This document shows positions 1 to 64,000 of a DNA stretch of 64,000 nt, piece by piece. The position numbers and the translations under genes were made by a program. How positions within the stretch are numbered: the first letter of the stretch is position 1; every line of letters starts with the position of its first letter. The notes beneath the pieces are model-generated. The model saw nothing but the letters and a program-made list of their open reading frames with translations. It did not search any database and was not told the origin of the DNA. The stretch spans positions 2,919 through 66,918 of the forward strand of contig CANQAY010000007.1 of assembly GCA_947589025.1 (NCBI GenBank). Reading direction: 5' to 3'. The stretch comes from an uncultured Clostridia bacterium. Lineage in GTDB: Bacteria; Bacillota; Clostridia; Christensenellales; UBA1242.

Positions 1-563
1 CCAGCGTCAACAACCCCCGCTTTTTTAAGCACAGGGAGCATGTTTGGCGTTTGTTGAAGAACCTCTTCTGCATGTGCTATAATTTGGTTAAAAAATTCTT
101 CAAAAGTTTTGCTAGATTTACTTGCCTGTTTTGCCTTTTCAGCCACGGCTTTAATTATTGTTAAAATTGTGCCTTCTTTTGGCACAGTTACTGCCTTATA
201 AGCCATTGTTGCACTATTTTCCAGTGCCTTGGCAAAATCTTTTATGGTAACTTCCGTTTCCTTAGACATTAAAGAAGCGCACATACCCTTAATTATTTGC
301 GAAGTTATAACACCGCTGTTGCCACGTGCACCCTTTAAAGCACCACGGTTAAAAGCCACACAAATAGCTTCTATTGTGTTAGATTCGCAAGCATTCATTT
401 CGGTAACAGCACTTTTTAATGTTAAACTCATGTTTGTGCCAGTGTCACCATCCGGAACAGGAAACACGTTTAACGCGTCTATATCTTTTTTATTTTCCTC
501 CACCAAAGAAAATGCACTAGAAAACATCTTCCTTAAGGCAGAGCCATTTAATGTTTTACCCAT
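1..563 (-). CDS. DAK2 (DhaL-like) domain protein, YloV-type; only the N-terminal part lies in the window
   Basis: Own reverse translation from ATG at 563-561 gives MGKTLNGSALRKMF..VFPVPDGDTGTNMSLT..KGARGNSGVITSQ..VPKEGTILT, which are DAK2 signatures. It is absent from the ORF track because it runs off the window edge. It lies directly downstream of an Asp23 gene, as in yloU-yloV pairs. Confidence 0.8.
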   Translation of the reverse strand, partial: MGKTLNGSALRKMFSSAFSLVEENKKDIDALNVFPVPDGDTGTNMSLTLKSAVTEMNACESNTIEAICVAFNRGALKGARGNSGVITSQIIKGMCASLMSKETEVTIKDFAKALENSATMAYKAVTVPKEGTILTIIKAVAEKAKQASKSSKTFEEFFNQIIAHAEEVLQQTPNMLPVLKKAGVVDA

Positions 564-579
564 AAAAATTATTAAACTC

Positions 580-927
580 CTATACTCTAACGTCTACAAT
601 ATGAACAACGACATTTTTAACCATCATGCCCGAGAAACGCTCTACAGAATACTTAACACTTTGCCTAATAGATTCTGCCACTGCAGAGGCGGAAACGCCA
701 CAATGCCTCATTATAACATAGACATCAATATTCATATTATCATTTTCGAGAGCGGTTACCACAACGCCCCTGTGCGCAGTTGTTATTGCATTGCCCTTAA
801 AAAAGCTGCGCTGGGAAACTAAACCAACAACACCAACACACTCTAAAACAGAAACAGCAGCAACTTTGCTAATTGCTTTTTTGTTAATGGTTATTTTACC
901 AAATGAGTTAAAAGTTGTAAGTTTCAT
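580..927 (-). CDS. Asp23/Gls24 family envelope stress protein (YloU-like)
   Basis: 115 aa. KITINKKAISKVAAVSVLECVGVVGL..VVVHIVDV fits the Asp23 family pattern. It is adjacent to the DAK2 gene. Confidence 0.8.
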   Translation of the reverse strand: MKLTTFNSFGKITINKKAISKVAAVSVLECVGVVGLVSQRSFFKGNAITTAHRGVVVTALENDNMNIDVYVIMRHCGVSASAVAESIRQSVKYSVERFSGMMVKNVVVHIVDVRV

Positions 928-1062
928 TACACTCTCCGAAAGATATTATATATTATTACGATTAAAAAATCAACAATTTTTGTAATATTTTTAAAAAATA
1001 CTTGCTTTTTGACTTCTTTTGTGTTAATATAGCCAAGCAAAGAAATATTATAGGAGGTTATT

Positions 1063-1248
1063 ATGAAAGTTTGTGTTGTATGCGGTAAAGGTAGAACTGC
1101 CGGCAATAATGTTAGCCACAGTATGCGCCACACTAAAAGAACTTTTGATGCAAATATACAAAAAGTTGATGTTGAAATCGACGGTAAAAAAGGTAAAAAG
1201 AACATTTGCGCTAAATGTTTAAAAACTATGAAGAAAGAAGAAAAATAA
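1063..1248 (+). CDS. rpmB: 50S ribosomal protein L28
   Basis: 61 aa, MKVCVVCGKGRTAGNNVSHSMRHTKRTF.., with AGGAGG upstream of the ATG. Confidence 0.9.
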   Translation: MKVCVVCGKGRTAGNNVSHSMRHTKRTFDANIQKVDVEIDGKKGKKNICAKCLKTMKKEEK

Positions 1249-1270
1249 GGTTAAACTAACCTTATTTTTT
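1247..1270 (+). terminator. Rho-independent terminator after rpmB
   Basis: aaggtta-aac-taacctt hairpin followed by atttttt. Confidence 0.6.
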
Positions 1271-1835
1271 AATTATTTTTGTGCAAATCATCCCACTCGG
1301 CTTTTAGTATGCCAAAATTTATGCTATCTAAATATTTATTGCCTTTTAGGCGGGCTTCCCTTTCCATGCCTTCTTTTTTAAAGCCCAAGCGCAATGCCAA
1401 ATTTTCACTTGCCGTGTTGCCCTGCCAAACATTTAATTCAATCCGGTGCAAATTATATTCGTTAAACATATAATTTATAGCCGCGCTGGCAGCCTCCGTG
1501 GCGTAGCCTTTATGCCAAAATTTGCTGTTTAAAGACCAACTAATTCTGCCTAAATTGTTAGGAAAATTAATGGCTATGCCAATGTAGCCAATTACTTTGT
1601 TTTTGCTTTTTAAATTAATGGCATAACGCAACATGCCAGATACATTGCGTTTTCGATAACTCTTTAAAAGATTAGGAAAATCTTTTAAATAATCCTCTCT
1701 TGTTTCAGTATGGTCGGGTTGATAAGTCCACATATGCTTATCTGACATAAATTCGGCGTAATCGTTAGCGTCTTCTTCTTTAAATTTTCTTAGTAACAAG
1801 CGTTCGGTTTCTAAATTTACAATTTTCAATTTCAT
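1269..1835 (-). CDS. GNAT family N-acetyltransferase (RimJ/RimL-like)
   Basis: 188 aa. ..WHKGYATEAASAAINYMF..RIELNVWQGNTASENLALRLGFKKEG is a typical GNAT core. Confidence 0.75.
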   Translation of the reverse strand: MKLKIVNLETERLLLRKFKEEDANDYAEFMSDKHMWTYQPDHTETREDYLKDFPNLLKSYRKRNVSGMLRYAINLKSKNKVIGYIGIAINFPNNLGRISWSLNSKFWHKGYATEAASAAINYMFNEYNLHRIELNVWQGNTASENLALRLGFKKEGMEREARLKGNKYLDSINFGILKAEWDDLHKNN

Positions 1836-1983
1836 AATAAAATAATACTACATTTTAAAAGATAATCAAAGCATTTAACCCATCTATTAAATTTTGCATA
1901 AAATATGTTATGAAAATTTACTGCTTTAAAGCGCCAAAAATTTTAAGGCCTATATTTAAGCTTCTGTTTGGCAAAAACATCTA

Positions 1984-3510
1984 TTATATAGGCAAATAAA
2001 TTTTGTTTAAGCCAGAATTTGTTAGTTCATACGCTTCATCAAAAACAGAATTTATAAACTTTCTATCGTGAGATACAGCAATTATTGCACCTTTGTAGTC
2101 GTGCAAAATTTTTCGCATTACGGGTTTAGATAGCGGGCTTAGGTTTCTGGTTGGCTCATCTAGAACGAGCACATTATCCCCTTCCAAAATTAGTTTAAGT
2201 AACAACAATTTTGCCTTTTGGCCCTCGCTTAAATTTATAATTTGATGCGTCATTTCTTCCGCGGTAAACTTTAAACTGCCCAACAGGGTTTGAACATTAA
2301 TGTTGCCAAAATCAAGCTCTTCTACTGGTGTGTTTTTAAAATTTAGTGTTTCTGCATAATTTTGTGAAAAATAGCCAACCTTTACCCCAATTGTGTTTTT
2401 AAGCATGGGCAAAACGGCTTTTAACATAGTAGATTTGCCCACTCCATTTTTGCCAATTATGGCAATTTTTTTGGCACCTTTAATTAGTATATTGATGTTT
2501 TCTGCCAATATTTTGTTGCCAATTGTTAACTTGGGTAAATTAATGTTTAACAATTCTTTTTGATTAGGAAAAACAATTTGGGTGTTAATTAAGAGTTTTA
2601 TGTTTTCTTCAACATCAGGGATTTCTGTTAATTTTTCATTGTCTATGCGTTTTTCTTGTGCTTTAACATTTGCCATTTTTTTAACTATAATTCTTGCCGC
2701 GGTGGAATCTTTTGTGTTATTGATTGAATCTCTAACCTTTTCTTTTATGTCGCGTAAAATTCTCTCTTTTTTAGCGTGCTCGCGCCTTTCATATAAGGCA
2801 ATTTGAGTTTGCTTTTCAATTTCTTTTTCACGAATTGCCACATATTCGGCATAATTGCCTTTAAACAATGTAAATTTAGGTTTTGTTTTCCTTGCAAGTT
2901 GTTCCAAGTGAAGCACCATATTTGAGCAATTTTCAAGCAGTGTTTCATCATGCGAAATAAATATAATTGGATTATTATATTGCAAAATAAAATTTTCTAG
3001 CCAATTAAGAGTTTCTATATCCAAGTCGTTAGTGGGTTCATCTAAAATTAACATTGTGGGGCTAAATAATAAAATTTTAATTAATTGAAGTTTAACCTTT
3101 TCACCACCTGAAATGTTAGATATGTTAATGTCCGATTCCATAAGGCCTTCATTTAAATTAAATTGCTTAAACAGTTTATTTAATTTAACTACGTTGTTAA
3201 AAATTTCAAAATTTTGTTCTGCAGTTGGGCTTTGTTTGGTTAAAAAATCAAAAACTGATTGATTATCCCACTCTTTTTCAAGTGATTGTTGCAGATACCC
3301 TATTTTTTCATTTGTTTGAATTTGACCGCTAATTTTACAATAATCTTTAATTAAATTGGGGTCTATGATTGCTTTTATTAGGGTGGATTTACCATTGCCC
3401 TCTTCACCAATTATGGCAAGTTTATCCCCTTTATTTAAAACTAAGTTTAAGTTTTCTAAAAGTTTGCGCCCTTTTAAAGTTTCTAAATATAAATTTATTA
3501 TACTAAACAT
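1984..3510 (-). CDS. ABC-F family ATPase (translation factor / ARE-type ribosomal protection candidate)
   Basis: 508 aa with two ABC cassettes: Walker A GEEGNGKST and GKNGVGKST, signatures LSGGEKVKL and LSEGQKAKL. They are joined by a charged K/E/R linker and there are no TM segments. AGGAGG RBS. Confidence 0.85.
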   Translation of the reverse strand: MFSIINLYLETLKGRKLLENLNLVLNKGDKLAIIGEEGNGKSTLIKAIIDPNLIKDYCKISGQIQTNEKIGYLQQSLEKEWDNQSVFDFLTKQSPTAEQNFEIFNNVVKLNKLFKQFNLNEGLMESDINISNISGGEKVKLQLIKILLFSPTMLILDEPTNDLDIETLNWLENFILQYNNPIIFISHDETLLENCSNMVLHLEQLARKTKPKFTLFKGNYAEYVAIREKEIEKQTQIALYERREHAKKERILRDIKEKVRDSINNTKDSTAARIIVKKMANVKAQEKRIDNEKLTEIPDVEENIKLLINTQIVFPNQKELLNINLPKLTIGNKILAENINILIKGAKKIAIIGKNGVGKSTMLKAVLPMLKNTIGVKVGYFSQNYAETLNFKNTPVEELDFGNINVQTLLGSLKFTAEEMTHQIINLSEGQKAKLLLLKLILEGDNVLVLDEPTRNLSPLSKPVMRKILHDYKGAIIAVSHDRKFINSVFDEAYELTNSGLNKIYLPI

Positions 3511-3729
3511 ACAACCTCCTTTTAGGATAATTGTATTTAAACTAAAAAAGGCAAATAAAAAAACAATTATCCCATTTAAAAATAATTAAATTAAATTTAG
3601 GATAATTGTTGTATAATGTATGCAAAAAGCATAGTAAACAATAAAACAACAACACCCTTTTATTGTTTAATTGGCATTTTGCACACCTCCTTCTATTTAT
3701 ATAATATCACATTATTTTAATATTTGCAA
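3511..3729 (-). promoter_or_regulatory. Promoter plus 5-codon leader ORF (MPIKQ, 3677..3660) plus terminator/antiterminator leader of the ABC-F gene
   Basis: Minus-strand TTGCAA(3729-3724)-17nt-TATTAT(3706-3701). GGAGGTG RBS, then ATG CCA ATT AAA CAA TAA. An 11-bp hairpin covers the leader stop. ACAATTATCC/GGATAATTGT stem is followed by a T-run, and a third ACAATTATCC copy abuts the ABC-F RBS. Confidence 0.55.
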
Positions 3730-3769
3730 TAAAATTTTAAAAAATTGTTTAAAAAAAGTGCAGATGCAC

Positions 3770-4897
3770 TTAATTTAATTTTTTTGTGTAATTGTTTGTT
3801 TTTGGGTAAGATTTTTCGCTTATTGAATTTTGTAAATCTTTTATTAGTTTTATTGAGTTTTTGTCTAAATCCTTTGGCATTTCGCCCTTAAGGGTTACAA
3901 TAATATCCCCACTGCCCAAGCCTTTTAAATATTTTACGCCCTTGCCTTTAAGGGTATATTTGGTGTTAGATTGCGTCAATGGCGCAACATCTATTGTTTG
4001 CGTGCCTTTAAGGGTTGGGACTTCCACCTTTCCGCCCAGCAAAAGTGTGGTTATTGGCGCATAGGCATCCACATACAAATCAAAGCCCTTGCGCACAAGC
4101 AGGCTGTGTGGCTGAACGGTGATTGAAATGCGCAAATCCCCCGGAATACCGTTTGCTGACGCGGTTTGGTTGCCTTCGCCGTTAAGGCGGATGACCTGCT
4201 CATTATCTATGCCGGCTGGCACCTTAACTTTAATTTTGGCAGTAACCGTTTTTAGCCCTGTGCCGCGGCAATTTGGACATTTGTTTTTAACCACTTTGCC
4301 CTTGCCGTTACAATTGCGGCAAGTGCCAACTGTGCGCGTCATGCCAAAAAGGGTTTGTTGGGTGTAGCTAACTCGACCAGTGCCGTTACATTCGCTACAA
4401 GTAACATAGTCGCTATTAGATTTTGCGCCCGTGCCGTTGCAATCTTTACAACGCTCTTTACGAGTTACACTAACCTCTTTTTCGCAGCCAAAAGCGGCAT
4501 CCAAAAAGGATAATACAAGGTTGATGTTAATATCTTCACCCTCTTCCCGAACTTGCGCTTGCGCACCACGCCCGCCAAAGTTGGAAAAAATGTTGAAGAT
4601 ATCTTCAAATCCGCCAAAGCCTTCCGCACCTGAAAATCCGCCTGAAAAACCACCCGCGCCACCGCCAAAGCCTTGTGGGCCATCGGCTGAACCAAATTGG
4701 TCATAATTAGCGCGCTTTTGCTTATCACTTAAAACGGAATAAGCCTCGTTAATTTCTTTAAACTTTTCCGCTGCTTCGGGCGTTTTGTTTAGGTCGGGGT
4801 GATATTTTTTTGCCAAATTCCTAAATGCAGATTTAATTTCATCCTCACTTGCATTTTTGTTTACGCCTAAAGTTTCATAATAATCTTTATTAGCCAT
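3770..4897 (-). CDS. dnaJ: Molecular chaperone DnaJ
   Basis: 375 aa with a J domain (HPD), a G/F-rich region and four CxxCxGxG zinc-finger repeats. Confidence 0.95.
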
Positions 4898-4907
4898 ATG
4901 CTCCTCG

Positions 4908-5411
4908 TTAAATTATAACTATGCTTAAATAAAGCAATCTTCGCCAAAATTTTTTTGTGTAAACTTTTTCAATTTCTTCAAATGATATAGATTTTTTTGA
5001 ATGTGTTCCTATTACGTTTTTATAAAATTTTGGCACAATTCCTGCATCAAAAATTTGAAAACCTATGCTTAACACACAACTATCGTAATCTGTTCCGCAT
5101 ATATCAACTTGTTCAATTTTGTTGTTCTTTAATGTTGTTATAAAATTTTTAGGCATAGAATAACCATATTTTTTTATTATTTCATGTTTTGGCAAGTTTA
5201 TTGCCAAATTTGTTTCTTTTGGGGTTGTGAGTTTGTTCCAATTTAAAATTTTTACATAATTTGGATTGTGAGTTTTATCATTAAAAAATTGTGTGGCATA
5301 AATTTTGCAATATTGCCCTAAATTTATTTTATTTACATTATTAAAAACAAACTGATTTTCTTTGCTTTTAAAACCATGCTGTAAATCTACAATTATTAAC
5401 GCTTTTTTCAC
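4908..5411 (-). CDS. Isochorismatase-family cysteine hydrolase
   Basis: 167 aa. [24 protein letters not shown] is the isochorismatase-like pattern. GTG start with AAGGA upstream. Confidence 0.65.
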
Positions 5412-5513
5412 AAAAAATCCTTTATAAATATTGAAATTGCTTTTTTAAGTGCAATAGAAAAACAAAATTTGTTCTTTTGGTGGCTTTCCTATTAAGAAAA
5501 GCCACTTAAAGAA

Positions 5514-5563
5514 GTTGAGATTGCAACACAAACTTGATGGTCAAGTTTGCTCGCAATGACATC
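5514..5563. repeat. REP-like palindromic intergenic element (copy 1)
   Basis: ttgagattgcaacacaaacttgatggtcaagtttgctcgcaatgacat is near-identical to the 7781-7829 copy. The core hairpin is aaacttga-tgg-tcaagttt. Confidence 0.6.
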
Positions 5564-5676
5564 GTCGCACCATGCCTCATTGCAAAATTGCTTCATTTTA
5601 TTACGCAATTATAAGCCTATCGTCAGGTACTCCTCATCCCCTTCAAAACAAATATTGTTTTGCGGGGACCCCATAA

Positions 5677-5703
5677 AAACTTTCTTTCTATCAAAGAAAG
5701 TTT
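5677..5703 (-). terminator. Terminator downstream of dnaK
   Basis: Minus-strand aaactttcttt-gatag-aaagaaagttt hairpin followed by a T-rich tract. Confidence 0.5.
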
Positions 5704-5705
5704 AT

Positions 5706-7529
5706 TTATTCTACAACTACGTTAGGGTCGCCATCATCTTTTGGTTTGTCACCATTTGGGTTGCCGTTAGGGTTGCCTTGAGGTTGCTGGCTTGCCATTT
5801 TTTGATACATTTTGCTGAATGCTGTGTTGGAAACATTGGTTAAATCGTCTGTTGCCTTTTTAATTTCGTCCAAGCTTTCGCTTGCAATGTGCTTTTTGGC
5901 CTCTTCCACTGCATCGGTTAGGGATTTTTTATCTTCCTCGCTTAATTTATCGCCATTTTCCTTCATAACCTTTTCAATGTTCATGGTCATGCCATCTAGG
6001 TTGTTGCGGGCATCAATAACTTCACGTTTCTTTTTATCCTCTTCTGCAAACTGTTCAGCCTCCTTAACAGCTTTGTTAATTTCATCTTCGCTTAAATTTG
6101 TTGAAGCGGTGATAGTTATTTTTTGTTCTTTGTTTGTGCCAAGGTCCTTTGCTGAAACATTAACAATGCCGTTAGCGTCAATATCAAAGGTAACTTCAAT
6201 TTGAGGCACTCCCCTTGGTGCTGGCGGAATGCCCGTTAATTGGAATCTGCCAAGAGATTTATTTTGAGCGGCAAATTCGCGCTCGCCTTGAAGCACGTTA
6301 ATTTCAACGCCCGGTTGATTATCTTGCGCCGTGCTAAATATCTGGCTCTTTTTAGTTGGGATTGTGGTGTTACGTGGAATAAGTTTTGTGCAAACTCCAC
6401 CCAAAGTTTCAATGCCCAAAGAAAGTGGAGTTACATCTAGCAACAACACGTCTTTAACATCGCCACCCAAAACGCCCGCTTGAATTGCAGCACCAACTGC
6501 AACGCATTCATCTGGGTTAATGCCCTTAAATGGAGTTACAGGTATTTCCTTAGCAAGGGCTTCAACAACACAAGGAACACGGGTTGAGCCACCAACTAGC
6601 ACAACATTTTGAATATCTGATTTAGTTAAATTAGCATCTTTAAGTGCGTTACGAACGCAAACAAGGGTGCTATCTACAAGGTCGCTAATCATGCTTTCAA
6701 ATTTAGCACGAGTTAAGGTATATTCTAGGTGTTTAGGGCCGGTTGCATCGGCTGTAATAAATGGCAAACTGATTGTTGTTTGTGTAAGTGTACTCAGTTC
6801 AATTTTTGCCTTTTCTGCTGCTTCTTTAAGGCGTTGTTTTGCTAGCTTATCGGTTGATAAATCAATGCCATTTTCCTTTTTAAATTCGCTAATTAAAAGG
6901 TCCATAATGCGGTTATCAAAGTCATCACCGCCAAGGCGAGTGTTACCGTTTGTAGAAAGCACTTCAAACACGCCATCACCAATTTCTAGGATAGAAACAT
7001 CAAATGTTCCGCCACCCAAATCGTAAATCAAAATCTTTTGATTTTTTCTGTCGCTCTTATCTAGGCCATAGGCAAGTGCTGCTGCGGTTGGTTCGTTGAT
7101 AATACGCAAAACTTCTAGCCCGGCAATTTTGCCTGCATTTTTGGTTGCTTGACGCTGGCTATCGTTAAAATATGCTGGCACAGTAATAACTGCTTGGGTT
7201 ACTGGCCCGCCAAGATATGCTTCTGCATCTTGCTTTAACTTGCTTAAAATCATTGCGCTAATTTCTTCTGGGCTATATTGTTTGCCACCGATGTTAACTT
7301 TGTAATCTGTGCCCATTTCACGCTTAATTGAAATGACGGTGTTGTCTGGGTTGGCAACCGCTTGGCGTTTTGCCACTTGGCCCACTAACCTATCATTATC
7401 TTTAAAACCAACTACGCTTGGGGTTGTTCTGCTGCCCTCGCTGTTGGGGATTACGGTTGGCTGTCCGCCTTCCATAACTGCTACACAACTGTTTGTTGTG
7501 CCTAAATCAATACCGATAATTTTTGACAT
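5706..7529 (-). CDS. dnaK: Molecular chaperone DnaK (Hsp70)
   Basis: 607 aa. [28 protein letters not shown].. is an unambiguous Hsp70. Confidence 0.97.
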
Positions 7530-7780
7530 AATTTATTTACTCCTTTAATTTATGAATTTTATTTTTTGTGGCTTGCCACAAATTTGGCTTTTACGAGTGA
7601 ATTTGAAATTTATTTCGATATTCACTCACGGAAAAGCCAAGAATAATGAGTGAAACGAATTAAAATAAAATGAATTTATTAAAGAGCAAGAAATTTGGAG
7701 AATATTATATGTTTGCGAGTTTACGAGCAACATATAATATTTGACATATATAATTCTCCTTTAAATTTTAATTTTTATTG

Positions 7781-7829
7781 TTGAGATTGCCACGAAAACT
7801 TGATGGTCAAGTTTTCTCGCAATGACATT
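7781..7829. repeat. REP-like palindromic intergenic element (copy 2)
   Basis: ttgagattgccacgaaaacttgatggtcaagttttctcgcaatgacat, with a 10-bp perfect stem gaaaacttga/tcaagttttc. Confidence 0.6.
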
Positions 7830-7879
7830 TGTATTTGTTTATATGACTTTTATTTGTAACTTTTTAATAGAAAACTCGT

Positions 7880-8296
7880 TTAAACATTTGGGTGTAATGC
7901 CCAAGCATCTTTTGCTTGCTGTTGGACTTTATTTAAAAGGTTTTTATATCTAGTAATAAGATTTTCAGGGTCATAACGTAAATCATAACTGCCCCTAACG
8001 TGATTTGCAAAATTTTCATTCAATTTTTCAACAATTTTTTCGCATTCTTCATAGGATTCTACAACTTGATTTGGCGATAAATTATTCACTGCCTGATTAT
8101 CGCAAATTGGACCATAACCTCCTGGATAACCTTGAAATTCTCCACTATAATATGTTTTTTTTGTGGGTTCATTGTTGTAATAAATTGTTTGTTTAGATTG
8201 CAAATATACTCTATCAACAATATAACCTATTAATTCTTTGTAGTTCCCATTAATAATTTCTGTTACAACTGGTCTTGGTGCGTATAATGTTTTCAT
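7880..8296 (-). CDS. Hypothetical protein inserted between grpE and dnaK
   Basis: 138-aa ORF with AGGAGG RBS, 8 nt downstream of the grpE stop. No family recognised. Confidence 0.55.
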   Translation of the reverse strand: MKTLYAPRPVVTEIINGNYKELIGYIVDRVYLQSKQTIYYNNEPTKKTYYSGEFQGYPGGYGPICDNQAVNNLSPNQVVESYEECEKIVEKLNENFANHVRGSYDLRYDPENLITRYKNLLNKVQQQAKDAWALHPNV

Positions 8297-8304
8297 TTGT
8301 CCTC

Positions 8305-8868
8305 CTATTTCTTCACAATTACTTGCGAATAGCGTATAACTTTGCCTTTATAGGTGAAGCCTTTATAGGCCTCTTTAACTATATATCCGCTTTCAACATC
8401 GGCGGTGCTATCCGTGTCTATTGCCTGATGCAAATTAGGGTCAAACTTACCGGATGCGTCAATCACATCTACGCCCATTTTAGATAGAGTATCCAAAATG
8501 CCCTTTTCAATGAACTTTATGCCCATAAGCGTGTTTTTATCTGTAATCATGTCCGTTGCCATTTTAAAACTATCTAGGGCTGGCAAGAACTGAGTTATTG
8601 CATCCATAAAGCCATCTTGCCTTGCTTCGCCAAGTGCAGTTTGCATGCGCTTGCGGTAGTTATCAAACTCGGCTTGCAAACGCAAAAGGTCATTTAAATA
8701 ATTTGGCAACTCCACCTCTTCTTCTGGTGGAGGGATTGCCTCTTCTTCCATGTTTAAATCTTCATTAACTTCTTCATTTTCAGTTTCATGTTCAGCTTCG
8801 TTTTCAGGGGTTGGTTCTATTTTGTTTTCTTCTAAATTTTCTTTATTTTCAGTGTGGTGTTTGCTCAC
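8305..8868 (-). CDS. grpE: Nucleotide exchange factor GrpE
   Basis: 187 aa with an acidic N-terminus and then LQAEFDNYRKR.., the GrpE signature. It overlaps the hrcA stop. Confidence 0.9.
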   Translation of the reverse strand: MSKHHTENKENLEENKIEPTPENEAEHETENEEVNEDLNMEEEAIPPPEEEVELPNYLNDLLRLQAEFDNYRKRMQTALGEARQDGFMDAITQFLPALDSFKMATDMITDKNTLMGIKFIEKGILDTLSKMGVDVIDASGKFDPNLHQAIDTDSTADVESGYIVKEAYKGFTYKGKVIRYSQVIVKK

Positions 8869-9881
8869 TTTTCGCCTCCTTTTAAGTCTATCTGCCCAAC
8901 AATAAATTTAAGTGCAGCCGCTATATTTGCATAGTCCACCCTCTTAGGGCCAACAAGCGCAAGGCTGGCTATTGGCACACCGTTTATAACTATTGGTGCG
9001 CTTAGCATCATGCCGCTTTTTAGCGAGCTTTGCTCATCCCCAACCTGATAGCTTACTTCGGTGTTCTCCTTAACTGCATCTATAATTTTATCCGCATCTT
9101 GCAAAAATTCAAAAACGGTTTTTGTTTCGTCAATTTCGCTGGCAGTTTTGCCGTCTAAAAGTTTGGCCGGGTTAACGTTAGAAATGTCACATTTAGTTTT
9201 AATAACTGCCATAAGCACATTTGCAACGCCATCAATCAACTCTTTAAATTCGGCAATTTGGGCGCCCGCCTTTAAGCATAGAGAATTGATGTTATCCACC
9301 ATAAATTCTATGGTTTTGCCCTTAAATTGCAAGGTTAAATAGCTGCTGGCCTCTTGACAACTGTTGCGGTCAATATTAGGGTCTAGGCTCATGTTATCGT
9401 CAATAATGCCGGCGTTGGTTTCAACAAGCAAAAGTGCATTTTTGTTAATTAGTGGAATAATTTGAATATTTTCTATGGTAAGGTTTTGAAGCCCGTGCTG
9501 AACAAGCACTGCCGGGCAGTTTGTGGCACGGCTAAGCCGCTTTGCCAAGCTGGAAAGCGTGTTTATAAGACTAACCGACCTGTTTTCATATGAATTAACA
9601 ACTTCTTTTATGTTTTTGTAGCTAATTTTGTTGTTGTTTAATATATTTGCAACATATTCCTTATATGCAAGTGCGGTTGGCACTCTGCCGCCCGAAGTGT
9701 GCAACTGCTTAAAATAACCCATGCTTTCAAGCGCATTAAGTTCGTTGCGCAAGGTGGCAGAACTTATGTCCTTAAAATAAGCATTAAGCGAGGCACTGGT
9801 TACCGGCTGGGCGGTTTTAATGTAATCGTCCACCGCTTTTAACACAATATCATGCTTGCGTTTGTTTTTTTCGTTATTCAC
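8865..9881 (-). CDS. hrcA: Heat-inducible transcription repressor HrcA
   Basis: 338 aa. N-terminal winged helix ..PVTSASL..SSATLRNELNALESMGY..HTSGGRVPT is typical HrcA. It heads the grpE-dnaK array. Confidence 0.9.
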   Translation of the reverse strand: MNNEKNKRKHDIVLKAVDDYIKTAQPVTSASLNAYFKDISSATLRNELNALESMGYFKQLHTSGGRVPTALAYKEYVANILNNNKISYKNIKEVVNSYENRSVSLINTLSSLAKRLSRATNCPAVLVQHGLQNLTIENIQIIPLINKNALLLVETNAGIIDDNMSLDPNIDRNSCQEASSYLTLQFKGKTIEFMVDNINSLCLKAGAQIAEFKELIDGVANVLMAVIKTKCDISNVNPAKLLDGKTASEIDETKTVFEFLQDADKIIDAVKENTEVSYQVGDEQSSLKSGMMLSAPIVINGVPIASLALVGPKRVDYANIAAALKFIVGQIDLKGGEK

Positions 9882-9920
9882 TTTTCTCCTTTCATCACAT
9901 CGCGCTTTGCCGGCGAGGAA

Positions 9921-9947
9921 TTAGCACTCTTATTGTATGACTGCTAA
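9921..9947. promoter_or_regulatory. CIRCE operator (HrcA binding site)
   Basis: TTAGCACTC-ttattgtat-GACTGCTAA against the consensus TTAGCACTC-N9-GAGTGCTAA (one mismatch). It lies between the promoter and the hrcA start. Confidence 0.85.
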
Positions 9948-9951
9948 CTCT

Positions 9952-9980
9952 ATTTTATGCACGTTGCTAGCATTTGTCAA
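9952..9980 (-). promoter_or_regulatory. SigmaA-type promoter of the hrcA operon
   Basis: Minus strand TTGACA(9980-9975)-17nt-TAAAAT(9957-9952), immediately upstream of CIRCE. Confidence 0.6.
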
Positions 9981-10101
9981 GCAAAAATGTCAAATTTTTT
10001 AAAATTTTTTTAATTTTTTTGTTGTAATTACAACTTTATAAGGCATGAGAAAAAAGAAAATTGTTAAAATTAACAATTTTACGCGTTATTGATTAAAAGG
10101 T

Positions 10102-10479
10102 CTATTGCTCTTGTGTTTGCAAAGCCATAAGTTTTTTAATTTCTTTTTTAACGCCAGAACTTAATTTAAATTTGCATTTTATTAAATATTTATGTAAGTC
10201 AATAGATTTTAAATACTCTTGAAATGCAAAAAATTCAAGCTCATATAAATCATTTATTAAACAAGGTTTTCTTTTTAAAACGGATGACAAAAATTTTTGA
10301 TTGGTGCGAATTTTGCTTGGAATGATGATAAGTGGAGCATTATAGTTTATTAAAATATCTTCACAAAAATCGGCTAAATTTTTGTAATTATCTAGCTGAT
10401 TTTCGTCAATAATTGCATTTTCATCAGCATAAAAGTACCATTGCCTAATTATCTCAGTTGCTTCAAATTTGTTTTTCAT
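10102..10479 (-). CDS. Hypothetical protein
   Basis: The start is placed at MKNKFEATEI (ATG 10479) because AAGGAGA precedes it. The ORF-track start at 10536 lacks an RBS. No family recognised. Confidence 0.5.
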   Translation of the reverse strand: MKNKFEATEIIRQWYFYADENAIIDENQLDNYKNLADFCEDILINYNAPLIIIPSKIRTNQKFLSSVLKRKPCLINDLYELEFFAFQEYLKSIDLHKYLIKCKFKLSSGVKKEIKKLMALQTQEQ

Positions 10480-10539
10480 ATTTCTCCTTAATAAAAACTT
10501 GCTTATTTTATCACACGCAAAAAATTTTGTCAACACTAT

Positions 10540-11673
10540 TTACACTAATTCTAAAATAATCGTGTTAGAAATTTCAAAATATTTGGGCAATATAAAAAGG
10601 TATCCATTTTTAATATCAATAGACCCTGCCTTTTGCAAATTATTTATTTGTTTTTGTTTGGTTTTTAATAAATCCATGTTAAATTCTTTGCAAAAATCAG
10701 TTAAATTTAGCCCATTTTGGGTGCGAAGTGACAACATTATGCGTTCGGTTATTTTTTGTTGTTTGGTTAGTTTTTCTTTGGCTTTAATTGGGCGCTTGTG
10801 ATTGGAAAGCTGCGTTATATATGTGTTAAAATTTTTAGTGTTCCAAAAACGGGTGCCATCAACATAGCTGTGCGCGGCAATGCCAATGCCTAAATATTCA
10901 ACATTGTTCCAATATTTTAAATTGTGTTGGCAGGTATAGTTTGGCAGTGCGTAATTAGAAATTTCATATCTATTAAAGCCGTGTTTTGTTAAAATTTTAT
11001 ATGCCTCGTTATATTGTTTAACAACAAAATCATCTTGTGGCAAAGATATTTGTTTGCTGTTAACTTTTTTGTATAGCGGGGTGCCCTCTTCCAGCTGCAA
11101 GGTGTAAGTGGAAATATGCTTTACGTTGTTGTTTATAAGGTAAGTTAGCGTGTTTTTAACAGAATTTATGCTTTGATTGGGCAGCCCAAGCATAACATCG
11201 GCAGAAATGTTTTTAAAACCTGCAATGTTTAAAATGTTAAATGCGGCGTCTATTTGCGCGCGGGTTTGCGCCCGGTTAACGCCCGAGGTAACTGCCCCAT
11301 TTATGCTCTGTACACCAAGGCTTATGCGGTTAATTTTGGCTTGTAAATATTCTTTAAACTTTTTTTCGTTAAAGCTGCTTGGGTTAACCTCAATTGTAAA
11401 CTCATAATTTTTTGCAATATTGAACGAAGAAAAAATTTTTTTACTTAAACTTAAAATAAAGCCATCAAACACCACACTAGGCGTGCCGCCACCTATAAAG
11501 ATTGTGTTAAATGTTTTGTTTTTAAATTGGTTTTTAACAAGGTCAATTTCGGTAAAAAGCGCGTTTAAATAGGCGTTTTGTTCGGTTTTGCCCATGCAAA
11601 AAGAAGTAAAATCGCAATAATCGCACTTTTTACTGCAAAATGGTATGTGAATATATAGCCCTAAATTAGTCAT
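10540..11673 (-). CDS. hemW: Radical SAM heme chaperone HemW (HemN-like, oxygen-independent coproporphyrinogen oxidase family)
   Basis: 377 aa. [17 protein letters not shown] contains the CxxxCxxC radical-SAM motif. It lies downstream of lepA, as in many Firmicutes. Confidence 0.85.
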
Positions 11674-13462
11674 CTAACTTTAAAATGGTAACAAAAGCTT
11701 CGCTTGGCAACTCCACACTGCCCAGTCTGCGCATTCGCTTTTTGCCTTCCTTTTGTTTTTCAAGCAGTTTGCGTTTGCGCGTTACATCGCCGCCATAACA
11801 TTTGGCAAGCACGTCCTTGCGCATAGCGGAAATGGTTTCCCGCGCAATAACTTTGCCGCCAATAACCGCCTGAATTGGTATTTCAAACAAATGGCGCGGA
11901 ATAACCTCTTTTAATTTTTCGCACAATGCCTTGCCGCGCGCGTAAGCCTTATCTTTATGCACAATTAAGGAAAGTGCATCGCAAATTTCGCCATTAAGCA
12001 GAATATCCAGCTTAACAAGGTCGCTTTGTTGATAGCCGTTTAGCGAGTAATCCATACTAGCATAGCCCTTGCTTAAAGATTTTATTTTGTCAAAAAAATC
12101 ATAAACAATTTCGTTAAGCGGCATGGTGTAAATAAGTTTGGTGCGGTTGGCGTCAATATATTGCATATCCAAATATGTGCCGCGCCTATCTGCGCACAAA
12201 TCCATAATGCCACCCAAATAGTCTTTTGGGGTAATAATTTCCATTTTAACAATTGGCTCTTCCATTTTGGATATGGTTGCCATGGCGGGCATTTCGCTAG
12301 GGTTGGTTACGTCAAACAAGGTGCCTTTATTGTCATAAATTTTATATTCCACACTTGGGGCGGTGGTAATAATATCCAAATTAAACTCCCGCTCTAGCCG
12401 TTCGGTAATAATTTCCATATGCAGCAGCCCCAAAAAGCCACATCTAAAGCCGTGCCCCAGCGCAAGCGAGGTCTCTTTAGTATAATGCAGGCTGGCATCG
12501 TTAAGTTTAAGTTTTTCAAGCGCATCGCTAAGTTCCTGATATTTATCCCCATCAAGCGGAAAAACGCCACAAAAAACCACACTTGTGGCCTCTTTATAGC
12601 CATCAAGCGGCTTTTCAATTGGGTTGTTTTTAAGGGTTATTGTGTCCCCCACCTTAGTGTCGGATACATTTTTAATTGATGCGGCAATATAGCCCACCTC
12701 ACCCGCAGTTAGGCAGTCTGCCGCCACTGGCTGCGGCCTATATATGCCCACCTCGGTTACCACAAACGATTTTTTTGTTTGCATAAACAAAATTTCATCG
12801 CCCGCTTTCACTTTTCCGTCAAAAATGCGCACCATGCTAACCGCACCCTTGTAACTATCGTAATAGCTATCAAAAATAAGCGCTTTAAGTGGTTTGTTTT
12901 CATCCCCTTTTGGCGCGGGCACGTGTTTTACAACTGCATCCAGCACGCTGTTTATGTTTAAGCCCGTTTTGGCGCTAATTTCACATGCTTCGTCACACGG
13001 GATGCCAATAACATCTTCAATTTCCTTTTTTGTGCCCGAAATATCCGCACTGGGCAAATCAATTTTGTTAATAACAGGAATAATTTCTAAATTAGCATCC
13101 AAGGCAAGGTAAACATTTGCCAAGGTTTGCGCTTGCACCCCTTGGCTGGCATCCACAACCAAAATTGCCCCCTCACACGCGGCTAACGAGCGGCTTACTT
13201 CGTAAGAAAAATCCACATGGCCGGGCGTGTCTATCAAATTTAAAGTGTATTCCTCGCCATTATAGTTATATTTCATTGTGGCGGGCGTTAGTTTAATTGT
13301 AATGCCACGCTCACGCTCAATATCCATGCTATCCAAAAGCTGATCTTCCATATCCCGCTTTAAAACCGTGCCCGTTGCCTCCATAAGCCTGTCCGCAAGG
13401 GTGGATTTGCCATGGTCTATATGCGCCACAATGCAAAAATTGCGTATTTTATCCTTAGCCAT
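11666..13462 (-). CDS. lepA: Translation elongation factor 4 (LepA)
   Basis: 598 aa. [28 protein letters not shown].. is an unambiguous LepA. Confidence 0.97.
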
Positions 13463-13500
13463 AAACTAATTATATCAATAAAAAACAAAATTGTCAAAAT

Positions 13501-13524
13501 AAAAAAGGGCGCTTGCCCTTTTAT
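13501..13524 (-). terminator. Terminator downstream of the LRR gene
   Basis: Minus strand aaagggc-aagc-gcccttt followed by ttttt. Confidence 0.55.
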
Positions 13525-15289
13525 TTTGTGTAAACCCAATATCCGTCAACTTCTTCTTCACTAAACCCGTGGCTAGCAAGCTCGGATATTTGATATTTTG
13601 CCTTTATTGTTGTGACATAATTAGTAATATAAGCTGAGTTCAACATATTATAATTGCACACTGATACACTTTCTATTGTCACTTCTTTTAATGAGCTACA
13701 GTTGGCAAATGCACTTATACCTATTGATGTTACGCTACTTGGAATTGTTATGCTTGTCAATCCTGTGCAACCTAAGAAAGCCTCCTCTCCTATCCTTTCA
13801 ATCGTGTTAGGAATTATTATACTAGTCAATTCTACACTTTCAGAAAATGCTCCATATCCTATACTTGTTACGCTGCCATCATCTGGAATAATAGTGTTTG
13901 CAATGCCTACCATTAATTGTTTTTTAGCTATATCTATTAAACAATTGCATTCTTGTGTTTCATCTTGGTTGCGGCTACTGTAATGCGTGTTTGCACTATC
14001 CACTTTTATGCTAGATAAATTAGTGCAGTAACCAAAAGGAAAGGCTCCTATATTCTCAACACTGCTTGGAATGTAAATGCTAGTCAATCCGCTGCAATTG
14101 GTGAATGCCTCCGTTCCAATATCAGTTACTCCATTTAATAGAATTAATGAATTATTATTCATCAACTGATATGCGAATGAAACTGGATAAACTTCCCCAC
14201 CTGAAACCGCTATTGTAAGGTTGGCAGGAATAGAAAATAATCCAGCGCTTGGGTCTTGCATCATTGACATCAGATCGTCCATTGTCAGTGTATTGAAAAT
14301 ATACCCAAACAAAATTATGGAACATTTTGGGTCGAGAAATATTTGCAATTCATTAGACAAATCTAAACTATTTCCATCTATAATAATTGCACTCTCAGTC
14401 ATTTGCACGTCAATATCCTTTTTGCCGCCTACAAATGGGACTTTTAGGTATTGTAAGTTGTTGCAGCCTTTAAATGCGGAGCTGCCTATTGTCTCTATTG
14501 TGTCTGGGATTGTAACTTCGGTTAAGTTTAAGTTATCTTCAAAAGCGTTTGCCGCTATTGATGTTACTGGGGTGTCATCTATTGTGGTGGGGATGTGAAG
14601 TTTGCTGCCAGTAAAGGTTGGTTTTAAGCCTTTTATTACTCCATCTTCAAATATAAAATAACTGCCGTAATCTTGCCCATCTATGTTAAAACTAAATGAG
14701 CCTGAAAATGAGGTGTTAACATTAGCATTTTGCATTTGTGCAATTAAGTAGATATATTGGCCATCACTAGCTGGGATGGTGCTGGTTACCCAATTGCCAA
14801 AGTTGTTGGTAATTGTTGTTTGGTAATCGGATGTTATTTGATCTTCTGAATTAAGATAGTATAGTGAGATGTTTGAATCGGTGATTGAGTCATCATTATA
14901 AAATAAATCTATAACATAATCGTTATTGCCGGTGTTAGTAAACTTATATTCAAATATAACATATGGGTTTGCTTCGGTTAATGTAATATATTCATCGGCT
15001 GGATTTAGGGTTGCACTGGTGTTAGAGCTAAATGTTATTTGAGCATCACCATCTGGCTTGCCGGTGGTGGTCATAGTTTTCCATGCTCTGCTGCCCACTT
15101 TCCATCTGGCTGAAGCATTGCCATATGCTTGTGTGGTTGTGTAACTTGCATTTACATTGCTTTTAAATTGCTGCTTTAATGGTGGTGTAAGCTGTGCTAA
15201 ATTATTACCGTTGCTAGTGCCAAAATTAATAGCACTATTGTTATGTTAATTGCTACTTTGGTTATTGTTAATTTACTTTTTGGTTTCAT
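13521..15289 (-). pseudogene. BspA-type leucine-rich-repeat surface protein, with the signal anchor and body in different frames (frameshift or assembly error)
   Basis: The body (13521..15245 open) carries repeated IP..V..IG..AF..C..L..I units. ATG 15289 with AAGGGGG RBS encodes MKPKSKLTITKVAINITIVLLILALATVII and stops at TAG 15199-15197. The body frame overlaps it over 15200-15245. Confidence 0.65.
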
Positions 15290-15507
15290 TTATCCCCCTT
15301 TTTATTTTGCCCAAAAATATTAACGCTTAAAATTTATTGGTTTATAATAATTGTAAATATTACCCCCCCCGTCAAGCAAATTTAAACCGATTTTTGAAAA
15401 TTTTTTGTTTTATTGCAAAAAAACGGGCAAAAAGCGGGCATTTTGCCCATTTTTTGCCCTTTACCCATTACACTTTATCCACTTTTTTGCACATTTGCCA
15501 CTTTTTG

Positions 15508-15640
15508 AGATTCCTCGACTGCGCTCGGAATGACATTATTAACCCTTGCAATAACATTATTGACCTTAGCAAGACATTATTGGTGCTTTGGAAACTCCCA
15601 ACGATGTCATTCTGAGCGAACGAAGTGAGCGTGAGAATCT
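15508..15640. repeat. MITE-like element with imperfect terminal inverted repeats
   Basis: Arms are gagattcc..gcgctcggaatgacat (15508-15537) and atgtcattctgagcg..gtgagaatct (15604-15640). Three internal direct repeats (G/A)ACATTATT lie at 15533, 15554 and 15574. Confidence 0.55.
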
Positions 15641-15688
15641 ATTGAAAATGAAATTTACTTAAAATTGGGTTTTTGCATATAAAATTTT

Positions 15689-16387
15689 ATGAGTGAAAGA
15701 TTATTTTGCAAAATGATTGGCTCCAAAGGTTTGCCCGATAAGTTAACTAGAGAAGAAGAAATTGAACTGTTTAAAAGAATGGAAAACCATGATGATTTGG
15801 CTAGGCAAACCATTATTGAGCACAATATGCGGCTTGTTGTGCATATTGCTAAAAAATTTAGCAACAAGGCGTTTAATGACGACTTTATTTCGGTTGGAAC
15901 AATTGGATTGATTAAGGCCGTGGATGCTTTTGACTATAAAACTGGAAACAAATTTTCTAGATTTGCGGGGATTTGCATTGAAAACGAAATTAAAATGTTT
16001 TTAAGGATAATTAAGCGCGACAACAATGTGGTTAGCCTTGAAAAGGTTATTGCCAAAGACAAAAATGACGAAAATTTGACAATTGGAGACACAATTGTTT
16101 ACACCAACGACGAACAGGCTAACGACGATGTTGACAACATGCTTTTGCGGGATAAAATTGTTAAATTGGCAAAAACTTGTTTAACTCCGCTGCAATTTAA
16201 GGTTGTGTGCATGCGATACGGCCTTGTGAACGGCAACCGCATGACCCAGCAGTGTGTGGCAAATGAGTTAAATGTTACCAGAAGTTATATTGCCCGCATT
16301 GAAATGATGTCTAAAAAAATTTTAAAAGATAATTTACCTTATATATTAACTGCGGATGAAATTGATGGATTTAAGTTAGTTTTTTAG
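15689..16387 (+). CDS. SigE/SigK-family sporulation-type sigma-70 factor with almost no pro-sequence
   Basis: 232 aa. IGSKGLPDKLTREEE..IEHNMRLVVHIAKKF..GTIGLIKAVDAF..CIENEIKMFLR..TRSYIARIE are hallmark SigE/K region 2-4 motifs. Confidence 0.8.
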   Translation: MSERLFCKMIGSKGLPDKLTREEEIELFKRMENHDDLARQTIIEHNMRLVVHIAKKFSNKAFNDDFISVGTIGLIKAVDAFDYKTGNKFSRFAGICIENEIKMFLRIIKRDNNVVSLEKVIAKDKNDENLTIGDTIVYTNDEQANDDVDNMLLRDKIVKLAKTCLTPLQFKVVCMRYGLVNGNRMTQQCVANELNVTRSYIARIEMMSKKILKDNLPYILTADEIDGFKLVF

Positions 16388-16439
16388 TGTACAAGCAAAA
16401 ATCGACCTTTTTCGCCATATATATGTTTGAGGTGAAATT

Positions 16440-17129
16440 ATGGTTTTTGAGACGCTTGGGCAGTTTTTATCTAAACTTATGCTTTTTCATGGATATGTGA
16501 ACGAATATAACGGGTTTCCTAAACCGCTGAAAAAAGAGGAAGAAGAAAAATACGTTACCCTTATGAGAAATGGCGATAAATCCGCCCGAGAAAAGCTAAT
16601 TAACCACAACATGCGTTTGGTGGCGCATGTGGCTAAAAAATATAGCGGCGCGGCCGAGGCGGATGAGCTGCTTTCGGTGGGCAGCATTGGGCTAATTAAG
16701 GCAATTGACAGCTACAGCTTGGAAAAGGGCTCGCAGCTTTCCACCTACGCAAGCAGGTGCATTGAAAATGAAATGCTTATGCTTTTGCGCGCAAACAAAA
16801 AGCACAAAGTGTGCGTTAGCATTGAAGAAACCATTGGCACGGATAAAGACGGCAGCGAGCTTACGCTTAAAGAAATTATTCCGCAAAAAGGAAAGGACGA
16901 CCCAGACCGAATTGTTGAAAACCGCGTTATGCTGCAAGAGATAACCGAAACCATGAAAAAACTGCTGGATAAACGCGAATTTTTGGTGCTTAGCCTGCGT
17001 TATGGCCTTAAAGACGGCATTGAACGGACGCAATATGAAGTGGCAAACATGCTGGGCATAAGCCGAAGCTATATTTCACGCATTGAAACGCAAGCACTTA
17101 AAATTATTAAACAAAACTTTAAAATATAA
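16440..17129 (+). CDS. sigK: Pro-sigmaK-like sporulation sigma factor (uninterrupted)
   Basis: 229 aa. The N-terminus MVFETLGQFLSKLMLFHGYVNEYNGFPKPLKKEEEEKY parallels the B. subtilis pro-sigmaK leader and cleavage region. CIENEMLMLLR and SRSYISRIE are present. GAGGTGA RBS. Confidence 0.7.
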   Translation: MVFETLGQFLSKLMLFHGYVNEYNGFPKPLKKEEEEKYVTLMRNGDKSAREKLINHNMRLVAHVAKKYSGAAEADELLSVGSIGLIKAIDSYSLEKGSQLSTYASRCIENEMLMLLRANKKHKVCVSIEETIGTDKDGSELTLKEIIPQKGKDDPDRIVENRVMLQEITETMKKLLDKREFLVLSLRYGLKDGIERTQYEVANMLGISRSYISRIETQALKIIKQNFKI

Positions 17130-17156
17130 AAAAAGGAGAATGTTACTACATTCTCC
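17127..17156 (-). terminator. Terminator of rnpB
   Basis: ggagaatgt-tact-acattctcc hairpin followed on the minus strand by a T-run. Confidence 0.6.
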
Positions 17157-17185
17157 ACCATCCAAAAGGATGAAAGCATTTAGGT

Positions 17186-17530
17186 GGCAGTTTGGCCTAT
17201 AAGCCGGGTTCTGTATTAGACGGTCATCTATCTAAACCATAAATTGCTTTAGGGTTTTAGCGGTGTATGTATTCTGGCGAGCAGCGTTATAACGAATACT
17301 TCTTACCTTGCTTCGGATGGGGTTTGCATGGACCAGATTTGTCACCAAACCTGCGGTGAGCTCTTGCCTCGCCTTTTCATCCTTACTAACCACTCAGGGG
17401 TATAGCGGTTATTTTCTGTTGCACTTTCCTTCTAGTTGCCTAGACTTGCCGTTAGCAAGCATCCTGCTCTGTGAAGCCCGGACTTTCCTCAAATTATTAC
17501 TAACTTGCGACCATCCGTCCAAACTGACAT
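17186..17530 (-). ncRNA. rnpB: RNase P RNA, bacterial type A
   Basis: The minus strand contains GAGGAAAGTCCGGGC, GTAAGGATGAAAAGGCGAGGCAAGAGCTCACC, AGATAGATGACCGTC and ACAGAACCCGGCTTA. P1 pairs cagtttgg with ccaaactg. Promoter TTGACA-17-ATTATA lies just upstream (17536-17570). Ends are approximate. Confidence 0.9.
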
Positions 17531-17670
17531 AAGTATAATATCACTTTAAAAAAATTTGTCAATACCCTTTTTTAAATTTTTTTAAAAAATTTTTGCTAAT
17601 AAAATAAGTTTTTGTGGGTTTTAAATAAAAAATCTGTTGTTTTTACAACAGATTTTTATATATGTCAACT

Positions 17671-18750
17671 TTAAACATTGACCCCACTTGCCGAATAAAT
17701 GGTGTTTGTGCCCGCAAAACAATTCTTACTTTGCAAAATTTTAAGTTGTTCTTCTTTTGAAAGGTTTTTTGAAATTAGAGTTGAAATGAAGGCTCTTAGG
17801 TTTGTATCCTGTGCTATGTCTGTTGGATTATGCAATAAATCTCCAACGGCTTGTTGATTTTTTTCTTTATCTTGTTCGGTGAAAAATTTAATTACACCTT
17901 TTAAAGAAGCTGCGGTATAGTCGTCAACCTCACCAATTAAACCCCAAGTTGTTAAAATGTTGGTTTTTATATAATCTTCATGTTTAATTGTGGAATTTGC
18001 AAAACCTTGTGGCCTTTCATGGACTTTGCCATCAATGATAGGGTTTTGGCTATCGGCCGTTGGATCCGAAGCATAAATTCCATGAATGCCCCATTTATTA
18101 TCATCAATTCGCACATAACACATAGCGTGATTTTTATTTACACCCTGCACGCAGCACGATATGCCCAACCTGTTACAAATTTCACTTAGCAAACCAGCGT
18201 ACCCGGCACAAACAATTCTATCTCCAGTTAAAACAGTTATTAAATGCCTAGAAATATCCTTACTTTGCCCCTTATCCTCTTCTTTATAACTGAATTTAGT
18301 TACTATGTCATAAGCGTATAAAAATTTTTCGTATGGAGAAAGTTCTTTACCTTTCCTTCTTGCAGATTTAATTTCATTTACCCAATAATTTAATTTGCGG
18401 CTGGCTTCTATTGCCTTTTCTACCGCAACTTCTTGGCCATATTCAAAAACTAAGGCAAAACTTAATTCTATGCCCTTTTCTTGCAAACTATTATACAAGT
18501 TAACAAGTGTTTTTGTTTCTTCTTCATTAAATAGTTCTTGGCCAGATGAAGGTGTCACAATTTTTATTTTAAATTTATTTACAAAAAGCGTATCCCCAAT
18601 TTGTTCATTGACCAATTTGTATGATTTATAAAACCACTCTTTTTTGTCTTTTAAATAATTAAAAACATCATCAACATTTTTAAATGTCTTAAAATCCGAT
18701 TGCTTTATGGTTATTGTATATATGCTTTCGTGTATTTTTTGTTTTTCCAT
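17671..18750 (-). CDS. Hypothetical protein with a transglutaminase-like Cys-His-Asp core
   Basis: 359 aa. GDRIVCAGYAGLLSEICNRLGI..NHAMCYVRIDD..YASDPT resembles the papain-like transglutaminase fold. Weak call. Confidence 0.4.
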   Translation of the reverse strand: MEKQKIHESIYTITIKQSDFKTFKNVDDVFNYLKDKKEWFYKSYKLVNEQIGDTLFVNKFKIKIVTPSSGQELFNEEETKTLVNLYNSLQEKGIELSFALVFEYGQEVAVEKAIEASRKLNYWVNEIKSARRKGKELSPYEKFLYAYDIVTKFSYKEEDKGQSKDISRHLITVLTGDRIVCAGYAGLLSEICNRLGISCCVQGVNKNHAMCYVRIDDNKWGIHGIYASDPTADSQNPIIDGKVHERPQGFANSTIKHEDYIKTNILTTWGLIGEVDDYTAASLKGVIKFFTEQDKEKNQQAVGDLLHNPTDIAQDTNLRAFISTLISKNLSKEEQLKILQSKNCFAGTNTIYSASGVNV

Positions 18751-18797
18751 ATTTTTATTTTATCATTTTTATAAATTTAGTCAATGCTTTTTAATTT

Positions 18798-19631
18798 TTA
18801 CAAACTGAAAAACTTTTTGGCGTTTTGGTCGGTGGCAGAAATTAATGCTGGCAGAGGCATTTCTCTTAGTTCGGCAACATATTTGGCTGTATCTACAACA
18901 AAAGCGGGTTCGTTTCTCTCTCCCCTATGCGGCGTTGGGGCTAAATATGGGCAATCCGTTTCCAAAAAGAAACTATCTAGTGAGATGTTTTTAACAACTT
19001 CCTTAACATTTGTTGCGTTTTTGTAGGTTACAACGCCCGTAAAAGAGAGTTTTACGCCCAATTTTAATAGAACGTTCGCAAATTCTAAACTACCGCTGTA
19101 ACAATGCATAACCGCGCCATATTTAAATGGTGCATATCGTTTTAAAATTTCAAGCGTGTCGCCATACGCTTCCCGGCAATGAATTATAATTGGCAGATGA
19201 TATTTATTTGCAAGTTCAATTTGGCTTATAAAGGCTTGCTTTTGTTTTTCCTTATTATCCTTTATGCGATAATAATCCAGCCCAATTTCACCAATGGCAA
19301 CCAGCTTGTTTGTTTTGGGGATTGCCACAGCGTTCTTATGGCAAGAACGCTGCGCAATGACATTGTTTTGTGATTTATCTGCATCACTTAAAGAGGATTT
19401 TATTAAATTTTCCAATTCAGTTGAATTAAAATCTTCAACATTATCTGGGTGAACGCCCACAGAATAATAAACGCAATCATATTTTATTGCAATTTCGCGC
19501 GCCTTTATGCTGGAAGGAATATCCCAAGAGACACATATTGCCTTTTCTACCCCCGCGCGCAAAAAATTGTTAACAACATTATTTACATCGTTATCAAATT
19601 GTTCATCGTTAAGATGGCAATGGCTGTCTAT
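18798..19631 (-). CDS. tatD: TatD family metal-dependent hydrolase; start codon uncertain (possibly non-canonical)
   Basis: The track ORF starts at TTG 19562, but the same frame stays open to 19640 and encodes FATIDSHCHLNDEQF (the TatD HxH motif). AGGTGA lies 9 nt before ATA 19631. There is no ATG/GTG/TTG in frame upstream of 19562. Confidence 0.7.
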   Translation of the reverse strand: MDSHCHLNDEQFDNDVNNVVNNFLRAGVEKAICVSWDIPSSIKAREIAIKYDCVYYSVGVHPDNVEDFNSTELENLIKSSLSDADKSQNNVIAQRSCHKNAVAIPKTNKLVAIGEIGLDYYRIKDNKEKQKQAFISQIELANKYHLPIIIHCREAYGDTLEILKRYAPFKYGAVMHCYSGSLEFANVLLKLGVKLSFTGVVTYKNATNVKEVVKNISLDSFFLETDCPYLAPTPHRGERNEPAFVVDTAKYVAELREMPLPALISATDQNAKKFFSL

Positions 19632-19649
19632 CGTGGCAAATCACCTTCT

Positions 19650-20315
19650 TTATTGTTGTTTATCTTTATTCTCTTTCTTTTTAAACAGGCCTTTAATCAT
19701 TGCCCAAAGTTCGGTTTTATTTTCCTTGCCTGTTAAAAGTTTTTTGATGTTGGAGCGGTGCGCAAAGAAAACCAAACACAAAATGCCAACAATTAAAATA
19801 TAATTAACCCACAAAGCTGGGTTGTTAAGGCAAATTTCCACAATGCTCATAAAAAGCACAAAACTTAATGTTAAAACCGATGCATATTTAATAAACAACA
19901 TAAGCAGCACCATAACCGCAAACGCAATTAAACTAACCCACCAGTTGGCAACCAAAAACACGCCCACTGCGGTGGCTATGCCCTTGCCGCCTTTAAACTT
20001 AAACACAACAGGGAAAATGTGCCCCAGCACAACCGAAAAGCCGGCAACATAAAGTGCAATTTCCACATTGCAACCTAGGTAGCCAAAAGTTAAATACGCA
20101 ACAAGGCAAGGAACAACGCCTTTAATCATATCAAAAACAAAAGTAAAAATGCCCGGCCAAAAACCGAATGTGCGCCAGGTGTTAAGCGTGCCCGGGTTGC
20201 CGCTGCCGGATTTTGTAATATCCCCTTTCAAAATTTTGGAAATAATGCGAGCAAAATTTATATTGCCAACAAAATAACTTATAATTCCCAACAAAATATA
20301 ACAAAGATATTGCAT
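19650..20315 (-). CDS. plsY: Glycerol-3-phosphate acyltransferase PlsY
   Basis: 221 aa, polytopic, with GSGNPGTLNTWR and FKGGKGIAT motifs. Confidence 0.9.
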   Translation of the reverse strand: MQYLCYILLGIISYFVGNINFARIISKILKGDITKSGSGNPGTLNTWRTFGFWPGIFTFVFDMIKGVVPCLVAYLTFGYLGCNVEIALYVAGFSVVLGHIFPVVFKFKGGKGIATAVGVFLVANWWVSLIAFAVMVLLMLFIKYASVLTLSFVLFMSIVEICLNNPALWVNYILIVGILCLVFFAHRSNIKKLLTGKENKTELWAMIKGLFKKKENKDKQQ

Positions 20316-20496
20316 ATCACTCTCTTTACAATTACTTTAATATTTTACCATATGTTAATTTAAAAAACAATTAAATTTTAACATAACAAACAAAATGTAT
20401 AAATTAAAAAAATGTAAAAAATTTAATAAAAAGTTAAAATTTTTAACAAAAAATAGCATTTTTTGCTATTTTTTTGTAAATTTTTTAAAAATTTTT

Positions 20497-21816
20497 TTAA
20501 TTTTCTCCCTTTTCTTTAAATTGAATTTTTATTGGGGTGCCTTTAAAATCAAACGCACGGCGGAGGTTGTTTTCAATATAGCGCATATATGAATTTTCAA
20601 TAAGATCGGCATGGTTGCAATAAATGTTAAAAGTTGGTGGGCAGGTTGCAATTTGTTTGCCAAAAATTATTTTAATTTTGCGCCCGCCCTTGGCTGGTGG
20701 CTCGTTCACACTTATTGCATTTGTAAGCACATTGTTAAACAGTGCCATAGGAATTTCCCGCCTGCTGTTATTATAAACCAAATCCACCATTTGCATAATT
20801 TTGCCCGTGTTTTTGCCATCTAACGCGCTAACATACAATGTAACATAATATTTCATAAAGGCAAGGTCCACTTCAAATTGATGTTCAAACGCCTTGCGTT
20901 TTTCTTCACTTTTTTCAATTAAATCCCACTTATTAACAACAATAACACTTGGCTTAAATTGTTCGTGTATCAGCCCGGCAATTTTAACATCTTGCTCGGT
21001 TATGCCCTCACTTGCGTCAATAACAAGCACGGCAACATCACATCTTTCAATTGCCGCCAAGCTACGTATTACACTATAACGCTCTATGCTATCCGGCTCT
21101 ATTTTAGATTTTCGCCTTAGCCCGGCGGTATCTATAAGCATATAATCTTTATTGTTCCATTTAAAAGGGCTATCAATTGCATCCCGCGTGGTGCCGGCAA
21201 CCGAACTTACAACCATGCGGTCTTCCCCCAACAGGCAATTGGTGAGGCTGGATTTGCCAACATTTGGCTTGCCCACCAGTGCAATTTTAACTCTGCCCTC
21301 GTCTAATGAATTGTCCACTTTGTTTAAATGCTTTACAATTTCGTCAAGTAAATCCCCCATGCCTTTGCCTTGCTCGGCAGATATGGCAATTGGATCACCT
21401 AAGCCCAGCTCATAAAATTCATAAGTTTTTTCCCGCTCATAGTTATCCAATTTATTAACAGCCACAATTTTTGGTGCCTTTGCACGGCGCAGATGGTTGG
21501 CAACTTCAATATCGTCATGTGTTAAGCCTTCGCGGCCATCCACAAACAGCACAATGACATCTGCAATTTCAATTGCCAAATTGGCTTGCTCCAAAATGCG
21601 TTTGTTAATTTCGTCATTTTTATTAAAATCTAGCCCGCCAGTATCCACAATTTGGAAATTATATCCGCACCACTCAGCGTTGGCAAAAATTCTATCCCGC
21701 GTAACACCGGGGATATCCTCAACAATGCTAATTTTACTGCCCGCCATTTTGTTAAAAAATGTGGATTTGCCAACATTTGGCTTGCCAACTATTGCAACTA
21801 TAGGAACTTTGCTCAT
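20497..21816 (-). CDS. der: Ribosome biogenesis GTPase Der (EngA)
   Basis: 439 aa with two tandem GTPase domains (GKPNVGKST twice, DTGG/DTAG) and a KH-like C-terminus. Confidence 0.95.
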   Translation of the reverse strand: MSKVPIVAIVGKPNVGKSTFFNKMAGSKISIVEDIPGVTRDRIFANAEWCGYNFQIVDTGGLDFNKNDEINKRILEQANLAIEIADVIVLFVDGREGLTHDDIEVANHLRRAKAPKIVAVNKLDNYEREKTYEFYELGLGDPIAISAEQGKGMGDLLDEIVKHLNKVDNSLDEGRVKIALVGKPNVGKSSLTNCLLGEDRMVVSSVAGTTRDAIDSPFKWNNKDYMLIDTAGLRRKSKIEPDSIERYSVIRSLAAIERCDVAVLVIDASEGITEQDVKIAGLIHEQFKPSVIVVNKWDLIEKSEEKRKAFEHQFEVDLAFMKYYVTLYVSALDGKNTGKIMQMVDLVYNNSRREIPMALFNNVLTNAISVNEPPAKGGRKIKIIFGKQIATCPPTFNIYCNHADLIENSYMRYIENNLRRAFDFKGTPIKIQFKEKGEN

Positions 21817-21956
21817 GTTTTTATTTTAACACAAAATGTTTTTATTTTCAATAAATTTTGTTAAATTTGCACAAGTTAAAAAAAATTTTGCAATTAGTAT
21901 TGACAAATTCGACATTTTTGCTAAAATATTAATTGTTATTAACTAAGGAGAATTTT

Positions 21957-22256
21957 ATGTTTGAAGAAGATTATGCAAAGTTTGAAGAAGAAATAAATTT
22001 TCTTGCACTAGAATCGGCAAAAACAAAATTTCAAGATACCTTACTTAAATACAGAGCGGGTGAAATTGATGTTGACACTTATATCCCCGAGCTTGAGGAT
22101 ATTTATGACGAATTATTAAACCTTACTTGTGTTATTGATGAAGAGAACATTCTAAACAGCCAAAAACAACAAATTAAACAATTTAAAAAAGAAATTAAAA
22201 ATTTGCGCAAAAAAGTTATTTCTTTGCTAAATGATTTTTATAACTGTGCTTTATAA
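21957..22256 (+). CDS. Hypothetical small helical protein
   Basis: The start is moved to ATG 21957, which is preceded by AAGGAG. Promoter TTGACA(21900)-16nt-TAAAAT lies upstream. Confidence 0.5.
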   Translation: MFEEDYAKFEEEINFLALESAKTKFQDTLLKYRAGEIDVDTYIPELEDIYDELLNLTCVIDEENILNSQKQQIKQFKKEIKNLRKKVISLLNDFYNCAL

Positions 22257-22265
22257 GGAGTTTAT

Positions 22266-22538
22266 ATGGGAACGATTGATTATCAATATTTTGTAAATAG
22301 TTATTATGAACTTAACAATAAATTTTTGAATTTAAAAGAGCAATTTAGATCTAACAAACTAACAAAAGAAAATTATATTATTACATTGCGCGAAATATTA
22401 AAGGATGTGGATAAATTAATTTCTTATTTCGAAATGTCCTTAAATGATGACCGCTATTTAACACTTAAATTGAAAACTTTATACTACAGCGTTCGTGATG
22501 AAATTAATGCTTATGAAAATAATTTATCGAATAACTAA
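22266..22538 (+). CDS. Hypothetical small helical protein (distant paralog of the preceding ORF?)
   Basis: 90 aa with AAGGAG RBS. Its length and heptad-like pattern resemble those of the upstream ORF. Confidence 0.5.
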   Translation: MGTIDYQYFVNSYYELNNKFLNLKEQFRSNKLTKENYIITLREILKDVDKLISYFEMSLNDDRYLTLKLKTLYYSVRDEINAYENNLSNN

Positions 22539-22539
22539 T

Positions 22540-24678
22540 TTATTTCCTACATTTATTGCAAGTTAAGCATTTTGGGTGCTTAACTTTTTTTATTATATAA
22601 ATTGTTGCCGCTAATATTATTGCCGCCAAAATTATTGTTAATATTGGATAAATTATGCCATTTGTTATGCCCTGATAGAAAATAAAGCTAATTAAATATG
22701 CAGTTGTAAGTTGGCTTATTATGGCAAACCACATATAAAAACTTCCCACTTCCCTTTTTAACACTGCCAAATTGGAAATGCACGGGCAATATAAAAGCGT
22801 AAACACCAAAAACGAAACGGCGCTTGCCACATTAAAGTGCACCACGCTTGTTAGCGAAGTTAGGCTAAAAATTAATGCCGATGTGCCAACAACATTGTTT
22901 GTTATTGACATTGTGGAAACAATTAATTCTTTTGCCATAATGCCTACAATAAGTGCGGTTACAACCCCAGCAGAATTTAGCCCAATTGGTGCAAAAATAA
23001 AGGCTAGTTTATCGGCAATTAAAAACATTATGCTTTCAGTTACAATATCGGTATAAGCAAAGCCAAACGTTGTGTGCGTAAGCACCCAAACAATTATGCC
23101 AACCGAAAGCACCACCCCAAACACGCGGCGGGTGAAATCTATTGCATTTTGTTTTGCAACCTTATAAATGTGGGCAAAATCAACACCCCGCAAGGCAGGA
23201 AATTCAAGCAGCAAATTGTTTGTTTTGTTTTTTAAAATTGTTTTGTTTAAAATTAACGCCATAACAAGTGCAACGGCAAGCCCCAAAAGGTAAAGCCCCA
23301 CCACAACAAAATATGCCTTTGCGCCAAAGAACGCGGAAGCAACAATAACATAAACCGGCAGCCTTGCCATGCAACTGATGTATGGGTTAATTAACGCAGT
23401 TTTTATTTTTAAATTTTTGTTATCTGCATTGCGGGATGCGGTAGTTGACATTGTGTTGCACCCTAACCCCATCAAAATGATGTAAACCGATTTGCCGTTA
23501 AGCCCAAAAAGCGATAAAAAATCATCCATAATAAAACTAAGGCGTGAAATAAGGCCGCTATCTTCCAACAAGGTTAAAAACACAAACAGCAAACACACTT
23601 GTGGCAAAAATGTAAGCACAGTTGTAATTGAACTAAAAACTCCATTGTTTATAAATTCTATAACCCACACATTGCTGGTTATTAAATAAATTAAATTTAT
23701 TATTGGCGTAAAAAGTAAGTGTTCAATTAACAAGTTTAAAACGCTGCTAATTGCCGGCCCAAGCAAGAAAAATATTAAATAAACCGATGCAAAAAAGAAC
23801 AACAAAAACAATGGCAACATCACAATTGGTTTTAATAAAAATTTATCTAATTTGCTTGCACCATAAACATAATTATTTTTTGTTTTAATTGCACAATTTA
23901 AAACTGAATCGATATAATCATATCTTGCCTTTACAATTTGCGGATTTAATGATTTTATAAACTCTATTTCTTCATCCTTTAGTGATGTGTAAATGCCGTT
24001 AAAAGCTTTTATTATTTTATCTTCAGTTAAATTAAATTTGCTTTTAACCGCGTTAATAAATGGTTGAAGATAATTTATATTTGCCTCTTCAAAATTAGTA
24101 AAAATTTTATTTTTTGCATTAAAATCGTTAAAATTTGTCAAATTTTTTTCACTTTTTGCTGCATTTTTGTCTGTTTCAAAAAATTTTTTATCATTTGTGT
24201 TTGTCTGCTCTTCTTTCTCTAAATTTATTAACTCGGGTGTTAGTTTAATTTTTTTTGCGTTTATAATTTTTGTTTCCATCCCAAAATTAAATTTATTTAA
24301 ATCTATCCTGTTGCCGTGCTTTACAAAATAATCGTAATTATTTATTAACAACTTAAATCTTAAATTTAACTCTTTCATTTGCACTGCCAAATACAAATTC
24401 CTTCTTAAACTATTGGCGTCCACCAAAAGCAGCCTTGTCCCATCGGTGTTTAAAATTATGTTTTTGCTAACTTCTTCTTCAAAAGAAAAACAATTCATAG
24501 AATAAAGACCGGGTGTATCTATGAATTCTATTTTTGCATTTTTATAAGTTATAATTTTTCGTTTTTCTTCCACCGTTACGCCATGAAAATTGCCCGTATG
24601 TTCGTTAGATTTTGTTAGGCTGTTGAACAGTGTGGATTTACCCACATTGGGGTTGCCAATTATTAAAACTTTAAACAT
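22540..24678 (-). CDS. feoB: Ferrous iron transporter FeoB
   Basis: 712 aa with an N-terminal G domain (GNPNVGKSTLFN), a polytopic C-terminal permease and a Cys-rich tail. Confidence 0.9.
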   Translation of the reverse strand: MFKVLIIGNPNVGKSTLFNSLTKSNEHTGNFHGVTVEEKRKIITYKNAKIEFIDTPGLYSMNCFSFEEEVSKNIILNTDGTRLLLVDANSLRRNLYLAVQMKELNLRFKLLINNYDYFVKHGNRIDLNKFNFGMETKIINAKKIKLTPELINLEKEEQTNTNDKKFFETDKNAAKSEKNLTNFNDFNAKNKIFTNFEEANINYLQPFINAVKSKFNLTEDKIIKAFNGIYTSLKDEEIEFIKSLNPQIVKARYDYIDSVLNCAIKTKNNYVYGASKLDKFLLKPIVMLPLFLLFFFASVYLIFFLLGPAISSVLNLLIEHLLFTPIINLIYLITSNVWVIEFINNGVFSSITTVLTFLPQVCLLFVFLTLLEDSGLISRLSFIMDDFLSLFGLNGKSVYIILMGLGCNTMSTTASRNADNKNLKIKTALINPYISCMARLPVYVIVASAFFGAKAYFVVVGLYLLGLAVALVMALILNKTILKNKTNNLLLEFPALRGVDFAHIYKVAKQNAIDFTRRVFGVVLSVGIIVWVLTHTTFGFAYTDIVTESIMFLIADKLAFIFAPIGLNSAGVVTALIVGIMAKELIVSTMSITNNVVGTSALIFSLTSLTSVVHFNVASAVSFLVFTLLYCPCISNLAVLKREVGSFYMWFAIISQLTTAYLISFIFYQGITNGIIYPILTIILAAIILAATIYIIKKVKHPKCLTCNKCRK

Positions 24679-24898
24679 AATTTACCATTATTGATTTTGC
24701 AATCTCATCCTTTATTGTAAAGCAGGTTGAATTAAAAAACACAAGCAAAGTTTTTTTAAAACTGCTTTTGTTTTTAACAATTATTTTGCAGCCCTCAATT
24801 ATGCCCAATTCCATTAACCTAAGGGTTGTTTTTTCATCTGTTGATGCTATGTTTTTAACCACGCATTCGGTGTTAAGTTTAACATCAATTAAGCTCAT
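24671..24898 (-). CDS. feoA: FeoA family iron transport protein
   Basis: 75-aa SH3-like FeoA pattern (..LMELGIIEGCKIIV..). It overlaps the feoB start. Confidence 0.75.
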   Translation of the reverse strand: MSLIDVKLNTECVVKNIASTDEKTTLRLMELGIIEGCKIIVKNKSSFKKTLLVFFNSTCFTIKDEIAKSIMVNYV

Positions 24899-24962
24899 AA
24901 ATTAATTTATTATTTTAATGTTTGTTTTATGCCAAGTGCCAAATAAAAAAGGCCATGTGGCC

Positions 24963-25853
24963 CTATTTTGTTATAAAAGTTATTTGACTGTTTACTGTTA
25001 AATCTTTCTTTAAAAAATTTATTTTTTCACCATCCATTGTAAACGGTGCGTTAGAGTGATTTTCTATTGTGACATTCCCCACATCGCGCACAATAACATT
25101 TTTGCTTTTTCTTATAGATTTAACACCAAAGAAAAACAGTTTAAAGAAGTTTACAAACCCGCCTATGCCCTTAGTTTTTTTAATTAAAACCATTTTTGCT
25201 TTGTTGTTGGATAAATTTTCACCTTTATTAACATTAAAACCGCCAGCATATTCACCATTTAGCAACATAAAATAGATAAATGAGCCATGAAAACGCTCAC
25301 CGTCCGCCGTTATGCTAATTGGCAAAGATTTAAATTTAAAAACATATTTTAGTGAATTTAAAAAGTAGGCAAACCTGCCAAATTTGCGTTTTGCATTGTT
25401 GCTGGCGGAAAAGGTGGATTTTGTTAAATAGCCAGTTGCAAGTGCGTAAATAATGTAATTATTGCCATCATAAATTAAATCATAAGTTGTGGTGTTTAGC
25501 CTTAAAATGCAATCTATTGCCTTATCCAACTCAGTTGGAATTTTAAGCGTGCTGGCAACATCGTTACAAGTGCCAAACGGCAAAACGCCAATTAGCGGAT
25601 TGTGCCCATTTTTAAGCACCCCGTTAATAACTTGGTGCAAAGTGCCATCTCCCCCACAGGAAATTACAATATCATATTTGCCGGCGTGTTTAATTGCCAA
25701 GTTTAGCGCGCCATCGGTTTTGGGACTGGTCATACAATCCACAACCTCATAACGCAAAAGCAAGCGCTGTTTAATTTGTGGCAAAAACTCGTCAATTTTG
25801 CCTTTAATAGCGTTTGGATTATATATAATTAAAATAGATGAATAATTTTTCAC
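24963..25853 (-). CDS. Diacylglycerol/lipid kinase family protein (YegS/DagK-like)
   Basis: 296 aa with the ISCGGDGTLHQVINGV motif. Confidence 0.8.
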   Translation of the reverse strand: MKNYSSILIIYNPNAIKGKIDEFLPQIKQRLLLRYEVVDCMTSPKTDGALNLAIKHAGKYDIVISCGGDGTLHQVINGVLKNGHNPLIGVLPFGTCNDVASTLKIPTELDKAIDCILRLNTTTYDLIYDGNNYIIYALATGYLTKSTFSASNNAKRKFGRFAYFLNSLKYVFKFKSLPISITADGERFHGSFIYFMLLNGEYAGGFNVNKGENLSNNKAKMVLIKKTKGIGGFVNFFKLFFFGVKSIRKSKNVIVRDVGNVTIENHSNAPFTMDGEKINFLKKDLTVNSQITFITK

Positions 25854-27053
25854 TTACGCTTTTTGCCTTCTTAAAATTTCATACTTTTTTAGCGGTGCTT
25901 TTGTGTAAATATAAACTTGCTGCTTTGGAATTTTGCATTCAGTTAGTTCGTTGCCATCCAAATCTTCAATTTTATTAATAGTAATTATAGCATTATTTTT
26001 GGTTTTAGACAACAATTCAAGCGGACAATTTACTGCAAAACGGTTGCGCATTTCAACTTTTGCCCTGCCTTTATTAGCATCTTCCACAACAATAGCCACA
26101 AAATCGTAACTAGCCTGTGGCAAGCTGCTATCTAAACTCTGCTTTGGCTCACCAAAATAAAATCCGCAAGAATAATCGCGGTGGCTGGATTTATAAATTT
26201 CACCCCGAATTTTTTCCGGCAAATGATAGGTTTTGTGCGTGACCAAATAATTGAGTGCCTGCCTATACGCATTTGTTATGTTTGCAACATAATATTCGGT
26301 TTTCATTCTGCCTTCAATTTTAATTGAACTAACGCCTGCATCACGGAGTTTATCCAAATAATCTATCATGCACATATCCTTGCTGTTCAAAATATATGTG
26401 CCGTGGCTATCCTCTTCAATTGGATATTCCTGCTGCTTATTAACTTCCCTTATTGCATAATTCCACCTGCAAGCCTGCACGCACGCGCCGCGGTTGGCAT
26501 CCCGCCCGGTGAAAAAGTTGCTAAGCAAACATCTGCCCGAATAACTTATGCACATTGCACCATGGCAAAAGGCCTCCAACTCTATATTGGCAGGGATTTT
26601 TTTGCGAAGTTCTTTAATTTCATTTAAAGTCATTTCTCGTGCCAAAATAAGCCTTGTTGCGCCCAAGTTAATAAACACTTTTGCGCTTTCGCTATTGGTT
26701 ATATTGGCCTGAGTGCTTACATGAATTGGCATTTTGGGTGCCACGCGTTTTACAATTGAAATTACGCCCAAATCTGCCACAATAACGGCGTCAACCTTAA
26801 TTTTTTTAAGGTATTTTATATATTCTGGCAAATCAGCTAAATCACTTTCGTGCGGAATTATATTTACTGTTACATAAACCTTAACATTGTGCGCGTGGGC
26901 ATAATCCACCGCCCATTTTAGGCCGTCTAAATCAAAATTTCCGGCAAAAGTGCGCAAGCCAAAACGGGTGGACGCCAAATAAACTGCGTCCGCCCCATAC
27001 TCTATTGCCATAATTAATTTATCTCTATCCCCAGCGGGTGAAAGTAGTTCCAT
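25854..27053 (-). CDS. Peptidase U32 family protein (TrhP/YrrN-YrrO-like)
   Basis: 399 aa. MELLSPAGD..AVYLA.. N-terminus and a Cys-rich core are typical of U32. Confidence 0.85.
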   Translation of the reverse strand: MELLSPAGDRDKLIMAIEYGADAVYLASTRFGLRTFAGNFDLDGLKWAVDYAHAHNVKVYVTVNIIPHESDLADLPEYIKYLKKIKVDAVIVADLGVISIVKRVAPKMPIHVSTQANITNSESAKVFINLGATRLILAREMTLNEIKELRKKIPANIELEAFCHGAMCISYSGRCLLSNFFTGRDANRGACVQACRWNYAIREVNKQQEYPIEEDSHGTYILNSKDMCMIDYLDKLRDAGVSSIKIEGRMKTEYYVANITNAYRQALNYLVTHKTYHLPEKIRGEIYKSSHRDYSCGFYFGEPKQSLDSSLPQASYDFVAIVVEDANKGRAKVEMRNRFAVNCPLELLSKTKNNAIITINKIEDLDGNELTECKIPKQQVYIYTKAPLKKYEILRRQKA

Positions 27054-27161
27054 ATATTTTATTTTAACACAATTTCATTTATTTTTCAACTGATTTGTTA
27101 AAATTGGTTTTAACAGAATTAAAGTTACAACCTTCGCATTAAAAAAGCAGTTTTCTGCCTT

Positions 27162-27794
27162 TTATTTTTTTATTGAATAGCCTAAGCCATCGCCTATGTC
27201 TAAAATTTGGGTGGTGAGTGCCGAATGCGTAGAAATTGCCGCAATGTAATTTTTTAGGCCCTTTATCATGGCGCGGCAACCTTTTGAAATTGGAATTTTG
27301 CCGGTTACCATGCCGTGAAAATATAAATTATCCGCCACCAAAACGCCGCCGCTTTTTAAAATGTTAATTAGATATGGCAAATAGTTTATATACTGCCCTT
27401 TTGGTCCATCAAGGTAAATAAAATCGTAAGTTTTATTTGTGGTTTTTAAAAATTCCATAGCATCAATTAAATGCAGGGTAATTTTTTTGTTTAGTTTATG
27501 CTTTTTTACGTTACATTCAGCAACAATAAATCTATCCTCATCAATTTCCAATGTGTCAATATGCGCGCAGCAAGTGTTTTCAGCTATGGTTATGGCAGAA
27601 TAGCCTATTGCCGTGCCTATTTCTAAAATTTCTTTAGCGTTTGTTTCGTTAATTTTGTTGCAAACAAAAGATAAAGTGTCATCCAAACTGATTGGCACTT
27701 TATTTTCTATTCCGCTGTGCTTTATATTTTCATCAATTGTCATATAAGGTTGAGATACACTCCACTCACAATGCTTGCTCGGTCGATATGGCAT
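27162..27794 (-). CDS. Class I SAM-dependent O-methyltransferase (YrrM/TrmR-like)
   Basis: 210 aa. ILEIGTAIGYSAI..IYLDGPKGQY..GGVLVADN is the cation-dependent O-MTase pattern. The exact start is uncertain (no strong RBS). Confidence 0.7.
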   Translation of the reverse strand: MPYRPSKHCEWSVSQPYMTIDENIKHSGIENKVPISLDDTLSFVCNKINETNAKEILEIGTAIGYSAITIAENTCCAHIDTLEIDEDRFIVAECNVKKHKLNKKITLHLIDAMEFLKTTNKTYDFIYLDGPKGQYINYLPYLINILKSGGVLVADNLYFHGMVTGKIPISKGCRAMIKGLKNYIAAISTHSALTTQILDIGDGLGYSIKK

Positions 27795-27825
27795 TGCAAT
27801 ATGTGAGGTTATAATGCATTTATTA

Positions 27826-27850
27826 TTGAGATTGCCACGAGAAAATTTAA
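27826..27850. repeat. Partial REP-like element (copy 3, degenerate)
   Basis: ttgagattgccacgagaaaattt matches the 5' arm of the 5514 and 7781 copies. Confidence 0.35.
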
Positions 27851-27868
27851 AACTTTCCCTTTTGGGCT

Positions 27869-29686
27869 CTAATCATTACTTTCAATAATAATTGGCACAA
27901 TCATTGGTTTGCGTTTTAGTTTTTTGTTTAGGTAGTTTGTTAAGGCCTTTCTTAACCCAACTTTAACAGACAAATAATCACGCGCGCGCAAATTTTCTTG
28001 ATCTATGCTATTTTCTATTGTAGTTTTGGCATCTTCAAGCCATGTTTGCGCCTCGCCGGTGTAAGTGAATCCGCGGGAGACAATTTCTGGCCTTGAATTT
28101 AACTCCCCACGCGCGGTGTTAACATTTAATATTACAATGCAAAGGCCATCTTCACTAAGTTGTTTTCTTTCCCTTAGCACGTTACTTTCCATTTCTCCAA
28201 TGCCGGCGCCGTCAATAAGCCTGCTGCCAAATGGAACGGTGCCCGTTGCCTTTAAAAAGTTTTTGTTAACTTCAAGTTTCATGCCCAACATAGGAAGCAA
28301 AATGTTGTGCCTATCCATGCCAACGGCAATGGCGCTTTCGCGCTGGGCAAGCAAGTGTTTTTGTTCCCCATGCACAGGCACAAAGAATTTTGGCTTAACA
28401 AGGTTTAGCATAATTTTTTGTTCTTCCTTACAAGCGTGGCCGGAAGCATGCACTTGTTCAAGTTGATTATATATAACTTTTGCGCCAAGCATAATAAGTT
28501 TGTTTATTGTGTTGCTAACGCTCTTTTCATTGCCCGGAATTGGCGAACTGGAAAATATAACGGTGTCATTTTCGCCAATTTCAATGCCTTTAAATTCATT
28601 ATTAGCCATGCGGGAAAGTGCGCTGTGAGGCTCACCCTGACTGCCCGTGGAGAGGATTAAAAGCTCACCATCCTTATAATTTTTCATTTTTTCAACTTCA
28701 ATAATGTTGTCTTTATTAATTTTCATTTCGCCAATTTGGGTGGCAACATCGGTTACGTTAATCATGCTTCTGCCCGTTAAAACAACTTTACGCCCAAACT
28801 TTTCTGCCAAATTCATAACTTCTTGCAATCTATCCACATTAGAGGCAAAGGCAGCAACAATAATACGGTGCTCTTTGTTTTCAACAAACAATTTTTCTAG
28901 TGTTTCGCCAACCACTCTTTCGCTTAGCGAAAACCCTTCACGCTCGGCGTTGGTGCTGTCACTCATATACAGTAAAACGCCCTCTTCCCCCAAGCGGGCA
29001 AAAGAGGCAAAATCAAATGGCTCGTCGTAAATTGGGGTTAGGTCAATTTTATAATCCCCAGTGTGAACAACCATGCCAACAGGCGTTTTAATTGCAAGCG
29101 CAAAAGCCCCCGGAATTGCGTGGTTAATATGAATAAATTCAATTTCAAAGCAGCCCAGCGTTATTTTTTGTTTTGGCTTTACGGCAATGGTTTTATATTC
29201 CACCTTTTTGTGCTCTTCCATTTTTTTCTTAATAAGGCCGCAAGTCATTTTGCTGGCGTAAATTGGCGCTTTAATTTCATTTACAACATAAGGTATGCTG
29301 CCAATATGATCCTCATGGCCGTGGGTTATTAAAAAGCCGCGCACTTTATCCTTATTTTCTACAAGATAAGTTATATCTGGCACAACAAGGTCTATGCCCA
29401 ACATATCCACGGTTGGAAACATAACACCACAGTCAATAACAATGATGTCGTTGCCATATTCCAAAACTGTCATATTTTTGCCAATTTCCCCAATACCGCC
29501 CAAAAACATAACTTTTAAATTTGCAATGCGCTTTTTTCTGTTTTCAGTTTCAACATGCGGCTGAGCATCTTCCTTTTCGCCTTTAGCATGCTGTTTTGCA
29601 TTTAAAACGGGTTTTTGAGGGTTAAAATCCGCATTATTTATAATGGTGGAATCAAACTCCTCACTTGTCATTAAATTGTCTATCAT
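27869..29686 (-). CDS. rnj: Ribonuclease J
   Basis: FLGGIGEIGKNMTV..ITHGHEDHIG.. is a beta-CASP metallo-beta-lactamase. The start is moved to MIDNLM (ATG 29686), which is preceded by AAGGAGA. Confidence 0.9.
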   Translation of the reverse strand: MIDNLMTSEEFDSTIINNADFNPQKPVLNAKQHAKGEKEDAQPHVETENRKKRIANLKVMFLGGIGEIGKNMTVLEYGNDIIVIDCGVMFPTVDMLGIDLVVPDITYLVENKDKVRGFLITHGHEDHIGSIPYVVNEIKAPIYASKMTCGLIKKKMEEHKKVEYKTIAVKPKQKITLGCFEIEFIHINHAIPGAFALAIKTPVGMVVHTGDYKIDLTPIYDEPFDFASFARLGEEGVLLYMSDSTNAEREGFSLSERVVGETLEKLFVENKEHRIIVAAFASNVDRLQEVMNLAEKFGRKVVLTGRSMINVTDVATQIGEMKINKDNIIEVEKMKNYKDGELLILSTGSQGEPHSALSRMANNEFKGIEIGENDTVIFSSSPIPGNEKSVSNTINKLIMLGAKVIYNQLEQVHASGHACKEEQKIMLNLVKPKFFVPVHGEQKHLLAQRESAIAVGMDRHNILLPMLGMKLEVNKNFLKATGTVPFGSRLIDGAGIGEMESNVLRERKQLSEDGLCIVILNVNTARGELNSRPEIVSRGFTYTGEAQTWLEDAKTTIENSIDQENLRARDYLSVKVGLRKALTNYLNKKLKRKPMIVPIIIESND

Positions 29687-29946
29687 AATTCTCCTTTTAA
29701 ATTTTAACACACAAAAAGAGATATTTATCCACTTAAAAAACAAAAGTGAACATCCCCTTATTGATTGCAAAGTTGAACTTTACAATGTTAAAAAAACTAA
29801 ATTCTTAATGTTATTATATCATAAATATTAAATTTGTCAAGCAATATAACCCACATTTTTAAACAAATTATTTTTAATTTTAAAGCATAAAAAACGGCAA
29901 AAAACACTAAAAATTTACAAAAAAATTAAAATTTTGCAATTTTTTA

Positions 29947-31239
29947 TTAATTTTTAAAATTAAACATGTTGTTTAACTCTTTTAACGATGGCAGTGTTTG
30001 TTTATCAAACTCACCATACAAGCTTAAACTTACATGGCTGTTTTTAAATATTTCATTAAAGGTAGCGTTGCACTCTTCAACTGTCATTTTAAGTTTTGCC
30101 TTTTTAAATTTTTTGTTATCTAAAATTTTGCCTTCCCACCTATATTCATAAAGTCTGTTTATTAAGGCACTAACGGATGGGTTTTTTATTAACATGCCGT
30201 GTTTAAAACTGCGCTTCACTTTTTTTAATTGTTCTTCAGTAAAGCCATCTTGTAATGTTGCTTTAACATAATCTGCAAGTGTTGTAATAATATCATTAAT
30301 ATTTTCTTTTTCGCACTCGCAGTTAAGTGATAGCATAGAATTATTTTCATATCTGCCATATGAAAAATAGGCACCATAAACCAAACTTTTTTGTGTGCGC
30401 AAAATTTTAGCAAAACCCAATGCACTGTCGTTAATAATTGCACGCATAACATCGCATTTAATTAAAAAATCATAATCAAAAATATTTTTAGGGAAACAAA
30501 AATTGATTGTTAAATAACATTTATTAATTTTTTCTGGTTTTGTTTTTATAAAGTTGTTATTTTTAACATCATAAAAGTTAACTTTTAATTCTGGCAAATT
30601 TTTGTTAATGGCAAGCTTGTTAGATAAACTTTCGTTAACAATTTTTTTAACTTTATTTATGTTTAATGGTGAAGAAACATAAATTTCTAAATTATTTGCA
30701 ACAAAATAAGTTTTAACAAACTGCTTTATATCTTTACTGCCAATTTTGGCTATGCTTGCCTTGCTGCCCGTTACTGTTACACGCTCTTTAAATGCGGGCA
30801 ATTCAAACACATTATATGTGTTAATGTTATAAGCAATGTCGGCATGCTTGTCATAATATTCTGCAATTTCCTGATTAATAACTTTGCGCTCTTTTTCAAC
30901 GGCCTCTTCAGTAAAAGTGCTTTCGTTTATCATCATGCAAACGGTGTTTAAATAGTCTTTAAGCTCGTTTGTAAAAAGTTGGGCGGTAAAAGCAATTTCC
31001 CTTAAACTTGTGTAGGCATTAGATTTTATAAATGAGCGATATTTAGCCCACATTTCCGTTTTGTTTAAATTTTTTGTGCCGGTAAAAAACATATGCTCAC
31101 AAAAATGGGCAAGGCCGGGAATTGTATCACACCTAGCGCCGCAATTAAAAAGCACATCTATCATTGTAGATTTATTTATGTTGTTTTTAACATAAAACAA
31201 TTTTCCGCCATTGTTAAGTTTTGCAAATTTATATTTCAT
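29947..31239 (-). CDS. M16 (insulinase/pitrilysin) family zinc peptidase
   Basis: 430 aa with the inverted zinc motif HFCEH (HxxEH). Confidence 0.75.
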   Translation of the reverse strand: MKYKFAKLNNGGKLFYVKNNINKSTMIDVLFNCGARCDTIPGLAHFCEHMFFTGTKNLNKTEMWAKYRSFIKSNAYTSLREIAFTAQLFTNELKDYLNTVCMMINESTFTEEAVEKERKVINQEIAEYYDKHADIAYNINTYNVFELPAFKERVTVTGSKASIAKIGSKDIKQFVKTYFVANNLEIYVSSPLNINKVKKIVNESLSNKLAINKNLPELKVNFYDVKNNNFIKTKPEKINKCYLTINFCFPKNIFDYDFLIKCDVMRAIINDSALGFAKILRTQKSLVYGAYFSYGRYENNSMLSLNCECEKENINDIITTLADYVKATLQDGFTEEQLKKVKRSFKHGMLIKNPSVSALINRLYEYRWEGKILDNKKFKKAKLKMTVEECNATFNEIFKNSHVSLSLYGEFDKQTLPSLKELNNMFNFKN

Positions 31240-31323
31240 AGTTAAAAGTTAACACTTTTATTTGTTATAGTCAAGTTAAAATTATATTAATTTATCATTT
31301 TACAAAATACGCCCTTTTTAAAG

Positions 31324-31350
31324 AAAAAATCCCACAAAAGTGGGAATTTT
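31324..31350 (-). terminator. Terminator after the MacB-like gene
   Basis: tcccac-aaaa-gtggga hairpin flanked by A/T runs on both sides. Confidence 0.55.
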
Positions 31351-33962
31351 TATTCTGTTCTTAACGCAATAACTGGGTCTTTCTTGGCGGCAATTCTTGA
31401 TGGAACAAGCCCGGCAATAAAGGTTAATAACACGCTTATTACAACTAGTGCAATTGCAGGCAAAGGTTGCAACACAGCAAGCCCAGAAATGCCAGTTAAA
31501 CCCTCTAAAATTAGGCTTATTGGAATGGTTATTAGCCCAGCCGCCACCACGCCAATTACACCCGCCAGCAAACCAATTATTATTGTTTCGGCATTAAACA
31601 CGTTGGAAACATCGTGTTTGGAAGCACCAACACTTCTAAGAACGCCAATTTCCTTTGTGCGCTCTATAACTGAAGTGTAAGTTATAATGCTTATCATAAT
31701 GCTGGAAACCACAAGCGAGATTGCCGCAAATGCAATTAGCACATAAGAAATGATGTTTACCAAAGTACCCATCATATTGGTTAGCATTGCCGAACTATCG
31801 GTTGCCAAAATATCATAAGTGTAGCCCAAGTTGTTCCAGCCCGCAATCATTTCCATAATATCGTCTTTTGCTTCAAAACTTTTTGCATAAAAATACACAC
31901 CAGTTGGCACACTGCTTGCGCCATACATTTGAAGATATAAATCAACAAGTTGTGTTGGAGCTAAACTTACTTCATAACCATTAAGCGCTGCGATCATTTC
32001 TGTTAATGTTGAATAAGTAAAAATGTTTTTATAACTTTCGTCATAAGCAGTAAGTTCAGTTATGTTTACTGAATAGGGCAACAGTTTTAACTCTTCACTA
32101 AAGTTTTTCTCTAACACATCTTCTTTTAAATTATCGCCATCCAACAATGTTTGTTTAACTAAGGAAACAACATTTGAGTTTTGGCAGTTTTCTCTATACG
32201 CTTCTGTCAACGCCTTTGTGTACATAATGCCATTTGAAAACAAACTGCCTGTAACACCCTCTTTGTGTTTTAAGATGCAGGAAATTGTTAATTCCTCATT
32301 CTGTGCATCGTCAAACATAGTGCCCAAATTTTCATCATCAGTAGCGTCGGTAATTGTGTTAAAATCAACATTAGGCTCGCCATTCTCTTTATAATAGCTG
32401 TTGTTATAAATTAATTTATAAACCTTTTTGCCAACAATATCCTTATACTCAACGGGGTCACACTCCTGAGTTTTCAAATCCATTTTAAACTCCAAGCCAA
32501 GCGCCTGCATTTCAACTATTGAAAGTGCACCACTATCCCCCACAACTAACGCCACCTGATTTTTTGTTGTTGGATATTCCCCATACTCCACATTATACAA
32601 GGACAAAATATAGTCTTTATTGCCAAGTTCTTCAAAGAAAAGTGAACTTGTTGTGCCGGACATAACGCTGTATTGCACTTTGTTGTTAATTGGCAAATAA
32701 ACATCTTTCCCCATAAGATTTTTTGTTTGGGTTAGTATGTGCATTGTGCTAGCGTAACTAACTTCAAGGTCGTTAAGCATTTGTTCTTTTTTATTGCCGC
32801 TATAATAATCGTTAACATAATCAACAAAACTGGTTTTTGTGCCGTCTGGCTTTTCAATTTCACCCAAATAATTAAACTGCCCCATTGTCATAAGCGTTTT
32901 TGCGGGGTTGTAAACGGTTATTTTATCATTTTGCTTTTCAATATCTGCGCCGTTGCCAATAACCCTTAACGCCTCGTCCATATTAATGGCAATTGATGAA
33001 ACAGCCACCGGATAGCTGGATAAACTTTCGTTTTGCATGTTGTTTATGTAATTTGTCATGCCGGCGCTAACTGCCAAAATAAGCGCAATGCCAATTATGC
33101 CAATGCTGCCCGCAAACGACACCATAATTGTTCTGCCCTTTTTGGTTAGCAAGTTTTTAAAACTTAAAAACATTGCTGTAAACACGCTCATGCGCTTTTT
33201 CTTTTTTGTCTTTTTAAAGCCGTTATCTTCAAGCTTTTCTTCCTTTGCTTTGTGCTTTAAAATTTCTTTATCTGCGCTCTGTTTGGTGTAAGGCTTGCTA
33301 TCTTCAATAAGTTCGCCATCAAGCAAACGGATGATGCGGTTAGAATATTTTGTTGCCAAATCTGGGTTATGGGTAACCATAATAACCAAGCGGTCCTTAC
33401 TAACCTCTTTTAAAAGCTCCATAATTTGCACACTGGTTTTGCTATCCAAGGCGCCGGTTGGCTCGTCTGCCAAAATAATTTCGGGGTCGTTAACAAGGGC
33501 GCGCGCAATAGCCACCCTTTGCATCTGCCCGCCCGAAAGTTGATTAGGCTTAGATTTTAATTTGTCTTTAAGCCCAACTTTTTCAAGCACTTCAATGGCA
33601 CGTTTGCGGCGTTCCTTTTTCTTAACACCGCTTAGGGTTAGCGCCAATTCAACATTTTCAAGCACGGTTTGGTGCGGAATTAAATTATAACTTTGAAAAA
33701 CGAAGCCCACACGGTGGTTGCGATAGTTATCCCAATCTCTATCTTTAAAATTTTTGGTGGAAATGCCTTCAATAATAAGGTCACCACTAGTGTATCTATC
33801 CAGCCCTCCAATAATGTTAAGCAAAGTGGTTTTTCCGCAACCGGATGGCCCCAAAATTGAAACGAATTCACTGCGCCTAAAAACAACGCTAACATCTTTT
33901 AGCGCTGGCACAACTTGGTCTTTTAATTTATATTCTTTACAAATTTTGGAAATTTCAAGCAT
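31350..33962 (-). CDS. Fused ABC transporter ATPase plus FtsX-type permease (MacB-like) with a very large extracytoplasmic domain
   Basis: 870 aa. N-terminal [27 protein letters not shown] and ILADEPTG motifs. There is a TM near residue 280, about 430 aa of soluble loop, and three C-terminal TMs of FtsX type. Confidence 0.85.
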
Positions 33963-34054
33963 AATTCCCCCTTTATATTTATGATTAGCTAAAAATAAAG
34001 TTAATTAAACTAAATTCGCTTATTATTTTACCAGCCTAAAAACATAAAGTCAAC

Positions 34055-34076
34055 TAAAAAAGCACCATAAGGTGCC
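34055..34076 (-). terminator. Terminator after the veg-region operon
   Basis: Minus strand ggcacc-ttat-ggtgc followed by tttttt. Confidence 0.5.
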
Positions 34077-34093
34077 ATAAATAACAAGTTTTA

Positions 34094-34312
34094 TTAAAGC
34101 GCTGTGCCAGAATTGTTTTGCAAGTTGTTATAAATTTCTTGTTCAAACATTTCTTGCAAATATTGTGCCAAAATGGGGTCGGTTTGGCTGCTTTTAATAA
34201 AATGATTTAATTCTAAGTTAATATCTTCCCCTTCAATTGCTTTTTGCACAATTGTTGAGCTATAAGGAAAAAATTTTCTTAAAACATCAATAAAATGTTG
34301 AGAATAAATCAT
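34094..34312 (-). CDS. Hypothetical small protein
   Basis: 72 aa with AAGGAGGG RBS. No family recognised. Confidence 0.45.
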   Translation of the reverse strand: MIYSQHFIDVLRKFFPYSSTIVQKAIEGEDINLELNHFIKSSQTDPILAQYLQEMFEQEIYNNLQNNSGTAL

Positions 34313-34330
34313 ATCCCTCCTTAAAAAAGG

Positions 34331-34582
34331 TTATTTAAGCTCGTAAGTAAACTCGCCAATAGCAACATCAACATAAGAAAACGATTTATTAATTTTATAA
34401 CCATGAGCACGGCATTCAACCAAAAAAACGCTATCAAAAATTTGTTTAATTGTGCCCACATAGGTGTGTAAAAGCCTGCCCTGCCTGTTATATTCTTTTA
34501 GTTCAATATCCCTGCCAACATTGCTAGAAATGTCATCCTTAACCACATCAACCGATGCGCTTTCTGGTGATAAAATTTTCAT
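34331..34582 (-). CDS. veg: Veg family protein (DUF1021-like)
   Basis: The start is moved to MKILSPES (GGGGAG RBS). GRDIELKEYNRQGR..GTIKQIFDSVFLVE..SFSYVDV parallels B. subtilis Veg. Confidence 0.6.
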   Translation of the reverse strand: MKILSPESASVDVVKDDISSNVGRDIELKEYNRQGRLLHTYVGTIKQIFDSVFLVECRAHGYKINKSFSYVDVAIGEFTYELK

Positions 34583-34760
34583 AAACTCCCCTATTTTTAA
34601 AAGCAAAAGCCCGCAAAAGTTATGCTTAATTGTTGTTATTTTACCACAAAATTCAAATTTTTGCACCTAAATTCAACAAATTTTTCAAAATTTTTTAATA
34701 TTTGCTAAAAATATTAGAATTTTTTTTACATGTTTAAAACCAAATAATGGTTAATTTTGT

Positions 34761-34789
34761 TTGACAATTATTAAATTATTGTTTACTAT
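34761..34789 (+). promoter_or_regulatory. SigmaA-type promoter
   Basis: TTGACA-17nt-TACTAT upstream of the 34816 gene. Confidence 0.5.
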
Positions 34790-34815
34790 TTTTATATATT
34801 AAGTAAGGAGTTTTT

Positions 34816-35682
34816 ATGGGGTTATTTAACAAAAACAAAAATGAAACCCAAAATATGGGTAAACAGGGCTTTAATATTTATAGCTTTTTGCAAACAATTT
34901 CCATACTTGGCTTTGCTTTGGTTATTGCCCTCTTCGTGTTCGGGTTTCAAGGTTATTTTAGGCTAAATTCTGCCACAATCACTGTTTTGCTGATTGTTGC
35001 GGTGCTTTGCTTTTGCTTAAGTTTAATTTTGCCTTGGATAAAGCGATATCAACTTAAAATGAACAGAATTGTTTGCTTTGTGTTCTTTGGGCTTATTGCT
35101 TTAATGGCAGTTTTATGGATTATTGCTATTATTTTAATTGTTAACCTTATTGCCAAAGGTGAGGCAGCAACTATTGAAAATTCTATTGGAACTTTAAACT
35201 ATTTGAAGGCTGTGCTTGTAATTTCCGTTCAATTTGGCATTGCATCACTAATTGCAAGCACGGTTATAAAATATAAGGCACGCCTAATTGCCTTTCAATC
35301 AATTTTATACGCAAGCGTTTTGTATTGTGACTTCTATTTAACTTCCCTTTGCTTCTGCATAAGCTTTAACACCGATTCGGGCATTTCATTCGACTTCTTC
35401 CCTTACCTTGCAAATAGGCTAATTGTAACTATTTTAATTGTTGCCCTAATTTTCACTGCAATTTCGTTGGGCATTTTAAGACGTGTTGAAAGGCGTAAAG
35501 GCGGAAAATCCATTGAAGGTTTTGATTATGTTGAGGACACGGAAGTTGCACAACATCGCCAAGCAATTAAATCTGCCGGCACACAAGAAAAACTTGCCGA
35601 ACTTAAAGCCATGCTGGACCAAAACCTTATAACCGAAGAAGAATATAACAAAAAGAGGCAAGACATTTTGGATAAAATGTAA
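34816..35682 (+). CDS. Polytopic membrane protein with a C-terminal SHOCT domain
   Basis: 288 aa with about 6 TM segments. The C-terminus KLAELKAMLDQNLITEEEYNKKRQDILDKM is the SHOCT motif. Confidence 0.6.
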   Translation: MGLFNKNKNETQNMGKQGFNIYSFLQTISILGFALVIALFVFGFQGYFRLNSATITVLLIVAVLCFCLSLILPWIKRYQLKMNRIVCFVFFGLIALMAVLWIIAIILIVNLIAKGEAATIENSIGTLNYLKAVLVISVQFGIASLIASTVIKYKARLIAFQSILYASVLYCDFYLTSLCFCISFNTDSGISFDFFPYLANRLIVTILIVALIFTAISLGILRRVERRKGGKSIEGFDYVEDTEVAQHRQAIKSAGTQEKLAELKAMLDQNLITEEEYNKKRQDILDKM

Positions 35683-35692
35683 CAAAATCAAA

Positions 35693-35718
35693 AAAACACC
35701 CACTTTGGGTGTTTTTTG
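35693..35718 (+). terminator. Rho-independent terminator
   Basis: aacaccca-cttt-gggtgtt followed by ttttg. Confidence 0.65.
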
Positions 35719-35742
35719 TTCACAAGAATAGTTTAAATGACT

Positions 35743-36531
35743 TTAAAAATTTTTATCAATCATGTCTTTCACAATTGTAACAATAACATCTTTTCCATCA
35801 TCATGATAGCCTTTTGTTAGTTTTAAATATCTTTCCCATCCGCTTGTTTTAACTAGGTCGCTAAAATATAAAAGTTGTGCAAATTTTAATCCGCGATATT
35901 TTGCCACCGCGCACCAAGCTGCACATTCCATTTCAACGGCAACCGCCCCCAAATTTTTTGCCATGGCAAGTTTTTTATCCGTTTCTCTATAATAGGCATC
36001 GGTTGTCCAAGTGATAGATTTTTTAAATTTAAAACCATTTTCGTTTAAGAATTTTTCAAGTTTTAAATTTAAATCTTTATCTGTTGCGACATATGTGCTT
36101 GGTTTTAAATAATGATAAGAAAGACCTTCGTCTCTTATAGCCTTTTTAACAATAACAAATTTATTCTTAACAGCATTATCCAGACAGCCAGCAGAACCAA
36201 TTGCAACAAATTCATCTATTCCAAAAATTGACAACTCTTCCATTAACGCAGCGGCAGCAGGTGCACCCAAAGGAGATAACGCAATTAGCGCATTTTTATA
36301 CACAAACACTTTTGTGGTAACACTGCCAGAATGAAAGAGAAACACAACTTCAAGCTTTTTTAAAAAATCATTATCGTTTGGCTCATCATAAAAAATTATA
36401 AATGCTTTATGAATGCCTTTATTCTTTATTTTTTCAACGTTTTTAAATTCTTCAGGCACATGTGAAGCAAAAGTTTGCGGGGTAACAATTTCGTTTTTAC
36501 CGTTGTAATTCATTAAAATTGGATATTCCAT
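35743..36531 (-). CDS. Nucleoside phosphorylase family protein (PNP/UDP_1, uridine phosphorylase-like)
   Basis: 262 aa. ..GSAGCL..VAVEMECAA.. matches the PNP_UDP_1 pattern. Confidence 0.7.
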   Translation of the reverse strand: MEYPILMNYNGKNEIVTPQTFASHVPEEFKNVEKIKNKGIHKAFIIFYDEPNDNDFLKKLEVVFLFHSGSVTTKVFVYKNALIALSPLGAPAAAALMEELSIFGIDEFVAIGSAGCLDNAVKNKFVIVKKAIRDEGLSYHYLKPSTYVATDKDLNLKLEKFLNENGFKFKKSITWTTDAYYRETDKKLAMAKNLGAVAVEMECAAWCAVAKYRGLKFAQLLYFSDLVKTSGWERYLKLTKGYHDDGKDVIVTIVKDMIDKNF

Positions 36532-36792
36532 TTAGTTCTCCTTGTGCTATTATATCATATTTAAAAATATATTCCAAAGCAATTATTATAAAAAAACTGC
36601 ACGAACTCATTGTTTAAATACGTACAATTCAAGAGGATTAGCAGCGTAAAAATATCCCCCTTTGGAATTTTAGCCAAGCAAAAGGAGTGCCCGCCACTTG
36701 GGGCCCTCATAAGACGAATGTCGCAATAGAGTTATCTTGCTTACAATTGCGAGTTAACGAGCAATTTGGCAAAAGTGCAGCCGCGCAATAGA

Positions 36793-36833
36793 CAAAAAAA
36801 CTTTTAAAGAGTTAACGCAGTGCTCTTTAAAAG
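36793..36833 (-). terminator. Terminator of the tRNA cluster
   Basis: 11-bp stem cttttaaagag/ctctttaaaag, followed on the minus strand by a T7 run. Confidence 0.6.
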
Positions 36834-36908
36834 TAAAGGAGCAGGCAAACCTAGGCTTACAATTGCGAACTTGTGAGCAATTTAGCAAAGGTGCAGCCTG
36901 CGACGTGG

Positions 36909-36985
36909 TGGTGCGTCAAGAGGGATTCGAACCCCCGACCCCCGCCTTAGAAGGGCGATGCTCTATCCAACTGAGCTATTAACGC
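36909..36985 (-). tRNA. tRNA-Arg(TCT)
   Basis: Hand-folded cloverleaf GCGTTAA..CTTCTAA loop..GGTTCGAATCC..TTGACGCACCA, with CCA encoded. Confidence 0.9.
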
Positions 36986-37046
36986 ATAAAAAATTGTTGT
37001 TTCCTTTATAGATTTAAATAAATCCTTATTAAAAGGAAAAGGTGTC

Positions 37047-37080
37047 ATGAGGGAAAAACAATTTATTGGTTGTCCCTCAT
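37047..37080. repeat. tRNA-spacer hairpin repeat (copy 1)
   Basis: atgagggaaaaacaatttattggttgtccctcat. The stem is atgaggga/tccctcat. Confidence 0.6.
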
Positions 37081-37155
37081 AAAAGTTGCGACCAAGCAAA
37101 AGACGAAAATAATTTTATTCATAAAATTATTAAGAATAAACGCAGGTCGCAACGC

Positions 37156-37229
37156 TGGAGCGGGTGAAGGGAATCGAACCCTCGTAACTAGCTTGGAAGG
37201 CTAGCGCTCTACCATTGAGCTACACCCGC
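37156..37229 (-). tRNA. tRNA-Gly(TCC)
   Basis: GCGGGTGTAGCTCAATGGTAGAGC..CTTCCAA loop..GGTTCGATTCC..CACCCGCTCCA. Confidence 0.9.
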
Positions 37230-37237
37230 AGATAATA

Positions 37238-37314
37238 TGGGGTGGATAGAGGGACTCGAACCCACGACAACCAGATCCACAATCTGGCGCTCTACCAACT
37301 GAACTATATCCACC
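37238..37314 (-). tRNA. tRNA-His(GTG) with encoded G-1
   Basis: G-GTGGATA..TTGTGGA loop..GGTTCGAGTCC..TATCCACCCCA. The extra 5' G pairs with C73. Confidence 0.9.
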
Positions 37315-37372
37315 ACGGTGGGCAATTCTGCCCCATAAATTAAAACCATCCTTTTATAACGGAAAAGGAGTA

Positions 37373-37405
37373 ATGAGGGAAAACTGCTCGCTGGTTGTCC
37401 CTCAT
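37373..37405. repeat. tRNA-spacer hairpin repeat (copy 2)
   Basis: atgagggaaaactgctcgctggttgtccctcat. Confidence 0.6.
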
Positions 37406-37481
37406 AGGAACGAGCAACCAAGCAAAAGGCCTAACGTTTGTGAAGTGGAACGCACAAACTGGCAAATGCGCAGGTTGCGAG

Positions 37482-37556
37482 TGGCTGGGGTAGGTAGATT
37501 CGAACTACCGCGTGCAAGAGTCAAAGTCTTGTGCCTTACCGCTTGGCGATACCCCA
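37482..37556 (-). tRNA. tRNA-Gln(TTG)
   Basis: TGGGGTATCGCCAAGCGGTAAGGC..CTTTGAC loop..AGTTCGAATCT..TACCCCAGCCA. Confidence 0.9.
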
Positions 37557-37633
37557 CCGTGGGCAATTCTGCCCTCTTTTATCGTGTGCACAAGTGTGTG
37601 CACCCTTCTTTTATGGGCAAATTGCCCACATCT

Positions 37634-37667
37634 ATGAGGGACAACCAATAAATTGTTTTTCCCTCAT
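37634..37667. repeat. tRNA-spacer hairpin repeat (copy 3, inverted)
   Basis: atgagggacaaccaataaattgtttttccctcat is the exact reverse complement of copy 1. Confidence 0.65.
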
Positions 37668-37889
37668 TGCTCCTTTTCCCTTAAGGTGTAAATAGTGCTT
37701 TATCGTTTGTGAAATTTCACAAACTCTTTTAATGGCCGAAATTTCGGTCATCTATTAGGGGGCAAACCATCTTTTCCCCCTAATAATCCTCCTTTGAAAA
37801 GGATTACATTTTTAACTTATTCTGCCCTTTGTTATCGTTTGTAAATCAAACAAAAAACGCCTTAACGCGAATGTTAGGCGCTTTAGGCA

Positions 37890-37972
37890 TGGTGCGGATG
37901 AAGGGACTTGAACCCCCACGGTCACCCACTAGATCCTAAGTCTAGCGCGTCTGCCAATTTCGCCACATCCGC
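37890..37972 (-). tRNA. tRNA-Leu(TAG), long variable arm
   Basis: GCGGATGTGGCGAAATTGGCAGACGC..CTTAGGA loop..variable arm..GGTTCAAGTCC..CATCCGCACCA. Confidence 0.85.
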
Positions 37973-38039
37973 ACGATTGCAAACTGTGTATTCAATTTGC
38001 AAAATCATTTGCAAATGAGCCAAACCTATGGTAAGGCGT

Positions 38040-38115
38040 TGGTGGCTCATCCGGGACTTGAACCCGGGACACCATGATTAAAAGTCATGTGCTCTACCAA
38101 CTGAGCTAATGAACC
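38040..38115 (-). tRNA. tRNA-Lys(TTT)
   Basis: GGTTCATTAGCTCAGTTGGTAGAGC..CTTTTAA loop..GGTTCAAGTCC..ATGAGCCACCA. Confidence 0.9.
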
Positions 38116-38157
38116 AAATTGATAAAAATGTAAGTAAATTGCCGCTAAGACTTTTGT

Positions 38158-38186
38158 ATTATACACCATATAAAACAAAAAAACAA
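38158..38186 (-). promoter_or_regulatory. Candidate promoter of the tRNA cluster
   Basis: Minus strand TTGTTT-17nt-TATAAT, about 43 nt upstream of tRNA-Lys(TTT). Confidence 0.4.
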
Positions 38187-38315
38187 GTGTTTTTACAAAA
38201 ATTTTTGAAAAATTTTCCTTGAATTTTTATTTGAACTTTTTGGCAAATTATATAATGCATAAATTGAATATAATAAAAAACTCAATTAAATATTTTGAGT
38301 TTTTGTTTTTAAATT

Positions 38316-39293
38316 TTATAAATTAAAAGATTCAGTTGCAATTTGGCTGCGTGCATTTTCGAAAATTGATTTAATATGCTTTTCCTCTATATCAATGCCG
38401 ACTGATTTAATAAATTGTTCTTCTTTTTCTAATTGTTCTATTGTTTTGCACATATTAGCCCTATAAATGCAAGCGAGCCTAATTAATTGCGCATCAGAGA
38501 AAGTTATATTCCCAACGGAATCTTTATATTCAAAACCGTTTTTTAAAATCTCTTTAAAAGATATGTTTGGTTGATTGACAACACTATCGAATTCTTGAAC
38601 AAATATTTTTAAATCATCAACACTGCCAAAGTATGCATTTAATAGCTTTTGATTTGACAAATTTTCGCCTAATAAAATTGTTGAAAACAATCTAACGCTG
38701 TCATAGGCTGTCCTATAAGGAATGATGTTTCCTTTATCATCTGTATAGCGCTTATTGTTTTGCTTGTAATAGTGATATGAAATAGCATCTGTAAGGCTCT
38801 CATTTATCAAATTCCCTGTTAGAGCTTCATATTTATCTTGTGCGAGATTCAACTTGGCCACCTTCATTCCATCTTTATATAAAGCCCCATCCTCTTGTAT
38901 CGCTACAGGATCACTTGATATCACGTGGTTTAGTTCGTGAAAAGCTGCCCCTTGATTCTTTTCTTGTATTCTTAACCCAATGCCATTTGTAACAGTGTCG
39001 AACACCACTCCATTTGCCTCATTTTTAATTTGTTCCCTAACAAATGCAGCGGCACGAGCAATTTTAGTTGGACTATTTTTACCATAAAAATTTCTTGGCA
39101 CTTCAGTGGACATTTTATCAAGAATATATACAACAATATTATTAAAATTTGTAGTTATTTTGTCTTTAATTCTCTGATCTTTAACCAAAGATAAAACAAA
39201 TTCTAAATACTGCTTAATTTCGGATTCTTGCACAGCTTTATACGCTTCAACTTTTTGCGCATCATAATTTTGGCAAAGATTTACAAATTCCAT
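38316..39293 (-). CDS. Hypothetical protein with an HExxH motif (putative metallopeptidase)
   Basis: 325 aa containing AAFHELNHV. GAGGAA RBS. No family recognised. Confidence 0.4.
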   Translation of the reverse strand: MEFVNLCQNYDAQKVEAYKAVQESEIKQYLEFVLSLVKDQRIKDKITTNFNNIVVYILDKMSTEVPRNFYGKNSPTKIARAAAFVREQIKNEANGVVFDTVTNGIGLRIQEKNQGAAFHELNHVISSDPVAIQEDGALYKDGMKVAKLNLAQDKYEALTGNLINESLTDAISYHYYKQNNKRYTDDKGNIIPYRTAYDSVRLFSTILLGENLSNQKLLNAYFGSVDDLKIFVQEFDSVVNQPNISFKEILKNGFEYKDSVGNITFSDAQLIRLACIYRANMCKTIEQLEKEEQFIKSVGIDIEEKHIKSIFENARSQIATESFNL

Positions 39294-39350
39294 TTTTGTT
39301 CCTCATAAGGAGTATAACACAAAATGAAAACAAAATCAATTAATTTATAT

Positions 39351-39809
39351 TTAATTTAAAATCCATAAGGCGGTGTTAAGGCTTGAAGCAATTAAAAGCC
39401 AAATTGGATATAATGTTAAAATTATTGAACAAAGTTTTTTATATTTAGATATTGCGTAAATTAAATATGCGCCAAAATACAAATTTATTAATATTATTAT
39501 GTTGCCCAACTGAGTTTGTTTTAGCGTAAAAAACACCAAGCACCAAAGAACATTTAAAATTCCGTTAATAATTAAAAGTGTTGTAACGCTTTTGGGCAAA
39601 TTTTCAGTTTTTAACCAATTAAATAAAATTACGCCAAGTGAAACATAAATTATTGTCCACACAATGGGGATTACAAACGAAGGCACAAATTGGCTGGGCT
39701 TTATTAAACTTTTAAACCACGGCATGCCAATTGCAACAAAAATGCTACCCATCACCGCCACCAAAATGATTGATGCAATTGAAATTATAATTTTTGTTTG
39801 TTGTTTCAT
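39351..39809 (-). CDS. tspO: TspO/MBR family tryptophan-rich sensory protein
   Basis: 152 aa, 5 TM, with W-rich motifs (PSFVIPIVWTIIY, LNVLWCLVFF). Confidence 0.75.
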   Translation of the reverse strand: MKQQTKIIISIASIILVAVMGSIFVAIGMPWFKSLIKPSQFVPSFVIPIVWTIIYVSLGVILFNWLKTENLPKSVTTLLIINGILNVLWCLVFFTLKQTQLGNIIILINLYFGAYLIYAISKYKKLCSIILTLYPIWLLIASSLNTALWILN

Positions 39810-39881
39810 AACTTATTTTATTAAAAAAGTTAATTTTTATAATAGTTTTCTTTTAATTTGTAATTATGTTATAATAATATT

Positions 39882-40775
39882 ATGAATTACAAAAAATGGC
39901 TTAGCAAAAACACAAAAGAATTATCTGGTAAAATTGTTGCAATAACCGGGTCTACTGGCGGGTTGGGAAGAAATATCTGCCAGTTTTTGTGTGAGCTTAA
40001 TGCGGAATTAGTTTTGCTTGATAGAAATGAAGATAAATCGGCGGCACAAATTGCTGAATTAACAGCCCTTTACCCCAATGCCAAAATTAGTTTTATTAAA
40101 ACTGATTTATTAAATTTTGATAGCGTTAAAATGGCATTCGAAAAGTTAAAAAGCATGCAAATTAGCTATTTAATTTTAAATGCCGGCATTTACAATGTTA
40201 AGCGAGAAAAAACAAGTTTGGGTTACGATAACATTTTTCAAGTTAACTTCCTTATGCAATATTACATAACAAAAGAACTTTTGCCAACTTTAAGGGCAAC
40301 AAATGGCAAAGTTATTGCCACATCAAGCATTGCCCACAATTATTCAAAATCTGATGCGGCAGATATTCAATTTTTAAACCGCAAAAAAAGCAGCAAAGTT
40401 TACGGCAATTCAAAGCGATATTTAACCTATGTGCTGTTTAAACTTTTTGAAAACGAATCATGCGCCAGCCTAACCCTTGCCCACCCCGGCATAACTTTAA
40501 CTAATATGACCAATCATTACCCCAAAGCAATTAATTGGCTAATTAAAATTGGCATAAAATTAATTTTTCCGCCCGCTAAAAAAGCAAGCTTAAACATAAT
40601 TAAGGCAATGTTTGTTAATGCTAGCAAAACCAATTCGCAATGGGTTGGCCCAGCCGTGTTTAACATTTGGGGCAAGCCAAAATTAAAAAACCTTAAAACG
40701 GCAACTAAAGACGAGGCACAAAGCATATTCATTAGTGCCGAAGCAGAATACAAAAAACTGCTAAAAATTTTATAA
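39882..40775 (+). CDS. SDR family oxidoreductase
   Basis: 297 aa with ITGSTGGLGRN (TGxxxGxG), NAG and YGNSK (YxxxK) motifs. Confidence 0.8.
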   Translation: MNYKKWLSKNTKELSGKIVAITGSTGGLGRNICQFLCELNAELVLLDRNEDKSAAQIAELTALYPNAKISFIKTDLLNFDSVKMAFEKLKSMQISYLILNAGIYNVKREKTSLGYDNIFQVNFLMQYYITKELLPTLRATNGKVIATSSIAHNYSKSDAADIQFLNRKKSSKVYGNSKRYLTYVLFKLFENESCASLTLAHPGITLTNMTNHYPKAINWLIKIGIKLIFPPAKKASLNIIKAMFVNASKTNSQWVGPAVFNIWGKPKLKNLKTATKDEAQSIFISAEAEYKKLLKIL

Positions 40776-40818
40776 AATTAAAAAAATTTAAATAAAAAAC
40801 ACAAAAATTTTGTGTTTT

Positions 40819-41850
40819 TTAATATTTTTTTATTAAATCAATTATTTTTTGGCGACCGTTAGTTGCATTTAAATTTTTATATTTTCCCTTTAAATTGTTA
40901 ATTTGTTTGTAAAATGATTTAATGGTTTTTAAAAGGTTTGTTGGTGTTAAATCTGTTTCATGCAATATTGTTGCCACACCCAAATTTTCATAATATTTTG
41001 CGTTTAAAAGTTGGTCGCCCCGCGTGGCTTTATTTTCAAGCGGAATGAGTATCATGGGCAACTTTTTGTAAAAGCATTCAGCAGTTACCCCTGCCCCGCT
41101 TCTACCCAAAACAAAGTTAGATAAATTGTATAAATTAACCATGTCATCAGTTTGTTCAATTGCGTTGTAATTATCATACGATTTTATTTTTAAATTGCCT
41201 TTGCCTGTTATGTGAATAATATTAAAATTTAAAAGTAAATCTTTAATTATAGGAAAAATCATATCGTTAATCTTTTGTGAGCCAAGCGAGCCCCCAACAA
41301 TCAACAATGTTGGCTTATTATCGTCTAACTTTAAACCGCCCTTGTTTTTGCTTGTCTTTTCAAAGTCTGCACTAAAAATTGGCCCAGTGTAAACAATTTT
41401 TTTATTTTTTCCTTCCAAATTTTTAAAATTAACGCACATTGTGTTGCAAGTTTTTAAAATAATTTTATTGGCAAGGCCAAAGGAATAGTCACTTTCGTGC
41501 GCAACAACGGGTATTTTTAGCATTTTTGCCGCAATGCAAACTGGCAAAGCCACATATCCACCCTTTGAAAACACCACATTTGGCCCAATAGCTTTTAAGG
41601 CCCTTTTTGCTTCTTTAATTGCTTTAAACAACACAAAAGGAATTTTTAAATTAACAAATATTTTACCCCTAACCAGTTTTATGGCAGAAATTGGAAAATA
41701 TTCCGCCACCTGTGAAGCTTTTTCTTTCTCAATGCCATTGCTGCCTATGTAAAAAATGTCATAATCGTTTTTTAATTCGTCAATCAAATACATGTTAGGC
41801 ATAACATGCCCCAATGTTCCGCCACCAGTAAACACAATTGTTTTTTTCAT
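40819..41850 (-). CDS. murG: MurG-type undecaprenyl-PP-MurNAc-pentapeptide GlcNAc transferase (GT28)
   Basis: 343 aa. MKKTIVFTGGGTLGHVMPN.. N-terminal G-loop and GT-B C-terminal pattern (GRSGAGVTAE). Confidence 0.8.
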   Translation of the reverse strand: MKKTIVFTGGGTLGHVMPNMYLIDELKNDYDIFYIGSNGIEKEKASQVAEYFPISAIKLVRGKIFVNLKIPFVLFKAIKEAKRALKAIGPNVVFSKGGYVALPVCIAAKMLKIPVVAHESDYSFGLANKIILKTCNTMCVNFKNLEGKNKKIVYTGPIFSADFEKTSKNKGGLKLDDNKPTLLIVGGSLGSQKINDMIFPIIKDLLLNFNIIHITGKGNLKIKSYDNYNAIEQTDDMVNLYNLSNFVLGRSGAGVTAECFYKKLPMILIPLENKATRGDQLLNAKYYENLGVATILHETDLTPTNLLKTIKSFYKQINNLKGKYKNLNATNGRQKIIDLIKKY

Positions 41851-41958
41851 AGAACTATTGTATGTAAATTAATGTCGAAATATAAGCAACAATTTAATTT
41901 TTTATTAGCAAAATGTTTTGTGGCAAAATAAAAATTAGCAACAAATTATCAAAATCTA

Positions 41959-41987
41959 TTGACATCCAAATTAAATATTGATATAAT
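41959..41987 (+). promoter_or_regulatory. Consensus sigmaA promoter of tRNA-Lys(CTT)
   Basis: TTGACA-17nt-TATAAT, both hexamers perfect, about 15 nt before the tRNA. Confidence 0.75.
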
Positions 41988-42002
41988 ATTAAAGTTTTAA
42001 AT

Positions 42003-42078
42003 GGACCGCTAGCTCAGTTGGTAGAGCAACTGACTCTTAATCAGTGGGTCCGGGGTTCGAGTCCCCGGCGGTCCACCA
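42003..42078 (+). tRNA. tRNA-Lys(CTT), integration target
   Basis: GGACCGCTAGCTCAGTTGGTAGAGC..ACTGA-CTCTTAA-TCAGT..GGTTCGAGTCC..GCGGTCCACCA. Confidence 0.92.
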
Positions 42079-42089
42079 AACAAAAAACT
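42032..42089 (+). repeat. attL core (58 bp: 3' part of tRNA-Lys plus 11 nt)
   Basis: gactcttaatcagtgggtccggggttcgagtccccggcggtccaccaaacaaaaaact is identical to 54656-54713. Confidence 0.9.
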
Positions 42090-42106
42090 ATTTTATAGGT
42101 GATTTA

Positions 42107-42142
42107 GCCACTTTTCAATTTTTTGAAAAAGTGGCATTTTTT
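42107..42142 (+). terminator. Element-borne terminator behind the reconstituted tRNA-Lys
   Basis: gccacttttcaa..ttgaaaagtggc hairpin followed by attttttgtgtttttt. Confidence 0.6.
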
Positions 42143-42161
42143 GTGTTTTTTGCCCAATTTT

Positions 42162-42183
42162 TGGGGTCAAATTTGGGGTCAAA
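42162..42183 (+). repeat. Two TGGGGTCAAA arm-type repeats (12-nt spacing)
   Basis: ttggggtcaaatttggggtcaaac lies between attL and the integrase stop. Confidence 0.65.
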
Positions 42184-42196
42184 CTTTTGATATATA

Positions 42197-43240
42197 TTAT
42201 TTAAATAAATAATATAATTCTCCGTAAAGATTTAAAATCTTTTCTTTTTTTATTGTCCTATCTATAAAAATGTATACTTTTTGTGTTAAATCCACAGTTT
42301 CATGCCCTAACCATGAACTTATTAATTTATCCGGGTTGCCAAGATACCAGTGATTGGTTGTAAAAGTGTGTCTTAATGTGTGTAATTTGCCTTTTATGTT
42401 TAGTGTGTTTAATAATTTCATAAACTGCTTATAAACCTGTCCGCTGCTTAATTTACAAATTTCATTGGCATGTGATTCTATATATTTCGTTGCTGCAGGA
42501 CTCAAATCGATGTATCTATACACCGTTTTATTAAATCTTTTCTTTTCACACTTAATTTTTAACAAATTATTTTCACAATCTAATGCTTTTAACAACTCGT
42601 CTTTTGTTTGCGGTCTCTCATTTTTCCTTACGCCAGTTAGCAGATAAAACATTATTACATGTTCAATAGGTTTTCCCTTTAGGGCCTCAAGTATCCTAAC
42701 TTGTTCATCATATGTAAATGGAGGGTCTATGTTTGATTGTTTTGCGTCTGCAACAAACTCTTCAAACAAATCTTGTTTAATTAGGTTTAAACCCTTAGCC
42801 TTTTTCAACGCGGCCTTAACATAAAGGATAACGAGTTCTTTTGTCCTTGATGGTTTCATTTTGTTAAAAAAGTTTTGTAACATGTCCGTTGTTAAACTAT
42901 TTATATAAATTTTGGCAATTTCGGTGTTGTCGATATGGTTTTTAAAATATCGCTTGATTTCATTTATTGTTCTTGCTTTTATTCGATTGTTGTTTTTATA
43001 GGTATCCGCCCAATAATAACACCAGTCAATAAGCGTATATCTTCTGACCGAGTTAGAAGAAGCATAAATATATTTGTCTTGTTTTAAACGTCTTAGAGCC
43101 GCAATAAGCTCTCTTTGGGTAGGTTTGATAATGGCTTGCCTTACGCCATTGGTCATTTTACGCCATTCCCATCTGCCATCTACTCTTTGTCTAATGTTTT
43201 TCATAATGTCCTTTTCTCCTTTTGATTGAATTAAGGACAT
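42197..43240 (-). CDS. int: Tyrosine recombinase / phage integrase
   Basis: 347 aa. The N-terminal RQRVDGRWEWRK is arm-binding-like. The C-terminal HTLRHTFTTN..WLGHETVDLTQKVY matches box II and the catalytic Tyr. The start may be ATG 43204. Confidence 0.9.
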   Translation of the reverse strand: MSLIQSKGEKDIMKNIRQRVDGRWEWRKMTNGVRQAIIKPTQRELIAALRRLKQDKYIYASSNSVRRYTLIDWCYYWADTYKNNNRIKARTINEIKRYFKNHIDNTEIAKIYINSLTTDMLQNFFNKMKPSRTKELVILYVKAALKKAKGLNLIKQDLFEEFVADAKQSNIDPPFTYDEQVRILEALKGKPIEHVIMFYLLTGVRKNERPQTKDELLKALDCENNLLKIKCEKKRFNKTVYRYIDLSPAATKYIESHANEICKLSSGQVYKQFMKLLNTLNIKGKLHTLRHTFTTNHWYLGNPDKLISSWLGHETVDLTQKVYIFIDRTIKKEKILNLYGELYYLFK

Positions 43241-43405
43241 TCCAAAATAATTTGACCTTGTTTTCCCGCTTTTTATATCTTCTTTATCTATTTTGCCTTT
43301 AATGTAGGCCTGATAGATTTCATTTTCTGCCCGGATGTACTCTAACCTTTCGTTTTGTTTTTTAAAAATTCAAAAATCTTTTCGTATTCTACGCTTTCCA
43401 CCGGG

Positions 43406-43714
43406 CTAATCCTCCGTTAGGCCGGTAACATAAGCTCGCGTTTTTGCCAATTCAAGCTGATTCATTTTTAAAATCTTTTTAATTAAATAGGCCTCGTTAT
43501 CATCTAAGAACTTTAAATTAATAACTTCAGTTTCGCGGCCAACCAATTCGTCAATGCTCACATTAAAGAAATCTGCTATTTTTATAAGAGTTTCAATGCT
43601 TGGGTCATTTCTGCCGGCCTCATAATAATAAAAAGTTGTTTGTGGCATACCCAGTTTTTTAGCAACTTCACTTTGAGACAAATTTAGTTTTTGTCGCAAT
43701 TCTTTTAACTTCAT
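43406..43714 (-). CDS. XRE-family HTH regulator (paralog 2 of a tandem pair)
   Basis: 102 aa. LRQKLNLSQSEVAKKLGMPQTTFYYYEAG is an HTH_3 motif. The C-terminal domain is shared with the neighbour. Confidence 0.8.
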   Translation of the reverse strand: MKLKELRQKLNLSQSEVAKKLGMPQTTFYYYEAGRNDPSIETLIKIADFFNVSIDELVGRETEVINLKFLDDNEAYLIKKILKMNQLELAKTRAYVTGLTED

Positions 43715-44022
43715 TACTCCTCCAACAATCCTGTAATATAGGCCCGTGTTTTTGACAATTCAAGCTGATTCATTTTTAAAATCTTTTTAATTAAGTAAGC
43801 TTCATTTTCGTCTAAGAACTTAAGATTTACTGTATCGCTATCTCTCCCCACCAATTCATCTAGCGATACATTGTAAAAATCAGCAATCTTAATTAACGCG
43901 TCAATGCTTGGACGGCAGGTGCCTTGTTCATAACTGAATAATGTCGTAATTGGAATTTCTAATTTTTCAGATAATTCCCTTTGTGATATTCCCAATTTTT
44001 GTCTAAATGATTTTAAATTCAT
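43714..44022 (-). CDS. XRE-family HTH regulator (paralog 1, CI-like position)
   Basis: 102 aa, about two-thirds identical by eye to the adjacent ORF. It faces the divergent promoter region. Confidence 0.8.
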   Translation of the reverse strand: MNLKSFRQKLGISQRELSEKLEIPITTLFSYEQGTCRPSIDALIKIADFYNVSLDELVGRDSDTVNLKFLDENEAYLIKKILKMNQLELSKTRAYITGLLEE

Positions 44023-44129
44023 AAAAAACCTCCTTTTGTATTCGACATTTGAATTTTACCACTCTGATGTAAAAAAACAATGAATAATAAAAAAATTTTT
44101 AAAATTTTACAAAATTACCGTAAAATTGC

Positions 44130-44157
44130 TTGACATTTTATGTTGTATTCGTAAAAT
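44130..44157 (+). promoter_or_regulatory. Rightward early promoter of the element
   Basis: TTGACA-16nt-TAAAAT. The TGTATTCG operator-like half-site lies in the spacer. A palindrome atttacatt-gat-aatgtaaat follows at 44167-44187. Confidence 0.55.
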
Positions 44158-44218
44158 TAATTATAAATTTACATTGATAATGTAAATACAACCTCCTTTG
44201 TATTCGACAAACAAAGGA

Positions 44219-44620
44219 ATATGGCGCATTTTTCTCCCATTTCGTGTGCGCCATACATGCCGAGATTGAGCCTAAAGCTTAAAATTGGCTTTTAAAAACT
44301 CCGTGGCGCATGCACCCCTAGTGCGCCATACATGCCGAGATTAAGGGAAGAGCCTTAAAATCGGCTTAGCAATCAATCAATTACAATTTTCCCCTTCCCG
44401 CCAGCAATGGCGGTCATGCCCTTAATGGAAGCAAACGGTCGCGCCGGGCCAAGTTCGAGTCTTGGCGAGGGCTATGTGAACTGCTGCATAAACTTATGGC
44501 CAAAGTTAAAAAGCAGGCGGATGATTGAACGTTGTGGAGCCGGCAAATCACAACGTTCCTGTTGTTGGCTAGGAAAAAGCCTTATGCAGTGCAAATCTGC
44601 AAGCCAGCACTTAGGAGGAG
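44219..44620 (+). ncRNA. Structured non-coding leader / candidate ncRNA with two 75-nt tandem repeat units (class unknown)
   Basis: Two units each consist of a GGCGCA..TGCGCC hairpin, the identical 22-mer GTGCGCCATACATGCCGAGATT (44246, 44321) and an AGCC..GGCT hairpin. A GC-enriched block follows with a 10-bp perfect hairpin gaacgttgtg/cacaacgttc and a T-arm-like gccaag-ttcgagt-cttggc. It has no RBS and its translation is Cys/Arg-rich. Confidence 0.5.
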
Positions 44621-44622
44621 TT

Positions 44623-44889
44623 GTGGAAAAGATAAGATTGCAATCGATTGGTTGGCACAATGCCGTCAAAGCAAAAGAACTTAAGCCTAATGATGTTCTT
44701 ATTTGGAATTTTGGTGGCAGAGAAAAAGTTACCAGTGTATTACCTTCAAAAAATGGCAAAACCTTATCCATTGGCATTCAATATAAAAATTTTGAAGGCA
44801 AAACTGTCAATAGCCGAAGAAGGTTATCGGCCAACACGTTGGTTGCCACAGAAAAAGTTAATTCAACAATCATTAAACCAAAATTATAG
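44623..44889 (+). CDS. Hypothetical protein
   Basis: GTG start 4 nt after AGGAGG. This is the real coding part of track ORF 44407..44889. 88 aa. Confidence 0.55.
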   Translation: MEKIRLQSIGWHNAVKAKELKPNDVLIWNFGGREKVTSVLPSKNGKTLSIGIQYKNFEGKTVNSRRRLSANTLVATEKVNSTIIKPKL

Positions 44890-44897
44890 GAGTTTAA

Positions 44898-45329
44898 ATG
44901 AAAAACACCAAACAAAAAGCCAATAAAATTAAGCCAAAAATTGATGTTAAGATTGGACAAACATTAGAGACAAATGATATCTATTTGCCACACGAGAAAA
45001 AAGACAAACCGAAATCAAAAAGCCGCCCAGCAATTGTTGTGGATAAAAACTCCAAACAAGAATTAGTAATTGTGCCCGGCAGCACGAAAAACACACCGAA
45101 TACTACAGAATACAAGAAATATGGAATTCAATATTACCGACACAATATCGAAATCGAAGATAACGAACAGAAGCCGATTAAAGTAAATCAAAAATTTAGA
45201 ATCACCAAAAACTCTACTAAGTTACCGGAGAGTGAAGCAATAAAGATTCGTACCAAAGTTATTGAACATTCAAAATTTTCTAGTGAAAATAGGAAAAAGT
45301 ACAATAAATTTTGGAAAAGAAAAAAGTAG
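44898..45329 (+). CDS. PemK/MazF-like (SH3-barrel toxin fold) protein, tentative
   Basis: 143 aa. IGQTLETNDIYLP..KSRPAIVVDKNSKQELVIVPGSTKN parallels the MazF/PemK GD..V.F....RPAVV......V.P.T pattern. AGGAG RBS. Confidence 0.4.
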   Translation: MKNTKQKANKIKPKIDVKIGQTLETNDIYLPHEKKDKPKSKSRPAIVVDKNSKQELVIVPGSTKNTPNTTEYKKYGIQYYRHNIEIEDNEQKPIKVNQKFRITKNSTKLPESEAIKIRTKVIEHSKFSSENRKKYNKFWKRKK

Positions 45330-45549
45330 AGATTAAACCACTCTACTCAATGCCAAGACTTTCAAGGCGGGTGCTCGCCTAGCACAGAATTATAATTTGA
45401 ACTTATAACCTGTTACGCTATGAGCCTTTTAGATAGCCACGGGCGGAAGTCATTAACTCCACAGGACTAATCTTTGTGGAAGTATAACACTAAATTTTCG
45501 ACTTGTCAATACAAATTTTAAAAATTTTTACAAAAAAAGGACCATTTTA

Positions 45550-45765
45550 ATGGAAAATTTAGAGATTTTGCAAGAAAAATACCGCGATTTAGCCAAAGAG
45601 CACCAACAGCTGCAGCGAGATTACATATTGGTTGTTAAAGACAATGCAAGCTTAAGAAAAGATGTTAAAGCCCTGCGCGAGCTGTTGAATGCAAAACAAA
45701 AAAAAGAATTTGAGCTTAACAAAATTCTGCAAGGTCAAATCGAATTACCTATTGGAGGCAAATAA
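45550..45765 (+). CDS. Hypothetical coiled-coil protein
   Basis: 71 aa with a heptad-rich sequence. Confidence 0.45.
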   Translation: MENLEILQEKYRDLAKEHQQLQRDYILVVKDNASLRKDVKALRELLNAKQKKEFELNKILQGQIELPIGGK

Positions 45766-45990
45766 ATGGAAATTCCCACTCACTTTTGGTTAAGAATTAC
45801 CAAGACAAACAATGAATTCCCCACATCGTTTGCAGATTTTAGCGCTAGACTTGGTAATTTGCGCCGCAATAAAGTTAGTGTTACACCTTTTGTTGGATAT
45901 GATGATTCAACCAAAAAACACGGTATTCGCTGGCAATTGTACGGTGAATATAAAAAATTAAAGAAAAAGGAGGAAGCACCAAATGTTTAA
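45766..45990 (+). CDS. Hypothetical protein
   Basis: 74 aa. The GGAGG RBS lies inside the end of the preceding gene. Confidence 0.5.
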   Translation: MEIPTHFWLRITKTNNEFPTSFADFSARLGNLRRNKVSVTPFVGYDDSTKKHGIRWQLYGEYKKLKKKEEAPNV

Positions 45991-46204
45991 AAAAACAAAG
46001 AAAACCGCCCAAAAAACTAAAGCTAGGACCACGGCAAAGAAAGCTGTAAAACCTGCAGCTAAGAAAACAGCAGTTAGAAAAACAGCCAAGAAAGCCACAA
46101 AACCAGCTGCAAAGAGAACTACAGCTGCAAAAAAGGGCCTACCAAACGAACTTTATATTGTTGATAAAACTGGTCGTGTTTACACCAAACTTGCTAAAAA
46201 ATAA
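45983..46204 (+). CDS. Lys/Ala-rich histone-H1-like basic protein (candidate DNA-coating protein)
   Basis: 73 aa. KKTAQKTKARTTAKKAVKPAAKKTAVRKTAKKATKPAAKRTTAAKK, then a short globular tail. AGGAGG RBS. Confidence 0.55.
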   Translation: MFKKTKKTAQKTKARTTAKKAVKPAAKKTAVRKTAKKATKPAAKRTTAAKKGLPNELYIVDKTGRVYTKLAKK

Positions 46205-46242
46205 GCAAAACACTGCATTTTTGCAGTGTTTGGAGGTTAAAA

Positions 46243-46398
46243 ATGCTAATTGTGAGATATGCAGACAATAATGGTGAAATTAAAGAAATTAATGTTTCAT
46301 CCAAAAATGCGTTCTATGTTTACAAAAATGCAAAGCGCATGTATTTACATGCGGATTTAATTTTAGTTGCAAATGACAAAGAATTTTGTTTAATGTAA
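46243..46398 (+). CDS. Hypothetical small protein (51 aa, below the ORF-track cutoff)
   Basis: GGAGG RBS. Own translation: MLIVRYADNNGEIKEINVSSKNAFYVYKNAKRMYLHADLILVANDKEFCLM. Confidence 0.45.
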   Translation: MLIVRYADNNGEIKEINVSSKNAFYVYKNAKRMYLHADLILVANDKEFCLM

Positions 46399-46407
46399 GG
46401 AGTTTTA

Positions 46408-47442
46408 ATGGTTATACCAGATTACATTGTTAGAAATAACAATTTAAGCCTTAATGCCAAATTTCTTTATGCTTTAATCTTGGAAAATCAAAATAACGGC
46501 GTATGTATTGAAAACAATACATTTTTTGCATGCCGCCTTGATAAAGGTGTAACCGAGCGCACTGTTAGAACTTACATTAAAGAGCTTAAAGACAATGGCA
46601 TTATATTTGTTGGAAGATATAAACAAGCCAAAAATGCCATTTTTGTTATAAATACGCAAGATTATGTTCAAAACACTGTTCAAAAAATTACAAAAGTTGA
46701 TGAAGGTCAAACCAACGTCCAAGAACTGGAAAAAATTTTCCACTTCGCGGAAATTAACGGTCAAAACACCCTAAATTCGACCCCTAATATTAATTATACT
46801 AAAGGATTATATACTTTAGTTTTAGTTAGTAAAGAAAATAAAAATAATAATTATATATCTAAAAGCGCGCGCGTGCGCGAGGAAATTGATAATTATACCA
46901 TTTTTTCAAATTATGATAGGTTGAAAGAATCCGAACGAGCGCCGATATATGACGATAAAAGCCGTGCACACTATACTAACTTGTTGTTTAGGGAGTTTTT
47001 TAAGTGGAATACATCCGGCAAGCTGCACAATGCCGGCATTGAGATTGTTGATACTATAATCGAAGCGTTAAAGCAATCTAATTCATTGTTGGGCTTTAAA
47101 TATGATATGGTAACATACGACAAAAACAATCCTTTTTCAGATTTAGTGTTAAATTTAACTGAAAACGAGTTTACCAGTATTGCCAGCTCTATTGCCTTTA
47201 GGGATGATATAAACAATCGCCCGGCATACATAATTGGGGCCATTGTGCAAGCTGGCACAAAAATAAACTGGAAAAAAGCCGACGAATTAGTGCGCAAAGG
47301 TTGGCCGTGGTCTGATTGGACGCCGACGGATAAAACATTATCCAACGTGTTTTTTGCCACTCAGCATCGGGTTGAAAAAGAAAAACAATATTTGCAATTC
47401 AAACAAGAGTTTGAAAATAAAAATTTAAGGAGGAATCTATGA
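46408..47442 (+). CDS. Winged-helix / replisome-organizer-like replication protein (tentative)
   Basis: 344 aa. N-terminal LSLNAKFLYALIL..TERTVRTYIKELKDNGII is a wHTH typical of phage/plasmid replication initiators. The central linker is low-complexity. Confidence 0.4.
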   Translation: MVIPDYIVRNNNLSLNAKFLYALILENQNNGVCIENNTFFACRLDKGVTERTVRTYIKELKDNGIIFVGRYKQAKNAIFVINTQDYVQNTVQKITKVDEGQTNVQELEKIFHFAEINGQNTLNSTPNINYTKGLYTLVLVSKENKNNNYISKSARVREEIDNYTIFSNYDRLKESERAPIYDDKSRAHYTNLLFREFFKWNTSGKLHNAGIEIVDTIIEALKQSNSLLGFKYDMVTYDKNNPFSDLVLNLTENEFTSIASSIAFRDDINNRPAYIIGAIVQAGTKINWKKADELVRKGWPWSDWTPTDKTLSNVFFATQHRVEKEKQYLQFKQEFENKNLRRNL

Positions 47443-47597
47443 CAAAATTTGAAAAAGCCTTGCTTATCATATTTTGCACCATATTGGCCCTTGTTCTTGC
47501 CACGGTAATAATTAGCTTGGTTGTTGCACATAGCCACAATATTACCTTCGTTGAACAATGGACTGAATGGCTAAAAGCAATGCATTTCATTAAATGA
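47439..47597 (+). CDS. 52-aa single-TM protein (candidate major coat protein)
   Basis: AGGAGG RBS. Its ATG overlaps the upstream stop (ATGA). MTKFEKALLIIFCTILALVLATVIISLVVAHSHNITFVEQWTEWLKAMHFIK. Below the ORF-track cutoff. Confidence 0.5.
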   Translation: MTKFEKALLIIFCTILALVLATVIISLVVAHSHNITFVEQWTEWLKAMHFIK

Positions 47598-47627
47598 CGC
47601 GTTTAAATTATTAAATTAGGAGTTAAT

Positions 47628-48866
47628 ATGTCGAAATTGAAGAAGTTCGGTATTGCCATTGCAGTTTTGTTGTTAATTGTATGTCTAGGTATAAATGTTT
47701 GGTATCTAGGTATTTCTTTCCTTGGCAATGAGAAAATTGTTGCCAACACGTTTGAAGTTGGCCTGCAAAAATTAGAAGACGGCGATACCGACTATTTTGT
47801 AGAGGTCAACTACATGGCAGATATGTTTGAGGTTAAATTCAATTATCTGCTTGACGAAAACAAAACTGCATTCTTCAGCCAAGGCTTACAATTTATGGCC
47901 GACAATACTGGCACAATTCAATTTCCATTTGTTATGGACGATAACCGCTCCCATTGGCTAACAACCGATATACGCGGTTGGGCTGCGTTTACAGAGGGCA
48001 CCTACTCTATTTACCTTGACGGCTATTTAGGCCAAAATACATATAACTACATGTCGGGCGACAATTATGAGAGTGTGCAAAATTCCACCAATCCGTTTAA
48101 CCAAAACAGCCGATTTAAAATAACTTTAGGCGAAGATACTTATTTAATGGCGTTTAAGGGCCATGATATTGGTTATGGAACTACCATTAACAATTATGCT
48201 TACACCACTTATTGGAAAGACACCAGCGCATCATTGATGGACTGGAAACATGATTTCTATTATTCTAGTGACGTTTATTACTTCTGCTATTTGTTATATA
48301 ACGCTTTAAGTACGGTAGAAAACGGAACGAAAAGCCCACACATTTTTGAATTTGGCGATTTGTTCGATTACTATGAGTATGATGAAGGCAGTGCCACATA
48401 CAACGAAAAAGTTAACTTAGATAAAGCTAAATCAATTTCAAAAGACATTCGCTCATACTATTCAATCATGGTTAATAAATCTGCCAATAAAGTGCAAAAA
48501 GCCACCGACAGCTTGTTTAATTGCGTTGGCGGCAATGCCAATTTCAATTTATCAGGTGACTACGCCAGCGACGACTATTACATTGGAAGAACAGTTATTA
48601 CAGCTGGGAACAAAGCTTTTGATTTAGTTAAGGTTGCAGATAACAACTACGCCCTTAAATTAAGAGATGATTTTGTTGCCAAATATATAGATATTGCAGA
48701 TGTAATCTTCTTGCGAGTTGAAATTGACTTAGATTATTACAAAAAGCAAAACATCAATTTTGTTGGCTTTACAGCTGACAGCCATTTGGAGTTGTTTAAA
48801 AATAAAGAAATTCACACTTTGGAAACCAAAAACGGAGATGTGGTTAAAAGTGAGGTGTCATTATGA
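47628..48866 (+). CDS. N-terminally membrane-anchored protein, function unknown
   Basis: 412 aa. MSKLKKFGIAIAVLLLIVCLGINVWYLG is a signal anchor. The ectodomain is Tyr/Asn/Asp-rich. Confidence 0.55.
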   Translation: MSKLKKFGIAIAVLLLIVCLGINVWYLGISFLGNEKIVANTFEVGLQKLEDGDTDYFVEVNYMADMFEVKFNYLLDENKTAFFSQGLQFMADNTGTIQFPFVMDDNRSHWLTTDIRGWAAFTEGTYSIYLDGYLGQNTYNYMSGDNYESVQNSTNPFNQNSRFKITLGEDTYLMAFKGHDIGYGTTINNYAYTTYWKDTSASLMDWKHDFYYSSDVYYFCYLLYNALSTVENGTKSPHIFEFGDLFDYYEYDEGSATYNEKVNLDKAKSISKDIRSYYSIMVNKSANKVQKATDSLFNCVGGNANFNLSGDYASDDYYIGRTVITAGNKAFDLVKVADNNYALKLRDDFVAKYIDIADVIFLRVEIDLDYYKKQNINFVGFTADSHLELFKNKEIHTLETKNGDVVKSEVSL

Positions 48867-50788
48867 TAGCAAAATTATTTGGCACTGATAGCTTCTTAAC
48901 AATGTTAGGAATGCCAAAATTTTGGTTTATAATGGCCATAATTGTTGGCCTTATAGTTGCTTTAGTGTATTGTATAAAATACTTTAAAAGTGGCGGCAAA
49001 TACGTTCTTTTAATTCTATTTACTGTTGCCATGATTGCCTTAACTACTTATAGCGGCGTGCAGCTTTACTACTATTACAATGCACATGGCGGAATATATG
49101 GCGCGCTAACGGGCATATTTAACCCGAATGAAGTTGTTGTTAACGAGTTAAATTATGAATTTAAAAACATTGAGTTAAAAGAAGATGGCGACAACATTTA
49201 TTCGGCAGATATAATTATAAATGAAGTAATGCAGCTGGATAAAGACACAGTTTACGGCGTTTATGTAAACAACATGCCTTGTGACTATGTTGAGAATGCG
49301 CAAGACTACGTAATGGCTGATTACACCTATAAATTTTATGATAGACAAATGTACGAAATTATAGAAGATACATTATCCATAAAATTTGCATTCTACACAA
49401 ACAGCACATTAATAAATATTTCCACCAAAGGCGGCGAAAATGCGGTTAAATATTGGCACTATTATTTAAATAAGAACACGTTTATTGTTACAGTTAAGCC
49501 AACAAATTATAATACTAGTGATTATTTAACTTATAGCAATGGGGATTTATCCAACTATGCCACTTTAACATTTAAATACGACGATAAAACAATTTTATCC
49601 GTTCATCAAAAAGATACCGTTATTACTCTGCCCGAAGCCGACAACAAATGGTTTGGGGGCTGGTACATTGGCGATGAGCTTTATTCAGGCCAATACACAG
49701 TAAAAGACAATGTTACTTTTGAGGCAAAATATAACTACGTTGTTTTGGACCTTGATATACAAAACGAATTAAAAAATATAAAAACATCTCTGCCCGCAGA
49801 ATATGAGTTAACTGGTACACTTACAACTTTAAGTGATTCTTACAATTATGGAGACGTGATTAAAGTTAGCAAAAATGACGAAATGACAATTGACTTAAAA
49901 GTTAATTCAGACTCTGCAGTGTGCTCAAGTATGTCAATGGAAGTTGACACCGACGGCAGCTACACTGATAATTCCCAAGACGGAGCCCTGCAATTAAGCT
50001 GGGAAAACATAACTGAAATTAAAATAGTTATAGTTTTAAACAACTTAGATGTTAACCCCACTTTTGGCTTAAATGACTGGGATACAATTGCAGATGTCAG
50101 TGAGTACATTTCAAATAACAATTTAACCACAGCTGAAATTGAAGCAACTTTTGATTGGCACATTGGTGATGAAAAAGACACCACGGTAAACGTGGAAACA
50201 ATAACGTTATTGATACTTGGTTTTAACCACGATGATTTATCTGACGGCAGCGGTAAAGCTGGAATCAGCTTGGGCATGAAAGACTGCTTGTCAACGACTT
50301 ACTCAATGAACTCGACAGACACAAATGCCGGCGGTTGGGATAAAAGCGAAATGCGTACAAACACAATGGCAACGCTATTATCACAACTTCCTGCCGATTT
50401 GCAAAAAGTTATTAAGACCGTAGACAAAAAAACAACTGTCGGAAATGAGTCCACAGCAATAACAACGTCGAGTGACAAATTGTGGCTTTGTGCCTATGGC
50501 GAGATTGTATCGCCTACGGCAATTGAAAACAGCATTGAAAGAAACATAAGAAACAACGCCGCTGCGTTTAAAAGCGAAGGCTCGCAATATGATTATTATA
50601 AAAATCTTATCGGCGACGCCGACCCTTGGGATAATGGAATAAGGGCCTTAGTTAAAAATTGTAACTATTGGTCACTGCGTTCGCCTAATGTTGAATCTGT
50701 CCAAGGATTTGCCAATATCTTCATGGGATGTGCCTGCTGGACTTTTGCCGATATCGCTTACGGCGTGTCGTTCTGCTTGTGTATTTAA
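48863..50788 (+). CDS. Multi-TM-anchored surface protein with an InlB-B-repeat-like unit and a C-terminal domain shared with the next gene
   Basis: 641 aa with 3 N-terminal TMs. WFGGWYIGDELYSGQYTVKDNVTFEAKYN resembles the Listeria-Bacteroides repeat. The C-terminal roughly 250 aa are paralogous to 50845..51870. Confidence 0.55.
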   Translation: MIAKLFGTDSFLTMLGMPKFWFIMAIIVGLIVALVYCIKYFKSGGKYVLLILFTVAMIALTTYSGVQLYYYYNAHGGIYGALTGIFNPNEVVVNELNYEFKNIELKEDGDNIYSADIIINEVMQLDKDTVYGVYVNNMPCDYVENAQDYVMADYTYKFYDRQMYEIIEDTLSIKFAFYTNSTLINISTKGGENAVKYWHYYLNKNTFIVTVKPTNYNTSDYLTYSNGDLSNYATLTFKYDDKTILSVHQKDTVITLPEADNKWFGGWYIGDELYSGQYTVKDNVTFEAKYNYVVLDLDIQNELKNIKTSLPAEYELTGTLTTLSDSYNYGDVIKVSKNDEMTIDLKVNSDSAVCSSMSMEVDTDGSYTDNSQDGALQLSWENITEIKIVIVLNNLDVNPTFGLNDWDTIADVSEYISNNNLTTAEIEATFDWHIGDEKDTTVNVETITLLILGFNHDDLSDGSGKAGISLGMKDCLSTTYSMNSTDTNAGGWDKSEMRTNTMATLLSQLPADLQKVIKTVDKKTTVGNESTAITTSSDKLWLCAYGEIVSPTAIENSIERNIRNNAAAFKSEGSQYDYYKNLIGDADPWDNGIRALVKNCNYWSLRSPNVESVQGFANIFMGCACWTFADIAYGVSFCLCI

Positions 50789-50844
50789 TAAAACAATTTA
50801 ATATCCGCCCTTGTGGCGTAAAACAAAAATTTTAAGGAGGAAAA

Positions 50845-51870
50845 ATGAAAAAAAGAATTTTAATATTTTCTATTGTTATATTAACAAGCTTGTTATTAGC
50901 TCTTGGCGGAATAGTTGGCTTTTATGTTTACGATAGAAAAAACGGCAACGATTGGTTTGGTCAAGCCAACGCTGCAGAAACTCCGCCAAGCAATATTGCT
51001 GGCACCAGTAAACCGGCCAATGTTAATGCCACATTTGGCTTAAATGACTGGGATACAATTGCGGATGTCAGCAAATATATTTCAACTAACAATTTAACCA
51101 CAGCTGAAGTTGAAGCAACTTTTGGTTGGAAAATTGGCGACAAAAAGGAAATAACCATTTCTGAAACCGATGTTAATGTGGCCGATGACGGCTATCTAAT
51201 GATTATAGGCTTTAACCATGATTATTTATCTAGCGACCACAAAACAAAAGCTGGTATTACTCTACAATTAGCAGGTGGCATGCCTACTACTACCGACGGA
51301 GGTAAAGCATATAATGGTTACAAATTCGCCAATGATGGACAATTTAAAGGTGACTGGTCAACTGTAGAAATGCGTACAACAACTTTGCCTACAATAAAAG
51401 CTGGTTTACCTGCGGATTTGCAAAAGCTTATTAAACCTGTAGATAAAAAATATATAACTACCGAGAATATTATAGGGACTGTAAGTGACGAATTATTTTT
51501 ATTGGCTACCCCAGAAGTGTTTTCTGAAACTTGTTACCCGGGAGATGACTCTACGGTGCCAATTTTAAGCGCTTTTGAAGGTACACAATATGAATATTAT
51601 AAAAATTTCATCGGCGACAGACGTTTTAGTGCAGAATACGAGGATTCTATTGGACTATTTTTATGGAAAGCTTATCATTCCTATGAAAATCAAGTTAAAA
51701 CAGAACATCCCGGTGGGCGCGACGACGGCTGTAGCTGGTGGCTACGAACTATGGCTGAAATAGAGTCATCTACAAAAGCATTTTTTGTAGGAAGTATGTA
51801 TAGCGTTCCTGATTCTGAATTAAACCCTATCGGTTCTAATATTTCAATCTCATTTGCGCTTTGCATTTAA
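50845..51870 (+). CDS. Signal-anchored surface protein, paralog of the C-terminal domain of the preceding gene
   Basis: 341 aa. It shares FGLNDWDTIADVS.YIS.NNLTTAE.EATF, GFNHD, LPADLQK.IK.VDKK, QY.YYKN.IGD, W.LR and the terminal SF.LCI. Confidence 0.55.
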   Translation: MKKRILIFSIVILTSLLLALGGIVGFYVYDRKNGNDWFGQANAAETPPSNIAGTSKPANVNATFGLNDWDTIADVSKYISTNNLTTAEVEATFGWKIGDKKEITISETDVNVADDGYLMIIGFNHDYLSSDHKTKAGITLQLAGGMPTTTDGGKAYNGYKFANDGQFKGDWSTVEMRTTTLPTIKAGLPADLQKLIKPVDKKYITTENIIGTVSDELFLLATPEVFSETCYPGDDSTVPILSAFEGTQYEYYKNFIGDRRFSAEYEDSIGLFLWKAYHSYENQVKTEHPGGRDDGCSWWLRTMAEIESSTKAFFVGSMYSVPDSELNPIGSNISISFALCI

Positions 51871-51883
51871 TTAAGAGGTAAAA

Positions 51884-52702
51884 ATGGCATTTACACATGT
51901 TATAGGAAAACCAAGGCGTGGTAAAACATCTTGGGTGGTGGCTCAGATTATTCAAAACGATTTAAAATATTTTAACAGCAAATATTATGCAGCGGTAAGG
52001 TATATAAAAGATTTTAATAGAAGATACAACACCAATTTAAGTTTACCACCGCAAAGGCATGTTGTGTCTGCCAATATTGATATCCATCGCAGATACCCCA
52101 CAATGTCAAGTTACCCTATTTCGGGTTTTGATTTTGGTGTGCCAAATAAATATCACAAAACAAAAAGGCTTATCCCCTATGGCGTGTACGTTTTTGACGA
52201 GGCCCAAAAATATTTTGACAGCAAGGGAGACAAAGATTTGCCGCCATGGGTAACCCAAGCCTTTGAGCTTAGAGGCCACATATTCCTAGATATTTACTGC
52301 ATTACGCAACGTGATGTGAGATTGCACAAAGATATACGCGAAACAGCGGACAGAATTGTGCTGATTGAAAAATCAATACACACTTTTTTAGTGAACGGCA
52401 GAAAAAGGAAATCGGATAGATTCATAGACGGCAAACTTATTAAAACAACGTTTTATGGCCGAGAATTTGAAACATATGAAGAGGTTGAGGCCTATAAAAG
52501 TGATAAAACAGTTGGCAAAAAAATTAAAGACGAATTTGTTGGAGACATACGAAATTTTTATGACCCTAACAACTTTGCAGTGACAATAGAAGAATATGAT
52601 GGAGATTTTGATTATTACGATTATAGCAATACATTTGGCGAAAAGCCTGCTTCTTGGCGTAATTATAAAAAGAAGCTTGCAAAGGAGGAAAAAGTTGCAT
52701 AA
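51884..52702 (+). CDS. Zot / pI-like P-loop NTPase (filamentous-phage assembly ATPase family), tentative
   Basis: 272 aa with Walker A IGKPRRGKTS, Walker B VYVFDEAQKYF, and ELRGHIFLDIYCITQRDVRLHKDIRE resembling the Zot HRH.G.D...ITQ block. No C-terminal TM. Confidence 0.55.
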   Translation: MAFTHVIGKPRRGKTSWVVAQIIQNDLKYFNSKYYAAVRYIKDFNRRYNTNLSLPPQRHVVSANIDIHRRYPTMSSYPISGFDFGVPNKYHKTKRLIPYGVYVFDEAQKYFDSKGDKDLPPWVTQAFELRGHIFLDIYCITQRDVRLHKDIRETADRIVLIEKSIHTFLVNGRKRKSDRFIDGKLIKTTFYGREFETYEEVEAYKSDKTVGKKIKDEFVGDIRNFYDPNNFAVTIEEYDGDFDYYDYSNTFGEKPASWRNYKKKLAKEEKVA

Positions 52703-53081
52703 CGAAGATAACCTAGACAATATACAAGATTTAGTCCCTATTTTTGCCGATTTCAAAGAATGCACAGAGTATTTTTATGATGAATTAGGCAAATTGGAAG
52801 AAGTGCCTAATTTAACTAATAGAGACAGAAAAAAGTTAAAGAAATGCATAATGTCTTTATTCCATAAGCATTTGGGCCTTTTAAAAACAAAAGACAAAGC
52901 GCAAAGGAAAAAAGAGATTGCTTCGGTTAACAAAACGCTTGCCGAATTGCGAAACGTTAAAAGAAACACCAATGCACGAATTCCAATAAACTCCGCCAAA
53001 CAATTGCCGCCAACTGAGAATGTTGACAAAAAATTGTTAACAGGTGAAGTTGAATCAGAAAACGCGAAGCCTGCTGGTTAA
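52695..53081 (+). CDS. Hypothetical basic protein
   Basis: TTG start 5 nt after AAGGAGG, overlapping the Zot stop. This is the C-terminal 128 codons of track ORF 52596..53081. Confidence 0.45.
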   Translation: MHNEDNLDNIQDLVPIFADFKECTEYFYDELGKLEEVPNLTNRDRKKLKKCIMSLFHKHLGLLKTKDKAQRKKEIASVNKTLAELRNVKRNTNARIPINSAKQLPPTENVDKKLLTGEVESENAKPAG

Positions 53082-53103
53082 TATCTTTAGATATTAATCT
53101 TTA

Positions 53104-53181
53104 AAAATCAAAATAGCAATAAGTGGCAGACACAATATCAGGCAGAATGCCGATTTGTGCTGACACATTGCTTTTGATTTT
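53104..53181. repeat. Long imperfect hairpin (about 78 nt)
   Basis: Outer arms are aaaatcaaaatagcaat / attgcttttgatttt. Inner arms are cagacacaa / ttgtgctg. The apical hairpin is ggca-gaa-tgcc. Confidence 0.6.
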
Positions 53182-53318
53182 AATTTCATTAACAAACGCC
53201 AACTTGTTGGCGTTTCAAAATTGCAAAAAACTTCAAAATTTTCAAACATTCAAAAATTTTGAAAAACAACAAAAAATTAAAAAAATTTTTTAAAAATTCA
53301 AAAAATGGAGGCAAATTT

Positions 53319-53501
53319 ATGATTTTAGAAGAAAAATTAAGGCAAATTCTCAAAAAAAAGCGTTGGACGCAAAATAGGCTGGCCAAGCACATAGGTGTTA
53401 TTCCCTCACGTTTAAACAACTGGTTGCACGGAAAAAGTCATCCAAATGCAGAATGGCTAACGGACAAAATTGACGCATTATATAGCGAATGCAATCGTTA
53501 G
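53319..53501 (+). CDS. Small XRE/Cro-like HTH protein
   Basis: The start is moved to ATG 53319 (GGAGG RBS). MILEEKLRQILKKKRWTQNRLAKHIGVIPSRLNNWLHGK. Confidence 0.6.
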   Translation: MILEEKLRQILKKKRWTQNRLAKHIGVIPSRLNNWLHGKSHPNAEWLTDKIDALYSECNR

Positions 53502-53588
53502 GAGGAATTATGAAATTAGAAGATATATTTACATCGGTTGGTCTCTGCAATTGTGATAATGGAGTAAATGATGCATAGGAGTTTAAAA

Positions 53589-53864
53589 ATGTGTAGTATT
53601 TCTGACAAACCAAAATTTAAAAACAAAAATCGAGTTATAGAATTGCGAGATTCTTTTTCTAAAAATAAGCTACGGATTGATGAATTACCCAAAGATGTTT
53701 TAACGGAATTGTTTGTGGTTGCAGTTGAACGCATTGATGAAAAGGAAAATGGCGGAGAGCATGATGAGCGAGACTGGAAGGACTGCCTTTGCGACAAAGA
53801 ATTTATAATTGATGAGTTGTTCGAAAGGTTACAAGAAAAAGTCAATTTAGGTATTTATGAGTAG
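53589..53864 (+). CDS. Hypothetical protein
   Basis: The start is moved to ATG 53589 (AGGAG RBS). 91 aa, acidic. Confidence 0.45.
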   Translation: MCSISDKPKFKNKNRVIELRDSFSKNKLRIDELPKDVLTELFVVAVERIDEKENGGEHDERDWKDCLCDKEFIIDELFERLQEKVNLGIYE

Positions 53865-53872
53865 GAGGAGTT

Positions 53873-54181
53873 ATGAACAAAGACGAATTATTTGCAAGTT
53901 TAAACGACATAAAAAAGCCTGCCCTAGTATCCATGTATATGAGCTTATACAACAGCCGTGAGGAGTTATTAATTCAACACAAAACGGTTTTAAAGAATTG
54001 GGGCCCGCATTTGGAAGAATTGCGCCAAGCCGTAAAAGATAAAGACCAGCGCATAGCCGAACTTGAAGAAGAAAACTCGAAATTAAATAATTACAACGAA
54101 GAGCTTCGTAAAAATTATGAAAAATGCATTGAATACTGGAAGCTCAAAAATATATGGAGGAACGAAAATGAAAATATTTAG
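53873..54181 (+). CDS. Hypothetical coiled-coil protein
   Basis: 102 aa with AGGAGG RBS. Confidence 0.5.
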   Translation: MNKDELFASLNDIKKPALVSMYMSLYNSREELLIQHKTVLKNWGPHLEELRQAVKDKDQRIAELEEENSKLNNYNEELRKNYEKCIEYWKLKNIWRNENENI

Positions 54182-54470
54182 CAATATAAAATTTTTATTC
54201 TTATTCGCCACCGCCCTAATATGCTGCGCAATAAGTTACCCGTTACTTAATTTAGTTGTACATATTTTAAACGATGGCAACATACTTGCGTCACTAATAA
54301 CCGGGTTTATTGTTGTTCCGCTTGGCATTGGTATATTCATAGCTTCGATTCTCAGTGCTCTAAGCCTTTTTGTTAGAGGTCTAATATTCAAAACCAAAGT
54401 TTGGTGGATTTTGGGTGTGCTGTTAATGTTGGCGAATGTTGGCGCGGTTGTCTATGCTTTTTTAGTGTAA
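54168..54470 (+). CDS. Small 3-TM membrane protein
   Basis: The start is moved to ATG 54168 (GGAGG RBS). 100 aa, hydrophobic. Confidence 0.5.
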   Translation: MKIFSNIKFLFLFATALICCAISYPLLNLVVHILNDGNILASLITGFIVVPLGIGIFIASILSALSLFVRGLIFKTKVWWILGVLLMLANVGAVVYAFLV

Positions 54471-54471
54471 T

Positions 54472-54500
54472 AAAAAAACTAGCGATTGGCTAGTTTTTTC
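54472..54500 (+). terminator. Terminator at the end of the element's rightward operon
   Basis: aaaactagc-gatt-ggctagtttttt. Confidence 0.65.
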
Positions 54501-54508
54501 ATAAACAT

Positions 54509-54577
54509 TGGGGTCAAAAATCAACTGATTTTTTTGATTTTTTGCTTAAAATTTGGGGTCAAAGTTTTGGTCAAAAC
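54509..54577 (+). repeat. TGGGGTCAAA arm-type repeats near attR (two good copies, one degenerate)
   Basis: tggggtcaaa at 54509 and 54554. ttggtcaaaa at 54568. Confidence 0.6.
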
Positions 54578-54655
54578 TATTTTGGAATGCCAATATGTTG
54601 TGTAATTTTTTTATGTTGCATACACGATTTTGTATGCGCTATGTGATACTATGAC

Positions 54656-54713
54656 GACTCTTAATCAGTGGGTCCGGGGTTCGAGTCCCCGGCGGTCCAC
54701 CAAACAAAAAACT
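54656..54713 (+). repeat. attR core (58 bp, displaced 3' part of tRNA-Lys)
   Basis: Identical to 42032-42089. It is followed by actcct-ttaacc-aggagt and a T-run, which looks like the native tRNA terminator (54711-54733). Confidence 0.9.
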
Positions 54714-54731
54714 CCTTTAACCAGGAGTTTT

Positions 54732-55241
54732 TTAAATTTCAAACATAATAAAGTTTGCGTTGCCAATTTTCATCCATTGCACTTCAGTTGATTTATAGAT
54801 GTAGCTTGTTAATGCATATGTTGTTGCGCTGTGTGCCACAATCAAAACGCTTTCATCCGCTTTGGTTTTTTTAATTATTTCATCAAAAACTTTATAGTTT
54901 CTAGTTATAAATTCATTCAATGTTTCGCCCACCCTATCATTCTTTGGCTCAACATAATTTAAATTCATGTAATTATCCCACCAACGCTGTTCGGCAGGGG
55001 TTGTTGGCAAATGTGTGAGTTGAAAACGCTCTTTTAATTGCTTTTTTACATTAATTTTTGAAATTTTAAGCAATTTTTGCACAATTTCGGCCGTTTCAAC
55101 ACATCTATTTGCCGATGAAGAATAGATTTTTGCAACATTGAACTCTTTTAACTGTTTTGCAATGGATTTAACATTCTTTTCACCCTCTAATGTTAAATGA
55201 TCTTTATCATGTTCGCCATGCCTAAGCAAAATTAATCGCAT
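54732..55241 (-). CDS. Histidine phosphatase family protein (phosphoglycerate-mutase-like)
   Basis: 169 aa with the MRLILLRHGEH catalytic RHG motif. Confidence 0.75.
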   Translation of the reverse strand: MRLILLRHGEHDKDHLTLEGEKNVKSIAKQLKEFNVAKIYSSSANRCVETAEIVQKLLKISKINVKKQLKERFQLTHLPTTPAEQRWWDNYMNLNYVEPKNDRVGETLNEFITRNYKVFDEIIKKTKADESVLIVAHSATTYALTSYIYKSTEVQWMKIGNANFIMFEI

Positions 55242-55254
55242 AACAAATCTCCTT

Positions 55255-56805
55255 TTAAAGCATTGGTGTAAAAATTTTTATTATTGCGCAGAATAGGCGC
55301 GTAAATGGATTTTGTTTAAAATCCTTCATATTCATAGAAATGGTGAATAAATATTCAAAATCCCGTTTAATATCCTTAATGCAATTGGTTTTAAACATAA
55401 GCACGCCGCATTCATAATGATGCAGCAAACTGCGGTAATCAAAATTTATTGTGCCAACAATTGCAATTTCGTCATCGCACAACACCTGTTTTGCATGTAT
55501 AAACCCTTTGCTGTATTCATAAATTTTTACGCCCGCCTGCTGCAATGTGCGATAACTAGATCTCGTTATGCCAAATATATATTTTTTATCTGGAATGTGT
55601 GGGGTTATTATGCGCACATCAACACCCCTTCTTGCAGCGTTTGTTAGCGCCGTTGTTAGTTTGTTATCCAAAATTAAATAAGGTGTTGTAATATATAGCG
55701 TTTTTTCTGCCTGATTAATTATATTTAAATATACATTTTCGGCAACATATTCTTTATAAAAATATTTTGGCCCGTCACCGTATGGGCAAACGAAACCGGA
55801 CGCGTTAGGCAACTCATTAACATCGGCAATGTATTTAGAAAAATCCTCCAACTTTTGATTTTGCACATCGTAAAGCTGCAAAAACATTAAAATTAGGTTT
55901 TTTACAGCATTGCCCGTCAATTTTACGCCAGTATCCTTCCAATGGCCGTACATTTGCTTTAAGTTAACATATTCATCTGCCAAATTAAGCCCGCTAACAA
56001 AAGCAACTTTGCCATCAATAACAGTAATTTTTCTATGGTCCCTATTATTGTGCACTGCCGACATAATTGGCACAAAAGCATTAAATTTAACGCATTTTAT
56101 GCCCATTTTGTTAAGCTGCTTTGCATAATTTGTTGGCAATTTGTTAATTGTGCCCAAATCGTCATACATAACGCGCACTTCCACGCCTTCATCCACCTTA
56201 AGCTTTAGTTCGTTTAAAATTGCATCCCACAATTTGCCGCGCTCTATAATAAAATATTCTAAAAATATGTATTTTTTTGCATTTTTAATTTCGGCAATTA
56301 ATTCTTTAAAAAACACTTCGCCCATATATAAATATTGCACTTGGGTGTTTGCATAGGTTTTTAGCCCGGTTGCCGAATAAATATATTCAAATTGCCCGTA
56401 ATATTTGCCCAATTGTGTTTTAAGGTTATCATCTTCCTGTGCATATTTAACTTGATATTTTTTAATTTCATCTGCCACACTTTGATAAAATTTCTTATGC
56501 CTTCTTGGTGGGCGCCTTCTCACAAAAAGAAAATAAATTACAATGCCAAAAAATGGAACAAACAGCAACAAAATTGACCAAGTTAACTGCCCTTCGGTTG
56601 GCATATCCGAATTGATAATTCTTACTGTTAGCGCAACGCCAATTAAAGCAAATAACAAATCTAACGATATGAAAACGTGGCTGAAAATTTGCGGATAATA
56701 ATAGGTTAATGCATAAGGCAAAATTAATGAAAAAGCTAATTGCAAAAGAATTGCAATTATAACAAATGTCATTCGGCTAAACAAAATTTTAAAAAACTTT
56801 TTCAT
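55255..56805 (-). CDS. cls: Cardiolipin synthase
   Basis: 516 aa with N-terminal TMs and two HKD motifs (HRKITVIDGKVAFVSGLN, HAKQVLCDDEIAIVGTIN). Confidence 0.9.
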   Translation of the reverse strand: MKKFFKILFSRMTFVIIAILLQLAFSLILPYALTYYYPQIFSHVFISLDLLFALIGVALTVRIINSDMPTEGQLTWSILLLFVPFFGIVIYFLFVRRRPPRRHKKFYQSVADEIKKYQVKYAQEDDNLKTQLGKYYGQFEYIYSATGLKTYANTQVQYLYMGEVFFKELIAEIKNAKKYIFLEYFIIERGKLWDAILNELKLKVDEGVEVRVMYDDLGTINKLPTNYAKQLNKMGIKCVKFNAFVPIMSAVHNNRDHRKITVIDGKVAFVSGLNLADEYVNLKQMYGHWKDTGVKLTGNAVKNLILMFLQLYDVQNQKLEDFSKYIADVNELPNASGFVCPYGDGPKYFYKEYVAENVYLNIINQAEKTLYITTPYLILDNKLTTALTNAARRGVDVRIITPHIPDKKYIFGITRSSYRTLQQAGVKIYEYSKGFIHAKQVLCDDEIAIVGTINFDYRSLLHHYECGVLMFKTNCIKDIKRDFEYLFTISMNMKDFKQNPFTRLFCAIIKIFTPML

Positions 56806-57617
56806 TTTACATCGCTTTTATATTCATAATAATATTTTGCCAAAATTCCTTTATAATTATCCTTCCACGGCTTGTTTCGCCCCAAATAATGCACAATAAC
56901 ATTGTTGTTGACAACCCAATCCGCATCAATTTTGTGTTTTGGGCGGCGCATATTATAAAATGTTATATATCTATCCGATAAATTATATAGCTTTGGGTCA
57001 ACAAGTTTTATTCTATCTCCAAAAAATTTAAACAACACATCTTGGTCATATAAATACATACGCCAGCCATTCTTTTTCATAAACGCAAATATTTTTTCTG
57101 GCTCAATAACCTGCCTAAGTTCTTTAACATTCATCACCATCACGCCCGTGTTCATGTAAACATGGTGTTTATTAACGCCCATCCTCACCCGGTTAAACCA
57201 TTGCATAAAGCCGCGTATCTGTGTGCAAGCAATAAACAAGTTGCCTTCAAAATTCATGTTGTAAAGCTCATCAATGTTTTTATGCACAATAAGGTCACTA
57301 TCCAAATACAAAATGCGCTCCACACTTTCTGGCAACATGGTTGGGGCAAAAATTCTATAATAAATTTCATAAGGATATCTATTAACTTTTGGGGCACCTT
57401 TAAAAAGCGAATTATCCATATACATATAAATTAAATTTATGTTGGGTTTAACATTTTGTAAAATATTTTTCTTATCTTCTTCTTGCAAATCGGAATGCAA
57501 AACATAAACGTCAAATTCACTTTCGGCATTATTGCTGGCAAGAGAATTTAACATGGTTAAAAAATGCACAATGTAACTTTTGTTTATGTTTACTAAAATG
57601 TTTTTTTTCATTAGCAA
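56802..57617 (-). CDS. Glycosyltransferase family 8 protein
   Basis: 271 aa. ILYLDSDLIV (DxD) and GT8-type motifs. Confidence 0.75.
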   Translation of the reverse strand: MLMKKNILVNINKSYIVHFLTMLNSLASNNAESEFDVYVLHSDLQEEDKKNILQNVKPNINLIYMYMDNSLFKGAPKVNRYPYEIYYRIFAPTMLPESVERILYLDSDLIVHKNIDELYNMNFEGNLFIACTQIRGFMQWFNRVRMGVNKHHVYMNTGVMVMNVKELRQVIEPEKIFAFMKKNGWRMYLYDQDVLFKFFGDRIKLVDPKLYNLSDRYITFYNMRRPKHKIDADWVVNNNVIVHYLGRNKPWKDNYKGILAKYYYEYKSDVK

Positions 57618-57691
57618 TATACTAACACTTAAAAATTTTTATGTCAAGCCAAATTGATTATTACTATTTTTAAAAATATGTAAATTAACAC

Positions 57692-57719
57692 TTGCAAATA
57701 AAAAAAATTGTGCTATAAT
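57692..57719 (+). promoter_or_regulatory. Promoter of tRNA-Gln(CTG)
   Basis: TTGCAA-16nt-TGcTATAAT (extended -10). Confidence 0.6.
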
Positions 57720-57740
57720 ATAAAAGCATAAATAAATTAT

Positions 57741-57815
57741 TGGGGTATCGCCAAGCGGTAAGGCAGTGGTCTCTGAATCCACCATGCGGTAGTTCGAATC
57801 TACCTACCCCAGCCA
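57741..57815 (+). tRNA. tRNA-Gln(CTG)
   Basis: TGGGGTATCGCCAAGCGGTAAGGC..CTCTGAA loop..AGTTCGAATCT..TACCCCAGCCA. The T-arm and acceptor are identical to tRNA-Gln(TTG) at 37482. Confidence 0.88.
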
Positions 57816-57864
57816 AAAGCATACCTTTAAAAACATCTATTTTATAGGTGTTTTTTAATATTTT

Positions 57865-57955
57865 TGGGGTCAAATGTTTTACGCCCGAAAATTGCGTTTT
57901 GGCTGAAATTTTGCAAAATTTTGGGGTCAAAAATGGGGTCAAAAATGGGGTCAAA
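57865..57955 (+). repeat. Four TGGGGTCAAA arm-type repeats (three in 12-nt tandem)
   Basis: Copies at 57865, 57922, 57934 and 57946. Confidence 0.65.
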
Positions 57956-58006
57956 ATTTTTTATATTTACTCAAGCCACAAAAAAAGTTAGCACTAGGCT
58001 AACTTT

Positions 58007-58537
58007 TTAATTCACAATATTAAAAAAATTTGAATTTGCATTGCTTACAACTTCGTTTTTAATTTCTTTATCTTCTAGCGTATTAACCGATAAATCAGTT
58101 TGAATAATATTACCAGCAGTTTCATTCTCTTGCTCAGAGGGCAAACAATTTTCCGATTTTGTTATTTCATTATTTTCGTTTAAATTTTCTTGTTGAGTTT
58201 CAGTTTTTTCTTCCACAATTTCAAAATTTTCATCATTTTGGCTTAAATTTTCATCATTTTTTTCAATTTCTGCCTCATTTTTTGCATTTTCTAAAAAATT
58301 TTGTGTGCTCTCATCTGTTTTTGCATTCTCTTTTTCTGTTTCAGTTTTTTGTTTAGATGAAGATTTTGTAGGGTCGTTAATTATGCCAATAACCACCAAC
58401 AAGCCCAAAATTGCAGTTACCACTTCGTTAATGTAAATAAAATCAAAATCTATTCTTAAAGCCCGCAAAATAAGTATTACCGCACTGACAATAGACACCC
58501 AAAAATTATAATTTGTTAGACGATTTTTCCAATTCAT
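58007..58537 (-). CDS. Holin (phiLC3-type N-terminal domain) with a long acidic C-terminal tail
   Basis: MNWKNRLTNYNFWVSIVSAVILIL..LLVVIGIINDPTK matches the phiLC3 holin pattern as I remember it. It is followed by about 115 aa of E/N/T-rich sequence. Confidence 0.55.
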   Translation of the reverse strand: MNWKNRLTNYNFWVSIVSAVILILRALRIDFDFIYINEVVTAILGLLVVIGIINDPTKSSSKQKTETEKENAKTDESTQNFLENAKNEAEIEKNDENLSQNDENFEIVEEKTETQQENLNENNEITKSENCLPSEQENETAGNIIQTDLSVNTLEDKEIKNEVVSNANSNFFNIVN

Positions 58538-58614
58538 ATTTGCTCCTTTTATATAAATTTTTATTTAAAAGCAAATATTGATAATAGATATTAAATCGTT
58601 TAAGCATTTTAAAA

Positions 58615-60024
58615 TCAATAATCATAATAATCTAGCGCCAACCTATTAACATGCGCATTTGGATTTTTTGAAACTATTTGCACTTTAACTTTGCGGCAGT
58701 TTAGCCTAAAATTAAACGCGCTTACCCCATCATTTTTTGTTGTAAAAGTTAGTTTTTTGTTTCCATCACAAATTAAGTTAAAGCCCACATCTTTAGCGCA
58801 ATCCACTTTAAGTGCAGATATTAGCTTTACATTTTCGTTTTCAATTAAATCGCTTGTTTCATAAAATTTAACTAAATCTTCAAATGTTTCAGTTTCATTT
58901 ACATTTGCAATTTCAAACAAACGCGTTTTATCATTGTTTGTTAAAAGCAACATTTTTTCTAAAAGGTCAGTTTTTAACGGATATAAGCAAACGCTATCCA
59001 CCCCACGAATAAGTTGATAACTAAAATCTGTAATATCCACAATTAAAATTGAATTATTGCCAAAATTTGTTTCCTGTTCGTCTGTGTCATCATATTTTAA
59101 TTTTAATGCTAAATAATAATAATTGCCTAAAGATGAAGCAACGGCGTTAGCATTATTCCCGTCAAGCTGGGTGTGAATATCAATATCTGTTTTTTTAACT
59201 TTTACACCATTAAAAGTGTAAATTCCATCAAAAGTTAAAAACATAATTGAATTGCCGCAAACTGATACACTGTTTGCAATAATTTTGCTGTTTGAAGAAT
59301 AAATTTGGCTAACGGTAACATTCTTTTGAAGGTAACTTATTTTAGAAATGCCGTAATCTCTAAACACATAAACTTCACCATCAAAGGTAATCACCTTTCT
59401 TGCATCCCCCAAATCGTCAGCAAGGGTTATATAATCTGAAAAAGCAGAAATATTTCCCACATTTTCCGCATCTAAATCAGTTGCGTACCAAATTTTAAAT
59501 GCGGGCTGACGAATTGTGCAAAACAACACACCTTCATTCATGCACATGCTGGTTATAATAGGCACATCTTCCACCTGATAAGGTGAATGATTTGTTTTCC
59601 AAATCATCATCTTATTTTCGCTTGCCAAAATTATGGCATCGTTTTCGTCATTTTTGTAAGATAGCGAAATCGGCGGAGTTTCAAATGTCATTTCATAAAG
59701 CCAAGTTAGTGCAAAAATGCCATTAAAAAGTTGATTTAAATAAATTTTGTTGTTATCTCCATAAATTAAAATTGTGTAAACATTTTCTTTTATGTTATAA
59801 TAATATTGTTTTGTGGCACAAACCCCGCAAAAATTGAATGGCTCTAGTCCAGTTAGTTCATCATAAATATCGCTATTTGGTTTTTTAGGGAATTTGGCAG
59901 GAATAATTTTAAAACATGATTTAAGTTGTTGTTTTGGATAAAAATTATAAAATTTATCAACTTTTATGCCAGAATCGGTGAAATTGTTGAATTTTTTAAG
60001 TTCAACAGTTTTTTTCATAACCAT
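58615..60024 (-). CDS. Hypothetical phage structural protein
   Basis: 469 aa, downstream of the head genes. No family recognised. Confidence 0.45.
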   Translation of the reverse strand: MVMKKTVELKKFNNFTDSGIKVDKFYNFYPKQQLKSCFKIIPAKFPKKPNSDIYDELTGLEPFNFCGVCATKQYYYNIKENVYTILIYGDNNKIYLNQLFNGIFALTWLYEMTFETPPISLSYKNDENDAIILASENKMMIWKTNHSPYQVEDVPIITSMCMNEGVLFCTIRQPAFKIWYATDLDAENVGNISAFSDYITLADDLGDARKVITFDGEVYVFRDYGISKISYLQKNVTVSQIYSSNSKIIANSVSVCGNSIMFLTFDGIYTFNGVKVKKTDIDIHTQLDGNNANAVASSLGNYYYLALKLKYDDTDEQETNFGNNSILIVDITDFSYQLIRGVDSVCLYPLKTDLLEKMLLLTNNDKTRLFEIANVNETETFEDLVKFYETSDLIENENVKLISALKVDCAKDVGFNLICDGNKKLTFTTKNDGVSAFNFRLNCRKVKVQIVSKNPNAHVNRLALDYYDY

Positions 60025-60575
60025 ATCCTTTTAGGAAGTTCAAAAACTTTTAAATTTTTAATAGCTTCTGCCCGGGACCTATATTTTTCGTTGTAAATTT
60101 TAAATTCGTCAAACATACTTTTAGATAAACAATAAAACGACGTTAAGCCGTAAACTAAAACATCTGGCGATAAATTTGATAAAAAATCCAACTCGTCAAA
60201 CAAAGATTTTATTTGGGGGTAAGTATAATAACTTATTAAGTAAACACCATCTTCTTCAAAACATATGGTTTTATTAAAAATTTTGTAATCTACAATTTTT
60301 CCATCTTTTTTTATATTGTGCAACCTTAAAAAGTTTGACAATTTTGAAATTTCAAAACTTTTATTTTTTACATTTGCTTCACAAACATTTAGCACAGGCA
60401 CATAATTTACGCATAGTTCATGCAATGTTAAATTAACAAAACTTAGCATTTTGTTAATTTCAACATTTTTTAAAGTTTCAGCTTCATTTTCTTTAGTTGC
60501 AGTTTTTAGCATTTCAAGTTCGTCAGTTAAACTTAAAAGGTTGGCAGTTTGATTTAATATGTCTATTATTCTCAT
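60015..60575 (-). CDS. Hypothetical phage protein (head-tail connector position)
   Basis: 186 aa, overlapping its neighbours. Called by position only. Confidence 0.4.
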   Translation of the reverse strand: MRIIDILNQTANLLSLTDELEMLKTATKENEAETLKNVEINKMLSFVNLTLHELCVNYVPVLNVCEANVKNKSFEISKLSNFLRLHNIKKDGKIVDYKIFNKTICFEEDGVYLISYYTYPQIKSLFDELDFLSNLSPDVLVYGLTSFYCLSKSMFDEFKIYNEKYRSRAEAIKNLKVFELPKRIWL

Positions 60576-60576
60576 A

Positions 60577-60900
60577 TTATCTCCTTAAGTTTTGTTCTAT
60601 TGAACTGTTAAATTGAGAGAGAACGCCACGTTTTTCGGCGTTCTCAGTCAATTTATTTTCAGTTTCTATACGATTTAATATCTTTTCAATATTTTTGCTT
60701 TGTGTTTCAAACACATATTTTAATGCGCGTATATCAAGGGTTTTAAAAGGCAAAGTTAAACAAAAAGTTGAATCTATTTGTTTTGAATTATGAATTTCAA
60801 AATTCTTTTTTGATGTATTAAACACTATAAAATAACCTTTATCAATAAATTTAATTCTGTTTGCAATATCATATACATCGTTTAAAATTTTAATTTTCAT
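60577..60900 (-). CDS. Hypothetical phage protein
   Basis: 107 aa with AAGGAGA RBS. Confidence 0.45.
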   Translation of the reverse strand: MKIKILNDVYDIANRIKFIDKGYFIVFNTSKKNFEIHNSKQIDSTFCLTLPFKTLDIRALKYVFETQSKNIEKILNRIETENKLTENAEKRGVLSQFNSSIEQNLRR

Positions 60901-60914
60901 AATTCTCCTTTTTG

Positions 60915-62090
60915 TTACGCCTTAAAAGGGTTTGTTACGCTGCTTTGAATGTTTGTAAACCTAGCTTGTCCGTTTGGTTGATCGCAAATTAAATCTGCAT
61001 ATTTTACAAGCGTTGCAGTGTATGCAGGGTAGCCTGCTTTTTGGCGCAAAATTTTGCCGCCTTCACCTTCAATCCATTCCCAATCGCACAATTGATGCAA
61101 AGTGAATTTAGAGGTATCAAGCATATATAAAGTGTCATCTGGCACAAATCTATCAGAAACAACAGGGATGCCGTTAAAGGTCATTGCCTTGTAGCCGCCC
61201 TCTAGGGTTGTAACATCAATGTTGCGCCTATAGTAAGCCAAATATTGCTGATAAGCGCGCTTTACGCCCGCACCACAGCTAATAAAATCGATGTTAGAGC
61301 CAGAATTTTCTTCCAAAAAGTCTACAGCAGTTTGCAATAATTCGTCACTAATTTCTGCGCCAGCATCGTTAGTGTAAGGTGCAAGCCATTTGTTTGCAGT
61401 TCTGCTTAGACCATATATATCTTCCTTGCCAAAAATTGCGCCAAGGCCGGTTATTTCATTACCCTTGCTGCCTTGAACATAAAGCACATCGTCAGCAACA
61501 AGTTCGGTGCTTGGGCTTTTTGTGAAATAAACTTTTTTCTCTGTTCTATCAACATAAGCAATTCTAAGGCCGGAATTATCCAAAGTTTCTCCGCTATAGG
61601 AATCAACTACCATGCCTTCCATTAAATTTTTAACGCTTTTCATGGTTGCAACGCCGGCTTCGTATGACACAACAGTGCCAACAGCACCAGTTCCGTCACC
61701 ATAAAGCATTCTGCCCAAATTGAATTTGGAAGCGGTTAAAAGGCCTTCCATCTCTGCATCCAAAAGGTCTATAAACGCGCCGCTGCTAACCGAACTTGCC
61801 CTAATTGCTTTATCGCTAATTTCAATTGTGCCATAAAGGTTTTTAAGGGTAGTTTTAAATTGAACGTAATTGTTTTCATTTGCGGTTGGAAGCAAACCAG
61901 TTTCGCTGCCTGCCCCAACGCCGCCGTTTAACCCAACTGGTGCAACTTTAACAATTTGTTTGCCGTAAACATCGCTAGACGATTGTTTAATTTTTGCAAG
62001 CAGTGGGTTGGTTTTGGTGTTTAATTGATTGCACATTGCAACCAAATACGCATCTTTAAGTGCGTTTTGCGCAGTTGTTAAATCTATCAT
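60915..62090 (-). CDS. Major capsid protein (HK97-fold type), tentative
   Basis: 391 aa. Its position after a scaffold-like gene, its size and GLNGGVGAGSETGLLP..YGTIEISDKAIRAS.. are typical of capsid proteins. Confidence 0.6.
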   Translation of the reverse strand: MIDLTTAQNALKDAYLVAMCNQLNTKTNPLLAKIKQSSSDVYGKQIVKVAPVGLNGGVGAGSETGLLPTANENNYVQFKTTLKNLYGTIEISDKAIRASSVSSGAFIDLLDAEMEGLLTASKFNLGRMLYGDGTGAVGTVVSYEAGVATMKSVKNLMEGMVVDSYSGETLDNSGLRIAYVDRTEKKVYFTKSPSTELVADDVLYVQGSKGNEITGLGAIFGKEDIYGLSRTANKWLAPYTNDAGAEISDELLQTAVDFLEENSGSNIDFISCGAGVKRAYQQYLAYYRRNIDVTTLEGGYKAMTFNGIPVVSDRFVPDDTLYMLDTSKFTLHQLCDWEWIEGEGGKILRQKAGYPAYTATLVKYADLICDQPNGQARFTNIQSSVTNPFKA

Positions 62091-62098
62091 AATTTCTC

Positions 62099-62647
62099 CT
62101 ATTTTTGTTTAATAATTGATTTTGCCAACCTGCCTGCCTCTTTAATTGTTTTAGGGGCGGTTGGCGGGGTTAAAGAAATGTTGGCAGAATAGTTTGTTTT
62201 AATTGGCAAGTTTTGAGTTATTTGGGATAGGTAATCTTTTATGATTTTATCCTTAATTTCCGTGTTGGAAAATATAAAATTGTTCAAAAATTGCTCATCT
62301 TTAACAAGTTCGTCCGCAGTTTTGTAATTGTTAGACATAATGTTTAAAGCCTCCTCTTCAAGGCTAGAAACTTTGCCTGAAATTAAACTTTCTTTTAGCG
62401 CGCCACTAAAAGGTTTAATTTTTTCAAACTTTGTTACAAAATCATCAACCTTTCTTTCAATTTCCGCATTTTTGTTTTTTAATGCGGTTTCGTTTTCTTT
62501 TTCGCTTTCAAGCGATGCCAATTTCTGGCTTTTTTTGGTAAATTCCGCCTCTAAGTTTGAATAGGCCTTCATCAAACTTTCGGCATCCTTAAATTTGCCA
62601 AAAGCGTTGGAGCCAAAATTTTCATTTGGTTGTTCCAAGTTCTCCAT
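62099..62647 (-). CDS. Scaffolding-like protein
   Basis: 182 aa, charged coiled-coil, between the portal and capsid genes. Confidence 0.5.
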   Translation of the reverse strand: MENLEQPNENFGSNAFGKFKDAESLMKAYSNLEAEFTKKSQKLASLESEKENETALKNKNAEIERKVDDFVTKFEKIKPFSGALKESLISGKVSSLEEEALNIMSNNYKTADELVKDEQFLNNFIFSNTEIKDKIIKDYLSQITQNLPIKTNYSANISLTPPTAPKTIKEAGRLAKSIIKQK

Positions 62648-64000
62648 TTTCTTCTCCTTTTAACAATTTTTTATGTTCTTCAATATGTGCAAGCAAAGTT
62701 TTTAAAATTTGCTTGTAGTTTGCTTTATCCTTTATATTTGCGCTTAAAATGAACGCGGTGTGCTCATCAATATGAATTTTGTGGTCATCTATTGGCAAAA
62801 TTTCCAATTTTTCATTTTTTAATGTTGCCAAATTTTCCTCTTTTGCGCGGTTAATTTGCAGCGAATGAATATCCACATTGTTCTCCCACATGCCAAAGCC
62901 AAGCAAATCTAGACATTTTTTGCGGGTGTATTCGCTAAAATGGCCGTCCTCGTCATACATTAAGCCCTGCTTAATTAAGTCTAAAAGCATGGTGCGCTTT
63001 TGCCCAAGGCTATCATATAGGTCGGATGAGGTATCAAACACCACATCGTCACTGCAAATTTCGTTTTTATTCCAATAAAACATTTCAACTGTGTTGTTTT
63101 GCCCGGTTATTTTAAGTAGCCTTGGCACAACTGCAAACTGCTTATACAGCCTTAAAATAAATTTTGCAATTGTTTTTGTGGCAAGTTTAGAGCTATCTAT
63201 TGCGTTAGAAAGTCTTGCGTTATCCTGCTCTGCCAAAAGTTGCAATGCCACGCCTGAAAGATTGGTGTATTGCGCGTAACTATCCGACATCATATCACTA
63301 ACGCCAGAAACGGTTTTAAATTCGTTAAGCAGGCGCTCTTCTTCCGCGTCAAAATCTAAACTCAGTTTAGGGTTTTGAATAACTTCTGGGATTTTACTGC
63401 CCTGCCTGTAAACTAACACTTTGCCCGGTGAAAGCCCGTCAACTTCAAGCGCATCGGTATCCACGCTGCCATCTTCCACGGCAAGCACATTTAAAACTGC
63501 GCGGTTAAAATATTCATGTTTATGGTTCCTTACTGCGTTGTATGCGCGTTGAAGCGGAATTAACCTATCCACCACACTAACGCCAAAGAAATTGCCCGGC
63601 ATATAGTTGGAAACCTGCTTAACAAACGGGAAGGTGCGCATGTTTAATTCGTCATTAATGTATGGCAAATCACCATCAAAAAGCAATTTGTCGCCTGCCA
63701 CAATGGTAAGCCTGCCATTAGGGTGATTTTTGCTTGCGCGCTCGTATCGTTCAATTACAACGCAATGATTATTCATCTCCACATTTGCAATTTTGTTAAT
63801 GTGTGCATCGTAACCCAAGCCGCCCAAATTGCCAATGTTGGTATCAAGCGAAAACGAATAAACCTTTTCACTTTCCACATCCACATTCCATTGATTTTTA
63901 ATATCGTCAACATCAACGGCGCGGGCATAAATTAAGCTTTTAACATCTTCAAGCCTTTCGGTAGAAAGGTTGTCCGGAAAAATTTCAAACGGAGTAACAA
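62622..64000 (-). CDS. Portal protein (5' end beyond the window)
   Basis: The track ORF starts at an internal GTG (63884), but the frame stays open to position 64000 (..VTPFEIFPDNLSTERLEDVKSLIYARAVDVDDIKNQWN-VDVESEK..). Size and position upstream of scaffold and capsid fit a portal. Confidence 0.55.
   Translation of the reverse strand, partial: VTPFEIFPDNLSTERLEDVKSLIYARAVDVDDIKNQWNVDVESEKVYSFSLDTNIGNLGGLGYDAHINKIANVEMNNHCVVIERYERASKNHPNGRLTIVAGDKLLFDGDLPYINDELNMRTFPFVKQVSNYMPGNFFGVSVVDRLIPLQRAYNAVRNHKHEYFNRAVLNVLAVEDGSVDTDALEVDGLSPGKVLVYRQGSKIPEVIQNPKLSLDFDAEEERLLNEFKTVSGVSDMMSDSYAQYTNLSGVALQLLAEQDNARLSNAIDSSKLATKTIAKFILRLYKQFAVVPRLLKITGQNNTVEMFYWNKNEICSDDVVFDTSSDLYDSLGQKRTMLLDLIKQGLMYDEDGHFSEYTRKKCLDLLGFGMWENNVDIHSLQINRAKEENLATLKNEKLEILPIDDHKIHIDEHTAFILSANIKDKANYKQILKTLLAHIEEHKKLLKGEENGELGTTK

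Follow-up and report, generated by a model that had tools for sequence, protein, structure and literature searches.

The major coat proteins of inoviruses carry a basic DNA-binding tail. Inovirus genomes fall in a range of 5-15 kb (PMC6813254), and Roux et al. 2019 required a transmembrane (TM) domain of a genuine pI, the ATPase of these viruses; every accepted pI has one. Inovirus secretion occurs in gut Clostridia (PMC10061712), and integrative elements that have a pI-like ATPase and no rolling-circle replication genes have been proposed to be viruses (bioRxiv 10.64898/2026.09.15.751708). The element analyzed here lies in the window, i.e., the whole stretch of 64,000 nucleotides presented above, and had been taken in a preliminary description for a canonical inovirus.

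Boundaries of the element and circular relatives

The ends of the element and its integration genes are as follows.
42003-42078, + strand: tRNA-Lys(CTT), integration target (ARAGORN, Rfam); its final 47 nt (3' end) belong to attL
42032-42089, + strand: attL core, 58 bp
42136-42183, + strand: P' arm, two tandem TTTGGGGTCAAA arm-type repeats
42197-43240, - strand: tyrosine integrase, 347 aa (Phage_integrase, Phage_int_SAM_3, phrog_1 2.8e-27)
54507-54575, + strand: P arm, arm-type repeats ATTGGGGTCAAA, TTTGGGGTCAAA, and TTTTGGTCAAAA
54656-54713, + strand: attR core, 58 bp

The perfect 58-bp direct repeat of the preliminary description was located at both att cores; it consists of the 47-nt 3' part of tRNA-Lys(CTT) plus 11 nt, encloses 12.6 kb, and is flanked by arm-type repeats on both sides. 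Two members of the family to which the element belongs exist as circles, with the predicted attP as the junction. In the first, locus L001, the ends overlap by 55 bp, and L012 is a rotation of L001 (100% identical) that reads through the junction; both ends of the window element map onto adjacent L001 positions with the tRNA core in common, and the attP of L001 has the same arrangement of P' arm repeats. In the second, L010 links the end of a 13,432-bp JGI contig to its start, and the attP is the 3' half of tRNA-Lys(TTT) with arm repeats on both sides. The expected attP junction is therefore present in circular relatives, but no excised form of exactly the window element was found, its Zot gene occurring on three short contigs only. 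A search for an empty attB found none, and no excisionase was recognized in the element.

The missing excised copy and empty site would suit a decaying, non-functional remnant. However, the att repeats match perfectly, every gene is intact and has a good ribosome-binding site, catalytic residues are conserved, and one circular relative has a Zot protein 83% identical to that of the window element, which makes a remnant extremely improbable. The element is bounded, tRNA-integrated, self-mobilising, and intact.

A tailed prophage (holin, SU10-type capsid, P22-type portal) starts right of tRNA-Gln(CTG) (57741-57815), approximately 3 kb from the element. The arm repeats said to be common to both were confirmed, with six matches of TTTGGGGTCAAA in the window versus 1.07 expected. 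A capsid-less satellite that excises with this prophage at tRNA-Gln and is packaged by it would fit the common arm motif beside tRNA-Gln and the lack of a recognized excisionase, and the integrase-repressor-rep left half resembles the layout of PICIs. By contrast, the conserved 5-kb module of Zot and membrane proteins plays no part in capsid piracy; terS, capsid-remodelling, and packaging-site genes were not found; the same architecture adjoins many different tRNA genes; and no tailed-phage genes were called in the 10-kb flanks of five loci examined. Among relatives, the arm motif occurs only in L001 and L012; it follows the integrase type and thus marks a related integrase, not dependence on the prophage. 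We consider a satellite very unlikely. No tailed-phage family (terminase, portal, capsid, tail, or lysin) was matched within the element in Pfam or PHROGs, in agreement with the initial reading.

Repressors and non-coding blocks

The control and non-coding features are listed below.
43406-43714, - strand: XRE/CI-type repressor 1, 102 aa (HTH_3 1.1e-19, phrog_8)
43714-44022, - strand: XRE/CI-type repressor 2, 102 aa, tandem paralogue (HTH_3 3.6e-15; repeat D1)
44023-44199: divergent control region with AT-rich palindromes
44200-44420, + strand: structured non-coding leader, two-hairpin unit in two tandem copies (repeat D8)
45330-45549, + strand: non-coding block with hairpins (fold z-score -2.49)
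53082-53318: hairpin and AT-rich repeat block (repeats D2 and D9)
54470-54502, + strand: terminal hairpin, terminator-like (inverted repeat I3)

The integrase, the two tandem repressors, the divergent promoter region, and about 17 rightward genes described earlier are all present, and the ribosome-binding sites of the rightward genes are mostly of the strong GGAGG type. The repressor genes (74% nucleotide identity in D1) face a strong predicted rightward promoter, the top-scoring sigma-70-like site of the divergent region (44130-44157, TTGACA-16-TAAAAT). The leader has a fold z-score of -3.79 and was not found in related loci. The block at 53082-53318 contains a 36-nt repeat of a site within rep (46460-46495) and is a candidate terminator, promoter, or origin.

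Replication initiator and small basic proteins

A canonical inovirus prophage would replicate by rolling-circle ssDNA, coat it with an ssDNA-binding protein, and form a filament from the 52-aa protein as coat, with Zot as pI and the 412-, 641-, and 341-aa proteins as tip proteins. The genes relevant to replication and DNA binding are as follows.
44623-44889, + strand: orf88, small basic beta-barrel protein, conserved (GTG start)
44898-45329, + strand: orf143, basic protein, pI 10.1 (weak MazF/PemK-like similarity)
45550-45765, + strand: orf71, coiled-coil protein
45766-45990, + strand: orf74, small basic protein, conserved
45983-46204, + strand: orf73, Lys/Ala-rich histone-H1/HC2-like basic protein, 73 aa, pI 11.2
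46243-46398, + strand: orf51, small protein, conserved
46408-47442, + strand: rep344, winged-helix replication initiator (phrog_270 1.7e-8, phrog_428 3.8e-8, weak HTH_36)

The relatives of rep344 contain DUF6291, HTH_36, DnaD_N, and Phage_rep_org_N, and by these profile matches rep344 is an initiator of the replisome-organiser type. The winged-helix and replisome-organiser-like matches ruled out a pII-type rolling-circle (HUH) nickase, so that the replication-type protein of the preliminary description was present but not as an inovirus-style rep. Pfam and PHROGs detected no HUH/rolling-circle initiator among the ORFs of the element, nor did the precomputed Pfam matches of the related loci examined contain one, and the sole initiator of minimal family members (~10 kb) is a 200-aa winged-helix protein; both results argue against a canonical inovirus.

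The same holds for the ssDNA-binding gene assigned to the inovirus order: none resembling gene V was found. The 88-aa candidate was predicted with AF2 (pLDDT 86), and its top fold match was eIF5A (E 6e-3); structural comparison gave no match to gene V protein. A listed 160-aa ORF from 44407 was rejected as an over-extension of this gene, which starts at GTG 44623. Instead, a separate histone-like protein, orf73, is conserved in several family members, distant ones included, and its L029 homologue weakly matches Pfam HC2. Homologues of orf143 adjoin Zot in other family members.

Membrane protein module

Four genes for membrane proteins follow rep344.
47439-47597, + strand: orf52, small single-TM protein, ATGA-coupled to rep
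47628-48866, + strand: orf412, N-terminally anchored beta-rich ectodomain protein, core
48863-50788, + strand: orf641, two N-terminal TM segments, Flg_new-like region, C-terminal DUF6273
50845-51870, + strand: orf341, N-anchored, DUF6273 domain (repeats D3, D5, and D7)

The ATGA coupling of the 52-aa protein held up, and a second such overlap joins orf412 and orf641. Examination of 47439-51870 also bore out membrane anchoring: all four proteins have N-terminal hydrophobic segments. The TM segment of orf52 is N-terminal, and its near-neutral tail is without the basic C-terminus expected of an inovirus coat protein. Its C-terminal motif W.EWLKAMHFIK is conserved and is found in L001 and L030 too; other family members have different small TM proteins instead. 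None of the proteins found in the element is a convincing major coat protein; orf52 is a candidate coat or membrane component.

We found 104 homologues of orf412, which has no Pfam family, and an N-terminal TM segment in 64 of 64 homologues. Its confidently predicted fold (AF2 pLDDT 86) had no match, viral proteins included, in PDB or BFVD. The candidate adsorption protein orf641 matches phrog_37900 (1.1e-10), and its C-terminus is paralogous to the DUF6273 domain of orf341 (71-87% nucleotide identity in D3, D5, and D7). An N-anchored protein of L037 has a tail-fibre C-domain (4.6e-32), and an Ig domain is present in the equivalent protein of Bajarodino virus 12.

Zot-family ATPase and downstream genes

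The ATPase and the genes to its right are listed below.
51884-52702, + strand: Zot/pI-family P-loop ATPase, 272 aa, without a TM segment
52695-53081, + strand: orf128, conserved partner, motif ECTEYFYDELGKL; overlaps the Zot stop by 8 nt
53319-53501, + strand: small HTH regulator, XRE/Cro-type, 60 aa (HTH_19/HTH_3)
53568-54181, + strand: orf98 and orf102, variable accessory genes
54168-54470, + strand: polytopic small membrane protein, 100 aa (start ATG 54168)

Profile searches upheld the family assignment of the ATPase, which carries the motifs GKPRRGKTS and VFDEAQ: it scored 32.9 bits against Pfam Zot (cut-off, 20.3 bits) and matched phrog_197 (1.9e-11) and PDB 2r2a (7.4e-7). Zot was its sole family match, and Walker A (G13 and K14) and Walker B (D105 and E106) residues are invariant across 36 homologues. 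Judged by its sequence, the ATPase is a true Zot/pI-family protein and not a member of another P-loop family. However, none of the 36 family members has a TM segment, which places the ATPase outside the genuine pI proteins of Roux et al. 2019.

Hence, the Zot-family ATPase and the order of the membrane module stand from the canonical inovirus claim, whereas the initiator, gene V protein, TM domain of the ATPase, and coat tail do not. The size of the element is also within the inovirus range, pI proteins of Gram-positive inoviruses lack the C-terminal extension, and in IMG/VR a module related to orf412/orf641 adjoins a P-loop ATPase with an N-terminal TM domain, of the 'atypical pI' type. Even so, a canonical inovirus prophage is unlikely.

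The most likely start of the gene after Zot is TTG 52695 (128 aa). The HTH regulator start (ATG 53319) and its ribosome-binding site were read directly, and the L001 homologue of the polytopic membrane protein is 73% identical.

Relatives of the element

The element is one of a large family of uncharacterised elements, 10-15 kb in size, that is found in uncultured gut Clostridia. We found 83 homologues of Zot; 16 MAG loci and metagenome contigs share one constant architecture, and across the family a small TM protein is followed by large membrane-anchored proteins and then by Zot. The single phage relative in GenBank is a 9.8-kb circular faecal genome with the same architecture, whose Zot matches the family profile at 1.8e-38; its filing under Inoviridae is in line with the canonical reading.

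The late operon could also be a surface/adhesin island or a cell-to-cell DNA-transfer apparatus of a non-viral integrative element, with the Zot-like ATPase as a DNA or protein translocase and the integrase moving the element. Flg_new, LRR_5, and DUF6273 in the large proteins are typical Firmicutes surface-adhesin domains, the ATPase is soluble, the replication protein is of the plasmid/phage dsDNA type, and the family is nearly missing from virus catalogues, including IMG/VR. By contrast, relaxase, VirB4, coupling protein, cell-wall hydrolase, and LPXTG-type anchoring were all not found, and neither were plasmid-borne relatives; the ATPase matches the Zot family only, equivalent proteins of relatives have tail-fibre and phage Ig domains, and one relative was deposited as the complete circular genome of a virus. 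A non-viral element is thus distinctly unlikely.

Discussion

We lean toward a non-canonical kind of inovirus-like virus that is temperate, lacks a tail, depends on Zot, and has an uncultured low-GC gut Clostridia bacterium as its host. In such a life cycle, the repressors would keep the element silent until derepression leads to excision. The circle would replicate as dsDNA, with rep344 binding the origin and recruiting host replisome components. The late operon (orf52, orf412, orf641, orf341, Zot, and orf128) would then supply the cytoplasmic membrane with the small TM protein and the large N-anchored ectodomain proteins. Because the soluble Zot ATPase lacks a membrane anchor, it may dock on these membrane proteins, a purely inferred link, and use ATP for the assembly and lysis-free export of DNA particles, like filamentous-phage pI. 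The conserved basic proteins orf73, orf143, and orf88 may coat or neutralise the DNA, and the ectodomain proteins (Flg_new and DUF6273; LRR, Ig, and tail-fibre domains in relatives) may serve as adsorption proteins. Pfam and PHROGs searches of the element returned no genes for lysis, capsids, or conjugation.

On this reading, the export module of the element resembles that of inoviruses, although the element itself would not be a canonical one. Since it combines the assembly ATPase and membrane proteins of filamentous phages with the absence of several of their hallmarks, it is probably a representative of gut viruses that neither have tails nor lyse their hosts and that form a large, unstudied family.

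Boundaries and gene content of the element

The preliminary description read the element as inovirus-type, bracketed by a perfect 58-bp direct repeat and carrying an integrase, two tandem XRE repressors and about 17 rightward genes, nearly all preceded by AGGAGG-type ribosome-binding sites. The repeat, the integrase, both repressors and the rightward genes, mostly with a ribosome-binding site of GGAGG type, were all recovered using ARAGORN, Rfam, Pfam, PHROGs and a repeat search.

Features of the element and of the neighbouring tailed prophage (window positions; orf and rep genes are named by length in amino acids)
42003-42078, tRNA-Lys(CTT) gene, detected by ARAGORN and Rfam
42032-42089 and 54656-54713, attL and attR, a perfect 58-bp direct repeat in which the 47 nt at the tRNA 3' end are followed by 11 further nt
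42197-43240, minus strand, tyrosine integrase (Phage_integrase, Phage_int_SAM_3 and phrog_1 at 2.8e-27)
44130-44157, near-consensus promoter in the divergent region
44623-44889, orf88
46408-47442, rep344
47439-47597, orf52
47628-48866, orf412
48863-50788, orf641
50845-51870, orf341
51884-52702, plus strand, Zot, the 272-aa ATPase
57741-64000, neighbouring tailed prophage, abutting tRNA-Gln(CTG) at 57741-57815
58007-58537, holin of the tailed prophage
60915-62090, SU10-type capsid protein of the tailed prophage
62622-63884, P22-type portal of the tailed prophage

The integrase adjoins the tRNA 3'-end duplication that bounds the element, as in elements inserted into tRNA genes by tyrosine recombinases. 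Gene starts were revised to GTG 44623 for the 88-aa gene, TTG 52695 (the most likely start) for the gene 3' of Zot, ATG 53319 for the HTH gene and ATG 54168 for the last membrane gene. A 160-aa ORF at 44407-44889 was rejected as an over-extension, the conserved gene being the 88-aa GTG-start protein.

No terminase, portal, capsid (including HK97-fold), tail or lysin family was matched by any ORF of the element in Pfam or PHROGs. The absence of tailed-phage genes claimed earlier is thereby borne out. The same tools score the portal, capsid and holin of the neighbouring prophage; these three matches to the right of tRNA-Gln(CTG) indicate that the tailed prophage itself is real. The element also has no relaxase, coupling protein or VirB4-type ATPase in Pfam or NCBIfam, and thus lacks the equipment of an ICE or mobilisable element. 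Its ORFs contain no terS or capsid-remodelling family (Pfam, PHROGs), and the element differs from a PICI-like satellite in having its own conserved Zot and membrane-protein module. NCBIfam and PADLOC searches returned nothing informative, and Rfam found only the tRNA within the element.

The arm repeats noted earlier as common to the element and the tailed prophage are supported by the count of the TTTGGGGTCAAA motif, which has 6 matches in the window compared with 1.07 expected. Arm sites in common suggest related integrases or excision cross-talk between the Zot element and the tailed prophage. The arm repeats of the tailed prophage consist of TTTGGGGTCAAA at 57863 and 57920 followed by AATGGGGTCAAAA twice, and its integrase lies outside the window. 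An RNase P RNA (class A, 17184-17526) and a six-tRNA cluster (36909-38115), on the minus strand upstream of the element, are ordinary host context.

The XRE repressor genes (43406-44022) are a tandem duplication, with 74% of nucleotides identical along 197 nt; in close relatives, for example the contig L001, there is a single copy. A non-coding leader of approximately 220 nt (44200-44420), 3' of the early promoter, contains a two-hairpin unit in two tandem copies (ATGGCGCA...TGCGCCAT, then GCCGAGATT...GGC). The leader has a fold z-score of -3.79 and no match in Rfam, and related elements lack the structured motif. Its possible roles include antitermination, regulation as an RNA, or service as a DNA origin.

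The ATPase belongs to the Zot family and lacks a transmembrane segment

The 272-aa ATPase scored 32.9 bits against the Pfam Zot model, for which the gathering cut-off is 20.3; Zot was the one ATPase family that Pfam listed for it. It also matched phrog_197, 'Zot-like toxin', at 1.9e-11. The profile of its family matched PDB 2r2a at 7.4e-7; this entry is titled 'uncharacterized protein', and we take it to be the Zot N-terminal domain from Neisseria. In the homologues, neither the Walker A nor the Walker B residues vary. The Zot/pI assignment made in the preliminary description therefore agrees with all three kinds of profile, in which the closest domain is Zot and not another FtsK/HerA-type ATPase, and, judged by its sequence, the protein is a genuine Zot-family member.

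A transmembrane (TM) segment was found in none of 36 Zot homologues (maximum 19-residue hydropathy below 1.6), nor in the Zot of the GenBank phage Bajarodino virus 12, with the ATPase of the variant element L037 as the positive control (2.05). Upstream extension of the Zot ORF is impossible. According to Roux et al. 2019, a genuine pI must have one or two transmembrane domains (TMDs), and the 'atypical' pI of Gram-positive hosts, which has no C-terminal extension, carries an N-terminal TMD (PMC6813254). The Zot family falls outside this definition, which may explain why a profile scan of IMG/VR with Zot returned zero relatives.

Membrane-anchored proteins upstream of Zot

The orf412 protein has an N-terminal TM helix and a beta-rich ectodomain (model pLDDT, 86). 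A known capsid, coat or spike fold was rejected for this protein because the confident model gave zero matches in the PDB or BFVD; PDB sequence searches with rep344, orf412 and orf641 also gave no matches. The orf641 protein has two N-terminal TM segments, a Flg_new-like region and a DUF6273 domain matching phrog_37900. The C-terminal DUF6273 domain of orf341 is paralogous to that of orf641, with patches of 71-87% nucleotide identity (50049-50617 versus 51020-51618). These sequence similarities suggest a recent duplication or gene conversion of putative receptor-binding domains and would be compatible with diversification of such domains. The 52-aa orf52 protein, a candidate coat protein, agrees in size and TMD count with the rule for inovirus structural proteins (30-90 aa, a single TMD); its one TM segment is N-terminal, its tail is near-neutral instead of basic, and its counterparts vary between family members.

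Replication and DNA-binding proteins

The N-terminal winged helix of rep344 matches 'replication initiation protein' families in PHROGs. An exhaustive search yielded 55 relatives of rep344, which belong to DUF6291, HTH_36, DnaD_N, Phage_rep_org_N, Phg_2220_C or RP-C and in no case to an HUH family; in the smallest members of the Zot family, an approximately 200-aa wHTH protein stands alone in the initiator role. Pfam and PHROGs detected no rolling-circle (HUH) initiator in the ORFs of the window element, and none appears among the precomputed Pfam hits for those related loci that were examined. Where a canonical inovirus has a rolling-circle Rep, the element shows a wHTH-type protein.

The orf88 protein is of gene V size, and its structure model is a small beta-barrel (pLDDT, 86) whose best fold match is eIF5A (E, 6e-3; TM, 0.48). 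It was rejected as a gene-V-like single-stranded DNA-binding protein since gene V protein is absent among the fold matches of this confident model; with orf88 as the one small basic protein modelled, a gene-V-type protein was likewise not recovered. With a winged-helix initiator, no HUH initiator and no gene V match, the evidence leans toward replication as dsDNA, and there is no positive sign of an ssDNA stage; the alternative is a nickase that was missed or is supplied by the host.

A 36-nt sequence in the 5' part of the rep gene (46460-46495) recurs with 81% identity at 53080-53115, in the AT-rich block after orf128. The two copies are possible initiator-binding or origin sites.

The Zot family in gut Clostridia

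Homologues of Zot form at least 83 clusters, nearly all of them metagenomic, and many lie on contigs of 10-15 kb. Scanning genomes gave 16 Zot loci in uncultured Clostridia MAGs, several of them labelled Christensenella, Catabacter or Candidatus Caccovivens; the animal sources were rabbit, human, mouse and chicken. In full-length loci, Zot is preceded at a distance of 8-10 kb by the integrase and an XRE gene, and its stop codon is overlapped by an orf128 homologue. The family has inserted beside tRNA-Gln, tRNA-Leu and tRNA-Lys genes. One relative with 84% Zot identity (L011) uses a tRNA-Gln(CTG) site and has an integrase only 34% identical to that of the window (region 537-1800 of L011), which indicates that integrase modules are swapped between close relatives.

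Homologues of orf412 form 104 clusters without a Pfam family and accompany Zot in most complete loci; in a second subtype, orf412 is replaced by a protein with a signal peptide and a C-terminal TM segment. The small conserved proteins of the family are a Lys/Ala-rich histone-H1/HC2-like protein, orf88, orf51, orf143 and small TM proteins. Some members, among them L001 (10324-11040) and L027 (11992-12801), carry a cargo N6/N4 DNA methyltransferase between the HTH gene and attP, at a position where the window element has three small genes instead.

A search for plasmid relatives found none. In tblastn searches of GenBank phages, rep344 and orf412 were unmatched, and Zot had one match, Bajarodino virus 12. 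The single IMG/VR relative of orf412 is a variant element at 5805-14694 of IMGVR_UViG_3300006147_000609 (L037), which encodes serine recombinases and a LexA-like (S24) repressor. Its orf412- and orf641-like genes are paired with a 478-aa P-loop ATPase that has an N-terminal TMD and is weakly Zot-like (phrog_197 at 2e-3; hhalign at 4e-3). It also encodes an N-anchored protein with a tail-fibre C-terminal domain (phrog_4492, 4.6e-32) and two small TM proteins with basic tails. This variant links the membrane-protein module to two pI-like ATPase architectures and to phage receptor-binding domains.

Circular forms of relatives

The circular attP junction predicted in the preliminary description was found in a close relative and in a second member of the family. 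The close relative, L001, is an ENA contig of 14,830 bp with a Zot 83% identical to that of the window, an integrase downstream of Zot and ends that overlap by 55 bp. A MAG contig from a separately deposited assembly (L012) is 100% identical to it, is broken elsewhere and reads straight through its end-to-start junction, which implies a circle of 14,775 bp. The two ends of the window element (the right one up to the core, the left one from the core onward) correspond to neighbouring positions of L001, which share the 47-bp tRNA-Lys 3' half and have the same arm repeats on both sides. L001 is therefore circular and crosses the predicted attP junction. In the second member (57% Zot identity), L010 bridges the end and the start of a 13,432-bp JGI contig, and the attP is composed of a tRNA-Lys(TTT) 3' half flanked by AAAGTTTAGTCAAAA repeats. 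For the exact window element, the junction was not recovered: no excised copy was found, its Zot occurring only on three short, low-coverage contigs, and no empty attB was found in the JGI metagenomes.

Comparison with known systems

The element resembles the Inoviridae and Tubulavirales (Ff, Pf4, CTXphi and the 'cryptic inoviruses', PMC6813254) in its Zot/pI-family ATPase, in the small TM protein followed by large membrane-anchored proteins directly upstream of this ATPase, in the location of nearly all genes on one strand, and in the absence of capsid, tail and lysis genes. Further shared features are a size within 5-15 kb and, with the temperate members, an integrase and XRE repressor at a tRNA gene. 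By contrast, its ATPase is TMD-less, whereas a typical pI has a C-terminal TMD and the 'atypical' Gram-positive pI an N-terminal one. The element also differs in having no rolling-circle initiator, gene-V-like protein or basic-tailed coat protein, and in having a conserved histone-H1-like protein and a 412-aa core protein of unmatched fold.

The sole phage-database relative, Bajarodino virus 12 (GenBank PQ006185), is a circular genome of 9,828 bp that came from rodent faeces and was deposited as a member of the Inoviridae; no published description was found in the literature searched. Its layout is that of the element: a minus-strand integrase and repressor, small genes, an N-anchored protein of approximately 350 aa, a membrane protein of approximately 540 aa, and then a TMD-less 266-aa Zot with an acidic partner. 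This Zot matches the family profile at 1.8e-38 with only 25% identity to that of the element. The N-terminus of the 541-aa membrane protein resembles, as judged by eye, the 433-456-aa proteins of the related loci L027 and L031, and a K/R/A-rich tail is fused to its C-terminal TM segment. This tail suggests that the basic protein acts on the inside of the membrane or of the particle. Unlike the element, Bajarodino virus 12 has no orf412 homologue and looks, by inspection, richer in G+C.

Enterocloster inoviruses are direct-repeat-flanked prophages of Gram-positive gut Clostridia that were found via a pI-like gene and shown by experiment to be secreted as DNase-protected filaments (Burckhardt et al. 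2023, PMC10061712). The likeness is by description; their sizes are 6.5-8.5 kb, apart from one of 16 kb, and the Inovirus Detector pipeline accepted them. The IME1 elements of Dehalococcoides occur both integrated and as circles. They encode a tyrosine recombinase and a pI-like ATPase together with several TM proteins and replication genes that are not of the rolling-circle kind, and a preprint proposes that they are non-lytic dsDNA viruses, either budding or filamentous (Nesbo et al. 2026, 10.64898/2026.09.15.751708). They are 21-28 kb, with Chloroflexota hosts, primase-helicase replication and SSV1-VP1-like proteins. Likened by description, they are the nearest conceptual analogue of the Zot element.

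Plasmavirus L2 (Plasmaviridae) buds from its host without lysis. Comparable to the element are its genome size of approximately 12 kb (circular dsDNA), its chromosomal integration and its annotated, signal-peptide-bearing membrane-envelope proteins; it differs in its wall-less host. Kinship was rejected because the Zot and orf412 family profiles match no L2 ORF.

Implications

As a Zot-dependent, non-tailed prophage, the element is what the preliminary description held it to be, but three details of a canonical inovirus (the pI TMD, the rolling-circle Rep and the gene V protein) did not hold up. It is conceivable, although we consider it unlikely, that the family is a temperate virus lineage of gut Clostridia separate from Tubulavirales, with dsDNA and a non-lytic life. 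Such a virus would replicate its dsDNA by a theta-type mechanism, condense the genome with the histone-H1-like protein and, without lysing the cell, exit by budding or extrusion driven by the Zot ATPase; its particle would bear many membrane-anchored proteins whose fold is new. If true, Gram-positive bacteria would have in this family a counterpart of the IME1 viruses proposed for Dehalococcoides and of plasmavirus- or pleolipovirus-type particles.

Read as inovirus-like, non-canonical temperate viruses dependent on Zot, these elements bear on a group that is nearly unknown, namely, non-tailed, non-lytic viruses of Gram-positive gut anaerobes. Detection pipelines rely on a TMD-bearing pI; because the family lacks this feature, hardly occurs in IMG/VR and has a single relative in GenBank, it has probably been systematically missed. 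Its hosts are uncultured Clostridia known from MAGs, several labelled Christensenella or Catabacter. The family brings together an export ATPase of the filamentous-phage kind, replication of dsDNA type and a histone-like protein, and therefore makes two questions directly testable: whether Zot-type ATPases are able to export anything other than ssDNA filaments, and how a soluble pI homologue is coupled to the membrane.

Follow-up and report, generated by a model that had tools for sequence, protein, structure and literature searches.

The window analysed here, a single stretch of DNA of 64,000 nucleotides, contains a 12.6 kb Zot-encoding, inovirus-like prophage with tRNA-Lys as its integration site. 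The element encodes a Zot/pI-type assembly ATPase, and its size and gene layout are those of an inovirus. Its rightward early promoter lies on the + strand at 44130-44157 (TTGACA, a 16-nt spacer and TAAAAT at 44152-44157), matches the consensus at 11 of 12 positions and is the top-ranking + strand promoter-like site within the prophage; the same promoter layout was found in the relatives L001, L009 and L047. The following segment of the + strand, 44167-44218, comprises a promoter-proximal palindrome (44167-44187) and then CCTCCTTTGTATTCGACAAACAAAGGA, a stretch that copies the repressor RBS region and shares a 13-nt exact repeat with 44035-44047. Matched within-element duplicates of this kind are also carried by the relatives, with sequences that differ between elements, and the duplicated segment in the window (44190-44209) could be either an operator pair or an antisense segment. 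The first early gene (+ strand, 44613-44889 including its SD, AGGAGG at 44613-44618) runs from GTG 44623 to 44889 and encodes a protein of 88 aa. Homologues of this protein are 73-91 aa long and all begin at the equivalent of GTG 44623 (MEK/MKT..LQSIG). The protein was modelled by AF2 (pLDDT 89) as an all-beta small barrel, for which weak eIF5A-N/SH3-like matches and uncharacterised phage proteins were the only matches, and a gene-V-like ssDNA-binding protein was rejected on this basis.

Between the promoter and the SD and GTG of the 88-aa gene lies the subject of this report, a non-coding, GC-enriched and hairpin-dense block at 44219-44620. Its GC content is 0.45-0.53, compared with 0.30-0.36 in the flanks, and it forms the third-highest 200-nt GC peak across the 64 kb. 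A gene for a 344-aa replication-initiator-like protein is located 1.8 kb downstream of the block, no intrinsic terminator was found within or after it, and the class A RNase P RNA of the host is encoded at 17184-17526 of the window. Folding of the block as RNA gave z = -5.1 for the + strand and z = -3.0 for the - strand, and the + strand folded as ssDNA gave z = -3.85. In 150-nt windows the excess stability was confined to the repeat-containing half (z -4.6 and -5.6), with none in the GC-rich 3′ half (z -1.6 to +1.1).

An ORF that opens at 44407 and would give the 88-aa protein a 72-codon N-terminal extension is, judged by sequence comparison, not real and its extension not conserved, because homologues either cover the 88-aa part only or share the same kind of spurious extension, and because the window and its one close relative (L015) differ by indels (1, 3 and 2 nt) that disrupt every frame. 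The 3′ 200 nt of the block are 90% identical between these two loci, compared with 79% for the adjacent gene, where the differences are biased to third codon positions. A leader-peptide reading of the repeats described below was discarded, as the frames of the shared 22-mer differ between the two units and L015 has no ORF there. The block is a real, conserved, non-coding structured element. An earlier note on this DNA had described the promoter, the SD with GTG 44623 as first credible start, the GC enrichment, two 75-nt units with an identical 22-mer and a series of hairpins, and had judged the 44407 ORF spurious; all of these features were found where the note had placed them, the hairpins also being recovered in the folds.

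The 5′ half of the block contains a direct repeat with a spacing of 75 nt, in which 39 nt are 82% identical and an exact 22-mer, GTGCGCCATACATGCCGAGATT, occurs at 44246 and 44321 (chance expectation, zero matches). TRF called no tandem array in the block because the units diverge outside the 22-mer. Repeat unit 1 (+ strand, 44221-44289) consists of hairpin A1 at 44221-44254, formed by ATGGCGCA and TGCGCCAT around a CU-rich UUCUCCC loop, and hairpin B1 at 44259-44289 (GCCGA-GA-TTGAGC / GCTTAA-AA-TTGGC). Repeat unit 2 (+ strand, 44304-44365) has the corresponding hairpins A2 at 44305-44328, with a GCACCCC loop, and B2 at 44334-44365. Across unit 1, unit 2 and L015 the inner stem of hairpin B covaries, reading TTGAGC/GCTTAA, TTAAGG/CCTTAA and TTGAGC/GCTCAA, respectively, and the outer stem reads GCCGA/TTGGC, GCCGA/TCGGC and GCCAA/TTGGC. 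A likeness of hairpin A to the 'GTGTTGC' hairpins of type F leaders from related prophages (UUCUCC and GCACCCC loops, a covarying stem) was set aside as visual only, since a model built from those hairpins (R3) gave it 8.3 bits (E = 7).

Tandem structured repeats upstream of a small basic protein also had the appearance of a type III toxin-antitoxin system, and the earlier note had named, as one of three possible roles, a repeat-type RNA antitoxin upstream of a PemK-like gene; in the 143-aa protein concerned, a RPAIVV..VIVPGST stretch recalls MazF/PemK by eye. We regard this as scarcely credible. Searches of Pfam, NCBIfam, PADLOC and PDB found nothing that matches the 143-aa protein even at E <= 10, it does not adjoin the block but is separated from the repeats by the 88-aa gene and 250 nt of non-repeat structure, and no terminator follows the repeats. 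In L015 the block is kept and an unrelated gene stands in place of the 143-aa gene, and the other leader types have no gene of this kind. PemK, MazF or ToxN identity was rejected for the protein given the lack of family matches, and single-sequence AF2 modelling was unusable (pLDDT 40).

Downstream of the repeats the + strand of the block continues as a series of hairpins, several of which differ from L015 in ways that preserve the stem. A small hairpin at 44398-44413 (CCGCCA-GCAA-TGGCGG), seen in both sequence and fold, corresponds to GCCACC-TAAA-TGGTGGC in L015, so that the stem is kept while its sequence is changed. It is followed at 44418-44472 by an element that, as read from the sequence, is tRNA-minihelix-like: preceded by AT, it combines a stem of 6 bp (GCCCTT/GAGGGC) with a 5′ spacer of 24 nt and a second 6-bp hairpin that stacks directly on the first stem, GCCAAG-TTCGAGT-CTTGGC (44448-44466). 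The 7-nt loop of this hairpin has exactly the T-loop sequence of the host tRNA-Lys, and in L015 a U.G pair of the element is replaced by U-A. The next hairpin, at 44481-44516 (CTGCT..AACTT-ATGGCCA-AAGTT..AGCAG), carries one L015 substitution that breaks an end pair. An 11-bp hairpin at 44527-44558, formed by GAACGTTGTGG and TCACAACGTTC around the loop AGCCGGCAAA and including a perfect 10-bp inverted repeat, shows two compensatory double changes relative to L015, from G-C to A-U at its base and from G.U to U-A at its top. The block ends with a bulged minihelix module at 44564-44608, in which a 7-bp stem (GTTGGCT/AGCCAGC) and a 14-nt 5′ spacer are combined with a stacked TGCAG-TGCAAAT-CTGCA hairpin (44585-44601) to give a 12-bp stack, the 3′ end of which lies 4 nt before the SD.

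The block could not be assigned to a known class, nor had the earlier note been able to assign it by eye. Rfam 15 gave it no match when the window was searched at gathering thresholds (ROOL, GOLLD, C4, tRNA, tmRNA and Y RNA-like families included) and chance-level matches at E <= 10, the best in the block being a non-significant match of the 44418-44472 element to Deinococcus_Y_RNA, with 16.6 bits where the threshold is 80; the leaders of relatives were likewise without a match when six related loci were searched. Of the eight tRNAs that ARAGORN predicted for the window, none lies in the block, which also had no RF00005 match at E <= 10.

Elements related to this prophage are marked by 62 repressor clusters, and related prophages have long structured leaders of different sequence at the equivalent position. 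Leaders of the window type (W) are known from two sequences, the window and L015. A nhmmer profile of type B/C/E leaders had no match in the window, BLAST of the block and of type B and type F leaders against phage and plasmid collections returned no match, and exact and degenerate DNA patterns of the window-type block gave no genuine match in IMG/VR and JGI metagenomes, one pattern having four chance matches inside a coding region; a protein-based scan of the JGI metagenomes also found no match. In L027 a gene sits between promoter and block, and the block is therefore tied to the start of the cistron and not to the promoter. Loops in the upstream part of several leader types show anti-SD complementarity that, by our own estimate, is not beyond chance.

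All leader types have in common a module in which a hairpin of 4-5 bp is stacked on a 7-bp stem, with a 5′ bulge of 9-15 nt, present in one to four copies per leader in related prophages. A covariance model of this module (R2), trained on types B, C, E and F with the window and L015 left out, had one significant match in the 64 kb window, at 44564-44608 (29.2 bits, E 1.5e-4), with the next match at 12.8 bits and a score of 5 bits on the - strand. L015 scored 29.1 bits, and across 89 kb of the relatives' contigs R2 had no matches elsewhere. An earlier model (R1) was too sequence-specific and gave the window module 9.2 bits only. The minihelix-like element at 44418-44472 was not significant as a whole, its inner hairpin alone scoring (E 0.21). 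Within the module family 99.5% of cells are paired, with compensatory pairs at 9 of 11, and the covariation score, calculated on an alignment that was itself fitted to the model, is 0.80, compared with 0.32 for shuffled alignments (0/500) and at most 0.25 when slid. G.U pairs in the module stems fall on the + strand only. Judged by these searches, overall homology of the window-type leader to the other types is not demonstrable, and the last module alone is statistically shared. The family to which the module at 44564-44608 belongs covaries strongly, has not been described before and is similar in form to the acceptor/T-arm half of a tRNA.

In types W, B, C, E and F the distance between the end of the last copy and the SD is 0-6 nt, even in type F, where the gene that follows belongs to a different family. 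The consensus flank is AU/G...C, with U at -1 in 19 of 20 modules, A at -2 in 16 and the G1-C pair in all 20; the window module reads UU/G...C-A, and thus has U at -1 and U, not A, at -2. Four of the other leader types, B, C, D and E, have N-CCA after their first module. The window modules have no CCA, being followed by ACUU and UAUG.

These observations also bear on a reading of the block as DNA, in which the repeats would serve the phage replication initiator as iterons or as an origin, or would be additional operators, and the hairpins would be incidental. The 22-mer is identical in both units and differs at about 7 positions in L015, the pattern of a specificity determinant, the replication-initiator-like gene is nearby, and the hairpin at 44527-44558 resembles a nick-site hairpin. 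Against this, the compensatory changes keep pairing and not sequence, and the R2 score drops from 29 bits on the + strand to 5 bits on the - strand, whereas sites in duplex DNA would be indifferent to strand; moreover, there are two repeats only, with a period of 75 nt that is unusual for iterons. We consider protein-binding DNA repeats improbable.

The block most likely acts as RNA. The reading we favour, in which we place about even confidence, is that of a structured, cis-acting 5′ leader RNA of the rightward early operon, assembled from small modules and equipped with tRNA-minihelix-like (RNase P-type) processing or translation-control elements. The module would mimic a tRNA acceptor/T-arm minihelix through its 12-bp coaxial stack, its constant G1-C pair, a U at -1, an A or U discriminator and, in types B, C, D and E, N-CCA behind the first copy, and such mimicry would therefore lead to its recognition by a tRNA-processing enzyme, most plausibly the host RNase P. 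Cleavage would detach the long leader and leave a stem-protected 5′ end on the first early mRNA, and processing may in this way set the translation level of the early operon once the repressor releases the promoter. The 75-nt units and other hairpins with CU- or C-rich loops would be accessory leader elements, possibly sites of SD pairing or protein binding, which is the least supported part of this reading.

In their geometry the modules resemble tRNA-like processing signals such as mitochondrial tRNA punctuation, the MALAT1 mascRNA, plant t-elements and minihelix substrates of RNase P. They share with these the acceptor and T-arm arrangement and a stack of about 12 bp (as read from the sequence, 7+5 bp at 44564-44608 and 6+6 bp at 44418-44472), a G1-C72 pair, U at -1 and a position at a cistron boundary, and the 5′ bulge sits where the D and anticodon arms would emerge. 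Unlike tRNAs, the modules have no D or anticodon arms, and their loops are only partly T-loop-like, and the 3′ RCCA tail of RNase P substrates is absent from those of the window.

A broader proposal, which we put forward tentatively and with less confidence than the leader reading itself, is that the modules form a new class of arrayed tRNA acceptor/T-arm mimics in the early leaders of inovirus-like prophages of uncultured gut Bacillota. These would be cut by host RNase P, and the CCA-tailed copies possibly by other tRNA enzymes, so that cleavage would serve to punctuate the early mRNA, bring it to maturity and yield small tRNA-like RNAs; the tRNA-processing capacity of the host might then be an input to the lysis-lysogeny or chronic-infection switch. 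To our knowledge, almost nothing is known of how filamentous-type phages control their genes in Gram-positive or uncultured gut bacteria. The locus gives a defined RNA-like motif with strong covariation that recurs in many prophages, is new to Rfam and has no match in the phage and plasmid records searched. If the tRNA-minihelix reading is correct, RNase P-dependent maturation of phage RNA would extend beyond P1/P7 and P4 to a new phage group, in an arrayed and cistron-linked form. The module is also a compact candidate processing or translation-control element that is amenable to testing.

C4 of phages P1/P7 and CI RNA of P4 are RNase P-matured regulatory RNAs cut from early-operon leaders, and the block might similarly give rise to one or more trans-acting RNAs. 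These would base-pair with SD regions, for example that of the repressor mRNA, through the C- or CU-rich loops (UUCUCCC, GCACCCC) or through the copy of the repressor RBS region at 44190-44209. Like C4 and CI RNA, the block is phage-encoded, lies in the leader of an early or immunity operon and has a tRNA-acceptor-like stem, followed in its relatives by N-CCA. Defined fragments could be freed at modules with RNase P-like flanks, CU-rich loops are found again in types B and F, and complementarity to the leftward mRNA is shown by the 13-20-nt copy of the repressor RBS region, which is matched within each element yet different between elements. Maturation by RNase P, here proposed, is documented for phage regulatory RNAs as well as for operon mRNAs (PMC4919922). 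Nevertheless, we think a trans-acting RNA quite unlikely: a DNA operator pair explains the duplicated segment equally well, CTCC-type motif counts are not significant by our own estimate (about 1.4 expected, 3 seen), and the block shows no terminator or other defined 3′ end. In contrast to C4 and CI RNA it has no sequence or covariance-model similarity to them (no Rfam C4 match), belongs to an inovirus-like prophage of an uncultured, low-GC Bacillota host, comes from a family with arrayed modules of which the last abuts the SD, and has no identified complementary targets of the a'/b' or seqA/seqC type.

Other phage RNAs resemble the block less closely. The put RNAs of HK022 are cis-acting antiterminator stem-loop pairs downstream of early promoters, and the block likewise has paired stem-loops just downstream of a temperate-phage early promoter; no downstream intrinsic terminators that would need suppression were found around the block. 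With ROOL, GOLLD and ToxI repeats it has in common that it is a prophage-borne, structured non-coding sequence with tandem repeats, and differs in its size and architecture, in having no covariance-model match and in the absence of a ToxN-like partner. The suggestion in the earlier note of a large phage ncRNA holds in so far as the block is RNA-like, strand-specific and abuts the SD, and fails in that it is not a ROOL, GOLLD or STAXI RNA and consists of small modules in place of one large fold. The note's central view, of a structured non-coding element of no known class heading the early operon, is supported, also by the covarying family of the 44564-44608 module.

The most probable alternative to a leader RNA is an ssDNA origin or packaging region, also named in the earlier note, in which hairpins of the + strand would serve as a minus-strand origin recognised by host RNA polymerase or primase, as in the Ff intergenic region or the sso of Gram-positive RCR plasmids. 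The ssoA/ssoU origins and the Ff intergenic region are needed by replicons that pass through ssDNA, and a Zot-encoding prophage of inovirus-like size and layout therefore needs a minus-strand origin. In an inovirus the packaged strand and the mRNA are of one sense, so that neither strand specificity nor covariation can distinguish RNA from ssDNA. The block is, like these origins, non-coding, orientation-specific and hairpin-dense, and its + strand also folds stably as ssDNA. The repeat furthermore carries ATGCCGAGA, a 9-nt match to the core of RSB, the conserved sso motif (TTATGCCGAGAAAATTT; PMC4598088), and type B leaders have GCCGAGA at the corresponding hairpin. The RSB-like 9-mer is, however, lost in L015, which reads CTGCCAAAA; no RSB occurs within 3 mismatches anywhere in the window, CS-6 (TAGCGW) is absent between 43867 and 45414, and BLAST against plasmids returned no similar sequence. 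Whichever gene follows, the last module stays locked to within 0-6 nt of the SD, the N-CCA tail that first modules have in types B, C, D and E would be senseless for DNA, and the conserved stems tolerate G.T pairs. We therefore hold an ssDNA origin in the block to be unlikely, although it would be, as far as we know, the first described minus-strand origin of such phages. The suggestion keeps some probability because the element is Zot-encoding and inovirus-like.

In a Ff-type region a long imperfect packaging hairpin accompanies the origin hairpins in a gap that follows the morphogenesis genes and is not transcribed, whereas the block is part of the transcribed leader ahead of the first early gene. 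A search for long hairpins of the 53104 type in relatives had an uninformative outcome. In the window itself, a 78-nt imperfect hairpin is found after the Zot module at 53104-53181, within a region (53104-53215) that folds more strongly as ssDNA than the block does (z = -7.7), and from its sequence and position this hairpin would fit a packaging signal or intergenic region better than the block.

The block at 44219-44620, a hairpin-dense, GC-enriched stretch between a rightward promoter and the first early gene, lies in a 12.6-kb prophage insert within low-GC DNA (35% across the window). The insert is bounded by 58-bp direct repeats that include the 3′ part of tRNA-Lys(CTT) and represent attL and attR (42032-42089 and 54656-54713). 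Its − strand carries a tyrosine integrase gene (42197-43240) and two tandem paralogous XRE repressor genes with abutting coordinates (43406-43714 and 43714-44022; 102 aa each, approximately 68% identical); related prophages have one such repressor gene and varied partners (DUF3800, 143 aa). The rightward operon encodes small proteins, and other genes encode an HTH_36/phrog_270 replication-initiator-like protein, two DUF6273 proteins and a Zot/pI-type assembly ATPase. The only match of its Zot protein among deposited phages is a distant one, to the 9.8-kb 'bajarodino virus', which marks the element as an inovirus-like prophage from a lineage about which little is known; related elements were found in gut metagenome contigs and one Candidatus Onthoplasma MAG. 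A class A RNase P RNA and a tRNA cluster are also present in the window.

The promoter (44130-44157, +) is the top-scoring + strand promoter-like site of the element, and the Shine-Dalgarno sequence (44613-44618) precedes a GTG start at 44623. All features listed for the block in an earlier note were recovered. Two units at 75-nt spacing share an exact 22-mer, for which no chance match is expected, and each contains a hairpin A (GGCGCA/TGCGCC) and a hairpin B (GCCGA..TYGGC), the inner stem of the latter differing between units in a compensatory manner. The 22-mer is perfect within the element and has about seven differences in L015, the sole close relative, a pattern that would fit a specificity determinant. 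GC content is highest in the prophage over the 220 nt after the repeats (0.53), a stretch that holds the small hairpins already described. The whole block folded more stably than shuffled sequences on the + strand (z = -5.1) and, to a lesser degree, on the − strand (z = -3.0), and a sliding-window scan placed the thermodynamic excess in the repeat half, with no contribution from the GC-rich half.

A 160-aa ORF from 44407, rightly doubted in that note, is an artefact whose homologues match only its C-terminal part: a database search with it returned only 88-aa proteins, aligned to the C-terminal 55%, and a profile search added 73-91-aa relatives and two gene calls over-extended in like manner. 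In the comparison with L015, indels of 1, 3 and 2 nt in the block break every frame. Identity to L015 is 90% over the 3′ 200 nt of the block versus 79% over the adjacent gene, where changes are biased to third positions; the hairpin at 44527-44558 shows two compensatory double changes and the 44418/44472 stem a G.U to A-U change. On sequence comparison, the block is a non-coding element under constraint. The product of the adjacent gene (44623-44889), the first early protein of 88 aa, is predicted with confidence to fold as a small all-beta barrel and has relatives P0002-P0020, L017-L024, L031-L033 and L040-L042. Homologues are also encoded next to repressors on phage contigs, siphovirus-like and others, where the structured leader is missing.

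The block belongs to no described RNA family. An Rfam scan, as the note had proposed, found no family for the block, nor for its counterparts in relatives, ARAGORN found no tRNA or tmRNA in the block, and none of the phage and plasmid records was similar to it. A type III toxin-antitoxin system with a PemK-like gene, one of the roles suggested earlier, was rejected: the 143-aa protein has no match in Pfam, NCBIfam, PADLOC or PDB even at E ≤ 10, the repeats have no downstream terminator, and different genes follow the first gene in L015 and all other relatives.

In the contigs with homologues of the 88-aa protein and of the repressor, the gap from the repressor to the first rightward gene is 600-900 nt in every case and holds a GC-enriched, hairpin-dense leader. 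By sequence, these leaders fall into several types: B (L001-8 and L025-27/L035-37), C (L009-14 and L016), D (L028-30), E (L038-39), F (L047-49) and the window type, of which the window and L015 are the two known instances. A profile of types B/C/E did not detect the window block, so that leaders of all types cannot be aligned over their full length. For types B/C/E, RNAalifold gave helices that contain compensatory changes and numerous G.U pairs on the + strand. The CU-/C-rich loops of the 75-nt units have look-alikes in the leaders of types B and F; a covariance model of type F hairpins did not pick up the unit hairpins of the window. In L027 an 80-aa gene lies between promoter and block, and the gene that follows the type F block is from another family; the block is thus tied to neither the promoter nor one particular protein, but to the cistron start. 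In several relatives the promoter-proximal hairpins are separated from the leader block by an additional small − strand gene of 77-113 aa (L003 962-1246, L008 687-971, L016, L025 8279-8512 and L028 8215-8556). This gene has a 16-nt inverted repeat on its flanks (ACAAATTTATAGTATA / TATACTATAAATTTTTGT), and the window has a single copy of the flank (CAATTACAATTTT, 44378-44390).

All leader types contain one or more copies of a minihelix module, which reads 5′ to 3′ as a 7-nt strand, a 9-15-nt unpaired spacer, a hairpin of 4-5 bp with a 5-7-nt loop, 0-1 nt and the second 7-nt strand. A covariance model (R2) was trained on 15 copies, drawn from types B, C, E and F and excluding the window and L015. 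Searched with filters off, the 64-kb window gave a sole significant match at 44564-44608 (+; 29.2 bits, E 1.5e-4) with a runner-up of 12.8 bits, and the − strand at the same position scored 5 bits. L015 scored 29.1 bits, and 89 kb of relatives' contigs gave no match outside leaders; R1, an earlier and narrower model, had scored the window module at only 9.2 bits. In an alignment fitted to the model, 20 distinct copies were paired in 99.5% of cells with compensatory changes in 9 of 11 pairs, and the covariation score was 0.80 against 0.32 for shuffles (0/500) and ≤ 0.25 for slid partners. The first pair is G-C in all 20 copies, U stands at -1 in 19 and A at -2 in 16, and the last copy ends 0-6 nt upstream of the Shine-Dalgarno sequence in every type. 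Part of the block belongs to a new motif family, itself well supported, in a phage group that has been little studied. The type F leader (L047 2364-2800, − strand; L049) alternates three hairpins, with GTGTTGC stems and UUCUCC, AUCUCC and ACCCC loops, with four modules, and the L047 and L049 leaders differ by many compensatory changes.

The 7+5 stacked pairs of the module form a 12-bp helix with the geometry of a tRNA acceptor/T-arm minihelix, and the unpaired spacer exits where the D and anticodon arms exit in tRNA. N-CCA, as at a tRNA 3′ end, follows the first copy in types B, C, D and E (L001 5689-5760, L009 5739-5783, L028 ~8690-8760 and L038 ~1290-1370), in the sequences ACGGAY-A-CCA, AGTGGGC-G-CCA and GCCGGAC-A-CCA; these first modules may be small prophage-encoded tRNA-like RNAs. 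The type B first module has an extra long arm besides. A second minihelix-shaped element in the window (44418-44472; 6+6 bp, AU just before) has in its loop the exact T-loop sequence of the adjacent tRNA-Lys, TTCGAGT, and gave no significant match to R2. Both window copies lack CCA.

A covarying, conserved, strand-specific module abuts the ribosome-binding site, within a non-coding leader downstream of a repressor-controlled promoter and in its transcript, with no terminator between. Bacterial RNase P recognises minihelix substrates by G+1-C+72, U at -1 and the 12-bp stack. The finding is real and out of the ordinary, and for the function of the block we infer that the module acts as RNA, as a tRNA-minihelix mimic that would be cut at its 5′ edge by RNase P, and that for the first early mRNA such cleavage would set the 5′ end, the stability or how well it is translated. 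RNase P processing is documented for phage regulatory RNAs and operon mRNAs (PMC4919922). Release of a trans-acting RNA from the leader is possible and compatible with such processing. Compensatory changes and strand asymmetry disfavour DNA-level iterons. The serious alternative is an ssDNA minus-strand origin, since an inovirus packages the mRNA-sense strand. Against it stand the coupling of the module to the Shine-Dalgarno sequence, the CCA tails of types B, C, D and E, and the absence from the block of the sso motifs RSB (within 3 mismatches) and CS-6, as defined in PMC4598088; a 9-mer in common with RSB (ATGCCGAGA) is lost in L015. A fourth counter-argument is a much stronger structure in the gap after the Zot module (53104-53215), made up of an imperfect 78-nt hairpin and then a GC hairpin of 9 bp (z = -7.7 folded as ssDNA), which resembles the packaging signal or intergenic region of a filamentous phage.

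A 13-nt exact direct repeat (TTTGTATTCGACA) occurs at 44035-44047 and 44197-44209, with an extended form CCTCCTTT(T)GTATTCGACA (44026-44047 / 44190-44209). The first copy covers the RBS/5′ UTR of the leftward repressor gene and the second belongs to the rightward leader, at a distance of about 160 nt, and the same arrangement, with different but internally matched sequences, was seen in L001, L002, L005, L007, L009 and L047. The duplicate could be an operator pair, or a leader segment antisense to the Shine-Dalgarno region of the repressor. Past the 143-aa gene, a 220-nt gap contains a strong leftward promoter-like site (45481-45509, −; TTGACA, 17-nt spacer, TATACT, with TG; 11/12 matches), oriented back toward the early genes.
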